From Candidatus Saccharimonadota bacterium (GTDB taxonomy: Bacteria; Patescibacteriota; Saccharimonadia; Saccharimonadales; UBA4665): a stretch of 32,000 bases of DNA. The translations under genes and the position numbers were made by a program. Positions 1 through 32,000 of the stretch are shown here, in pieces (position 1 is the first letter of the stretch; each line of letters opens with the position of its first letter). The notes under the pieces were generated by a model, which was not told the DNA's origin, did no database searches, and was given only the letters and a program-made list of their open reading frames with translations. The stretch is taken from the NCBI GenBank assembly GCA_963718045.1, contig OY970350.1:660001-692000 (forward strand), written 5' to 3'.

Positions 1-427
1 GTGTACAGGTTTTACCGACTACCTTCATTTTTATTTCACCAAAATCTACATTGCGTGTAGCCATTAGGGCTTCCAGGCTTTGGGTTATATCTCGTCTTAC
101 AGCCTCTTCACTGTTACCATCATGCTCAACAAATAGACCCTTGCCAGTTTTCTTGTCTTGCACCCAACCAATTCCCGCCCAAGCTTCAACGTTTGGCCTA
201 TCTACCCTTGATTCAGCCATGACTACATATAGTCTGTCACCCCACTTGCCTGATAGCCTGTCTAGTTTGCTGTCATCATCATGTATAACTATCTTCGTTT
301 TAGGAGGTACTACAGAACTAAGTTTTATAATGTTAAAGTTGGCGACGCCGGCTGCATTCAGAGCTGCATCAAAAGCAGATAGTTTTGTAGGACCCGTGCC
401 TAAACCGCTTGCTAAATGTATAATCAT
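1..427 (-). CDS. pdaD: pyruvoyl-dependent arginine decarboxylase, N-terminal part (C-terminus runs off the window)
   Basis: My own minus-strand translation from the ATG at 427-425 gives MIIHLASGLGTGPTKLSAFDAALNAAGVANFNIIKLSSVVPPKTKIV...WAGIGWV...GLFVEHDG. This has the PvlArgDC family pattern (TKLSAFDAAL, LSS self-cleavage motif followed by V/I-PP). An AGAAGG SD lies 11 nt upstream. It is absent from the ORF track because it is open at the window edge. Confidence 0.8.
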   Translation of the reverse strand, partial: MIIHLASGLGTGPTKLSAFDAALNAAGVANFNIIKLSSVVPPKTKIVIHDDDSKLDRLSGKWGDRLYVVMAESRVDRPNVEAWAGIGWVQDKKTGKGLFVEHDGNSEEAVRRDITQSLEALMATRNVDFGEIKMKVVGKTCT

Positions 428-451
428 ATGACTTTTTGCCTTCTTTTAGTT

Positions 452-496
452 AAAAGCACTCGCCCGTAAAGTCTCCCTTACAAAACGAGTGCTTTT
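452..496. other. perfect 11-bp inverted repeat (aaaagcactcg / cgagtgctttt) with a 23-nt loop, between the divergent pdaD and response-regulator starts
   Basis: Read directly: left arm 452-462, right arm 486-496. The GC core GCACTCG is flanked by an A-run and a T-run, so it looks like an intrinsic terminator on both strands. It sits 25 nt upstream of the pdaD ATG. Confidence 0.5.
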
Positions 497-547
497 ATTC
501 TTCTAATGTACTAAAATACAGTAGTAGAATAATATTAAACTAGTAAT

Positions 548-940
548 ATGTCAAGCATAAAAGGAACCAAGAAGATAAAGGTAGCGGTTATAGAGGATAA
601 CATCCCTATACAAGAACTCTATACATTTAAGCTGAAGCATGAGGGTTTTGAGGTTCGAGTTGCTGGAGATGGTGAAGTTGGCCTCACTATGGTCAAAAAA
701 TTCATGCCCGATTTAATACTGCTTGATCTTCTGATGCCCATCAAAAGCGGCGAGGATATGCTGGAAGATCTTCGCAAGTTTGATTGGGCTAAAGAAATAA
801 AGGTTATTATCCTAACCAACATATCTAAGGATGAAGCACCGTCTAAATTAAGATTACTTAACGTCGACAGATACATCGTTAAAGCACATTACACACCGCA
901 GCAAGTTATAGATATTGTCAGAGAAGTGATGGCCAGTTGA
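548..940 (+). CDS. stand-alone response regulator receiver domain (CheY-like)
   Basis: 130 aa. Motifs: KVAVIEDN, phospho-acceptor context DLILLDLLMP, VIILTN, conserved Lys in IVKAHYTP. No output domain. Confidence 0.85.
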   Translation: MSSIKGTKKIKVAVIEDNIPIQELYTFKLKHEGFEVRVAGDGEVGLTMVKKFMPDLILLDLLMPIKSGEDMLEDLRKFDWAKEIKVIILTNISKDEAPSKLRLLNVDRYIVKAHYTPQQVIDIVREVMAS

Positions 941-976
941 ATTGTAAATAAAGTAAAGTTGTCTTAGGATTAAATT

Positions 977-1351
977 ATGTCTAAAAATGTGAAGATAGCT
1001 ATTATTGAGGATGACCAGGCTATAAGCCAGATGTATAGGTTTAAGTTTGAGGCAGAAGGCTATCAGGTTGAAACAGCTGGAGATGGCAAGATTGGCCTTG
1101 AACTTGCCCAGTCTATGAAGCCGGATATTATACTGCTTGATCTTATGATGCCAGAGATGAATGGTGATCAGATGCTGGCTAAACTAAGAGCTACTCCCCG
1201 GGGCAAGCATATTAAGGTTATTATCCTAACCAATATGGGTGAGCAAGAGATTCCTGACTCTGTTAAAAAATTGGGTGTTAGCGGTGTTATCTTAAAAGCA
1301 GATATGACGCCAAGACAAGTTGCCGATACTGTAAAGAAGCATCTTGGGTAG
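977..1351 (+). CDS. stand-alone response regulator receiver domain (paralogue of 548..940)
   Basis: 124 aa. Motifs: KIAIIEDD, DIILLDLMMPEMNG, VIILTN, LKADMTP. It shares a 20-nt identical stretch with the upstream paralogue (800-819 = 1214-1233). Confidence 0.85.
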   Translation: MSKNVKIAIIEDDQAISQMYRFKFEAEGYQVETAGDGKIGLELAQSMKPDIILLDLMMPEMNGDQMLAKLRATPRGKHIKVIILTNMGEQEIPDSVKKLGVSGVILKADMTPRQVADTVKKHLG

Positions 1352-1384
1352 TAAAGATCTAATTAACTGGCATAATGAACTAAA

Positions 1385-2695
1385 ATGAAAATTGCTATTT
1401 TAGGTTATGGCAGCCAAGGTCAATCTGTCTATGAGTACTATAAAAATACAGATAACACTTTAACTGTTTGCGATAAAGACACAGCTACTGACCTGCCTGA
1501 AGGCGTTGACAGCCAGATCGGTGAAGCATACTTAGATGGACTGGATAAGTTTGATCTTATCTTCAGGGGTCCTGGTGTTCATCCGACTGAAATTGTAAAA
1601 GCCAATGGCAAGGCAATACTAGGTAAAGTAACCTCTAACACCAACGAGTTTTTAAGGCTCTGCCCTACAAAGAATGTTGTTGGCGTAACTGGCACAAAAG
1701 GAAAGGGAACTACTTCAACCTTAATCGCTAAAATGCTTGAAGAAAGCGGACTTAGAGTTCATCTTGGCGGCAATATTGGTACACCACCTCTCGATTTACT
1801 GGCTGAAGATATTAAAGAAGAGGACTGGGTAGTTCTAGAACTCGCTAATTACCAGTTAATTGATCTTAAATATTCAATCCATATTGCTGTTTGTTTAATG
1901 GTCGAGCCGGAACACTTAGATTGGCATGCTGATGAAAATGAATACTATGAGGCTAAGGCTAAGTTATTTGAATGTCAGACTAAGGATGATCTGGCCACAT
2001 ATTATGGCCTTAACGCTAACTCTAAAAGGATTGCTTCTGCCTCGCCTGGTAAATTAATACCATACTTTGAGTCACCAGGAGCTTTAGTTGACGGTCCAAA
2101 TATTGTTGTTGACGGCACGCCGGTTATTAGGACTTCCGAGATAAAACTAATTGGCAAGCATAATCTGCAAAATGTCTGTGCCGCTGTTACAGCTGTCTGG
2201 CAAATAAATCAGGATACTGAGCCAATAGCTGACGTTTTAAGAGAATTCAGCGGACTGCCTTTTAGGCTGGAAATTATTAGGGAAGTTAAGGGTGTTAAAT
2301 ATGTAGATGATTCATTTGCTTCAGCGCCACCAGCCTCTGTTGCTGCGATTGAAGCCATTAAAGGACCGAAGATTTTAATATTAGGCGGTAAGGATAGGGG
2401 CCTTGATCTTAAAGATTTAGTGAAGGCAATATCTGGTAATGCTAAAGACATTAAAAAGATATTAATTATTGGTAATTCAAGCGAAAGACTGGCTAAGGCA
2501 TTATCTGGGGTTAACTTTACTAACTATGAAGTGCTTGGTTCGTCTAAATCAATGAAAGAGATAGTCGATATGGCAAGCAAAACAGCCAGCGCTTCGGACA
2601 GCGTTATTCTCTCCCCTGGTTTCCCCAGTTTCGATATGTTTAAGAACTTTGAAGACCGGGGACTTAAGTTTAATGATGCGGTAGATAATCTATGA
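1385..2695 (+). CDS. murD: UDP-N-acetylmuramoyl-L-alanine--glutamate ligase (MurD family)
   Basis: 436 aa. It has an N-terminal Rossmann-like KIAILGYGSQG, a Mur-ligase P-loop GVTGTKGKGTTS, HNLQNVCAAV, PFRLE...GVKYVDDS and ILILGGKDRGLD, in the order and length typical of MurD. The DDSFASAPPAS segment diverges from the usual NDSKATN. Confidence 0.8.
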   Translation: MKIAILGYGSQGQSVYEYYKNTDNTLTVCDKDTATDLPEGVDSQIGEAYLDGLDKFDLIFRGPGVHPTEIVKANGKAILGKVTSNTNEFLRLCPTKNVVGVTGTKGKGTTSTLIAKMLEESGLRVHLGGNIGTPPLDLLAEDIKEEDWVVLELANYQLIDLKYSIHIAVCLMVEPEHLDWHADENEYYEAKAKLFECQTKDDLATYYGLNANSKRIASASPGKLIPYFESPGALVDGPNIVVDGTPVIRTSEIKLIGKHNLQNVCAAVTAVWQINQDTEPIADVLREFSGLPFRLEIIREVKGVKYVDDSFASAPPASVAAIEAIKGPKILILGGKDRGLDLKDLVKAISGNAKDIKKILIIGNSSERLAKALSGVNFTNYEVLGSSKSMKEIVDMASKTASASDSVILSPGFPSFDMFKNFEDRGLKFNDAVDNL

Positions 2696-3993
2696 ACACC
2701 AATAAGACGTTTATTTTTAAGTATTACATCTTTGATGAAACGTTAAAGACACTCGAACTTAGGTATGGCTATCCTGACGGCCAGGAATTCAGCGAAAACT
2801 ACTACTTTGATTTTACATTCGCCGACTATGACAATGAGCAGCTAAACAGGGCTTTTGAAAACCTGCTGATACTCGCCGGTGTTTCATATTTTAAAGCTTA
2901 TGCCCCTAAGAACATCGAGCTGTCACTGGGCAATCTAACGGAAGATGAAGCAGCTTTTTATAGCCAAACGTATGAAAAAGGTTTGGGTGAGTTTTGGTAT
3001 GTTAACGGGCTTGATCCAAAGAGTAAAGTTAACTTCCCTATCAGTTCTAAGCATAAGGATGTGCTTGCTGGTGGTAAACATGAGGGCATGGTAGTCGGCA
3101 TTGGCGGCGGTAAGGATTCATTAGTGACGGTTGAAGCTCTCAAAAAAACAAATGTAGATTTTATGACCTGGAGTTTAAGCCATCGCCAGCAGTTAGAACC
3201 ATTGGTTAAAAAAATGGGCACTAAACACGCCTTTGTAGAAAGGATTATTGACCCTAAGTTACTCGAGCTTAATTCAATGGGAGCCTTAAACGGGCATGTG
3301 CCTATTTCAGCTATCATATCTTCAGTTGGTGTAATTGTTGCCATCTTAACAGGCAGACGTGACGTAGTTGTCAGCAACGAACAAACGGCTAACGAACCGA
3401 CTTTAGAATATAGGGGAGTTAGTATTAACCACCAGTATTCTAAGAGCCAGCAGTTTGAAAGGGATTATCAAAGATTCTTAAGAAATAGTTATGGTGAGTC
3501 TATCAGGTACTACTCGTTCTTAAGACCAATGAGCGAGCTTTATGTTGCCGAAGTATTTGCCTTAATTGGTTTCAGTAAATATAAGGGTGTGTTTAGTTCA
3601 TGCAACCGAGCCTATACTCTTCATTCAGACCATATGTTTTGGTGCGGTGAATGTCCTAAATGTGCTTTTGTCTTTATGATTTTAACGCCATTTATTGAAA
3701 GATCGGCTCTCGAGAGTTTGTGGCACGGTCAGAATCTTTTACTAGAGCCGAGTTTAGAGGAAACATATAGGCAGCTTCTTGGAATCAGTGGTAATAAGCC
3801 GCTTGATTGTGTCGGTGAAATTAAAGAAGCCAGAGCGGCCATGAAGCTCTGTTTTAAGAAGTATCCAGGTCTTAGTAAGAAATATACCTTTGACCTTCCG
3901 GCTAGCTATGACTACCGAACACTTAATACAAGTGAAATGCCGAAAGATATTAAACCGATCTTTGATAACTTTATTAAAACCTGGCAAAAATAA
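2692..3993 (+). CDS. PP-loop (adenine-nucleotide alpha-hydrolase-like) ATPase with a Cys cluster; candidate MurL-like epimerase partner of MurD
   Basis: 433 aa. The start overlaps the murD stop (ATGA at 2692-2695). It carries a PP-loop-like motif VVGIGGGKDSLVT (consensus SGGxDS) and a Cys cluster SSCN...WCGECPKC. The functional call is inference. Confidence 0.45.
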   Translation: MNTNKTFIFKYYIFDETLKTLELRYGYPDGQEFSENYYFDFTFADYDNEQLNRAFENLLILAGVSYFKAYAPKNIELSLGNLTEDEAAFYSQTYEKGLGEFWYVNGLDPKSKVNFPISSKHKDVLAGGKHEGMVVGIGGGKDSLVTVEALKKTNVDFMTWSLSHRQQLEPLVKKMGTKHAFVERIIDPKLLELNSMGALNGHVPISAIISSVGVIVAILTGRRDVVVSNEQTANEPTLEYRGVSINHQYSKSQQFERDYQRFLRNSYGESIRYYSFLRPMSELYVAEVFALIGFSKYKGVFSSCNRAYTLHSDHMFWCGECPKCAFVFMILTPFIERSALESLWHGQNLLLEPSLEETYRQLLGISGNKPLDCVGEIKEARAAMKLCFKKYPGLSKKYTFDLPASYDYRTLNTSEMPKDIKPIFDNFIKTWQK

Positions 3994-3996
3994 GAG

Positions 3997-4800
3997 TTAT
4001 TTCTTGCGTTTAGCAGCCGTAATAACATTTTCAAACAGGGCACAAACAGTTAGGGGGCCAACACCGCCTTTTTTAGGGGTTATTGTTAAATCTAAGCGTT
4101 CATAAAGTGAATCGTCTACGTCACCGACTGTCTTACCGTCTTCACTGGCTACACCGGCATCAACAACCACTGCCCCTTCTTTGATCATATCGGGGTATAA
4201 AATAGCCGGACTGCCGGTAGCTGTTATGATGACATCCGCTTTTAATGTTTCAGATTTTAGATCGGATGTTTCTCGGTCAGCTAGACTAACGTTGATGCCG
4301 CTATCCTTAAGCATTCTCTCTAGCGGCTGGCCGACTAGTTTACCCCGCCCTATTAGAAGAACTTCTTTGCCGATTAGATCTATGCTATAGCCGGCGAGCA
4401 GCCACATGATAGCCATAGGCGTAGCTGGTTCAAGGGTAGCTTTCCTGCCTAGGGCATCGACATCTTTACTGGAATCAACCAGGTTAACCAGTTCATCTGT
4501 TTTTTCAGGGTTTTCAATGGGCAGCTGGATTATTATGCCGTTAACTGACTCATCTTTATTCAGCTCTCTAAGTTTAGCTGGTACTTCCGCTTGAGAAATG
4601 TTATACACATCGACCATAACACCAATGTCCTGGCCATACTTCTGCTTAAGTTTAACGTAGACATTAATAACCGGATGGTCAATGGTTAGGATTATGGCTA
4701 GTTTAGGTCTTATATGATGAGTTGAATAAAGAGTATTCACCTCACTGGCCTGTCTTTTTTTAATAAACCCGGCTAGTTCTTGGCCGTTAAGTAATTTCAT
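3997..4800 (-). CDS. folD: bifunctional methylenetetrahydrofolate dehydrogenase / methenyl-THF cyclohydrolase
   Basis: 267 aa. Motifs: MKLLNGQELA..., PKLAIILT, VNGIIIQLP, LLIGRGKLVGQPL, PKKGGVGPLTVCALFENV. This is the classic FolD pattern. Confidence 0.9.
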   Translation of the reverse strand: MKLLNGQELAGFIKKRQASEVNTLYSTHHIRPKLAIILTIDHPVINVYVKLKQKYGQDIGVMVDVYNISQAEVPAKLRELNKDESVNGIIIQLPIENPEKTDELVNLVDSSKDVDALGRKATLEPATPMAIMWLLAGYSIDLIGKEVLLIGRGKLVGQPLERMLKDSGINVSLADRETSDLKSETLKADVIITATGSPAILYPDMIKEGAVVVDAGVASEDGKTVGDVDDSLYERLDLTITPKKGGVGPLTVCALFENVITAAKRKK

Positions 4801-4867
4801 GACTGTTATTATACCTGAGATGAAGTTATGGACAGTAGCTGGACTTTAAAGCTATGATGTCAAAGAG

Positions 4868-5602
4868 ATGAAACTAAGTGTCAGATGGATAGTTATAGCT
4901 GTCTTTTTTATATCTTCCCTGCTCTCAATTTCTAGTTCTGCCTTTGCCGATAACCAAACGCTCAATGATCTATCCTGGCCTAACTGCAACGAAAAGATAA
5001 CCAGCTTAAGCAGCAGCGGCATAGTAGGTATTAATGACGGATTGGATTTTAGTCACAATCCTTGTTTAGCTCAGGAAAGCCTGCTCTTCCATAACAACTA
5101 CTCATTGTATTTAAACACTGGCTATCCGGGTAAAAGTTATGCCCTTATGTTTAAGGGCAGTCCAAAACACTGCCAGATAGATAATTTAAACTGCCTGGCA
5201 TACAACTTTGGCTATAATGATGCTGTTTATTCCATGAAGTATGCCTGGAGCCAGGATAGCCATAGTTTTACCTGGTGGCTTGATGTTGAAACTGAAAACA
5301 GCTGGACGAATAGTTTTAAACAGAACCGAGAGGCTTTAATCGGCATGACTAATGCCATTCATAAATATGCCTTTATGCCGACTATTGGCTTTTATTCCTA
5401 CCCAGGTCAATGGCAATCAATAACAAAGGACTGGATAAATTTACTGCCTGCTTGGGTTGCTACAGCATCTGATTCCAAGCAAGCAGCTGCTAATTACTGC
5501 GTTAACAGCTTTAACGGCGGACCTACATGGTTGACTCAATATACTAGATACTTAGATATGAATTATAATTGTTTGGATCTAAGTGTTAATATTTTAAGAT
5601 AA
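4868..5602 (+). CDS. secreted protein, GH25-like / DUF1906-like putative muramidase
   Basis: 244 aa. Signal peptide MKLSVRWIVIAVFFISSLLSISSSAFA|DN. Ordered motifs resemble GH25 lysozymes: DLSWPN, WWLDVETE, IGFYSYPGQW, LPAWVA, TWLTQYT...DMNY. Confidence 0.4.
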   Translation: MKLSVRWIVIAVFFISSLLSISSSAFADNQTLNDLSWPNCNEKITSLSSSGIVGINDGLDFSHNPCLAQESLLFHNNYSLYLNTGYPGKSYALMFKGSPKHCQIDNLNCLAYNFGYNDAVYSMKYAWSQDSHSFTWWLDVETENSWTNSFKQNREALIGMTNAIHKYAFMPTIGFYSYPGQWQSITKDWINLLPAWVATASDSKQAAANYCVNSFNGGPTWLTQYTRYLDMNYNCLDLSVNILR

Positions 5603-5648
5603 GTTGATCTGGTAAATAGGTCATTTTTTTGTTAGAGTAACAAATCAA

Positions 5649-5725
5649 GGGCCATTAGCTCAGCTGGTTAGAGCACCTGCCTCTTAAGCAGGGTGTCCAG
5701 GGTTCAAGTCCCTGATGGCCCTCCA
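5649..5725 (+). tRNA. tRNA-Lys (anticodon CTT), CCA encoded
   Basis: Folded by hand: acceptor GGGCCAT/ATGGCCC, D stem GCTC/GAGC, anticodon stem CCTGC/GCAGG with loop CTCTTAA, T arm CAGGG-TTCAAGT-CCCTG, discriminator T, CCA at 5723-5725. Confidence 0.9.
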
Positions 5726-5779
5726 AGCATAAGCATCATTACTTGACCATTATATCGCTAGATGTGATAGTATGTACCA

Positions 5780-6529
5780 ATGAATGAGAGGACACCTAAA
5801 GAGTTAAAATCCGAGATTGTTCCTGCCCATGAAATTAATCTAGCCCGCCTCAGTAGTGAAGAGGCTCTACGAGCTTATCTACAAGAACAAACCCATTTAT
5901 TTAGATCTAAAGTTCTAGATAAATTAGCTAAGCATGGTGTCACAGAAGGTGCAGGTTGGGCTATCTTTACCCTTACAAGTCAAGAAGAAGACGTTCTAGG
6001 AAATAGTGTTATGACATTAATGCCGGATAAAGAAGTTCTCGTGTTATACTTGCCTCATCGTAACTCAAGAACAATGGATGGTCATCCAATACCTAACATA
6101 AGGATCATTACAAACGAGCCTTACTGTTCATGTGATAGAGCAACTCAGTATCTTAGTAGAGATTTTACGCTAGATCATGAAGACGACGTTCAGTATTTTG
6201 TCGACGCACAAGATATGTATGATTTTACTGACGAGTCCAAGAAAAAACCTCTTAGTGAAGAAAATCCACCAGGAAGGAATGAAACATTAACGCCACTTTT
6301 CTGGGCTAATGAGGATGGCAACCTGTGCATTTCGAGACCGATAAGCTACTTCACTGAAGCAACGGGTATTCATCTGACAAATCCGGATGATGGCACACCG
6401 ATAGAGAGCTACCCTTTTGGCTTGTACACCTCTCCTTTTGATGTACTCTATGCTCTAGAACAAGGAGAAGAACTGTTTGCTATGATAGAACGTTTAGATC
6501 CGGTACTTATTTCATCGGATGCTCTTTGA
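5780..6529 (+). CDS. hypothetical acidic protein (no recognisable domain)
   Basis: 249-aa ORF with no competing frame. TGaTAGTAT (5765-5773) lies 6 nt upstream of the ATG. Confidence 0.55.
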   Translation: MNERTPKELKSEIVPAHEINLARLSSEEALRAYLQEQTHLFRSKVLDKLAKHGVTEGAGWAIFTLTSQEEDVLGNSVMTLMPDKEVLVLYLPHRNSRTMDGHPIPNIRIITNEPYCSCDRATQYLSRDFTLDHEDDVQYFVDAQDMYDFTDESKKKPLSEENPPGRNETLTPLFWANEDGNLCISRPISYFTEATGIHLTNPDDGTPIESYPFGLYTSPFDVLYALEQGEELFAMIERLDPVLISSDAL

Positions 6530-6591
6530 AGTTACTATCCTAGAGATTCTTACAGCTAATAGTGATCAAACCTCGGTGATATACTAACCGC

Positions 6592-7059
6592 ATGGTTAAC
6601 CTTAAGCTTAGATTGAAAACCAAAGAGTGGCTTAGAAGATATATACCAGCCGAAATACTTGGCACAGTTTTTGCCTTAATTGCCGCCTCTTTAGTTTTTA
6701 GCCATAATCATTCATATGTCCTGGCTGCTGGAGCCGGTTGGCTTGGTGAAGGCATTGGTTTTTACGGCTATTTTATATCGACTGAACTGTTCCTTAATAA
6801 CCAAAAGTACAGGAGCTATTCTTTCTTTAAACGGATAGCTACGGTTGTTGGTGTAGCCAGCACAAATTTATTTGTTGAATTTGCACCGGCTGAAGTCTTA
6901 GACAACTTCTTGATACGTCCATTTGCCATGTATCTAGTGCCTCAATATATCCATCCCTACCCGATTGGCTTTCTGGTTGGTAAGTTTGGTGCTGATTTAA
7001 TTTTCTACATGCTGGCTGTAGTCGGCTATGAAACAAGAAAAAGATGGCTTAAGAGATAG
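6592..7059 (+). CDS. hypothetical integral membrane protein (about 4 TM)
   Basis: 155 aa with hydrophobic segments (ILGTVFALIAASLVF, VLAAGAGWLGEGIGFYGYFI, etc.). TGaTATACT (6577-6585) lies 6 nt upstream of the ATG. Confidence 0.55.
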   Translation: MVNLKLRLKTKEWLRRYIPAEILGTVFALIAASLVFSHNHSYVLAAGAGWLGEGIGFYGYFISTELFLNNQKYRSYSFFKRIATVVGVASTNLFVEFAPAEVLDNFLIRPFAMYLVPQYIHPYPIGFLVGKFGADLIFYMLAVVGYETRKRWLKR

Positions 7060-8257
7060 CCGTTCGGCGACTGCCTACCGCTGAACCAGATACTTTGTAC
7101 CATCTAGGTAAGACATAGGCGGCAAGGGCAGTAGTTAGGGGGACTGCCAGAAGCAGGCTAATACTAGGTACAACTGTTCTTACTACCGCTTCAATAATAG
7201 TTTCATCGTTCAGGGTAACGGCTAGTGGCTGGCCGGTTGTATATAGAACTGTTGCTACAACTGTTGGCAGAGCCGTACCGGCATACAAAATAAAAAGAGT
7301 GTTGATTAGGGCGGCTATATGTTCGCGGCCGACTGACATGCCTTGACGGTAGATTTTAAGCGAACTAAGTTTTGGGTTAGCTTTATGGATTTCATCAACG
7401 GCAGCAGCCTGGCCTGTCGTAATATCTTCCAGTATTCCGAGTGAGGCAATGACCACGCCGCCCAGGAAAAGTCCGGTTATATTAATGTAGTGAGGCGCAT
7501 ATTGAAGTAGTGTCACAGATTGTTCTGAGTTTACTGTTTCAGTTGGATTGCCAGTTACGCCAGTCAGATAAACAGTTAAAGCGGCTAGGCCGATAACAAT
7601 ACATAAACTTAAAACTGTGCTTATATATGCTAGAGTTGTTCTTCGCCTAAAACCATGGGCAATAAATATGGTAAAGGTGGCAATCATAAATGCTCCTTCT
7701 ATGCAGGTAGCAAAAGCAGCATCACCGTGGACAATTCTCGGCAGAACAAAGATTGTTAAGATACCGATGGTGAATACTAAGCCGGCGGCAGCAGTGACTC
7801 CCCGCCAGCGGCCAATTAGAATTACTAAAGCAGCTAAGATAGCTAGGATTGTTAACGCACCTGTAATCCTATATCTATCTAAAAATGAGTATTGATCACC
7901 GTTATTTGGCTGAACGTCCAGTAAAACTGTGCTGCCGATAGGCAGTCGCTTGGAGTTTGGATCCGACGGAAAATAGCTCCGGGTGGTAGTCTCAATCTTA
8001 TTTTTGTCAAGACCTTCGAGAATTCTGACTTTAACTTGCTGGCTACCCGGTGAGTTATTAACTTCATAGACGCTAAGTACTTGGGCTTTAACAAATTGCT
8101 CCTGGGCTCCTTTTTTATAAGGGCTTAGGTTAACTAAGAAAACAGCACTGGACAATAAAATTAGACTAAGCAAGATTATGTAGACAAGCTTTTGCCACCT
8201 GTATTTACCAAGGGTTAAAAAGAGCGAATTAGGCACAAGGCCGGTCTTTATAGTCAC
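7049..8257 (-). CDS. polytopic membrane protein, YibE/F-like
   Basis: 402 aa with a GTG start. It has an N-terminal TM, a soluble approximately 90-aa segment, then about 7 TM. The motif LGILEDITTGQAAAVDEI resembles the conserved YibE/F loop. The family assignment is from memory only. Confidence 0.4.
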   Translation of the reverse strand: MTIKTGLVPNSLFLTLGKYRWQKLVYIILLSLILLSSAVFLVNLSPYKKGAQEQFVKAQVLSVYEVNNSPGSQQVKVRILEGLDKNKIETTTRSYFPSDPNSKRLPIGSTVLLDVQPNNGDQYSFLDRYRITGALTILAILAALVILIGRWRGVTAAAGLVFTIGILTIFVLPRIVHGDAAFATCIEGAFMIATFTIFIAHGFRRRTTLAYISTVLSLCIVIGLAALTVYLTGVTGNPTETVNSEQSVTLLQYAPHYINITGLFLGGVVIASLGILEDITTGQAAAVDEIHKANPKLSSLKIYRQGMSVGREHIAALINTLFILYAGTALPTVVATVLYTTGQPLAVTLNDETIIEAVVRTVVPSISLLLAVPLTTALAAYVLPRWYKVSGSAVGSRRTAIS

Positions 8258-8285
8258 CTAACAATAATATAGCTAAAGCCATGAT

Positions 8286-10946
8286 TTAATAAGGGCTCGG
8301 GTATTCGCGTGTTAAGTAGGCATTGTAAGAGGGATTCTGCATACATGCCTCAATTGTTTGGCAGACATAGCCGTCATACTTAGCATAGGTCATGAATATT
8401 GCCTGCTTTCCTTTAACTTCAGCAGCGGTTAGGTTTGCAGTCATCTCGTGAATCGGATAACCAATATAGTACTTGATCGGTATTGATACCTGGTTGTCAT
8501 ACTTCTCGGTTTCAAACTGTTTGTATGCCTGATTGGTAAACCAGTTAACACTTAGGTGGTCGCTGTGATCAGGATAGGTTGTACCGACAACGCCGGATTG
8601 GGTGTTTATTAAGCTTGGCTGGTAAATACTGACAAGGGTAGCTAGGGCACTTATGAGCTGGCTTGAAGTGTAGTACGACTGTCCGTCTACAGAGTTAATA
8701 ACTTTGATAGCACCGCTCTCAAGTTTTGCCAAGCTCTCATAGTCAGACGTACTAAAGCCCTGCCCTTTTAGGTTACCATCAGGCAGATGCATGAATATTA
8801 GAGATACTTTGCCGTCAGACTTAGGGTTCGCTATGGTGACATATTCATTTGGTGCTAGCTCAACAATTCTTTGGACCCAAACATCGTTATTGCCGGTCAT
8901 GTATGAATAAGCAGCTTCTGCTCCTTCTTCCCTGCTTAGCCAATAAAAGTCACTGATTATACCGGCATTACCGGCTGTAACATATATTGTTCTGACGCAG
9001 TCACCGGCCTCAATCTCGTTATATAGGTCAGGGTTCATAAACAGTGTGTCGTCATCTTCATGAGCAACAACAGTAACCACAGTCGGGTTAAGGCATGACG
9101 TGTTGGGCAATTCGTTTAGAGATATTGGCAGAACAGTTGATGGACCGTTAGACGGTTCAGGTGTAGCTGGTGCGCTATTATATTTACCTTTGTCATAGTA
9201 CAGCAAAAGCTCTGTTGGATGACTGAACGTGCCGGCTATTAAAGTTGATGAGTTAGGTCTGCCGTAAGCTTGAACTATTTGATTTAATGTGCAGTTTGGA
9301 TAGTTAGTCAGACTGCCTGAAATAGTCAGTAAATAAGCAAATTTAACTCTGTTTAGATTTGGCTGCCAAGAACTGCTGCTGAGAGTCTGCAGAGGTGTAA
9401 GACAGTTAGCAAGCGGTTCTATATTAAGAGACTTATTAGCCAGTACATTTTGGCTCAACTTTATGCCTGAGCTAGAGTTTCTAATCCCGACTTTCAGGTT
9501 GCCGGCAACTTGCTTTATTGGTACGACCCGCCAGTAATCACCAATTAGTACGGTGGTGTGATGCTGGGCTAGTGCTTCAGCCACTTGGGTATTATGATTG
9601 TTGGTTACGGCTAGGGCATTCTTATCCTGGTTATAGTTATTCATAGCACCAAACAGACCAAAAACTATGCCAATACAAATAACCGCCCCGCCTATTACGT
9701 ACCGCTCTGGCGGCCATTTCTTGGCTCTTGAGTAAGACGCAAAGGCAATAAAGACGGCAAATAAAACAATTGTTAAATAGCGGGCATCGACTAGATAGTA
9801 GTGATTGGTAATAACATAGCTAATAAATGCTATGGCTGAAGCCCAGATAAGAATTATAGCCAGCTTATAGCTTTGGCTAAAATGAAGTTTTGAAGCATGT
9901 TTGCCTAAAGTAGATCTAATTAACTTATATGCTATAAATAGACCGGCTAATAGAATTAGAAGATTGACTATATAAGCCGGACCAGACAGAGTCGATAGAT
10001 TACTAAACAACTGGTGTGGAATGGTTCTTAGTGTAGGAGCTTTATATGCTGGATTAGCACCAAAGTTCGTAAATATTCCCATAACACCGTAGATAACACC
10101 AAGAGCAAAATTCTTGGCGCTATCAGTTAAGTTATATGGGCTGCTTGAGCCGACTGAGGTTAAATGAACTAAGCCGCTATGGCTGATAATGATTAGAATT
10201 AAGTAAGCCCCGACTGCTGAAATAACTCCGACTACTAACCAGTCTATGGATAAGTTAACTAACGACCATTGTCTTTGGTGGGCATAAATAATTAAAGCTA
10301 GCAGGCCTGAGCCTATAGCTAAAACCAGAAACAGCTTATCTGATGCAAACAGCAGACTTAAGACTAAAGCTGAAAGCCAAAAACCTAAACTTTTGATATG
10401 CGGTTTACGAATTAGTAGGGCAAGGCCGGCAATTAAGAATATATATTCGATATTTCGGGTGTTCATCATGGCCATATTAACCGGCAGGATTGCTCCCGGA
10501 TAAGGATTTGCTGGTACTAAAAGAAGCACTGAAGCTAGAGCCAGACAAATGGTGCCAAAGACTATAGGCCGTTTATCAATCTTGTATAGCAAAGCGGTTA
10601 GCAGGCCGACTGTGACTAAAACTAATAAGACGGTAAAGATATTAATGACTGCATTTGATCCGCCAAATAAGTTAATTAGATAGAACAGGGGCCATTTAAT
10701 TAAGAAACTGTGTGTCCCAGGCAGCGTTGCATTATTTAAAGTCTTTAAATTCTTAAATAAGAAAGAATAAACTAGCTGATCAGAATTAGACAGCTGGATT
10801 TTAGCACTTAGTAAAGACCAGTAAATGGTAGTTAGGGTCAGGACTAATAGTGAGAAAAAAAGATACGTTCTGTTAAAAAGGGTTGTGTTCGCCAGTTTTC
10901 TTAATCTAAGTAGGTATGGGTTAGTGGTCTTTCTCTTGGTTTTCAT
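8286..10946 (-). CDS. 886-aa fusion: N-terminal polytopic membrane domain (GT-C-like, putative) + C-terminal PIG-L/LmbE-family deacetylase domain
   Basis: About 13 hydrophobic helices in aa 25-470. The C-terminal approximately 260 aa (nt about 8286-9080) carry VVAHEDDDTLFMNPD (the AHPDDE motif of PIG-L/LmbE) and YPDHSDHLSV (HxDH motif). The start overlaps the GtrA stop (ATGA). Confidence 0.6.
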   Translation of the reverse strand: MKTKRKTTNPYLLRLRKLANTTLFNRTYLFFSLLVLTLTTIYWSLLSAKIQLSNSDQLVYSFLFKNLKTLNNATLPGTHSFLIKWPLFYLINLFGGSNAVINIFTVLLVLVTVGLLTALLYKIDKRPIVFGTICLALASVLLLVPANPYPGAILPVNMAMMNTRNIEYIFLIAGLALLIRKPHIKSLGFWLSALVLSLLFASDKLFLVLAIGSGLLALIIYAHQRQWSLVNLSIDWLVVGVISAVGAYLILIIISHSGLVHLTSVGSSSPYNLTDSAKNFALGVIYGVMGIFTNFGANPAYKAPTLRTIPHQLFSNLSTLSGPAYIVNLLILLAGLFIAYKLIRSTLGKHASKLHFSQSYKLAIILIWASAIAFISYVITNHYYLVDARYLTIVLFAVFIAFASYSRAKKWPPERYVIGGAVICIGIVFGLFGAMNNYNQDKNALAVTNNHNTQVAEALAQHHTTVLIGDYWRVVPIKQVAGNLKVGIRNSSSGIKLSQNVLANKSLNIEPLANCLTPLQTLSSSSWQPNLNRVKFAYLLTISGSLTNYPNCTLNQIVQAYGRPNSSTLIAGTFSHPTELLLYYDKGKYNSAPATPEPSNGPSTVLPISLNELPNTSCLNPTVVTVVAHEDDDTLFMNPDLYNEIEAGDCVRTIYVTAGNAGIISDFYWLSREEGAEAAYSYMTGNNDVWVQRIVELAPNEYVTIANPKSDGKVSLIFMHLPDGNLKGQGFSTSDYESLAKLESGAIKVINSVDGQSYYTSSQLISALATLVSIYQPSLINTQSGVVGTTYPDHSDHLSVNWFTNQAYKQFETEKYDNQVSIPIKYYIGYPIHEMTANLTAAEVKGKQAIFMTYAKYDGYVCQTIEACMQNPSYNAYLTREYPSPY

Positions 10947-11368
10947 AAGTTTTTATTGTTTTTGACATCACTATGATTACGGAAAATATGCTTATTGTAA
11001 AGATAGTAGTTCCAAACCGTCGATATTGCTAGAGCTATGGTTCTGGTTAAGACAGCCGGCAGCGGCGGAGACAGTAGTTTAGTAACTACCAGGGAGAAGA
11101 TAAAGTTAATAAGAACTAATAATGAAAAGGCTAGTATTTGAGGTATTAATACTTTATGGTGCATCCTTTTATCTTTAAAACCAATTAGCTTTTGTAAAAT
11201 AAAGGCTACTACTAAGCCAACCCAGTAGCTTATGCCAACAGCCATAACACCGCTCGCACCAAGCGACTGGGCAACAATAATAATTAGAAGTTCGAGGATA
11301 TAAACAGATATGCCAATTGTTAGGTAGCGTTTATTTAACCTTTTAATCAGGTTTTTAAGTTTAGTCAT
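10943..11368 (-). CDS. GtrA-family small membrane protein (putative lipid-linked sugar translocase)
   Basis: 141 aa, 4 TM, with the size, topology and basic N-terminus typical of GtrA. It overlaps both neighbours. Confidence 0.6.
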   Translation of the reverse strand: MTKLKNLIKRLNKRYLTIGISVYILELLIIIVAQSLGASGVMAVGISYWVGLVVAFILQKLIGFKDKRMHHKVLIPQILAFSLLVLINFIFSLVVTKLLSPPLPAVLTRTIALAISTVWNYYLYNKHIFRNHSDVKNNKNL

Positions 11369-12323
11369 CTAGGCCGACAGACTTTGATTTATCTACTATG
11401 TAAAGCGGTCTTTGTTTGGCCAGACTATGGATATGGGAAACATACATAGACAAAATGCCCTGGGAAATTAGAACTATACCGACCAGGAATAAGATTAGAA
11501 TGCCAAGTTCAGCTGTACCGGTAAATTTCCAGTGTAGAGGATCATTAAGTATTACCTGTTCAATAAGTACTGCTAGGCCTGTTAGAAATGACAAAACTGT
11601 AATGACAACTCCGAGGCAGCCAAATATATATAAAGGCTTTGGCGAGAGTGAAGTAAAAACGTTAGAAGCAAGACCAATTAATTTAGTTACGCTATAGCTG
11701 GGATTACCGCTAACACGTTCTTTTGCACTAAAAGTAATGTACTCCCGCTTAAATCCAAGCCAGTCTATTAATCCTCTGGTTAGACGGTCTGATTCTTTAA
11801 GTTCAAGGAATGCTTTTTGCACATCTCTATCTATTAAACGAAAGTCCGTGCTGTTACGATTAAGTTTCTGGTCAGTTAGAAGGTTGAATGAGAAATGAAA
11901 AAACTTTGATGATAATGATCTAAACCAGTTATACCCTTTATATGAGCTAAGGCCAATAACTACTTTGCTGCCAGAACGCCAAGCCTTAACAAAGTCTGGA
12001 ATTAGTTTAACCGGATGTTGACCGTCACCATCAATTGTTAATATAGCTCTGCCTTTAGCACTAGCTATACCGGCCGAAAGAGCACTTTCTTTACCGAAGT
12101 TCCTGGAAAAGGCTATTAGTTTAGTGTTTGCTGAACTGCCTTTTAGTTTTTTAAATACTTCTAGGGTATTGTCGGTACTGCCGTCATCGACATAGATTAT
12201 TTCATAACTTATAACGTCAGACTTTTTAAGAACTGTGGTTAATGAGGCATGGAAATTTGTTAGACCAACAGCTTCATTGTATATAGGTATAACTATAGAC
12301 AGCTCGACTTGATTGTTAGGCAT
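11361..12323 (-). CDS. family-2 glycosyltransferase, polyprenyl-phosphate sugar synthase type (GtrB/ArnC/CsbB-like)
   Basis: 320 aa. Motifs: LSIVIPIYNE, YEIIYVDDGSTDNT, ILTIDGDGQHP, plus two C-terminal TM helices, as in the DPM1/GtrB class. Confidence 0.8.
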   Translation of the reverse strand: MPNNQVELSIVIPIYNEAVGLTNFHASLTTVLKKSDVISYEIIYVDDGSTDNTLEVFKKLKGSSANTKLIAFSRNFGKESALSAGIASAKGRAILTIDGDGQHPVKLIPDFVKAWRSGSKVVIGLSSYKGYNWFRSLSSKFFHFSFNLLTDQKLNRNSTDFRLIDRDVQKAFLELKESDRLTRGLIDWLGFKREYITFSAKERVSGNPSYSVTKLIGLASNVFTSLSPKPLYIFGCLGVVITVLSFLTGLAVLIEQVILNDPLHWKFTGTAELGILILFLVGIVLISQGILSMYVSHIHSLAKQRPLYIVDKSKSVGLDD

Positions 12324-12416
12324 AACTTAAACAGCTGTATTAATGAGATTATTATATCAGAGACAGAGGCTTACCAGTTAGGTTGCTAGGACAAGAAAAT
12401 ATGTTATTATCTTTAA

Positions 12417-12686
12417 ATGTCTTATTCTAACGGAGAAACGTATATCCCTTATTTACCCACCGCCGAAGCATGTCTTGAAGCTGATGAATCACCCGACTTA
12501 TTTTTTAGATCGATCGTTCCGGATGCTAGTGATGAACAGATGGAGCTGTTTTATCTTTATACGCTTGGAAAATTACATGACGGCATTATACTTGGCCTGG
12601 ATATATGCGGACATGATCCAATTGGTGAAGTTGAGGCTTATCAGTTCGGTGTTGAAGATGGCTTAAGTCATAGGGAAGAGACTTAA
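12417..12686 (+). CDS. hypothetical small acidic protein
   Basis: 89-aa ORF. TTGCTA-16-TGtTATTAT (12383-12410) is placed 6 nt upstream of the ATG, which supports expression. Confidence 0.45.
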   Translation: MSYSNGETYIPYLPTAEACLEADESPDLFFRSIVPDASDEQMELFYLYTLGKLHDGIILGLDICGHDPIGEVEAYQFGVEDGLSHREET

Positions 12687-12713
12687 TAAAGTTCTAAAAC
12701 CCTTCAATCTGGG

Positions 12714-13457
12714 TTATATATCAAAATCTAATACTAGAGCTTTATGATCGGAGACTAGATCATCTGCCACGGTAAAACTGTTTACTTTAATATCCCGGCT
12801 GACAAATATATGATCGCAGCTAGCGGTATATGGAACTATTTGATTAGACATTGTGGAAGGCGAGCCTGCTTCTTCGGTTAGGTCCCTAAGATTAAGCTCA
12901 TTCTTAAGATAATTTATAGCTTTACTATTGGCGTTTAAATTAAAGTCACCAGACATAATAAGAGGCGGTTTGCGGTCTCTAACTTCATTAATAAGTTTGG
13001 TTATAGATTCTAGGGACCGATCAGAGCCTTCTGGATCAATCTCCCAATAACCATGGTAGTTAACGAGATTAATAACCTGGCCATTCAGGTTAGTATTCGC
13101 TATTTGGGCATTACGTGTATTTGAAACGTAATCCTCTGGATTCCCAACTTCAATATATTCACCATTAGTGAAGACTGTCCGTTGGTTACTAAGAGGATAA
13201 CGACTTATGACAGCGTTACCAAAACTTACTTTTGTGTTTTGAATAATAAAGGACAGCGTTGGCGCGAAAATGACATTCTCTAAAGAACTTGCCTTTTTAA
13301 CTTTAGACAATGAAATAAACATATCTCCTAGAGGTATTCGTCTGTCAGCATCATATACCTCCTGAAGACAAAGAATATCGGCATTATGTTTTTGAATAAA
13401 GTCAGGGTAATTTTTATATAGTCTTCCCTGCCACAGATTGAGGCTTATTAATTTCAT
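12714..13457 (-). CDS. endonuclease/exonuclease/phosphatase (EEP) family protein
   Basis: 247 aa. Motifs: MKLISLNLW, ADILCLQEV, SGDFN, SDHKALVLDF. Confidence 0.8.
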   Translation of the reverse strand: MKLISLNLWQGRLYKNYPDFIQKHNADILCLQEVYDADRRIPLGDMFISLSKVKKASSLENVIFAPTLSFIIQNTKVSFGNAVISRYPLSNQRTVFTNGEYIEVGNPEDYVSNTRNAQIANTNLNGQVINLVNYHGYWEIDPEGSDRSLESITKLINEVRDRKPPLIMSGDFNLNANSKAINYLKNELNLRDLTEEAGSPSTMSNQIVPYTASCDHIFVSRDIKVNSFTVADDLVSDHKALVLDFDI

Positions 13458-13607
13458 CGTCTGTTTAAGTATACAAATATATACATATACATGAAATGCT
13501 ACCTTCTACAATTGCTAGTATTTGGCTAAAAATTCAAAGACATTAAAGTTTTCTATTAAGGATTGTAATTATTGCAAAATGTATGCTAAGTGTAATAATT
13601 TAGGTAA

Positions 13608-13889
13608 ATGCCGGTTGATAATTGGGAAGACAGCAGTGGTCACTTTATTGCTGAGACGTGGAGGGGCCAGGTTCTGGCCGATGAATTAGATGATATATTT
13701 GCTATTGAAAACCCTGGACTTTATATTGCCACACATATCCCTGAAACTAAAATTGAGACTATACCTGATGAAGAGCCGTTAAGGTATAAGTTGCTTGGTC
13801 TTTGTCTGGGCAGTACGGCACTCGCCCTAGCAACTAACTATTGTATTTACTCACCTTTAGTGGATGCTTTTAAAAATTTGCACTTTTAG
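13608..13889 (+). CDS. hypothetical acidic protein with a C-terminal TM segment
   Basis: 93-aa ORF. TTGCAA-16-TGtAATAAT (13572-13599) lies 8 nt upstream of the ATG. C-terminal hydrophobic stretch LLGLCLGSTALALATNYCIY. Confidence 0.4.
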   Translation: MPVDNWEDSSGHFIAETWRGQVLADELDDIFAIENPGLYIATHIPETKIETIPDEEPLRYKLLGLCLGSTALALATNYCIYSPLVDAFKNLHF

Positions 13890-13933
13890 GGTTTAGACTG
13901 CCAATTTCTTATTGTGTTTAGCTCGGAACTTGT

Positions 13934-14467
13934 TTATTTCAGATAGGAACTAAAACTAGATCTTAATTTGGCTAGTTTGGGATTAATTACTATTTGGCAA
14001 TAATCGGGCCGATTAAGTTCGTAGTCTTTATGGTACTCGCTGGCTGGGTAGAATTTATTAAACTTTGTGACTTCAGTGACTATCTCGTTGTCCCACAGTT
14101 TTTGAGCGTTCCTAATTGCTAATTTAATTTCTTTTAGTTGGTCATCGTTTTGATAAAAGACGACTGACCTATACTGCGGACCAACGTCAAAGCCTTGGCG
14201 GTCTTTAGTTGTTGGATCATGAAGCGTAAAGAAGATCTTTAAAATATCTTTTAGGGCAATTATTTTAGGATCGAATGTTAGTTTGACTACTTCAGCGTGT
14301 CCGGTACTTTGGGAGTAGATCTGTTCATCTGTGGGGTTATTAACATGGCCGCCGCTATAACCCTCTTCGACCTTTTTAATTCCTTTTATTAGCTTATATG
14401 TAGCATCAAGACACCAAAAACAGCCACCGCCAAGGACAATTGTCTCTTCTTTCACTTTAAAACTCAT
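13934..14467 (-). CDS. msrA: peptide-methionine (S)-S-oxide reductase
   Basis: 177 aa. Has the GGGCFWC active-site motif, plus GYSGG, GHAEVV and HDPTT. Confidence 0.9.
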   Translation of the reverse strand: MSFKVKEETIVLGGGCFWCLDATYKLIKGIKKVEEGYSGGHVNNPTDEQIYSQSTGHAEVVKLTFDPKIIALKDILKIFFTLHDPTTKDRQGFDVGPQYRSVVFYQNDDQLKEIKLAIRNAQKLWDNEIVTEVTKFNKFYPASEYHKDYELNRPDYCQIVINPKLAKLRSSFSSYLK

Positions 14468-14520
14468 TTTGGCAAACTTTGTTATTACATGCAGTAATGT
14501 TTTTTACCAAGTCTAGGTTA

Positions 14521-14991
14521 TTAACTTCGTTCAAACACCTCAAAATAAAAGGTTTGGTTATTTTCCTTGTTCGGACCATTTGAGGATTTTAAATTGAAAT
14601 TATTAAAGTTCGGGAAAAACTGGTCACAGTTAAAATCTGATTCGATAGTTGTTAGGTAAAGTTCCTGTGCTCTTCTTATTATCTGGGCATATATACTTTC
14701 ACCACCTATTACCCATAAATCCTCTTTAAAGTTATTGAGAAATGACTCTAAGTCGTTAACCAGGACTACGCCGCTTGGCAGTTTAAGTAAAGAATGTGAA
14801 ACAACGTAATTAGTTCTGCCGATAAGTGGGCCGTTGAGCGAATTAAAGGTCGTATGGCCCATAAGAATATTGCCGCCAAATTTAAGTGTCTGAGTTTTAA
14901 AATATGTCCTGTCCGACGGCAAGTCCCAAGGTATTTGGCCACCGCTTGCAATACCACGCTTAGTGTCTATAGCGGCAATTAGTCTTATCAC
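14521..14991 (-). CDS. folA: dihydrofolate reductase
   Basis: 156 aa with a GTG start overlapping the folC stop (GTGA). Motifs: IAAIDTKRGIASGGQIPWDLPSDRTYFKTQT, VIGGESIY. Confidence 0.85.
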   Translation of the reverse strand: MIRLIAAIDTKRGIASGGQIPWDLPSDRTYFKTQTLKFGGNILMGHTTFNSLNGPLIGRTNYVVSHSLLKLPSGVVLVNDLESFLNNFKEDLWVIGGESIYAQIIRRAQELYLTTIESDFNCDQFFPNFNNFNLKSSNGPNKENNQTFYFEVFERS

Positions 14992-16268
14992 TTATTAAGA
15001 CTTTCTCTAATTTGAGCAATGAGATAAAAGGAGCCAGTAATTATGACGTTTTTAGTCTTAGATTTTAGCAGCTTTTTAAAGGCTTCTAGATTATCTGTTA
15101 TAGCGCTAACGTTACCAGCATCTATCTTTTTTAAGGCTTGGGTAATATCTTCTGGGGAGCATGATTCTACCGGCAGGTCTTGGGAAGTTTTAAAAGTAGT
15201 AACAATAATTTCAGAGGCAATATCTTTAATGAGCGGTAATGCTTCAGTATAAGCTTTGTCATTTTTGAAGGCTAAAAGGACAGCTGCCTTTTGACCAGTG
15301 AACATGTGTTTGTAGCTCGATATAAAGGCAGCCATTTTTTGGTAGTTATGGGCACCATCCATTATTACCCGATGTCCTTTTTTATAAGATATATCCATTC
15401 GGGCAGGTACTTGGATTTTTTGAGAGATAGTAATTTCCCGGTTACTTAGATCTTTAATCGAGTCTCTGTCCCTAACAAAGCGGTAGGTGCAGTAAGCAAG
15501 CAGCCAGTTTCGTTTTTGAAAGTCTGGCAATTTATTGAAATAGCCTGTGTTGCCATATAGAGCTTTTTCTTTTTCTTCGCTGGTTAGATAAATCTTGGCA
15601 TCATGTTCTTTGACTGACTTATTAATTACGCTCATTATTTCTTCATTTTGTTTATACATAATTAGTGAGTTATGTTTCTGAACAATGCCTACTTTTTGAG
15701 AAGTAATTTCTTTTAAGGTGTGCCCTAGGATATGCATGTGGTCAAATCCTATGTCAGTTATGACGCAGACTTTGTCTTCCCTTCTTATTACATTGGTGGC
15801 ATCAAATAGACCGCCCATACCTGTTTCGACAACTACATAATCTAGTCCTAGTTTGGCAAACAGCCAGATTGAAAAAGAATAGATAAGTTCAAAATATGAC
15901 GGCTTTATTCCGCTACTATCTACAAGGTCCAAAAACTCTGCTAGTTCCTGGCAAAAGACATTGTCTTCAATTGGTTGACTGTTTATCTGGGCTCTTTCAG
16001 TTACTTTATCTATATGAGGCGAGACAGTTAAGCCAACGTTATATCCAGCTAGTGTTAGTAGTTTTGATACATAATAGGCTGTTGATGTTTTACCGCTTGT
16101 ACCGGCGATATGGATAGCCCTGATCTTATTTTCTGGGTTACCTAAATAGGCCATTAAGGGTTCTATCCTGTCAAAAACAGTATCTTTGCCAGTTAACTGT
16201 TTTACCAGGGGTACATAGGGCCTTAAGGCTAGTTCAGCATCGCCTAAAGTATTAAGTGTTCTCTTCAT
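14988..16268 (-). CDS. folC: folylpolyglutamate synthase / dihydrofolate synthase (Mur-ligase family)
   Basis: 426 aa. Motifs: P-loop IHIAGTSGKTST, VVETGMGG, DGAHN. AGAGGAGC SD upstream. Confidence 0.8.
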   Translation of the reverse strand: MKRTLNTLGDAELALRPYVPLVKQLTGKDTVFDRIEPLMAYLGNPENKIRAIHIAGTSGKTSTAYYVSKLLTLAGYNVGLTVSPHIDKVTERAQINSQPIEDNVFCQELAEFLDLVDSSGIKPSYFELIYSFSIWLFAKLGLDYVVVETGMGGLFDATNVIRREDKVCVITDIGFDHMHILGHTLKEITSQKVGIVQKHNSLIMYKQNEEIMSVINKSVKEHDAKIYLTSEEKEKALYGNTGYFNKLPDFQKRNWLLAYCTYRFVRDRDSIKDLSNREITISQKIQVPARMDISYKKGHRVIMDGAHNYQKMAAFISSYKHMFTGQKAAVLLAFKNDKAYTEALPLIKDIASEIIVTTFKTSQDLPVESCSPEDITQALKKIDAGNVSAITDNLEAFKKLLKSKTKNVIITGSFYLIAQIRESLNK

Positions 16269-16312
16269 ATAGCTCCTCTAATCTGATAAGATAGTATACG
16301 CTTAAATAGTTC

Positions 16313-16387
16313 GCTCCCGTGGTGAAATGGATATCACAATGGTCTTCGGAACCATTATTGGGGGTTCGAGTCCCTTCGGGAGTACCA
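16313..16387 (+). tRNA. tRNA-Arg (anticodon TCG), CCA encoded
   Basis: Folded by hand: acceptor GCTCCCG/CGGGAGT (G1-U72), D stem GTGA/TCAC, anticodon stem ATGGT/ACCAT with loop CTTCGGA, T arm GGGGG-TTCGAGT-CCCTT, discriminator A, CCA at 16385-16387. Confidence 0.85.
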
Positions 16388-16462
16388 AGCATAAGAGGTA
16401 TTTGCTTTCAGCGTCTGCAAGAGTACTATGAAATTGCAAGGTATAAGTGCCACATGAGACTA

Positions 16463-16491
16463 TTGACAAACTCATAGAGTAATACTAAATT
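16463..16491 (+). promoter_or_regulatory. sigma70-type promoter TTGACA-17-TAAATT for ORF 16525
   Basis: -35 at 16463-16468 and -10 at 16486-16491. A 33-nt leader follows, with an AGAAAGG SD. Confidence 0.45.
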
Positions 16492-16524
16492 ATCTTATTA
16501 TTTCTAACAGAAAGGTTAAGTAAA

Positions 16525-16788
16525 ATGAGTTTTGCAGGATTTGAGGGTGTTTCAACAGTAACCTTTGGAGACGAAATTGGCGGATTCCATGTTGCCCCAG
16601 CTGCCGAGTGCGATATGCCGGAAGATGAACCTTTCGATAGATTACTTCATGAAATAGGAGGTGATACGTTAGGCTTAGTGGGAATATCACGCGCATTTAA
16701 TTATGAGGATCTACCTCCTATTGTTCATCCGAAACATATAAGTATGGCCTTACACGGGGCTGGTCATATCTCTAAGTTGATAAAATAA
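16525..16788 (+). CDS. hypothetical acidic protein
   Basis: 87-aa ORF with promoter and SD as above. No recognisable domain. Confidence 0.45.
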   Translation: MSFAGFEGVSTVTFGDEIGGFHVAPAAECDMPEDEPFDRLLHEIGGDTLGLVGISRAFNYEDLPPIVHPKHISMALHGAGHISKLIK

Positions 16789-17035
16789 TATCTACAGATT
16801 AAACTCTAACCTTTTTCATTATATTGATAGTCTTGCCAGGACTCTAGGTGTAACTCGCGAGGAACTGAGTCGTGCGCAGGCAGAGAAAAGAGAAAGGTTT
16901 GGTTCATTCACCAGTTTTTTTATAGAGACAGCAGCCATTCCAGATGGTAATCCATGGATATAATATCTTGAGTCTAATCCAGATCGTTACCCAGAAATTA
17001 CGCAGTAATCTAAGCTTATTTATAAATCAATTAGA

Positions 17036-17839
17036 CTAGGCTATGCGGCGATGAAGATCATGCACTTTTGGATGTCTACCTCTGACATATTTATCAATTG
17101 CCTCTGCAATAGCGGTTTTAACTGCATCACGGCGATCATAGTCGGTAGGTAATTCTGCTACTTCAAGAGCAGGATTAATTAACTCATCACCCAGGTAACC
17201 AAGTCTATATCTAATCGACCTGTCAGCCAGAAGGCCGCGGCGTAGGACTGATATTCCAAACCTTGCAAGGTCTCGATCACCCTTTTTAGCTAACTCATTG
17301 CCTCTTAACTTTATCTGTCCATTTTCCATATCCGCTAAGACTGGCGTGCCACTAGTGCTTAGCATAATGTTCTTTGCCTGCATATCACCATGGGTTATGC
17401 CCCTAACCTGTAAGCTTCCGGCTAGATTTGCAGCAAAATTTACCGCTGGAGTAATCTCTCTATGCAGACGTCTTGAAGCAACATTTTCATTCCAGCTTAA
17501 TTGACCGAGGTGTCTTAGGTCTGGGCGATACTTAGATATAAGATAGGCATACAATCCTTCTGATGCAACCTCAAGAGGCTCAATAGTATCGAACCCCTCA
17601 CCCCGTGCATATTCCAGTACTTCTTTCTCATGCAGTGCTCTTACGGTTAGTGTAAATGGCTTAATTGCTACATCGCCGTAAGGTGATAAAGTGCCAAATA
17701 ATACACCGTGTCCAGAGTCCGAATCACCAAGATGTCTATAAGGATGTTCAGCAAAATAGCCAACGTTTCTATATATATCAGCTATTAATGTTTCGTGTGT
17801 CGGCAGGGGGGTAGGATTTTCTATTGCTAAGTTTTTCAT
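17036..17839 (-). CDS. protein-kinase-like (PKL) fold kinase, small atypical type
   Basis: 267 aa. Motifs: LSPYGDVAIKPF (VAIK beta3 Lys), HEKEVLEYAR (alphaC Glu candidates), ITHGDMQAKNIML (HxDxxxxN catalytic loop), VLADMENG (DFG equivalent). Confidence 0.65.
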   Translation of the reverse strand: MKNLAIENPTPLPTHETLIADIYRNVGYFAEHPYRHLGDSDSGHGVLFGTLSPYGDVAIKPFTLTVRALHEKEVLEYARGEGFDTIEPLEVASEGLYAYLISKYRPDLRHLGQLSWNENVASRRLHREITPAVNFAANLAGSLQVRGITHGDMQAKNIMLSTSGTPVLADMENGQIKLRGNELAKKGDRDLARFGISVLRRGLLADRSIRYRLGYLGDELINPALEVAELPTDYDRRDAVKTAIAEAIDKYVRGRHPKVHDLHRRIA

Positions 17840-18459
17840 AAATCACCGTCTTCTAGTCCTTTAATGGCTAGCCGGGTTAATTCTCTTATTCTAACATCTG
17901 ACAATACTGGTTGCAGGTTTTTTTCAATAGATGAAGCTAGATTATGTCTTATTCGGCCTGAACGAGGCTGGCCGTATCTAAAATGATAAGGAGGGATGAA
18001 AACTACTTGGCCGCTTTCTCTAAGTAACGCCAGGCTCTTTATACCAAGATCCTGCATGGAAAACTTTCGGGCATCAAGCGCTACTTGTCTTCCGACATGT
18101 AAGTACAAATTATCTATTGCTCTATCACCTCTCGGGTGGGAACCCAAAGTTATAGCTACAATTGGTAGTAAATCTACGGGCTTTCTAAAAACAGTATAGT
18201 CATCACCGACATGATTAATGGGTAGTAAATCTGAATATGGTAGAACATCAGTAGAAAATAAAGCTTCTTGCGTACGATCACCGTAAGGTGATAAATCCTT
18301 CATAGCTATAAATTCTTGTCCGAAGTTATCGAAAAACTGAAGCGGCCTAATTGATGAATGACCCCTTGATACCTCTAGAGAAGGAGGGGACAATTTGATT
18401 TCTGAAGATGCTAACTCGGCGTAGCTAGATGGGTATTGCACTTTTATATAATAACACAA
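17836..18459 (-). CDS. degenerate paralogue of the downstream kinase (putative pseudokinase)
   Basis: Its stop overlaps the kinase start (ATGA at 17836-17839). It shares LSPYGD with the kinase, but the VAIK Lys and HGD..N are replaced (DRTQEALF; MQDLGIKSLALL). The track start is TTG at 18459. A more likely start is GTG at 18441, 6 nt downstream of TGtTATTAT. Confidence 0.5.
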   Translation of the reverse strand: MCYYIKVQYPSSYAELASSEIKLSPPSLEVSRGHSSIRPLQFFDNFGQEFIAMKDLSPYGDRTQEALFSTDVLPYSDLLPINHVGDDYTVFRKPVDLLPIVAITLGSHPRGDRAIDNLYLHVGRQVALDARKFSMQDLGIKSLALLRESGQVVFIPPYHFRYGQPRSGRIRHNLASSIEKNLQPVLSDVRIRELTRLAIKGLEDGDL

Positions 18460-18476
18460 AACTATTTAACTTACAA
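18448..18476 (-). promoter_or_regulatory. promoter TTGTAA-17-(TGt)TATTAT, 6 nt upstream of GTG 18441 (leaderless-type)
   Basis: Read on the minus strand: -35 is the reverse complement of 18471-18476, and -10 is the reverse complement of 18448-18453. Confidence 0.4.
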
Positions 18477-18518
18477 GACCTGTTAGCGTGGTATTAACTT
18501 ACGGGTTATTATTAATTA

Positions 18519-18755
18519 ATGAATAAGTCTTTTCAGGTATATGTGGGCGTAATGCTAATGATTATAGTTCTCTTAATGGCTGCACTGGTTGGTGGCCTAA
18601 TTTATGCTGTTAGAGATGTTAAAACTCAGGCTAATAATGTTAACTTAAAGGTAAATAATTTTAACCACAACTTAAATCAGCTAAATGGTGATCTAAATAA
18701 TATAGACAACCAGCTAAAGATAGATAATTCAGATACTACTTCACTTAAACCATAA
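18519..18755 (+). CDS. small membrane-anchored Asn-rich coiled-coil-like protein
   Basis: 78 aa. N-terminal TM VYVGVMLMIIVLLMAALVGGLIYAV, followed by N-rich heptad-like repeats. TATTAT lies 6 nt upstream of the ATG. Confidence 0.45.
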   Translation: MNKSFQVYVGVMLMIIVLLMAALVGGLIYAVRDVKTQANNVNLKVNNFNHNLNQLNGDLNNIDNQLKIDNSDTTSLKP

Positions 18756-18821
18756 CTCTTGGAAGTGCTGTTTGGTTTTACTTGGTAACAATTTGCTTAA
18801 AAATTAGCACCCATAAAAACT

Positions 18822-19535
18822 TTGATGGTATACTTGCAATTAATGACAGATTCTAATGCAAACAAAGATGGAATTGATGTACCAAAACCTGGTAATTGGC
18901 CAGGCGCTTTTGAGTCTTATAAGCTAGTAAAACCACATATTAAACCTCAAATCTGGAACTTTGTTTCAGTGATTGGTTTATCTATAGCAGTTCTTTTACT
19001 CTTAGACATAGTTTTTAGCATTGTTTTTAAGCACACTTTTATGAATACCACGCTTAATGACCTAGCCAGCTTATTAATCAGCTCTTTTATGGAGGCTGTC
19101 ATTATAACTATGTTCTTCGCCTCTTTGAGGGGTGATGAATTTACACTCCAAACAGCTATAAATTACGGCCTCCAAAGGCTTCTAAAAATGATCGGTCTTA
19201 TTTTTATTATGTACGTTATTATGCTGGTAAGTTTTATCCTGCTAGTCATACCCTTCTTCTTTGTTGCGCCAAGAGTCCTGCTGGCACCGTATTACCTAAT
19301 ACTTAATGACTGTACTGTTAGTGAAGCACTGGCTGCCAGCTGGCACTCAACAAAAGGTCAATATAAGAATGTTTACGGCATAATTGGTATCCAGGTATTA
19401 GTTGCCTTAGCCTTTATTACAATTATTGGCATACCATTCGCTATTTACTGGGGCATTATTAACTCTGGTTCTTTTGCTTTGCTAACTCTTTATTTGTCGC
19501 AGTCAAAAGATAAGACTGACTTAAAAAAAGCTTAA
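18822..19535 (+). CDS. hypothetical polytopic membrane protein
   Basis: 237-aa ORF from a TTG start. A more likely start is ATG 18843 (MTDSNANK), 8 nt downstream of TGgTATACT (18826-18834). About 5 TM. Confidence 0.5.
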   Translation: MMVYLQLMTDSNANKDGIDVPKPGNWPGAFESYKLVKPHIKPQIWNFVSVIGLSIAVLLLLDIVFSIVFKHTFMNTTLNDLASLLISSFMEAVIITMFFASLRGDEFTLQTAINYGLQRLLKMIGLIFIMYVIMLVSFILLVIPFFFVAPRVLLAPYYLILNDCTVSEALAASWHSTKGQYKNVYGIIGIQVLVALAFITIIGIPFAIYWGIINSGSFALLTLYLSQSKDKTDLKKA

Positions 19536-20258
19536 ATCAGTTATTTCCGGATACTTCATCTTAAGTTCGATTGGTTGATTAGAAGCTACATAAATTAAGT
19601 TGTGCGGATAGAAATACATTCTGTTCGTGCTAGTTGGGAAAACCTTAGCGTAAGTAAAGTACTTTTTATATACCCGGTGCATTTGAGACAAAACTGAACT
19701 GGCTGCAAGATCTGATATCACGTTAGCTGCTAATAAGCCATCTGGTTTTAATGCTTTCAGTGAATGCTTAGCGAACTTTTTAGATAGTATCTCGTCTGGT
19801 ATTTTATTGTCGCTATAGGCGTCAATTAAGGTGAGGTCATATTTTATAGAGTTTTTAGTCAGGTAGTGAAGTCCGTAGTCATGAAAGATTTTTATTCTGT
19901 CATTTGGTTTGAAATGAAAATACTTCTCGGCAATGGTGTCGAGTTTTGCGTCAGGCTCAACTATGTCAAAGCTTATGTCGCTTTGGTTATTAACAATATA
20001 GCTTGGCAGTGTATATACACCGCCGCCAACAGCCAGAACATGAGAGGGTTTTATGTTTTCTATTAGCTCGTTAAAACGACGGTTATAGCCAAAAAGCAAG
20101 GTTGGTTTATTGTCTTGTGGTATGCCTGATTGGGCTGTTTTAAACCTACCGCTATATAGGACGCGCGCGGGTCTGCCGGCATATATTTCATCAATAACTT
20201 CGTACTGGTTTAATTCAGTGACAACTTTATATATAACTTTGCTGCTGGTATCATCCAT
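19521..20258 (-). CDS. spermidine-synthase-like (class I SAM-MTase fold) protein
   Basis: 245 aa. The motif order resembles SpeE: NQYEVIDE..G..L.SG..Q, VLAVGGGVYTLP, FDIVEPD, DRIKIF.DYG, YDLTLIDAYSD. The canonical GGGDG is absent, so the activity is uncertain. Confidence 0.45.
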   Translation of the reverse strand: MDDTSSKVIYKVVTELNQYEVIDEIYAGRPARVLYSGRFKTAQSGIPQDNKPTLLFGYNRRFNELIENIKPSHVLAVGGGVYTLPSYIVNNQSDISFDIVEPDAKLDTIAEKYFHFKPNDRIKIFHDYGLHYLTKNSIKYDLTLIDAYSDNKIPDEILSKKFAKHSLKALKPDGLLAANVISDLAASSVLSQMHRVYKKYFTYAKVFPTSTNRMYFYPHNLIYVASNQPIELKMKYPEITDLSFF

Positions 20259-20450
20259 TAACCTTTTAGTATACTAGTCTATTTCTTAATCAGTGTCTGG
20301 TTGCTTGGGAATTTTTTGGCACTTTCATGCAGGTGATCGAGTAATTTTTCTATTGTCATTTTGTATTCCTTTTTAGATTAACCTTAGTATAGGTTAATTT
20401 TATTTAGCTTATGCTATGAATAAATAGCTGTAAGTAAGAATTTTTACGTT

Positions 20451-21023
20451 TCAAAGATTCTTGCCTTTTGGAAGAGCCTTCGGACCTTTTAGGTATTTGT
20501 GTCTAAGTAGAACTTTTTGCAGAGTTTGGAGCACCTGTTCTGCTTGTTTATAGCTCATCCCTAGCTTAGCAACTGAGATGGGTTGTTTCTGGCCGGCAAC
20601 TTGCTTAAAGTTGAGGACCAAACCATTTGAATCATAGTGTATGTCTAGTGAATCTGAGTAAAGTGTGCGCTGCTCTATGGCTAGAAGCATAATTATGCTT
20701 CTAGGCAGACCGCCGGCCATTAGCGGGTCAGTGTCTTCGACCATTAGGTCGTCTATGTTATAACCAGCCATTGACCAAAGCTTGAGAGCATCGTTATTTT
20801 CCATTTGGTAATGATTAATAAGCTGTTCTAAAAGTTCCTCGCCAGGCCTCTCCATGCCAGCTTCAATTTTATTAAGCAGTTTTTCGTCAATTTCAACTGC
20901 ACCGCAAACTTCTGCGGTTGTGCGGTTATATCTATGCCTTATTCTTTTAAGACGGAGACCTAAACTCTTGTATGGCGCATTGGGTTGGGGTGCATTTCTC
21001 ACTAACTTTATTTTACCGCCCAT
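20451..21023 (-). CDS. XRE-family helix-turn-helix protein with an uncharacterised C-terminal domain
   Basis: 190 aa. The HTH region is LGLRLKRIRHRYNRTTAEVCGAVEIDEKLLNKIEAGMERP. It is divergent from murB with only 37 bp between the starts. Confidence 0.6.
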   Translation of the reverse strand: MGGKIKLVRNAPQPNAPYKSLGLRLKRIRHRYNRTTAEVCGAVEIDEKLLNKIEAGMERPGEELLEQLINHYQMENNDALKLWSMAGYNIDDLMVEDTDPLMAGGLPRSIIMLLAIEQRTLYSDSLDIHYDSNGLVLNFKQVAGQKQPISVAKLGMSYKQAEQVLQTLQKVLLRHKYLKGPKALPKGKNL

Positions 21024-21060
21024 AACTTACTAGTACAAGGTTGGCCTGGCTTCACGTATA

Positions 21061-22095
21061 ATGCCTTCTATGAACCTACTGCGGGATGTGAGCCTAGCCA
21101 AATACTCAACTATGGGGTTGGGTGGTAAAGCTAGTTACGTTGTATCTATCGATAAGCGTGATGATCTCATTGAAGCCCTTAACTTTGCCGGTCAAAATAA
21201 GCTGCCAGTCTTAATGATTGGCGAAGGCAGTAACATTATTTGGCGGGATGAGGGATATAAGGGCCTGCTGCTTATTAATAACATCAGGGGTTTTGATATA
21301 GAAAACGAAGACGATGAAGGCTCAGATATTGTAATCGGGGCAGGTGAAAATTGGGATCTGGCCATTGATAGGGCTGTTAGTTTGGGCTTAAGCGGTATCG
21401 AGTGTTTAAGTTTAATTCCCGGCAGTGCCGGCGCTACACCTGTTCAGAATGTCGGTGCTTACGGCCAGGAGATATCTGAGACGTTAGTCAGTCTTGAAGC
21501 TTACGATAACAAAAACAAGATCTTTCTAACGATGCTAAATAAGGACTGCAATTTTAGTTATAGAGACAGCTGCTTTAGAAAAGAGCCAGGACGTTACTTT
21601 ATATTATCTATCCGCTTACATCTTAAAAAAGACCAGATCAAACCACCGTTATATAAAGGGCTCGAGCAGTATTTAAATAGCCGCAGCATATCTGATTTGT
21701 CGCCTTATAGTATCAGGCAGGCAGTTATTAATATCAGGCAGGCTAAACTGCCTGACCCGACTAAGATACGTAACTGCGGATCTTTCTTTAAAAATCCAAT
21801 AGTTCCAAAAGGGAAGTATGAGGAGATTCATAGTCACTACGAAGATGCACCTGGCTGGGAAACAAGTGACGGACAAATGAAGCTTTCGGCAGCCTGGCTA
21901 ATTGAGAAAGCTGGATTTAAAGATTACTTTGATAACCAAACGGGAATGGCCACTTGGAAAGAACAGCCACTTGTCTTAGTTAATCAAAGCGCCAAGAGTA
22001 CTAATGACCTACTCCGTTTTAAGGATAAGATTGTTAGTGTAACTCGGGATATGTTTGGCGTCGAGCTTGACCAGGAACCGCAGCTATTGCCTTAA
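21061..22095 (+). CDS. murB: UDP-N-acetylenolpyruvoylglucosamine reductase
   Basis: 344 aa. Motifs: YSTMGLGGKASYVV, GEGSNI, PGSAGATPVQNVGAYGQE, SYRDSCF, GSFFKNP. A consensus TATAAT at 21057-21062 overlaps the first ATG, so the ATG at 21070 (MNLLRDV) may be the real, leaderless start. Confidence 0.85.
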   Translation: MPSMNLLRDVSLAKYSTMGLGGKASYVVSIDKRDDLIEALNFAGQNKLPVLMIGEGSNIIWRDEGYKGLLLINNIRGFDIENEDDEGSDIVIGAGENWDLAIDRAVSLGLSGIECLSLIPGSAGATPVQNVGAYGQEISETLVSLEAYDNKNKIFLTMLNKDCNFSYRDSCFRKEPGRYFILSIRLHLKKDQIKPPLYKGLEQYLNSRSISDLSPYSIRQAVINIRQAKLPDPTKIRNCGSFFKNPIVPKGKYEEIHSHYEDAPGWETSDGQMKLSAAWLIEKAGFKDYFDNQTGMATWKEQPLVLVNQSAKSTNDLLRFKDKIVSVTRDMFGVELDQEPQLLP

Positions 22096-23351
22096 GATGG
22101 CAGTGGATATTTCTTGGTAAATTCTTTGATTTCAGCCCGTATTTTAGCTAACTTCTTGTCGTTGTTACTAGCAGTTATGGCCTGATCTATCCACTCAGCT
22201 ACCTGGTCCATCTCTGTCTCTTTGAGGCCGCGGGTTGTAAGAGCGGGTGTGCCTAAACGGATACCGCTTGGATCAAATGGTGGTCTTGGGTCATAAGGTA
22301 CTGTGTTCTTGTTGACTGTAATACCGGCCTTACCTAAAGCAGCTTCCGCTTCCCTGCCGGTTATCTTTTTATTGGTCATGTCGATTAGCAGCAAATGGTT
22401 GTCTGTACCGCCTGTGACTAGGTTATAGTCTTTATTTACCAGGTTGGTTGCTAGACGCTTGGCGTTTTTAACTATCTGCTGGCCATATTCTTTGAAGGCT
22501 GGCTGAGCCGCTTCTTTTAGGGCAACAGCAATAGCTGCTGTTTGGTGGTTATGCGGTCCGCCCTGAAGACCAGGGATTATTGCCCTGTCTATTAGGGTCG
22601 GCAAGTTCTCTTTTGTTCTTTCAACTGCCTTTAATGGATTGGAAGGATTGCCGTTACAAAGTATTAAAGCTCCCCGCGGACCTCGCAGTGTCTTATGGGT
22701 AGTAGTCATAATGACGTCTGCAATTCCGGCCGGCGATGGATGGGCACCAGCTACCACTAGGCCAGAGATGTGGGATATATCAGCAATCAGCCAGGCATTA
22801 CAAAGATCGGCAATCTGCCTAAGCTTTTTCCAGTCAAAGATTCTTGGGTAGGCTGTTGCGCCAACAAATATTAGTTTAGGCTTTTCTTTTGTGACCATAT
22901 CGGCCATTGCTTCGTAGTCCAAATAGCCGTCCTGCCCGGTCTTATACTGTACCGAGTTATATATTCTTCCGGAAAAGTTAACTTTTAGCCCATGGGTCAT
23001 GTGGCCGCCAAAATACAAGGCCATTCCCATAATGGTGTCTCCCGGATTGACTAGTGCAAAATATATAGCCTGGTTAGCTGGTGATCCGGAGTAGGCCTGA
23101 ACATTGGCATGGTCAACGCCAAACAGTGCCGTTGCTCTGTCACGGGCTAGATTTTCAATTTTGTCGACAAATTCGCAGCCACCATAATATCTTTTACCTG
23201 GATAGCCTTCAGAGTACTTATCGGTTAGTCTTGATCCCAGAGCTTTTAGAACTTCAGCAGAAGTATGGTTTTCACTAGGAATCATTTCCAGACCTTCACT
23301 CTGTCTCTTTACTTCTTCGTCAATTAGTTTAAATACTGCCTGGTCTGTCAT
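22092..23351 (-). CDS. glyA: serine hydroxymethyltransferase
   Basis: 419 aa. Motifs: GLEMIPSENHTS, GYPGKRYYGGCE, TTTHKTLRGPRG (PLP-binding Lys). Strong AAAGAGGGGAG SD. Confidence 0.95.
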   Translation of the reverse strand: MTDQAVFKLIDEEVKRQSEGLEMIPSENHTSAEVLKALGSRLTDKYSEGYPGKRYYGGCEFVDKIENLARDRATALFGVDHANVQAYSGSPANQAIYFALVNPGDTIMGMALYFGGHMTHGLKVNFSGRIYNSVQYKTGQDGYLDYEAMADMVTKEKPKLIFVGATAYPRIFDWKKLRQIADLCNAWLIADISHISGLVVAGAHPSPAGIADVIMTTTHKTLRGPRGALILCNGNPSNPLKAVERTKENLPTLIDRAIIPGLQGGPHNHQTAAIAVALKEAAQPAFKEYGQQIVKNAKRLATNLVNKDYNLVTGGTDNHLLLIDMTNKKITGREAEAALGKAGITVNKNTVPYDPRPPFDPSGIRLGTPALTTRGLKETEMDQVAEWIDQAITASNNDKKLAKIRAEIKEFTKKYPLPS

Positions 23352-23468
23352 TACTGCTCCCCTCTTTAGCTATTATTGTATCCTAGGAACTATTTATTGC
23401 CAAAACTCCAGGCTGGTAATTTTATTCTAGAGGAGATATAATAGTTGCTGTAGTAACAAAAACAAATA

Positions 23469-23497
23469 TTGTAAATATATATCATTTATGGTAAACT
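23469..23497 (+). promoter_or_regulatory. promoter TTGTAA-17-(TGg)TAAACT, 8 nt upstream of ATG 23506
   Basis: -35 at 23469-23474 and -10 at 23492-23497. There is no SD between the -10 and the ATG. Confidence 0.4.
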
Positions 23498-23505
23498 TAT
23501 AGTCT

Positions 23506-25029
23506 ATGCCATCATCAACTGAGAAAATTGGTAGCCTCATTGCTCAAATACGACAAGAACGAGGCTTATCACAGGCAGAATTCGCCAGACGGCTCGGCAC
23601 CAGCCAATCGGCTGTAAACCGTATGGAACGGGGTAACCAGAACCTGAGTATTGAAACTTTAGGCCGTATTAGTGATGTCTTAAACAAACAGCTTATTAGT
23701 TTGAGCGGCGAAGCTGTTAACCTTAGAATTGAAGGCGGCCACAAGCTAAAGGGCGAGATAACCTTAAAGACCTCCAAGAATGCAGCCGTTGGACTGCTGT
23801 GTGCCAGTTTACTTAACGAAGGCGTAACAAAGTTTAAGGCTTTCCCCCGAATTGAAGAAGTCTATCGGATGATTGAAGTGCTGGAAAGTATCGGTGTAAC
23901 AGTTAGATGGTTTGAAGGCAATGATATTGAAATTAGACGGCCTAAGAAATTAAATCTGGAAAATATTGATATTAATGCCGCTACGCAAACGAGAAGTGTG
24001 CTTATGTTCATTGGCCCGCTAATACATGAGTTTACTAAATTTAAGATTCCTTATGCCGGTGGCTGTAAGCTTGGTACTAGAACCATTCAGCCCCATCTAT
24101 TTGCTATGGAGGAATTCGGCGTAAGTATTGTAGCCAGCAACAGTAACTACCACATTGACGTAAAGAAAAAACCAATCGATAGAATAACTCTTTATGAACA
24201 AAGCGATACTGTTGCGGAGAATATTGTAATGGCCGCCTCTAAATTTAGTACCGAAACAGTTATTGAATTTGCCAGTGCTAATTATGCTGTCCAGGAAGTC
24301 TGTTTATTCTTAAGAAAATTAGGTGTCAGCGTAAACGGTATTGGTACAACCACTTTAAGGGTAAAAGGTATGACTTCTATTAAAAAGAACATTGTCTATG
24401 CTCCTAGTGAGGATCCAATTGAGGCAATGTTCTTTACAGCAGCTGCCGTTACAACGAATTCCAAGATTACCATTAAAAGGGTGCCGATTGAGTTTATGTC
24501 AGTTGAGCTACTTAAGCTTGAAAAGATGGGGCTTAAAGTAACCAGAAGTGACAGATATAAGGCAAACAATGGTTACACTGATTTAGTTGATCTGACTATA
24601 TTCCCTCATGACGGTGAACTTAAGGCTTTATCGGATAAAATCCATTCACTGCCCTACCCGGGACTTAATGCCGATAACCTGCCCTACTTTGTGCCTATTG
24701 CCGCCTGTGCTAAGGGAAGAACCTTAATTCATGACTGGATGTATGATAATCGGGCTTTATATTACACTGAACTTACTAAGATTGGCGCTCAGATAGAACT
24801 AGCTGATCCTCATAGACTTTATGTAATTGGCCCAACTAAGTTTAGACCGGCTGATGTTGTCTGTCCGCCTGCCTTAAGGCCAGCCTCACTGCTGCTTATT
24901 GGCATGTTAGCAGCCGACGGCATTAGCATGCTTAGAAATGTCTATACCATAAACCGTGGTTATGAGGATCTGGCTGCCAGATTGAATGTTTTAGGCGCTA
25001 AGGTAACTGTCGTTCACGATATCAGTTAG
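23506..25029 (+). CDS. murA: fusion protein: N-terminal XRE-type HTH + UDP-N-acetylglucosamine 1-carboxyvinyltransferase
   Basis: 507 aa. Aa 1-65 form the HTH: IRQERGLSQAEFARRLGTSQSAVNRMERGNQNLSIETL. The remainder aligns by eye with MurA: LRIEGGHKLKGEITLKTSKNAA, AGGCKLGTRTIQPH (active-site Cys retained), INRGYEDLAARLNVLGAKV. Confidence 0.8.
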   Translation: MPSSTEKIGSLIAQIRQERGLSQAEFARRLGTSQSAVNRMERGNQNLSIETLGRISDVLNKQLISLSGEAVNLRIEGGHKLKGEITLKTSKNAAVGLLCASLLNEGVTKFKAFPRIEEVYRMIEVLESIGVTVRWFEGNDIEIRRPKKLNLENIDINAATQTRSVLMFIGPLIHEFTKFKIPYAGGCKLGTRTIQPHLFAMEEFGVSIVASNSNYHIDVKKKPIDRITLYEQSDTVAENIVMAASKFSTETVIEFASANYAVQEVCLFLRKLGVSVNGIGTTTLRVKGMTSIKKNIVYAPSEDPIEAMFFTAAAVTTNSKITIKRVPIEFMSVELLKLEKMGLKVTRSDRYKANNGYTDLVDLTIFPHDGELKALSDKIHSLPYPGLNADNLPYFVPIAACAKGRTLIHDWMYDNRALYYTELTKIGAQIELADPHRLYVIGPTKFRPADVVCPPALRPASLLLIGMLAADGISMLRNVYTINRGYEDLAARLNVLGAKVTVVHDIS

Positions 25030-25067
25030 TACAGCAAGGTCAGCCAGCACTTCCAGATTTGCTCTGA

Positions 25068-25328
25068 CTATTTGTATAGCTGGCTATGAGTACCGACTGC
25101 AACCAATAGTGCCACGTCATTATTGATTTGTTTATAATGTACCCGCCAATCTCCGCCGAAGCTTATAGAACGATAGCCCTTCCATTCGCCAGTCAGGGGA
25201 TGGTTGTATAGGTTTTTATTGTAAGGCTCTACTTGAAATAGTTTAAGAGCAGCCTTGAGCCGTTTTTCTTGAGCTGCCGATAGTTTAACAACCTGTTTCT
25301 GAAATGATTTATGGTAGCGGAGCTTCAT
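25068..25328 (-). CDS. type II toxin, RelE/ParE superfamily (YafQ/RelE-like mRNA interferase)
   Basis: About 86 aa from ATG 25328 (the track start TTG 25334 is less likely). Motifs: MKLRYHKSFQKQVVKL, HPLTGEWKGYRSISFGGDWRVHY, VGTHSQLY. Confidence 0.75.
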   Translation of the reverse strand: MKLRYHKSFQKQVVKLSAAQEKRLKAALKLFQVEPYNKNLYNHPLTGEWKGYRSISFGGDWRVHYKQINNDVALLVAVGTHSQLYK

Positions 25329-25342
25329 AACCAATAAGCTGT

Positions 25343-25624
25343 TTAGGCTGTCTCTATTAAATGCTTGAACATATCATCAACAGAGTCAAATTCAGGTGAT
25401 ATATTTTTACCGGTTCTAAGGTCTGCCTCAACTTCACGCATAATCTGTTCTAAGTAGGGGGTGGGCTCTAAAGTTGTACTCAAGACTATCTTACGGTCCC
25501 TCAAAGCTTGTTTAACGAGTAGATTGACAAATGCAGTAGTTGACACACCTAATTCAGCAGCAAAAGACTTAAGTTCGTCTTTAGTATTCTCGTCAGTTTT
25601 AACGGTCAATAGTACATTACTCAT
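25343..25624 (-). CDS. type II antitoxin, RelB/DinJ family
   Basis: 93 aa. Motif: LLTVKTDENTKDELKSFAAELGVSTTAFVNLLVKQAL (RHH of DinJ type). It lies 14 nt upstream of the toxin. Confidence 0.7.
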   Translation of the reverse strand: MSNVLLTVKTDENTKDELKSFAAELGVSTTAFVNLLVKQALRDRKIVLSTTLEPTPYLEQIMREVEADLRTGKNISPEFDSVDDMFKHLIETA

Positions 25625-25633
25625 AATACATAC

Positions 25634-25662
25634 ATTGTATATCTATTGTATGTGTATGTCAA
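25634..25662 (-). promoter_or_regulatory. consensus promoter TTGACA-17-TACAAT for the toxin-antitoxin operon, with an ATTGTAT direct repeat (candidate operator)
   Basis: On the minus strand, -35 is the reverse complement of 25657-25662 and -10 is the reverse complement of 25634-25639. The ATG at 25624 is only 9 nt downstream of the -10. On the plus strand, ATTGTAT occurs at 25634-25640 and 25645-25651, 11 bp apart. Confidence 0.55.
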
Positions 25663-25694
25663 GATCTAGATTTATAAATTAATAAGAACTTACA

Positions 25695-25769
25695 TGGTGC
25701 GGGATACCGGAATTGAACCGGTGCATGTAACTTGGAAGGTTACCGTACTAACCATTATACTAATCCCGC
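25695..25769 (-). tRNA. tRNA-Gly (anticodon TCC), CCA encoded
   Basis: The reverse complement folds as: acceptor GCGGGAT/ATCCCGC, anticodon stem GTAAC/GTTAC with loop CTTCCAA, T arm ACCGG-TTCAATT-CCGGT, discriminator A, CCA. Confidence 0.9.
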
Positions 25770-25816
25770 TTGGAAGCTGAAGATATTATATATTATCTTA
25801 ATCTGATAGATATTAT

Positions 25817-26068
25817 CTAGCCTAAACTATTTGTTAATTGTCCGACTGATGGTTGACTTAGTTTACTCTTATTTACACCAGCCGGCTTCCTTATGGACAC
25901 CCTGGCAAGACCATTTGCTGTAGGTGTGACGCGCAAAAAAGTATGGGTGCTGTCACCAAAAAGAACACCAGCGTTTGAAGTAAATTGGATGAAAGCTGAG
26001 GCCATGATCGCTCCAATAACTACAGATCCGAGCAATAGATAAAAACCAAAGTTGCTATTCCTAGTCAT
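25817..26068 (-). CDS. small single-pass membrane protein
   Basis: 83 aa. The start overlaps the upstream stop by 8 nt (ATGACTAG). TM segment FGFYLLLGSVVIGAIMASAFI. Confidence 0.45.
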   Translation of the reverse strand: MTRNSNFGFYLLLGSVVIGAIMASAFIQFTSNAGVLFGDSTHTFLRVTPTANGLARVSIRKPAGVNKSKLSQPSVGQLTNSLG

Positions 26069-27002
26069 TCCACTGCCATCCTGACTCTATTGAACTTAGA
26101 TTAGCTGAATTACCATTAACGGCATGGATGATGTCAAAGAAGTTATCGCCGTTAGAAGGAACGTTGTCGGTAAGAAGGACTGTTTCTTCAATAACGGCGG
26201 TATTATCGGCTAGGTTATTAGCTTGGATATAGTAGGCCGGGCTGCCGGCAAAAGTAGTACTTGCCTGCTTGGTGATGGTAAAGCCTTGTAAGTTCTTAGT
26301 GAAATCTGCTTCAATAGCTTGTTTTGAGTAACTGGTAAAACTAGAGCTGGTCAGTGCTGTGGCCGAAGCTATAATTTTATATATATCCGATGAATTAACC
26401 AGGTCGTTACCATTATAGGCATTGAGTGTGCAGCTGCCGTTTGAATTATTGACATTGAGCACAGTGTTGAATGACAGACTATAGCAAGGTGTTTGGACAC
26501 TTAATTTAGCCGTGCCGCCGGTAGTTGCAGCTGGCTGATTAGCATTTAGGTTTAGCCTCGGATCATGAACTACTACGTTAACCCAAAAACCTATACCGAC
26601 TAAGATCGCCAGTACCGAGACTGTTACGCTGGCTAACATTAGTCTTCTATGGGTTAGGTGGTAGCTCATAGTAATAAGGACTATGCCTGAAATACCCAGA
26701 CCAATACCTAAAATGGGTATTAGCATACCACTGCCAATACCTAAAATACCGAGGGCTAAAGCCATTGCTCCCCAGTGCTGTTTATGATGGTTAAGAGGAA
26801 CAGCATAAGCCGGCATATTAGGATAAGCAAGGACGTCCCTATAAGCTGTCTTAGAATTAGTAGCAGGACCGTTTGAGTATACGTGTGAGGCAGATGCCTG
26901 CGGCTGGGGACCAGATATTAACTTGTACCCACAGTTTCCGCAGAAAGCAGCTCCAGTCTCAACGGCCTCATTACAATTAGGGCAGAGTCTTTCTTCTGGC
27001 AT
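26061..27002 (-). CDS. zinc-ribbon / transmembrane / extracytoplasmic-domain protein
   Basis: 313 aa. N-terminal CPNCNEAVETGAAFCGNCG (CX2CX10CX2C), then 3 hydrophobic helices (aa about 78-145), then an approximately 165-aa Ser/Thr/Asn-rich soluble domain. Confidence 0.55.
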   Translation of the reverse strand: MPEERLCPNCNEAVETGAAFCGNCGYKLISGPQPQASASHVYSNGPATNSKTAYRDVLAYPNMPAYAVPLNHHKQHWGAMALALGILGIGSGMLIPILGIGLGISGIVLITMSYHLTHRRLMLASVTVSVLAILVGIGFWVNVVVHDPRLNLNANQPAATTGGTAKLSVQTPCYSLSFNTVLNVNNSNGSCTLNAYNGNDLVNSSDIYKIIASATALTSSSFTSYSKQAIEADFTKNLQGFTITKQASTTFAGSPAYYIQANNLADNTAVIEETVLLTDNVPSNGDNFFDIIHAVNGNSANLSSIESGWQWND

Positions 27003-27035
27003 TTTTGTCTTTTTAAGGTATTGCCTACTTCTTAT

Positions 27036-27806
27036 TTAAGCACGCTGGCCACAGTGCGTGCAATAGAGATAATGTTGGCTGTTTCTAAAACCGCACGCCC
27101 GGCAATACTCGTTATGACCAACTGCTGATAGTCCCATGTCTTCATCTAGCTCCTGAGAACGGAAGTATAGATTGAAGAAATTAGCGCTTAAAGCAATGGT
27201 TATTATGACCGACATATAGGTAAATACGCTTACCCCTGCAGTCAGTCCGAAGTCATATAAACCGTGCAGCAAAACTGCGGCAATAAATACAGGCCAAATA
27301 GTAAATGGGCTCCTACCCGCTAGTTTGGCCTTAGCTAGGTAATAGCCGGCCATAGATGTTAAAGCGGCATGGAATATAGGGGTCATAATGAGCCGGCCTA
27401 AGCCTGCTTTAGTTCCAAATTGCATCGTATAAAGTATATTTTCAGGCAGTCCGAAACTAAGACCGGCAATGGCAAAATAGATAATACCGTCAATGTGTTC
27501 GTTAAAGTATTTTTTAGGGAATAGAACTATTGCAAGTGGCAGGAACTTTAAGCTTTCTTCGATAAGTCCTATTCCAAGGAAACTAAATAGTAAATGCGGT
27601 AGAGGAGTACCAACCCTAGTTGAACTTAATGGTATTAAAGCCTTTTCAACTAAAGCAGCTGCAACTGCACCTAAAATACCGAAGCCGGCAGCCATCCATA
27701 AGGCGTAGACCGGTTCTTTCTTACCCCTGTCGTTCTTAAGTAAAAAGATGACCAAGGCGATAGCTAGGACAATGAAAGTAAGTATTAAAATAAAGAGGGT
27801 CACCAT
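27036..27806 (-). CDS. PrsW-family intramembrane protease with a C-terminal zinc ribbon
   Basis: 256 aa from ATG 27806. PrsW signature motifs: GLIEESLKFLP (EExxK) and VLLHGLYDF (HxxxD). C-terminal CRACGFRNSQHYLYCTHCG (CX2CX10CX2C). The track N-terminal extension to 27962 is rejected because it reads through the tRNA. Confidence 0.65.
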   Translation of the reverse strand: MVTLFILILTFIVLAIALVIFLLKNDRGKKEPVYALWMAAGFGILGAVAAALVEKALIPLSSTRVGTPLPHLLFSFLGIGLIEESLKFLPLAIVLFPKKYFNEHIDGIIYFAIAGLSFGLPENILYTMQFGTKAGLGRLIMTPIFHAALTSMAGYYLAKAKLAGRSPFTIWPVFIAAVLLHGLYDFGLTAGVSVFTYMSVIITIALSANFFNLYFRSQELDEDMGLSAVGHNEYCRACGFRNSQHYLYCTHCGQRA

Positions 27807-27884
27807 AGTTTTTTTGTTTTTATGACACCTAAGCAGTAGTATACACCACTTTATTATTGTATAATCACCCCTGTTAGTAAGTTT

Positions 27885-27961
27885 GCCCCGATAGCTCAGC
27901 TGGATAGAGCAGAGGACTTCTAAGCCTAAGGCCGTAGGTTCGAATCCTACTCGGGGCACCA
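27885..27961 (+). tRNA. tRNA-Arg (anticodon TCT), CCA encoded
   Basis: Acceptor GCCCCGA/TCGGGGC, D stem GCTC/GAGC, anticodon loop CTTCTAA, T arm GTAGG-TTCGAAT-CCTAC. The anticodon stem GAGGA/GCCTA has only 3 Watson-Crick pairs (27-43 G.A, 31-39 A.G). Confidence 0.75.
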
Positions 27962-27998
27962 CAGATTAGACTGTTTTAGATCTTAATACTATCTCTAC

Positions 27999-28544
27999 TT
28001 AGATTTCAGACTCCATAAACGATATCAGGGTATGAACCTCTAGCCCTTGCTCGCGCAGTTTAGCACTGCCGCCTAGTTCTGGTAAATCAATAAGTGCACA
28101 AACTCCCACAACATGAGCTCCTGCATCTTTGGCTAATCTGGCTGCTGCTTCGGCAGTCCCTCCTGTAGCTATCAGATCATCAACTACGACTATACGGTCT
28201 CCCTCCCCGACTTCAAGAGGCGATACATTCAGTGTACTTGTACCGTATTCTAGACTGTAAGATCTAGAAATAGTGGGAGGTGGTTGTTTGCCTGGTTTAC
28301 GAGCCATAACTACACCGGCATGTGTCACCAGGGCTATAGGCGGACCAAATACTAAACCTCGAGCTTCAATACTTACTACCTTATTGATTAGCCCCATATA
28401 TGGTTCTGCTAACCCATAAACTGCATCATGAAATAGGTCGGGGTGACTAATTAAGGTCGAAAAGTCTCTAAAATTTATATCAGGTTCAGGGTAACCCGGT
28501 ATGGTTCTTATGCTAGCCTTTAGAGCCTCATATGTCTGAAACAT
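27999..28544 (-). CDS. apt: adenine phosphoribosyltransferase
   Basis: 181 aa. Has the PRPP-binding motif RIVVVDDLIATGGTAEAA and IEARGLVFG. Confidence 0.9.
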   Translation of the reverse strand: MFQTYEALKASIRTIPGYPEPDINFRDFSTLISHPDLFHDAVYGLAEPYMGLINKVVSIEARGLVFGPPIALVTHAGVVMARKPGKQPPPTISRSYSLEYGTSTLNVSPLEVGEGDRIVVVDDLIATGGTAEAAARLAKDAGAHVVGVCALIDLPELGGSAKLREQGLEVHTLISFMESEI

Positions 28545-28597
28545 CTCTAATCTCCGTTAACGTCATATAATGTACGCGCTCTGTGATAATAATACAA

Positions 28598-28647
28598 ATA
28601 GAGAACATCTAAGCCTAAGGCCGTAGGTCCGAATCCTACTCGGGTCA
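28598..28647 (+). pseudogene. degenerate copy of the 3' part of tRNA-Arg(TCT) (anticodon loop to acceptor end)
   Basis: 28601-28647 aligns with 27912-27958 at an offset of 689 nt with 4 mismatches (gagaacatctaagcctaaggccgtaggtccgaatcctactcgggtca versus gaggacttctaagcctaaggccgtaggttcgaatcctactcggggca). It has no 5' half and no CCA. Confidence 0.7.
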
Positions 28648-28737
28648 ACTGCGTTTAGATATAATCAGGATATGAAAAAGGTTACTTAATATTTTGGCAA
28701 TTATATGTTAATAACTGCCGATGTTATATCGTTACAC

Positions 28738-29532
28738 CTACTGATTGGTGGTACTACTCGTTGCACTGCCAGATGCAACACTACCTGCTTGATATAATTG
28801 GGTGCCACTTGAGCTATAGATAGTTACCTGAGCGGTTTCCAGACTACCATACATCATTGATGCCGAATAATTAGTAGCACCGATAGAAAAATTAAAATTT
28901 AGCGTGAAGATACCGCTACCGTTTAATGGTCCTGGGTTAACACTACTTTGATTGATTATTATGCCACCACTTGATATTTTATTGGCTTTCATAAAACTAA
29001 TAACAGTATTCTCAAATAATTGCACTTGCTGAGTTGTTAGGCCGTTATTTATTAATGCATCAGTACCATCAAATGTTGGTGGTTGGTTAACAGCAGCCTT
29101 ATCTTGGTTTTTCAGCATCGCATTAGTTTGTGATTGGGATAAATCATTTGGAGGTTGATAAACTGGCGTGAAGGATATTGTGCTGTTTTTTATAGTCTGG
29201 TTAGAAGTATCGCTGATATACCCAATCGTTATAGTGTACGTCTTATTTTGACTCATAACGTTATCGATGCTGATGGTTATTGTTTTGCCATTAACTACAT
29301 AACTGCCGAGCTGAGGGTTTTCGCTAATATTAATATTTTTTGTTGAAAGACGTTTATTGAAGTTAATTTTAAAGTATGGACTTACGGTAGCCACATTATT
29401 CCTACTAGGACTTGTGCTGACGATATGAAAAGTTCGAGAGTTATATATTGCCCAACAAATAATAATCAACGCTAAAACCAATAATATGGCAGATAGTTGT
29501 TTCAGTCTTCTTTTAAATACTACATCATTCAT
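28738..29532 (-). CDS. membrane-anchored protein with a bacterial Ig-like (SbsA/Big_5-type) domain
   Basis: 264 aa. N-terminal anchor LSAILLVLALIIICWAI, then STSPSRNNVATVSPYFKINFNKRL...TYTITI. Ser/Thr-rich C-terminus. Confidence 0.45.
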   Translation of the reverse strand: MNDVVFKRRLKQLSAILLVLALIIICWAIYNSRTFHIVSTSPSRNNVATVSPYFKINFNKRLSTKNINISENPQLGSYVVNGKTITISIDNVMSQNKTYTITIGYISDTSNQTIKNSTISFTPVYQPPNDLSQSQTNAMLKNQDKAAVNQPPTFDGTDALINNGLTTQQVQLFENTVISFMKANKISSGGIIINQSSVNPGPLNGSGIFTLNFNFSIGATNYSASMMYGSLETAQVTIYSSSGTQLYQAGSVASGSATSSTTNQ

Positions 29533-29540
29533 TGATACTC

Positions 29541-30905
29541 CTAGTTAGGCGACATATATCCTATTATAGTATCTTGGCTGTTACCCCAGTAACCGTTGAA
29601 TGTCTGGATTGAAACAATTGATTCACTTGGTGGACTGCCCGGCGTGGATTGTGGAGAACTAGGAGGAAAGTTGTCCGCACCACCTTCTTGATCTCCACCG
29701 ATATAGGTGCTGACTCCCCCCGACGAAGATATAAACATATTAACATGAGCATGGGGTTGACCAGGAAATGAGTGGGCAGCTAAATCTCCGGGTTGAGGAA
29801 TATAACCACTTCCGGCAGGATGCCAGCTAAATGCCCCACCCTGTTGAGCAATCGCCATGATGACATCTACTCCTGTAACTTGCCAATTAGGATCGGGCTG
29901 CAGCGGGTAATTAGCTTGGTTATATATCCAGCTAACAAAATCGGCACACCACTCCTCATATACTCCCCCTGAATAATCTAGATAACCTGCGTTGGCGTAA
30001 GGGAAATTAGCGGTATCATAACCCAGCTGAGATTGCCAAAGTTGCAATTGAGCCTCGGCTATGCACACTAGTTCTTGCCTAAGGCTGGCATTGGGAACCG
30101 TGCTATCCGTTAGGTCGCCTGATGATGCGGAAGAGCTACAATTGGCAAGGCTAACACTGCCGCAATCATTGTCAGTACCGCTACCACTTGTAGTGCCACT
30201 GTTATTAGATGACCCGCCATATAACGTTAAAGCCTTATTAGCGTAATTGAGTCTTGTGGAATAGTCAGTGTTAGTTTCGTAATACTGCAGGGTTGCACCT
30301 GGCCATACAGGACCTTCCTCGAAATCCTCTAGAACTACTAATACTCCTGCTGCTGTGGTGTTCGTTTGTTTAAGAGCTTGAATAGTAGGAGGAGAATTCG
30401 GTTGAAGGTTAATACTATTTAACTCATCCCAGACTATAGTTAATTGGGTTGCCAGCTCATATATTGGAGTTGTAACTCCATACTGTTGAGCTTCTTCTAA
30501 CACTTTATCCCCGGGAGTCCATTGGGCAATACCCCAACCTTGAGTATCTAAAGTTAAGGAGGACGGGTCATTGGTATTGCCACCGCTCTGAATTATTGTC
30601 GGATCCATGGTAGATTCGGTCATTAGGTTGCCGACGACCGATGCAGCCTGAGTATCGCTTAGCCCTTTGGATACAAAAAAATTAAAAGCCTCTTGTTCAT
30701 TGTCAGTGCCACTTAGAGTGACTACACTGCCTGTGCCTTGGGAACTGCATTCATCATTAGTGTTGAAATATAGTGCCCCTTCACTGAGCGCTTGTATCTG
30801 GGCTGGACTAAGTTGAGCGTAGGCAACGCCGCCAAATAGCTGGGTTAATAGCACTACAAGTGAGAATAGACATGCAGTTAAATTTAGTTTCTTAGTTATT
30901 TTCAT
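29541..30905 (-). CDS. secreted two-domain cell-wall hydrolase: N-terminal phage-tail-lysozyme-like muramidase + C-terminal CHAP domain (CwlT-like)
   Basis: 454 aa from ATG 30905 (signal peptide MKITKKLNLTACLFSLVVLLTQLFGGVAYA). N-terminal domain: VVGNLMTESTMDP...GWGIAQWT. A Gly/Ser linker follows. CHAP-like domain: EEWCADFVSWIY ... PHAHVNMF. The track start 30947 is rejected because it overlaps the upstream gene. Confidence 0.6.
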   Translation of the reverse strand: MKITKKLNLTACLFSLVVLLTQLFGGVAYAQLSPAQIQALSEGALYFNTNDECSSQGTGSVVTLSGTDNEQEAFNFFVSKGLSDTQAASVVGNLMTESTMDPTIIQSGGNTNDPSSLTLDTQGWGIAQWTPGDKVLEEAQQYGVTTPIYELATQLTIVWDELNSINLQPNSPPTIQALKQTNTTAAGVLVVLEDFEEGPVWPGATLQYYETNTDYSTRLNYANKALTLYGGSSNNSGTTSGSGTDNDCGSVSLANCSSSASSGDLTDSTVPNASLRQELVCIAEAQLQLWQSQLGYDTANFPYANAGYLDYSGGVYEEWCADFVSWIYNQANYPLQPDPNWQVTGVDVIMAIAQQGGAFSWHPAGSGYIPQPGDLAAHSFPGQPHAHVNMFISSSGGVSTYIGGDQEGGADNFPPSSPQSTPGSPPSESIVSIQTFNGYWGNSQDTIIGYMSPN

Positions 30906-30906
30906 T

Positions 30907-32000
30907 TTAAAAGCCCATATCGGTACAAGCCTGATCATCACCCGCATAACAACCCATGCTACTCATGGTTTCCGTGTCTAAAATGAAAAAGCGCATTCTG
31001 AGCCAATTACAAGCATCACTTGTATTATCTGTGCAGTCGGCTGGGGCTGGTTCGTTACAGTTTAAGCCACTGTAGGTAGTGCTATAAGGATTTAATGTCT
31101 GAGCCTGAGGGTCGGCCTCGACATCCCACAATCCATTAACTTGAACTATATCAACCCCAAAACAACTGGTAGCTCTGGAGATGTACGGACTATCTGGGTA
31201 GAGTATATTGTTCTGGGGATTAGAAACATATTCTGCATTCTCAAATGGGTTTTGTTCAATTGGGTTATCGAGGTCTTGGTCGTCAAAGCCATATGTGGGG
31301 AATGGATAGTTATATCCGGTGGTAGTTGCAGTCTGAGATTGAGCGCTGACCGATGAAAATAGGAGTTGAGGTATCTTGAAAATTGCTCCGATAATATCCG
31401 GAAAATGTCCTAACACTGCCTCAATATTGGCCGAGATTGTTGGTTTAGCCTGCCCTATGATATTAGATATTAAAGATTTAGGAGTATCTATTGAAAACAG
31501 TTTATACTCTAAGCTCTGTTTCTCAAATTCTTGATTAGCGGCTAAATTATTTTGGGTTTGAAGCTGACTAGACTGACCGGGGGTTAAGGCTGTCCCACCA
31601 GACACAACTGCTTGTTGGTTAGCAGCAAGGGCTGATCCAAAATCTATATCGTTACCAAAGTCGGCTCCGACTGCGGCAACATCAACCGCTTTTCCGGCTA
31701 ACCAATGAGCGGCTGTACCGGATATTTCATGGATAACAGTGGCGGTGGCTATACCTTTTACAAGAGTTTGGACTAATGCTCCTATGCCCGTCCAGTCAAC
31801 TGCAAAGCTAAGTACACCACCGATAATCTGACCTGCAGTGCTGCATACTGTGCCGATACCAGGAATATTATTCACAAATGAAAATGGTGAACCTTGATCT
31901 ATGCTTGTAAGTGTTGAATCAGGAGGTTCGCCTACATTCTTGTTGCCCATATTAGCTTGGATACTTTGACTATCAGACCAGTCTGTTAGTTGACCTTGCT
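30907..32000 (-). CDS. C-terminal part of a larger hypothetical membrane/surface protein (open to the window edge)
   Basis: The frame stays open upstream of the listed Met (31950) to nt 32000. It has Gly-rich hydrophobic segments (IGTVCSTAGQIIGGVLSFAVDWTGIGALV) and a Cys-rich C-terminus. Its stop is 1 nt from the hydrolase start. Confidence 0.5.
   Translation of the reverse strand, partial: QGQLTDWSDSQSIQANMGNKNVGEPPDSTLTSIDQGSPFSFVNNIPGIGTVCSTAGQIIGGVLSFAVDWTGIGALVQTLVKGIATATVIHEISGTAAHWLAGKAVDVAAVGADFGNDIDFGSALAANQQAVVSGGTALTPGQSSQLQTQNNLAANQEFEKQSLEYKLFSIDTPKSLISNIIGQAKPTISANIEAVLGHFPDIIGAIFKIPQLLFSSVSAQSQTATTTGYNYPFPTYGFDDQDLDNPIEQNPFENAEYVSNPQNNILYPDSPYISRATSCFGVDIVQVNGLWDVEADPQAQTLNPYSTTYSGLNCNEPAPADCTDNTSDACNWLRMRFFILDTETMSSMGCYAGDDQACTDMGF

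Follow-up and report, generated by a model that had tools for sequence, protein, structure and literature searches.

The window analysed here, a stretch of 32,000 nucleotides, comes from a member of the Saccharimonadia (Saccharibacteria/TM7, Patescibacteria), a lineage of ultrasmall bacteria, and it carries a two-gene cell-wall operon in which a putative murD2-type ligase gene is followed by a homolog of murL (Table 1). An earlier note on this DNA had described two open reading frames joined by an ATGA stop/start overlap, and we recovered both reading frames and the overlap at the same positions. The overlap, in the form xTATGA, is kept in all 11 related Saccharimonadia loci, and because the MurL proteins of these relatives are just 52-58% identical to the window MurL, its retention appears to be more than chance. 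A response-regulator ortholog, encoded by a stand-alone receiver-domain gene, lies directly 5' of murD2 in 10 of the 11 relatives. The same 32-kb window also contains murB and murA, and the organism therefore makes UDP-MurNAc. Promoter and terminator scans of positions 300-5000 returned fewer sites than shuffled sequence and were uninformative.

Table 1. Genes, specificity codons and conserved motifs of the murD2-murL locus, in window coordinates.
Feature	Position	Strand	Remarks
murD2-type gene, UDP-MurNAc-L-Ala--glutamate ligase	1385..2695	+	436 aa; predicted L-Glu specific
E176 codon	1910..1912	+	Corresponds to D182 of E. coli MurD and E197 of X. oryzae MurD2
F311 codon	2315..2317	+	Equivalent to E. 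coli MurD K319; within DDSFASAPPAS
R338 codon	2396..2398	+	Corresponds to K348 of E. coli MurD and R358 of X. oryzae MurD2
P414-S415-F416 codons	2624..2632	+	Corresponds to A414-S415-L416 of E. coli and P433/F435 of MurD2
ATGA, murD2 stop / murL start overlap	2692..2695	+	4 nt; translational coupling
murL homolog gene	2692..3993	+	433 aa; NF041275 match
PP-loop variant G138-G-G-K-D-S143	3103..3120	+	Predicted ATP pyrophosphate-binding loop; 95-100% conserved
Four-Cys cluster C304...C318-x2-C321-x2-C324	3601..3663	+	Predicted QueC-like Zn site
K369-P-x2-C373-V-G-x3-E379 motif	3796..3828	+	Candidate acid/base region for epimerisation, role by inference only

Homology and predicted fold of the downstream protein

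The downstream protein had been put forward in the earlier note as a MurL-type candidate, to be compared with MurL by BLASTP or HMM, and this comparison was positive. The NCBIfam MurL model NF041275 matched almost the entire protein (E=4.7e-98, 328.6 bits; residues 3-386 of 433 against model positions 6-392 of 447), and precomputed public Pfam matches on the exact protein comprise MurL_N (PF26299) and MurL_epimerase_C (PF26298). BLASTP against the MurL of Arenimonas (P0352), which itself scores 800.9 bits on NF041275 and lies above the curated cut-off, gave 37% identity over the full length (E=1e-81). The window score falls below the equivalog cut-off of 700 bits, which belongs to a model built for, or tuned to, Xanthomonadales; other MurL homologs from outside that order that have an adjacent MurD-type gene also score below 700, for example a Parcubacteria protein (P0376) at 494 bits. 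The sub-cut-off score limits automatic naming, not homology. Judged by these sequence comparisons, the homology of the second ORF to MurL extends over its full length. A PapG_C match to this ORF (E=0.14), from a Pfam set scanned without the MurL models, was discarded as spurious.

The window protein resembles characterised MurL in its two-domain Pfam architecture, in its MurD-type neighbour and in the motifs GGGKDS, NGHxP, NHQxSK, SCN, WCxxCxKC and KPxxCVG, but differs in its ligase-first gene order with the ATGA overlap and in its NF041275 score (328.6 against 700). Whereas the hosts of characterised MurL are proteobacteria and actinobacteria, the present host belongs to a Patescibacteria episymbiont lineage.

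Conservation within the family was scored on 126 representatives clustered at 50% identity. The PP-loop-like motif GIGGGKDS and the CxxCxxC cluster that had been pointed out earlier are both present, the latter within WCGECPKC (C318/C321/C324, nucleotides 3643-3663). Among the representatives GGGKDS is 95-100% conserved, each cysteine of the cluster is found in at least 98%, P370, C373, V374 and E379 show no exception (100%), while K369 and G375 reach 97-98%. The window MurL matches the 95-100% columns at G138-S143, R184, N200-G-H202, E230, N246-H-Q248 and K251, and further at S303-C-N305, W317-C318, C321, K323-C324, P370, C373 and E379. The Cys-x2-Cys-x2-Cys arrangement with one upstream Cys corresponds to the zinc-site pattern of QueC.

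A high-confidence AF2 model of the window MurL (pLDDT 94.9) places GGGKDS in the turn between a strand (133-136) and a helix (141-151). The best structural matches of this model in the PDB by Foldseek were QatC (1.2e-5) and QueC (3bl5_A, E=4.5e-5; 2pg3, 9.6e-5), with TtuA at 9e-4; alignment with 3bl5_A gave a TM score of 0.69 over the whole QueC chain, with an rmsd of 4.5 and 18% identity over 216 columns, and the PP-loop falls inside the QueC-like core matched in this way. PDB sequence searches with the full-length protein, a profile of the family and the segment rich in cysteine returned no usable match beyond a weak alignment of the profile's PP-loop with SGGKDS of TtuA (E=0.03), and no solved MurL structure was found in the PDB copy searched. 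Neither a QueC model (at E<=1) nor a TilS model was matched in the Pfam or NCBIfam scans, and a PADLOC scan for defence models was empty. The earlier note had regarded grouping with QueC or TilS as a reason to abandon the MurL assignment; that reason does not apply, because what we found is a likeness to QueC at the level of fold only, with no sequence model matched.

The predicted core fold of MurL is thus like that of QueC, QatC, Cap9 and TtuA (Foldseek ~1e-5; TM 0.69 on QueC), and it shares with QueC-like enzymes the PP-loop at the first strand-helix turn and the three spaced cysteines with a fourth upstream. It differs from them in a PP-loop that begins with G, where theirs begins with S, and from QueC in two added parts, an N-terminal domain (~125 residues) and a C-terminal one that is helical (~100 residues). 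The model fits a QueC-like PP-loop ATP pyrophosphatase core, and such a core fits adenylation of the glutamate alpha-carboxylate. AMP-forming carboxylate activation is characterised for QueC and is proposed here for MurL, and the adenylating, AMP-forming chemistry suggested in the earlier note gains support from the QueC/TtuA-like predicted fold. AMP is released by characterised MurL in a reaction that depends on ATP and Mg, and ATP/Mg-dependent, unidirectional L-to-D epimerisation has been described for the X. oryzae, Micromonospora and Salinispora enzymes; reviews from 2018 and 2021 described MurL as being without recognisable domains.

Specificity positions of the ligase

The upstream protein is a three-domain Mur ligase, in which Pfam detected Mur_ligase_M and Mur_ligase_C, with MurD-like_N below its cut-off. 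Its residues K107, N130, E152, H177 and K191 align with the catalytic K115, N138, E157, H183 and K198 of E. coli MurD; it is homologous to the D-Glu ligase of the canonical MurI pathway and has the same catalytic core, and it shares with MurD2 the Mur fold and all of the residues for ATP, Mg and carbamyl-Lys. With 311.8 bits it passes the murD model TIGR01087 (cut-off 211.95), which cannot tell MurD2 from MurD because the MurL-adjacent ligases of S. maltophilia (297.8 bits) and Arenimonas (288.6 bits) pass equally. Whole-sequence identity does not separate the two types either: with 29% identity to Arenimonas MurD2 and 30% to E. coli MurD, the window ligase is no closer to Xanthomonadales MurD2 than to the E. 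coli enzyme. The comparison with MurD2 and MurD that the earlier note had called for hence gave no separation by whole-sequence identity, and individual residues favoured MurD2.

Several positions are known to influence the choice of glutamate enantiomer. The substitutions E197D/R358K turn X. oryzae MurD2 into a D-Glu ligase, and E. coli MurD gains acceptance of L-Glu through K319T (PMC8788868); the S. maltophilia ortholog SmltD was treated as a MurD2 in the same work (PMC8788868). In E. coli numbering, used hereafter, the window ligase resembles X. oryzae MurD2 in having E and R at the switch positions 182 and 348, P and F at 414 and 416 (its residues E176, R338, P414 and F416), a hydrophobic residue for K319 and a MurL neighbour, and the earlier proposal of a MurD2-type candidate is borne out to this extent. 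We compared 61 MurL-linked ligases and the 120 nearest homologs of the window ligase. Glutamate at position 182 is present in 55 of the 61 and in 120/120, and arginine at position 348 in 61/61 and in 116 of the 120. Position 319 is never lysine in the linked ligases (I in 45, F in 10, L in 5 and Y in 1) and is likewise non-lysine in all 120 close homologs, whereas all four canonical MurD proteins have K319. The deviation of DDSFASAPPAS from NDSKATN, remarked on previously, is accordingly real (E. coli reads NDSKATNVGST) and is common to MurL-linked ligases, in which K319 is lost in 61/61; at positions 319/321 MurD2 has I/T and the window ligase F/S. The E/R/P/F pattern also occurs in MurL-adjacent ligases of Stenotrophomonas, Dyella, Rhodanobacter, Pseudoxanthomonas and Micromonospora.

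Not all of these positions carry equal weight. P414 and F416 are less discriminating, with A414 found in 12 of the 61 linked ligases and F416 in A. baumannii MurD. The MurD of S. mutans has R at 348 and yet prefers D-Glu (PMC8788868), and S. agalactiae MurD likewise has R at this position. An HMM built from 50 linked ligases gave 385.6 bits for the window ligase. The only four canonical controls scored lower, S. agalactiae (a partial sequence) at 346.6, E. coli at 292, A. baumannii at 288 and P. aeruginosa at 263; the window ligase is ahead of the streptococcal D-Glu MurD by just 39 bits, a modest margin. We predict from its sequence that the window ligase is of the MurD2 type and specific for L-Glu, with the qualification that MurD2 has no dedicated sequence model and that its placement depends on the signature residues and on the link to murL.

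A two-step route to D-glutamate and its alternatives

Across many phyla, a MurD-type gene stands next to murL or is fused to it in 80 of 82 MurL loci, and in other lineages MurD-MurL fusions occur in both orders; with murD2 ahead of murL, the window has the opposite order from nearly all other lineages. We consider it highly probable that the pair provides the MurD2/MurL alternative to an early step of peptidoglycan synthesis, namely ligation of L-Glu followed by its epimerisation on the precursor. In the first step, assigned on the basis of homology and the specificity residues, the MurD2-type ligase would attach L-glutamate, not D-glutamate, to UDP-MurNAc-L-Ala, with conversion of ATP to ADP and Pi. 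MurL would then flip the precursor-bound L-Glu to D-Glu, and since its product is the normal MurE substrate, neither free D-Glu nor a glutamate racemase would be needed. From the predicted fold and the conserved motifs, we infer that the QueC-like PP-loop ATP pyrophosphatase core of MurL, with its four-Cys and probably zinc-binding site, would adenylate a substrate carboxylate as QueC does, in this case the glutamate alpha-carboxylate. Adenylation would acidify the C-alpha proton, which invariant residues (candidates being C373, H202, H247 and K251) may take up and give back on the opposite face, and hydrolysis of the adenylate would make the reaction irreversible. The outcome would thus be epimerisation and hydrolysis, in contrast to the amide or nitrile that results from QueC catalysis. 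Compared with the MurI route of E. coli, inversion would take place after ligation, on a nucleotide-linked dipeptide, in a unidirectional reaction that costs one more ATP and involves no free D-Glu pool. The clade-wide ATGA overlap and the natural MurD-MurL fusions suggest equimolar co-production of the two proteins and possibly hand-over of the intermediate.

Among the alternatives, the one that retains most weight, although we think it unlikely, is that the MurD2/MurL pair works as proposed but is redundant or conditional, in a genome that also encodes MurI or a D-amino-acid aminotransferase. A redundant pair could, for example, be under the control of the receiver-domain gene just upstream, and the preservation of that gene next to murD2 in nearly all of the relatives is consistent with this; in addition, a functional glutamate racemase of Ca. 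Saccharimonas aalborgensis, another member of the Saccharimonadia, is reported to have experimental support (Penalver et al. 2024, cited in PMC11974145). However, the organisms in which the pathway was worked out lack D-Glu-forming genes, no MurI-like gene is present in the window or in ~7 kb further upstream (locus L003), and the MurD2 pattern is found in all 120 closest ligase homologs, which points to a primary route shared by the whole clade.

We regard it as quite improbable that the ligase is an ordinary D-Glu MurD and that the MurL-like protein acts on the precursor in some other way, for example through a different kind of carboxylate activation, for amidation or ligation, or in the salvage of precursors mis-made with L-Glu. 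QueC-type enzymes use their adenylate for amide or nitrile formation, which we count in favour of such a role, as we do the score above the cut-off of the D-Glu equivalog TIGR01087 and the public naming of all close homologs as D-glutamate ligases (NCBI, JGI). That model, however, is passed equally by the MurL-adjacent ligases of S. maltophilia and Arenimonas, the residues that switch specificity are of the L-Glu type, and the downstream protein keeps every residue that is invariant in the MurL family. Finally, a QueC-, QatC- or Cap9-type enzyme of queuosine synthesis or anti-phage defence, placed next to murD by chance, would agree with the best PDB structural matches and with the QueC name of one JGI homolog, but it is effectively refuted by the lack of any QueC, TilS or PADLOC model match, the MurL-specific match at E=4.7e-98, the alignment of only ~216 of 433 residues with QueC at 18% identity, and the MurD-type linkage across phyla, fusions included.

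Distribution and implications of the MurD2/MurL pair

Grouped at 50% identity, the MurL family falls into at least 2414 clusters, and the pair is conserved across the Saccharimonadia and occurs in many other candidate-phyla-radiation (CPR) groups. The MurD2/MurL bypass of glutamate racemase was described in 2017, with a published host range of a few proteobacterial and actinobacterial genera, and reviews consider it limited to a few genera and hence a narrow-spectrum antibiotic target. This published host range is far too narrow. In the literature searched, no paper linking MurL to Saccharibacteria or the CPR was found. The MurL protein is already recognised by domain databases; in public records its ligase partner carries a D-Glu ligase name, as do all close homologs of the window ligase at NCBI and JGI.

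CPR bacteria are reported to lack racemases for the most part. On a broader reading, for which we judge the chances to be evenly balanced, MurD2/MurL would be the principal, and perhaps the only, D-Glu route of the Saccharimonadia and many other CPR lineages, and MurL would represent a PP-loop/zinc enzyme that is derived from QueC and racemises via an alpha-carboxyl adenylate. The CPR lineages considered in this reading are Peribacteria, Gracilibacteria, Parcubacteria, Uhrbacteria, Moranbacteria, Woesebacteria and Falkowbacteria.

If the assignment of the pair is right, the public names of hundreds of ligases as D-glutamate ligases would give the wrong stereochemistry of the substrate, metabolic reconstructions in which CPR genomes are rated as having no D-Glu supply would need revision, and the argument for a narrow-spectrum antibiotic target would weaken. 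The QueC-like fold assignment provides a concrete mechanistic frame for MurL. Wall synthesis of racemase-poor ultrasmall bacteria would also become directly testable with two genes, and the broader reading, if true, would explain how genome-reduced bacteria without glutamate racemase come to have D-Glu in their peptidoglycan.

A conserved, overlapping gene pair

Inspection of the sequence had suggested a murD-like gene overlapping the next start codon, a PP-loop-like motif and a cysteine cluster in the downstream product, and a departure from the canonical MurD segment. All of these features were recovered. The downstream protein carries GIGGGKDS (G138-S143) and WCGECPKC (C318, C321, C324), and the ligase reads DDSFASAPPAS where E. 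coli MurD has NDSKATNVGST. The junction, in the form xTATGA, is kept in all 11 related Saccharimonadia loci, whose MurL proteins are just 52-58% identical to that of the window, and the motifs are invariant or near-invariant in 126 family representatives clustered at 50% identity; neither junction nor motifs can therefore be attributed to chance. For each of the two proteins, the nearest homologs are encoded in metagenome-assembled genomes of Candidatus Saccharimonadales/Saccharibacteria; the G+C content of the window is 40.6%.

Features of the gene pair and its surroundings
Feature	Position	Strand	Length
Response regulator (stand-alone receiver domain)	548-940
Response regulator (stand-alone receiver domain)	977-1351	+
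murD2-type ligase	1385..2695	+	436 aa
ATGA overlap	2692-2695	+
murL	2692..3993	+	433 aa
murL stop codon	3991-3993
folD, end of ORF	3997	-
One-carbon/folate genes (folD, dihydrofolate reductase, folC, serine hydroxymethyltransferase)	3997-4800, 14521-16268, 22092-23351
MurB	21061-22095
MurA	23506-25029	+	507 aa

MurB and MurA are both encoded in the window, so UDP-MurNAc is made. No glutamate racemase gene was found in the 32-kb window or in about 7 kb of additional upstream flank. Some Saccharimonadia may use or keep MurI, since the title of one paper reports experimental support for the glutamate racemase of Candidatus Saccharimonas aalborgensis (Penalver et al. 2024); a murI in the present genome would mean that the pair has company as a D-Glu route, but would not alter its identity.

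The local context showed several additional features. The second response regulator gene ends 33 nt upstream of murD2, and 10 of the 11 relatives have its ortholog directly upstream of murD2 in the same orientation, a hint that the genes are transcribed together or linked in regulation; farther upstream lies a gene for a 7TM-HisKA kinase (2175-4394 in locus L003). At the other end, folD converges on murL with a gap of 3 nt, leaving no space for an intergenic terminator, and is likewise convergent in 10 of 11 relatives. Further one-carbon genes lie among the cell-wall genes. The MurA ORF has an N-terminal XRE/HipB-type helix-turn-helix (residues 7-63, E=9.7e-12) in frame with the MurA body (72-503); either a regulator is fused to MurA here or the start has been mis-called. 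An otherwise identical locus from GCA_052915985.1 (L002) has an insertion after a 244-aa gene (12993-21302, corresponding to about 5602-5780 of the window). This insertion, which resembles an integrated mobile or phage-like element and has no counterpart in the window, carries genes for a helicase, an N6 methyltransferase, a serine recombinase, DUF5659 and a fragment of an Sf6-type terminase.

Assignment of the two proteins

The homology of the downstream protein to MurL, which the earlier note could only propose, was borne out. Residues 3-386 matched the NCBIfam equivalog model of MurL from Xanthomonadales (E=4.7e-98) with 328.6 bits, less than a cut-off of 700 that is tuned to Xanthomonadales and that Arenimonas aestuarii MurL passes with 800.9 bits. 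BLASTP aligned the latter with the window protein over its full length (37% identity, E=1e-81), and public precomputed Pfam matches place PF26299 (MurL_N) and PF26298 (MurL_epimerase_C) on the window protein. By homology, then, the protein is assigned as MurL. Some JGI entries among close homologs already bear the enzyme name; many other homologs are named at NCBI 'hypothetical' or 'endonuclease domain-containing protein', the latter apparently a propagated misannotation.

For the ligase, we compared positions near the Glu site, using E. coli numbering (published numbers are gene numbering minus 1). Relative to E. coli MurD, the X. oryzae MurD2 enzyme shows the changes D182E, K348R, A414P and L416F there; E197D/R358K turns X. 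oryzae MurD2 into a D-Glu ligase, and K319T allows E. coli MurD to accept L-Glu (Ogasawara and Dairi, PMC8788868). The window ligase, in which all catalytic residues are kept, carries the MurD2-like residue at each of the four positions and no lysine at 319.

Residues at specificity positions (E. coli MurD numbering)
Ligases	182	319	348	414	416
Window ligase	E176	F311	R338	P414	F416
61 near-full-length ligases beside MurL	E 55/61	never K (I45, F10, L5, Y1)	R 61/61	P 49/61	aromatic 58/61
120 nearest homologs of window ligase (55-97% identity)	E 120/120	F or Y 120/120	R 116/120	P 60, A 58, S 2	F 120/120
4 canonical MurD with solved structures	D, D, D, T	K 4/4	K, K, K, R	A 4/4	L, L, F, W

The set of 61 includes ligases of Stenotrophomonas maltophilia, Dyella, Rhodanobacter, Pseudoxanthomonas and Micromonospora. 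Whole-sequence measures are far less decisive: overall identity does not tell MurD2 from MurD (29% to Arenimonas MurD2, 30% to E. coli MurD). TIGR01087 gave 311.8 bits for the window ligase, 289-298 for the Arenimonas and S. maltophilia MurL-adjacent ligases and 437 for E. coli MurD, and a profile built from 50 MurL-linked ligases from outside Saccharimonadia gave 385.6 bits versus 263-347 for canonical MurD (n=4, one partial). Every named member of the 120 nearest homologs is called a D-glutamate ligase at NCBI and JGI. The site residues point to a MurD2-type enzyme, predicted to add L-Glu.

Predicted fold and proposed chemistry of MurL

An AlphaFold2 model of the window MurL (95-sequence alignment; pLDDT 94.9, pTM 0.94) was compared with the PDB using Foldseek. 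QatC ranked first (E=1.2e-5), followed by B. subtilis QueC (E=4.5e-5, 216 columns, TM 0.69 when normalised to QueC). Another QueC and TtuA came next, and then Cap9, GMP synthase and MnmA; all matches listed are PP-loop ATP pyrophosphatases. In an alignment by the family profile, GGGKDS matched SGGKDS, the PP-loop motif in TtuA (E=0.03). The QueC/TtuA-like predicted fold supports the PP-loop reading.

Characterised MurL requires ATP and Mg2+, yields AMP and acts only in the L to D direction (PMC8788868 and a further review). This chemistry and the predicted fold suggest a scheme in which MurL would adenylate the Glu alpha-carboxylate, take off the C-alpha proton and put it back on the opposite face, and then hydrolyse the adenylate. 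QueC likewise activates a carboxylate as an adenylate, which adds to the basis for this scheme. The four conserved cysteines (C304, C318, C321, C324) are spaced as in the zinc site of QueC. Recombinant MurL was active with just ATP and Mg2+ added, and no Fe-S cofactor was named (PMC8788868). Both points lead us to favour zinc over an Fe-S cluster. C373, H202, H247 and K251, invariant in the family, are candidate acid/base residues.

Distribution and relation to the known pathway

When one genome from each species was scanned, at least 589 MurL-encoding stretches emerged. The best 80 of these came from Saccharibacteria, Peribacteria/Peregrinibacteria, Gracilibacteria, Parcubacteria, Moranbacteria, Uhrbacteria, Woesebacteria and Falkowbacteria, and also from Alphaproteobacteria, Lysobacterales, Micromonospora, Acidimicrobiales, Chloroflexia, Lachnospiraceae and Bacteroidota. 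At 50% identity the family comprises at least 2414 clusters with E<=1e-3 (1155 with E<=1e-30). A MurD-type gene was adjacent in 80 of 82 loci examined, the two exceptions being short contigs. The ligase precedes MurL in all 11 Saccharimonadia-type loci, as in the window, whereas nearly all other loci have the reverse order, ten of them in one reading frame; in Micromonospora the genes are divergent. Both MurD-MurL and MurL-MurD fusions occur among independent representatives.

A contig labelled Candidatus Saccharibacteria (L074, 37% identity) encodes a distant MurL type and, after it in a single reading frame, a ligase; either the bin is mislabelled or the group acquired another version independently. 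In Parcubacteria Gr01-1014_18, a gene near the pair encodes MurB joined to an endonuclease-like DUF559 domain (L007, 9696-11243). A 591-aa representative (P0122) joins a MurL-like part (query residues 87-428) to a Zeta-toxin kinase domain at its C-terminus (PF06414, E=1.5e-31). The fusion may be genuine or may have arisen in gene calling; the substrate that Zeta toxins phosphorylate, UDP-GlcNAc, is likewise a precursor of peptidoglycan.

The gene arrangement described in the earlier note is thus confirmed, and its MurD2/MurL interpretation is very probably correct: the pair represents the known pathway, not a new kind. The MurL protein is already recognised by domain databases and some IMG annotations, which lessens the surprise. 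The hosts given in reviews are Xanthomonadales and Micromonosporaceae together with a few Alphaproteobacteria; orthologs of low similarity are listed for cyanobacteria, a fungus and an amoeba, and MurL is described as having no known domains (PMC8788868 and a further review). No link to Saccharibacteria or CPR was found in the literature searched. Beyond that literature lie the predicted QueC-like fold, the ligase-first, translationally coupled order specific to Saccharimonadia, and a host range that extends to Saccharibacteria/CPR.

Follow-up and report, generated by a model that had tools for sequence, protein, structure and literature searches.

A chromosomal gene pair of Saccharibacteria encoding a Kdo/WaaP-type kinase and a probable pseudokinase partner

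Described systems closest to the gene pair

WaaP/RfaP of P. aeruginosa (PDB 6DFL) is a stand-alone protein of about 260 aa that has no activation segment and contains an HGD....N loop, a conserved Trp after the hinge and a KDL..L..S..GL motif in the C-lobe. These features recur in the kinase encoded by the second gene of a minus-strand pair in the window, which is the whole 32,000-nt stretch analyzed here (contig OY970350.1, positions 660,001 to 692,000). Compared with the Kdo/WaaP family, the window kinase scores below the Pfam cut-off (19.6 against 21.3 bits), carries DxE in place of the usual motif at the metal-binding Asp, shows DSxH in its glycine loop, comes from a phylum not expected to make LPS, and has an obligatory partner gene that most likely encodes a pseudokinase. 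To our knowledge, no obligatory pseudokinase partner has been described for WaaP or KdkA.

Bud32, the minimal kinase/ATPase of KEOPS, functions only as part of a complex in which a small protein, Cgi121, binds its N-lobe. Structures of Bud32/PRPK (PDB 4WW7, 7SZC, 8K20) are the best structural match of the predicted partner protein, and the kinase profile matches Bud32 weakly. However, the window kinase reaches 15 bits with a Bud32 model whose cut-off is 125, the pair has no genomic link to Kae1/TsaD, its partner is itself predicted to adopt a kinase fold, and Saccharibacteria have TsaB/D/E.

The HipBA and HipBST systems resemble the pair in their overlapping two-gene layout with the kinase second. 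In HipBST, HipS resembles part of the kinase HipT and neutralizes it. Unlike the window kinase, HipA and HipT have a PI3/4-kinase-like HipA fold and Pfam families of their own, which are unmatched here. Hip systems also include an HTH protein and are widely mobile across phyla, whereas the window pair is confined to Saccharibacteria and is often found at a fixed housekeeping position. In FAM20A–FAM20C and STRAD–LKB1, a dead paralogue binds and controls an active kinase. These eukaryotic pairs are sequence-unrelated and have no operon coupling, and offer an analogy of concept only.

The bacterial pseudokinase families ActPs1–3, GLW, CP1, DYD, and DLHK have been reviewed as kinase folds with degraded motifs, most of them lacking all three and having no assigned function (PMC12599244). 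They are Hanks-type Ser/Thr derivatives, and CP1, described from cyanobacteria and proteobacteria, has additional domains, whereas the window partner is a single-domain protein of about 200 aa in a Kdo/Bud32-like setting and is set apart from them by description. Patescibacteria and Kdo/Bud32-type proteins do not appear in the text of that review (PMC12599244). Operon-encoded kinase–pseudokinase pairs have barely been explored in bacteria, and our literature searches found no published description of this pair in Saccharibacteria. We consider it probable (about 60%) that the pair is a Saccharibacteria-specific, chromosomally inherited operon encoding a co-translated, cytoplasmic kinase–pseudokinase complex.

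Gene organization, promoter and catalytic residues of the kinase

The features of the pair, all on the minus strand, are as follows (window coordinates).

17036..17839, minus strand: kinase gene, 267 aa, divergent Kdo/WaaP-type protein-kinase-like enzyme by sequence
17324..17332, minus strand: DME (D170–E172), DFG-equivalent metal-binding Asp and invariant Glu
17369..17392, minus strand: catalytic loop HGDMQAKN (residues 150–157), D152 and N157 invariant
17660..17662, minus strand: K60 codon (VAIK lysine), invariant in 19 sequences
17672..17689, minus strand: LSPYGD codons of the kinase, located in the turn of the beta2-beta3 hairpin that precedes VAIK
17705..17728, minus strand: GDSDSGHG (residues 38–45), glycine-rich-loop equivalent in alignment A6
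17836..17839, minus strand: ATGA stop/start overlap of partner and kinase, read from the sequence as translational coupling
17836..18441, minus strand: partner gene (probable pseudokinase), 201 aa from GTG 18441
17843..17847, minus strand: GGTGA, Shine-Dalgarno-like motif 3 nt 5' of the kinase ATG, within the partner 3' end
17989..18054, minus strand: degenerate catalytic region of the partner, ...QDLGIKSLALLRESGQVVFIPP, placed by the hhalign register and the family alignment
18277..18294, minus strand: LSPYGD codons in the partner, from the 50-sequence partner alignment
18448..18476, minus strand: promoter, with -35 TTGTAA (18476–18471), a 17-nt spacer and extended -10 TGtTATTAT (18456–18448)

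Both ORFs, 17036..17839 (267 aa, ATG start) and 17836..18459 (207 aa, TTG start), are real, and they share the ATGA at 17836–17839 by which the first-pass annotation had described them as overlapping. The mechanical ORF of the partner runs on to TTG 18459. GTG 18441 is most likely the true start, because all homologues begin with MQYP, and the resulting 201-aa gene is also called by NCBI on near-identical contigs. The GGTGA motif may serve as the Shine-Dalgarno sequence of the kinase. The tRNA-Arg(TCG) gene reported nearby was located at 16313–16387. The description of these ORFs as orphan genes has to be abandoned, since homologues of both were found, the unannotated partner family alone comprising about 50 clusters at 50% identity.

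With its end 7 nt ahead of GTG 18441, the promoter would give a leaderless mRNA. As a consensus scan, the promoter pattern was not significant by itself (10 sites against 8.1 expected). The proposed TTGTAA-17-TGtTATTAT element of leaderless type gains its support from conservation: leaderless extended -10 geometry precedes the partner gene in 9 of 11 loci examined, and TTGnnn-17-TGnTAnnAT is found 6–10 nt before the partner start in L015, L001, L002, L011, L012, L014, L017, and L018.

The VAIK, HGDMQAKN, and ADME motifs that had been read by eye in the downstream ORF are present, at K60, residues 150–157 and D170/E172, respectively. Alignment A6, which holds 19 kinase-family sequences diverging down to about 20% identity, shows no variation at K60, E71, D152, N157, D170, E172, and D190. 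In the glycine loop, D41 and S42 are invariant and H44 nearly so. The catalytic register is borne out by alignment to MSK1 and WaaP. With its catalytic residues intact and invariant in all 19 members, the protein is indeed a small stand-alone protein-kinase-like enzyme as claimed, and it is apparently active. We infer from the sequence that the activity is that of a kinase rather than of an ATPase only. The dN/dS ratio of the gene is 0.16 against a 91% identical relative.

Against PF06293, with the Pfam gathering cut-off of 21.3 bits as membership threshold, the window kinase obtains 19.6 bits (E 6.8e-4). The same model is matched at E <= 0.01 by 18 of the 19 kinase-family members (best 3.7e-8), and precomputed PF06293 matches are on record for 10 kinase relatives. 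The kinase-family profile aligns with WaaP 6dfl (2.2e-5) from helix C through the KDL..L..S..GL motif of the C-lobe. It also aligns to Bud32, RIO2, and Ser/Thr kinases, and the Ser/Thr kinase sequence matches are equal in quality to those of WaaP. By these profile matches, the kinase most likely belongs to the Kdo/WaaP branch of protein-kinase-like enzymes, within which it is divergent. Membership in a well-characterized family, had it been close, could have explained the kinase away; the apparent membership is distant, in an organism not expected to make LPS, and does not. A classification of the kinase by fold was rejected, as its AF2 model is poor (pLDDT 59.7) and Foldseek returns generic kinases with TM of about 0.3. 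The substrate could be a protein, an envelope sugar or a small molecule.

Distribution and genomic neighborhood of the pair

In each of the 13 distinct loci recovered, the partner and kinase genes are both present and overlap, by 1–23 nt in every locus other than the window. There is one copy per locus, and the two genes diverge in parallel. The upstream ORF is thus conserved in relatives and always coupled to the kinase, including in a second deep clade, where the upstream ORFs are distantly related to the partner (hhalign E 7.8e-4). A metagenome pattern scan with the kinase alignment yielded one further locus only. All named hosts are Saccharibacteria except one, a MAG labelled Chlamydiae. 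The distribution is patchy, with about 50 partner clusters and many Saccharibacteria without the pair. Natural transformation has been demonstrated in the phylum (PMC10633639). Saccharibacteria genomes are very small, and the longest contig carrying the kinase is 832 kb. The pair is unlikely to be dispensable in the lineages that carry it, because it is kept together, overlapping and with its promoter in such small genomes over deep evolutionary distances.

The gene order in the second deep clade is Mur ligase, partner, kinase, groES, groEL. The pair keeps its own promoter even where it begins 32 nt behind the Mur ligase. The groES–groEL genes are CIRCE-controlled, and co-regulation of the pair with groESL was rejected because the CIRCE operator and a separate promoter lie between kinase and groES. 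The stop codon of the kinase gene falls inside the -35 box of groES, which points to a fixed, ancient chromosomal position in this clade. No CIRCE was found in the window. A conserved FolC adjacency was also rejected, as the clade-2 Mur ligase is not the FolC-like protein of the window. Surroundings of the clade-1 loci are variable, often tRNA-adjacent and in some cases contain toxin–antitoxin genes. L012 and the window have in common a nearby PrsW/Zn-ribbon/HTH-EPSP/tRNA block. The GC content of the locus is unremarkable.

Some of this context would suit a kinase acting on sugars or small molecules of a cell-envelope glycopolymer, like WaaP or KdkA, with the pseudokinase as an accessory. The nearest Pfam family is Kdo/WaaP, the profile alignment with WaaP extends through the C-lobe, a Mur ligase lies directly upstream in clade 2, and MurB, GT2, GtrA, and PIG-L are encoded within 10 kb of the pair in the window. 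Nevertheless, we regard an envelope function as unlikely. Saccharibacteria have a Gram-positive-type envelope and are not expected to make LPS. The operon contains no glycosyltransferase, the pair has its own promoter even close behind the Mur ligase, and the Ser/Thr kinase matches are as good as those of WaaP. The strong synteny of these small genomes accounts for the neighborhood just as well; the TsaD–MurE arrangement, for instance, is present too in the cultivated Saccharibacterium Southlakia epibionticum, whose annotation tables list no PF06293 protein (PMC10633639 supplements).

The first-pass annotation had suggested that the pair could be a toxin/regulator pair, a defence module or an effector of host interaction. 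As a toxin–antitoxin or abortive-infection module, it would consist of a growth-arresting kinase toxin, comparable to HipA/HipT or Stk2, and a pseudokinase that acts as antitoxin by mimicry, in the way HipS acts on HipT. Such a module would fit the bicistronic overlapping layout, in which the partner is the smaller, faster-evolving gene and is placed first, and the patchy phyletic distribution. It would also fit several clade-1 settings: L002–L004 lie among YafQ/RelB and HTH_17/PIN modules, in four of the six clade-1 loci a tRNA gene lies no more than 1 kb away, with a different tRNA each time, and indels and divergence concentrate between the kinase and tRNA-Arg when 95% identical relatives are compared. 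Several findings nonetheless make this reading quite unlikely. PADLOC gives only generic 30-residue catalytic-loop matches, and none of its defence models is matched over the full length (STK_OB, E 1.1e-3, 15.9 bits). No toxin family of Pfam, HipA-type or other, is matched, neither protein contains a HipA or HTH Pfam domain, and neither has a DNA-binding domain for autoregulation. The viral contigs, phages, and plasmids searched contain no relatives, and no integrase or mobile-element gene was recognized among the annotated neighbors in the window and in L001–L021. The restriction of named hosts to Saccharibacteria with one exception, the single copy per locus, the parallel divergence and the ancient position of the kinase stop codon before groES also argue against it. 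The earlier framing is therefore not upheld. With no real PADLOC matches, no phage, plasmid or viral relatives, no HTH and a conserved chromosomal site beside Mur ligase and groESL in the deep clade, the pair is a lineage-specific chromosomal module and not a recognizable defence or toxin system. The variable tRNA-adjacent surroundings in clade 1, which also fit an accessory or conflict module, count against a chromosomally inherited kinase–pseudokinase operon, as do the patchy distribution, the weak sequence homology between partner and kinase, the poor AF2 model of the kinase and the single confident model of the partner.

The partner protein and its relation to the kinase

Sequence and profile searches of Pfam, NCBIfam, and PDB sequences gave no match to the partner. 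Its best AF2 model has a pLDDT of 79 and a pTM of 0.76; one of five models is confident (79 against 48–57), from an input alignment of six sequences. The best 50 matches of this model in Foldseek against the PDB are all kinase-fold proteins. PRPK 7szc_A (E 4.8e-5) and Bud32 4ww7_A/4wwa_A are the best (TM 0.52–0.63), and 7szb_C and 8k20_B are further matches. The fold check proposed earlier for the upstream protein thus gave kinases throughout these 50 PDB matches, with PRPK/Bud32 ahead. The predicted structure corresponds to a minimal bilobal kinase fold without activation segment, a resemblance of fold only.

We counted as a pseudokinase any kinase fold in which one or more of three residues are missing, namely the Lys of VAIK, the Asp of HRD, and the Asp of DFG. 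The partner region 17989..18054 pairs with HGDxQxKN...G.PV..D of the kinase, with Asp replaced by Ser, Asn by Arg, and DFG by IPP. PYGD-R stands where the kinase has PYGDVAIK, and the VAIK Lys is gone. Ser in place of the catalytic Asp is a feature of the window clade, and more distant partner members retain Asp; (I/V)PP stands in place of D-x-E/DFG in the partner family. Because the Lys, the Asn of the catalytic loop, and the Asp of DFG have all been substituted in a predicted kinase fold, with the register taken from weak profile alignments and one confident model, the partner is most likely a pseudokinase with a Bud32/PRPK-like minimal fold. The view of the upstream ORF as a degenerate kinase is supported in this respect. 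The suggestion that it is decayed is not supported, as it belongs to an old, conserved family whose motifs are retained down to about 20% identity in a 50-sequence alignment. The partner dN/dS of 0.54 rests on about 29 differences and was set aside as uninformative. That it differs from the kinase value is due to a local divergence hot spot in the 3' half of the kinase gene, where identity is 86% and the background about 95%.

The two proteins had been suggested to be paralogues. BLASTP aligns only LSPYGD between them (E 0.04), so paralogy cannot be claimed from the pairwise sequence comparison. What stands is a common register in three profile–profile comparisons of modest significance (P 0.07, 0.023, and 0.008), which place D.A..R..G..hF.PP of the partner on HGD.Q.KN..G.PV..D of the kinase. 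The hhalign probabilities are low (0.8–5%). The order of secondary-structure elements is colinear between the partner and kinase models.

Alternatively, AF2 could have produced the kinase fold of the partner spuriously because the alignment was shallow; the protein would then be an adaptor or substrate of other descent that has only a PYG turn in common with the kinase. The single confident model among five, the sequence searches that find no kinase and the low hhalign probabilities would agree with this. It is very unlikely in view of top Foldseek matches that are all kinases and span the whole model, a register shared by three independent profile pairs and the colinear secondary structure. 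A bacterial KEOPS-like Bud32 module, serving as ATPase switch for TsaD in tRNA t6A synthesis, is hardly credible and was rejected: several relatives are named 'Bud32' by JGI, the partner model best matches Bud32/PRPK and L017 has TsaD 3 kb away, but that TsaD is on the other strand beside its usual MurE neighbor, TIGR03724 gives the kinase only 15 bits (E 0.013) and does not match the partner, no TsaD was found within 10 kb on either side of the pair in the window, many Saccharibacteria are without the pair, and S. epibionticum encodes all of the bacterial TsaB/C/D/E proteins while its annotation tables list no PF06293 protein (PMC10633639 supplements).

For the kinase–pseudokinase complex favored here, the following sequence of events can be proposed. 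A leaderless mRNA would start at the extended -10 promoter and first encode the pseudokinase of about 200 aa with its minimal Bud32/PRPK-like fold. The ATGA overlap would then give the active minimal kinase or ATPase of about 267 aa from the Kdo/WaaP branch, so that both would be made in fixed proportion. The two proteins would assemble into a heteromeric enzyme, presumably in the cytoplasm, in which the pseudokinase subunit would take no part in catalysis and would either regulate the kinase or present substrate to it. A bolder proposal, which we put forward only tentatively, is that the pair could represent the first known obligate kinase–pseudokinase heterodimer of bacteria, with two minimal WaaP/Bud32-type folds derived from an ancient duplication in Saccharibacteria and a dead subunit gating or targeting the live one, as a prokaryotic equivalent of FAM20A–FAM20C or STRAD–LKB1, or else that the partner could be a mimic antitoxin of a kinase toxin; either way it would represent a new pseudokinase family, absent from Pfam, in an ultra-small epibiotic bacterium.

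The partner is a stand-alone family of about 200 aa with no Pfam, NCBIfam or PDB relative, an apparent pseudokinase dedicated to one kinase. If the complex exists, it would offer a compact and tractable model of about 470 residues for a dead kinase controlling a live one, and would contribute a regulatory or signaling element to what little is known of gene function in CPR/Patescibacteria. The pair as it stands overturns no existing concept.

The LSPYGD segment had been noted as a nucleotide repeat of 17 of 18 nt. The repeat between 17672–17689 and 18277–18294 is real, with 18 of 19 nt identical and 0 matches expected by chance. The nucleotide conservation is not borne out as a meaningful feature, as L001, L002, and L011 encode LSPYGD with other codons; a DNA or RNA element was rejected because nucleotide identity is limited to the window lineage. 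At the protein level, Y is invariant and P and G nearly so in the 50-sequence partner alignment. Judged from the sequences, the near-identical codons are the result of an identical peptide and local codon usage.

The gene pair, its overlap and its promoter

The pair and a tRNA gene lie in the window as follows:
17036..17839, minus strand: kinase ORF, 267 aa, ATG start
17836..18459, minus strand: partner ORF of the mechanical ORF list, 207 aa, TTG start
17836-17839, minus strand: ATGA overlap of partner and kinase, read from the sequence
16313-16387: tRNA-Arg(TCG)

Re-reading of the sequence showed that the first-pass annotation had described the two ORFs, their overlap, the motifs and the tRNA-Arg(TCG) gene accurately. 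The partner start at TTG 18459 was replaced by GTG 18441, giving a protein of 201 aa: the MQYP position is the first residue in every homologue, and NCBI gene calls in near-identical contigs use the same start. The two genes had also been called orphans, but both have relatives in protein databases. A partner-type gene of 171-207 aa overlaps the kinase start by 1-23 nt in all 13 distinct loci recovered (window/L005-8, L015, L001, L002, L011, L012, L013, L014, L016, L017, L018/L020, L019 and L021).

A TTGnnn-17-TGnTAnnAT box ends 6-10 nt before the partner start codon in 9 of 11 loci examined. This recurrence bears out the leaderless-type promoter proposed earlier and supports a leaderless partner-kinase transcript. 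Many other genes in the window lack a Shine-Dalgarno motif and carry a -10-like box, TAnnnT, whose end lies 5-9 nt from the start codon, for example 3997..4800(-), 5780..6529(+), 6592..7059(+), 7049..8257(-), 19521..20258(-) and 23506..25029(+). The layout is thus a habit of the genome rather than peculiar to the pair, and this Saccharibacteria genome may commonly produce leaderless mRNAs.

A putative Kdo/WaaP-type kinase and its partner family

The kinase carries VAIK, HGDMQAKN and ADME motifs. It scores 19.6 bits against the Pfam Kdo/WaaP model PF06293, just under the cut-off of 21.3, with weaker matches to Bud32, Kdo kinase and lanthionine-synthetase kinase domains. Among 5.8 billion proteins, its relatives form 8 clusters with a single-sequence query and 18 with a profile query; most have precomputed PF06293 matches and are named 'hypothetical' or, at JGI, 'Bud32'. 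Across the 19 sequences of the kinase alignment (down to ~20% identity), K60, E71, W116, G147, D152, N157, D170, E172 and D190 are invariant, as are D41 and S42, the DS of the glycine-rich-loop equivalent, and 18 of the 19 match PF06293 (best E 3.7e-8). The family profile matches Pseudomonas aeruginosa WaaP (6dfl) from helix C to the C-lobe (E 2.2e-5), with a shared C-lobe motif KDL..L..S..GL, and matches Ser/Thr kinases, Bud32 and RIO2 about as strongly. Because the AF2 model is poor (pLDDT 59.7), its Foldseek matches say no more than 'kinase'. The kinase is predicted from its sequence to be a divergent minimal protein-kinase-like enzyme with intact catalytic residues, nearest the Kdo/WaaP branch, and the earlier claim of a full set of core motifs holds.

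Neither the partner alone nor its 50-member family has a sequence match in Pfam, NCBIfam or PDB. In a full HMMER scan, 1.84 billion representatives yielded this family of 50 stand-alone proteins of 128-215 aa, 45 of them at E < 1e-10. Its AF2 model is usable (pLDDT 79.1, pTM 0.76), with only one of five models confident, and its top PDB matches are without exception kinase-fold proteins, led by human PRPK and Bud32 (E 4.8e-5 to 1e-3, TM 0.5-0.63). Three independent profile-profile comparisons of partner and kinase, each weak taken singly (shallow alignments, P = 0.07; deep alignments, P = 0.023; clade-2 partner, from the second deep kinase clade, P = 0.008), share one colinear register. In it, the partner PYG falls on the kinase beta2-beta3 turn and the VAIK strand with its Lys is missing (PYGDR-TQE instead). 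At the catalytic Asp position, partners of the window's clade have Ser or Asn and more distant members have Asp; the catalytic-loop Asn is Arg, and DFG / D-x-E becomes (I/V)PP. Since the Lys, Asn and DFG positions are replaced, the partner is best described as a putative pseudokinase. The upstream ORF had been read as a degenerate paralogue; the kinase-fold model and replaced catalytic positions agree with degeneracy, while an ancient common origin with the kinase is plausible but not demonstrated.

LSPYGD occurs in both proteins. The encoding stretches (17672-17690 and 18277-18295) share 18 of their 19 nt, a match for which shuffles give an expectation of 0, so the nucleotide repeat reported earlier is real. 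The identical codons, however, are peculiar to this lineage: identity is 16/18 in L015, a locus ~95% identical to the window, whereas the loci L001, L002 and L011 encode the same or similar peptides with different codons. A conserved DNA or RNA element was therefore rejected. In the partner alignment, Tyr of PYG is invariant and Pro and Gly nearly so; other family-wide motifs are G.DY..F, TLGTG and D.A..R..G...F.PP..F. The kinases retain PYG only within the window's clade and have lost it in clade 2, where the partner keeps only G-Y. The PYG hairpin tip may form an interface or a ligand contact that both proteins share.

Hosts and groESL synteny

Named hosts are Candidatus Saccharibacteria / Saccharimonadales and one MAG labelled Chlamydiae, which is probably mis-binned. 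The clade-2 upstream protein is tied to the partner family by profile-profile comparison only (E 7.8e-4, colinear). Clade-2 gene order is Mur ligase, partner, kinase, groES, groEL, and groESL also lies directly 3' of the kinase in locus L013. In groESL-adjacent loci, a CIRCE operator, TTAGCACTC-N9-GAGTGCTAA, lies between the kinase stop and groES, 8-64 nt past the stop:
L017:5830-5870, CIRCE operator
L018:4052-4092, CIRCE operator
L014:1765-1805, CIRCE operator
L021:2465-2505, CIRCE operator
L013:6796-6822, CIRCE operator

In four clade-2 loci, promoter and operator are very tightly packed: the groES -35 box, TTGAC(C/G), shares bases with the kinase TGA, and the 9-nt CIRCE spacer contains the -10 box. 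With its own operator and promoter, groESL is separately controlled, and the adjacency therefore reflects ancient synteny rather than shared function.

Readings of the pair and surroundings in the window's clade

The finding of the first-pass annotation is real, and the core of its kinase and degenerate-kinase interpretation is right. From sequence and model, we read the pair as a kinase of Kdo/WaaP type whose partner belongs to a pseudokinase family that lacks annotation. The bacterial pseudokinase families already published are of the Hanks type, and the partner is set apart from them by description (PMC12599244); the literature searched for this pair gave no description of it. The pair is best read as a lineage-specific operon of the chromosome that would encode a minimal, active kinase or ATPase together with a dedicated pseudokinase, made in fixed proportion and presumably forming a complex. 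A sugar-kinase (WaaP-like) activity is a possible sub-case.

A toxin-antitoxin or other conflict system, the toxin/defence framing raised earlier, is possible but disfavoured. The two-gene layout, patchy distribution, tRNA proximity (a tRNA gene within 1 kb in 4 of 6 loci of the window's clade) and toxin-antitoxin genes adjoining the pair in one lineage are in its favour. So is the stretch from the kinase 3' half to tRNA-Arg, a hot spot where divergence and indels are locally concentrated: the window and L015 share only 86% identity over the 3' half, against a background of ~95%, and the stretch between the small ORF 16525..16788 and tRNA-Arg(TCG) (window ~16390-16520, L015:6301-6882) is not alignable, with an extra 77-aa ORF in L015. 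However, PADLOC matches are limited to 30-residue catalytic-loop segments, no relatives occur among the viral contigs, phage genomes and plasmids searched, GC content is unremarkable, the annotated neighbours include no recognised integrase or other mobile-element gene, and both proteins lack an HTH. A KEOPS-like role is effectively excluded: cultivated S. epibionticum makes do with a full TsaB/C/D/E set, and its annotation tables list no PF06293 protein and a different gene upstream of groES (PMC10633639), so the pair is neither universal in the phylum nor needed for t6A synthesis.

Surroundings vary within the window's clade, with a two-component system and toxin-antitoxin genes in L002 and L019 and glycoside hydrolases in L001. 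In L002, YafQ/RelB and HTH_17/PIN modules (1892-2476 and 4516-5221) lie on the upstream side of the pair, within 1-4 kb of it; L003 and L004, of the same lineage, have them in like position. L012 adjoins a PrsW/Zn-ribbon/HTH-EPSP/tRNA block that the window has 5-10 kb away. Its conserved order is tRNA-Gly(TCC), zinc-ribbon protein, PrsW-family protease, tRNA-Arg(TCT) (window 25695-27961; L012:6794-8674). Because the mechanical PrsW ORF (27036..27962, GTG) covers the tRNA-Arg gene (27885-27961), the true PrsW start must be an internal one. The 507-aa fusion (window 23506..25029, plus strand; L012:8703..10223, minus strand) carries an XRE-type HTH (HTH_3/HTH_31) at its N-terminus, followed by a complete EPSP-synthase/MurA-type domain, an architecture unusual for such an enzyme and kept in two distant Saccharibacteria lineages.

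Divergent from the pair, 18519..18755 (+) encodes a protein of 78 aa that has a single hydrophobic helix at its N-terminus, an Asn-rich repetitive tail and weak, sub-cut-off pilin-N/DUF5326-like matches. The small conserved ORF 16525..16788 (+; 87 aa, no Pfam match) is followed in another frame by a start-less remnant (16784-16963). The same split layout occurs in L015 (5835-6326, minus strand) and may reflect an old frameshift in one gene or a pair of small genes.
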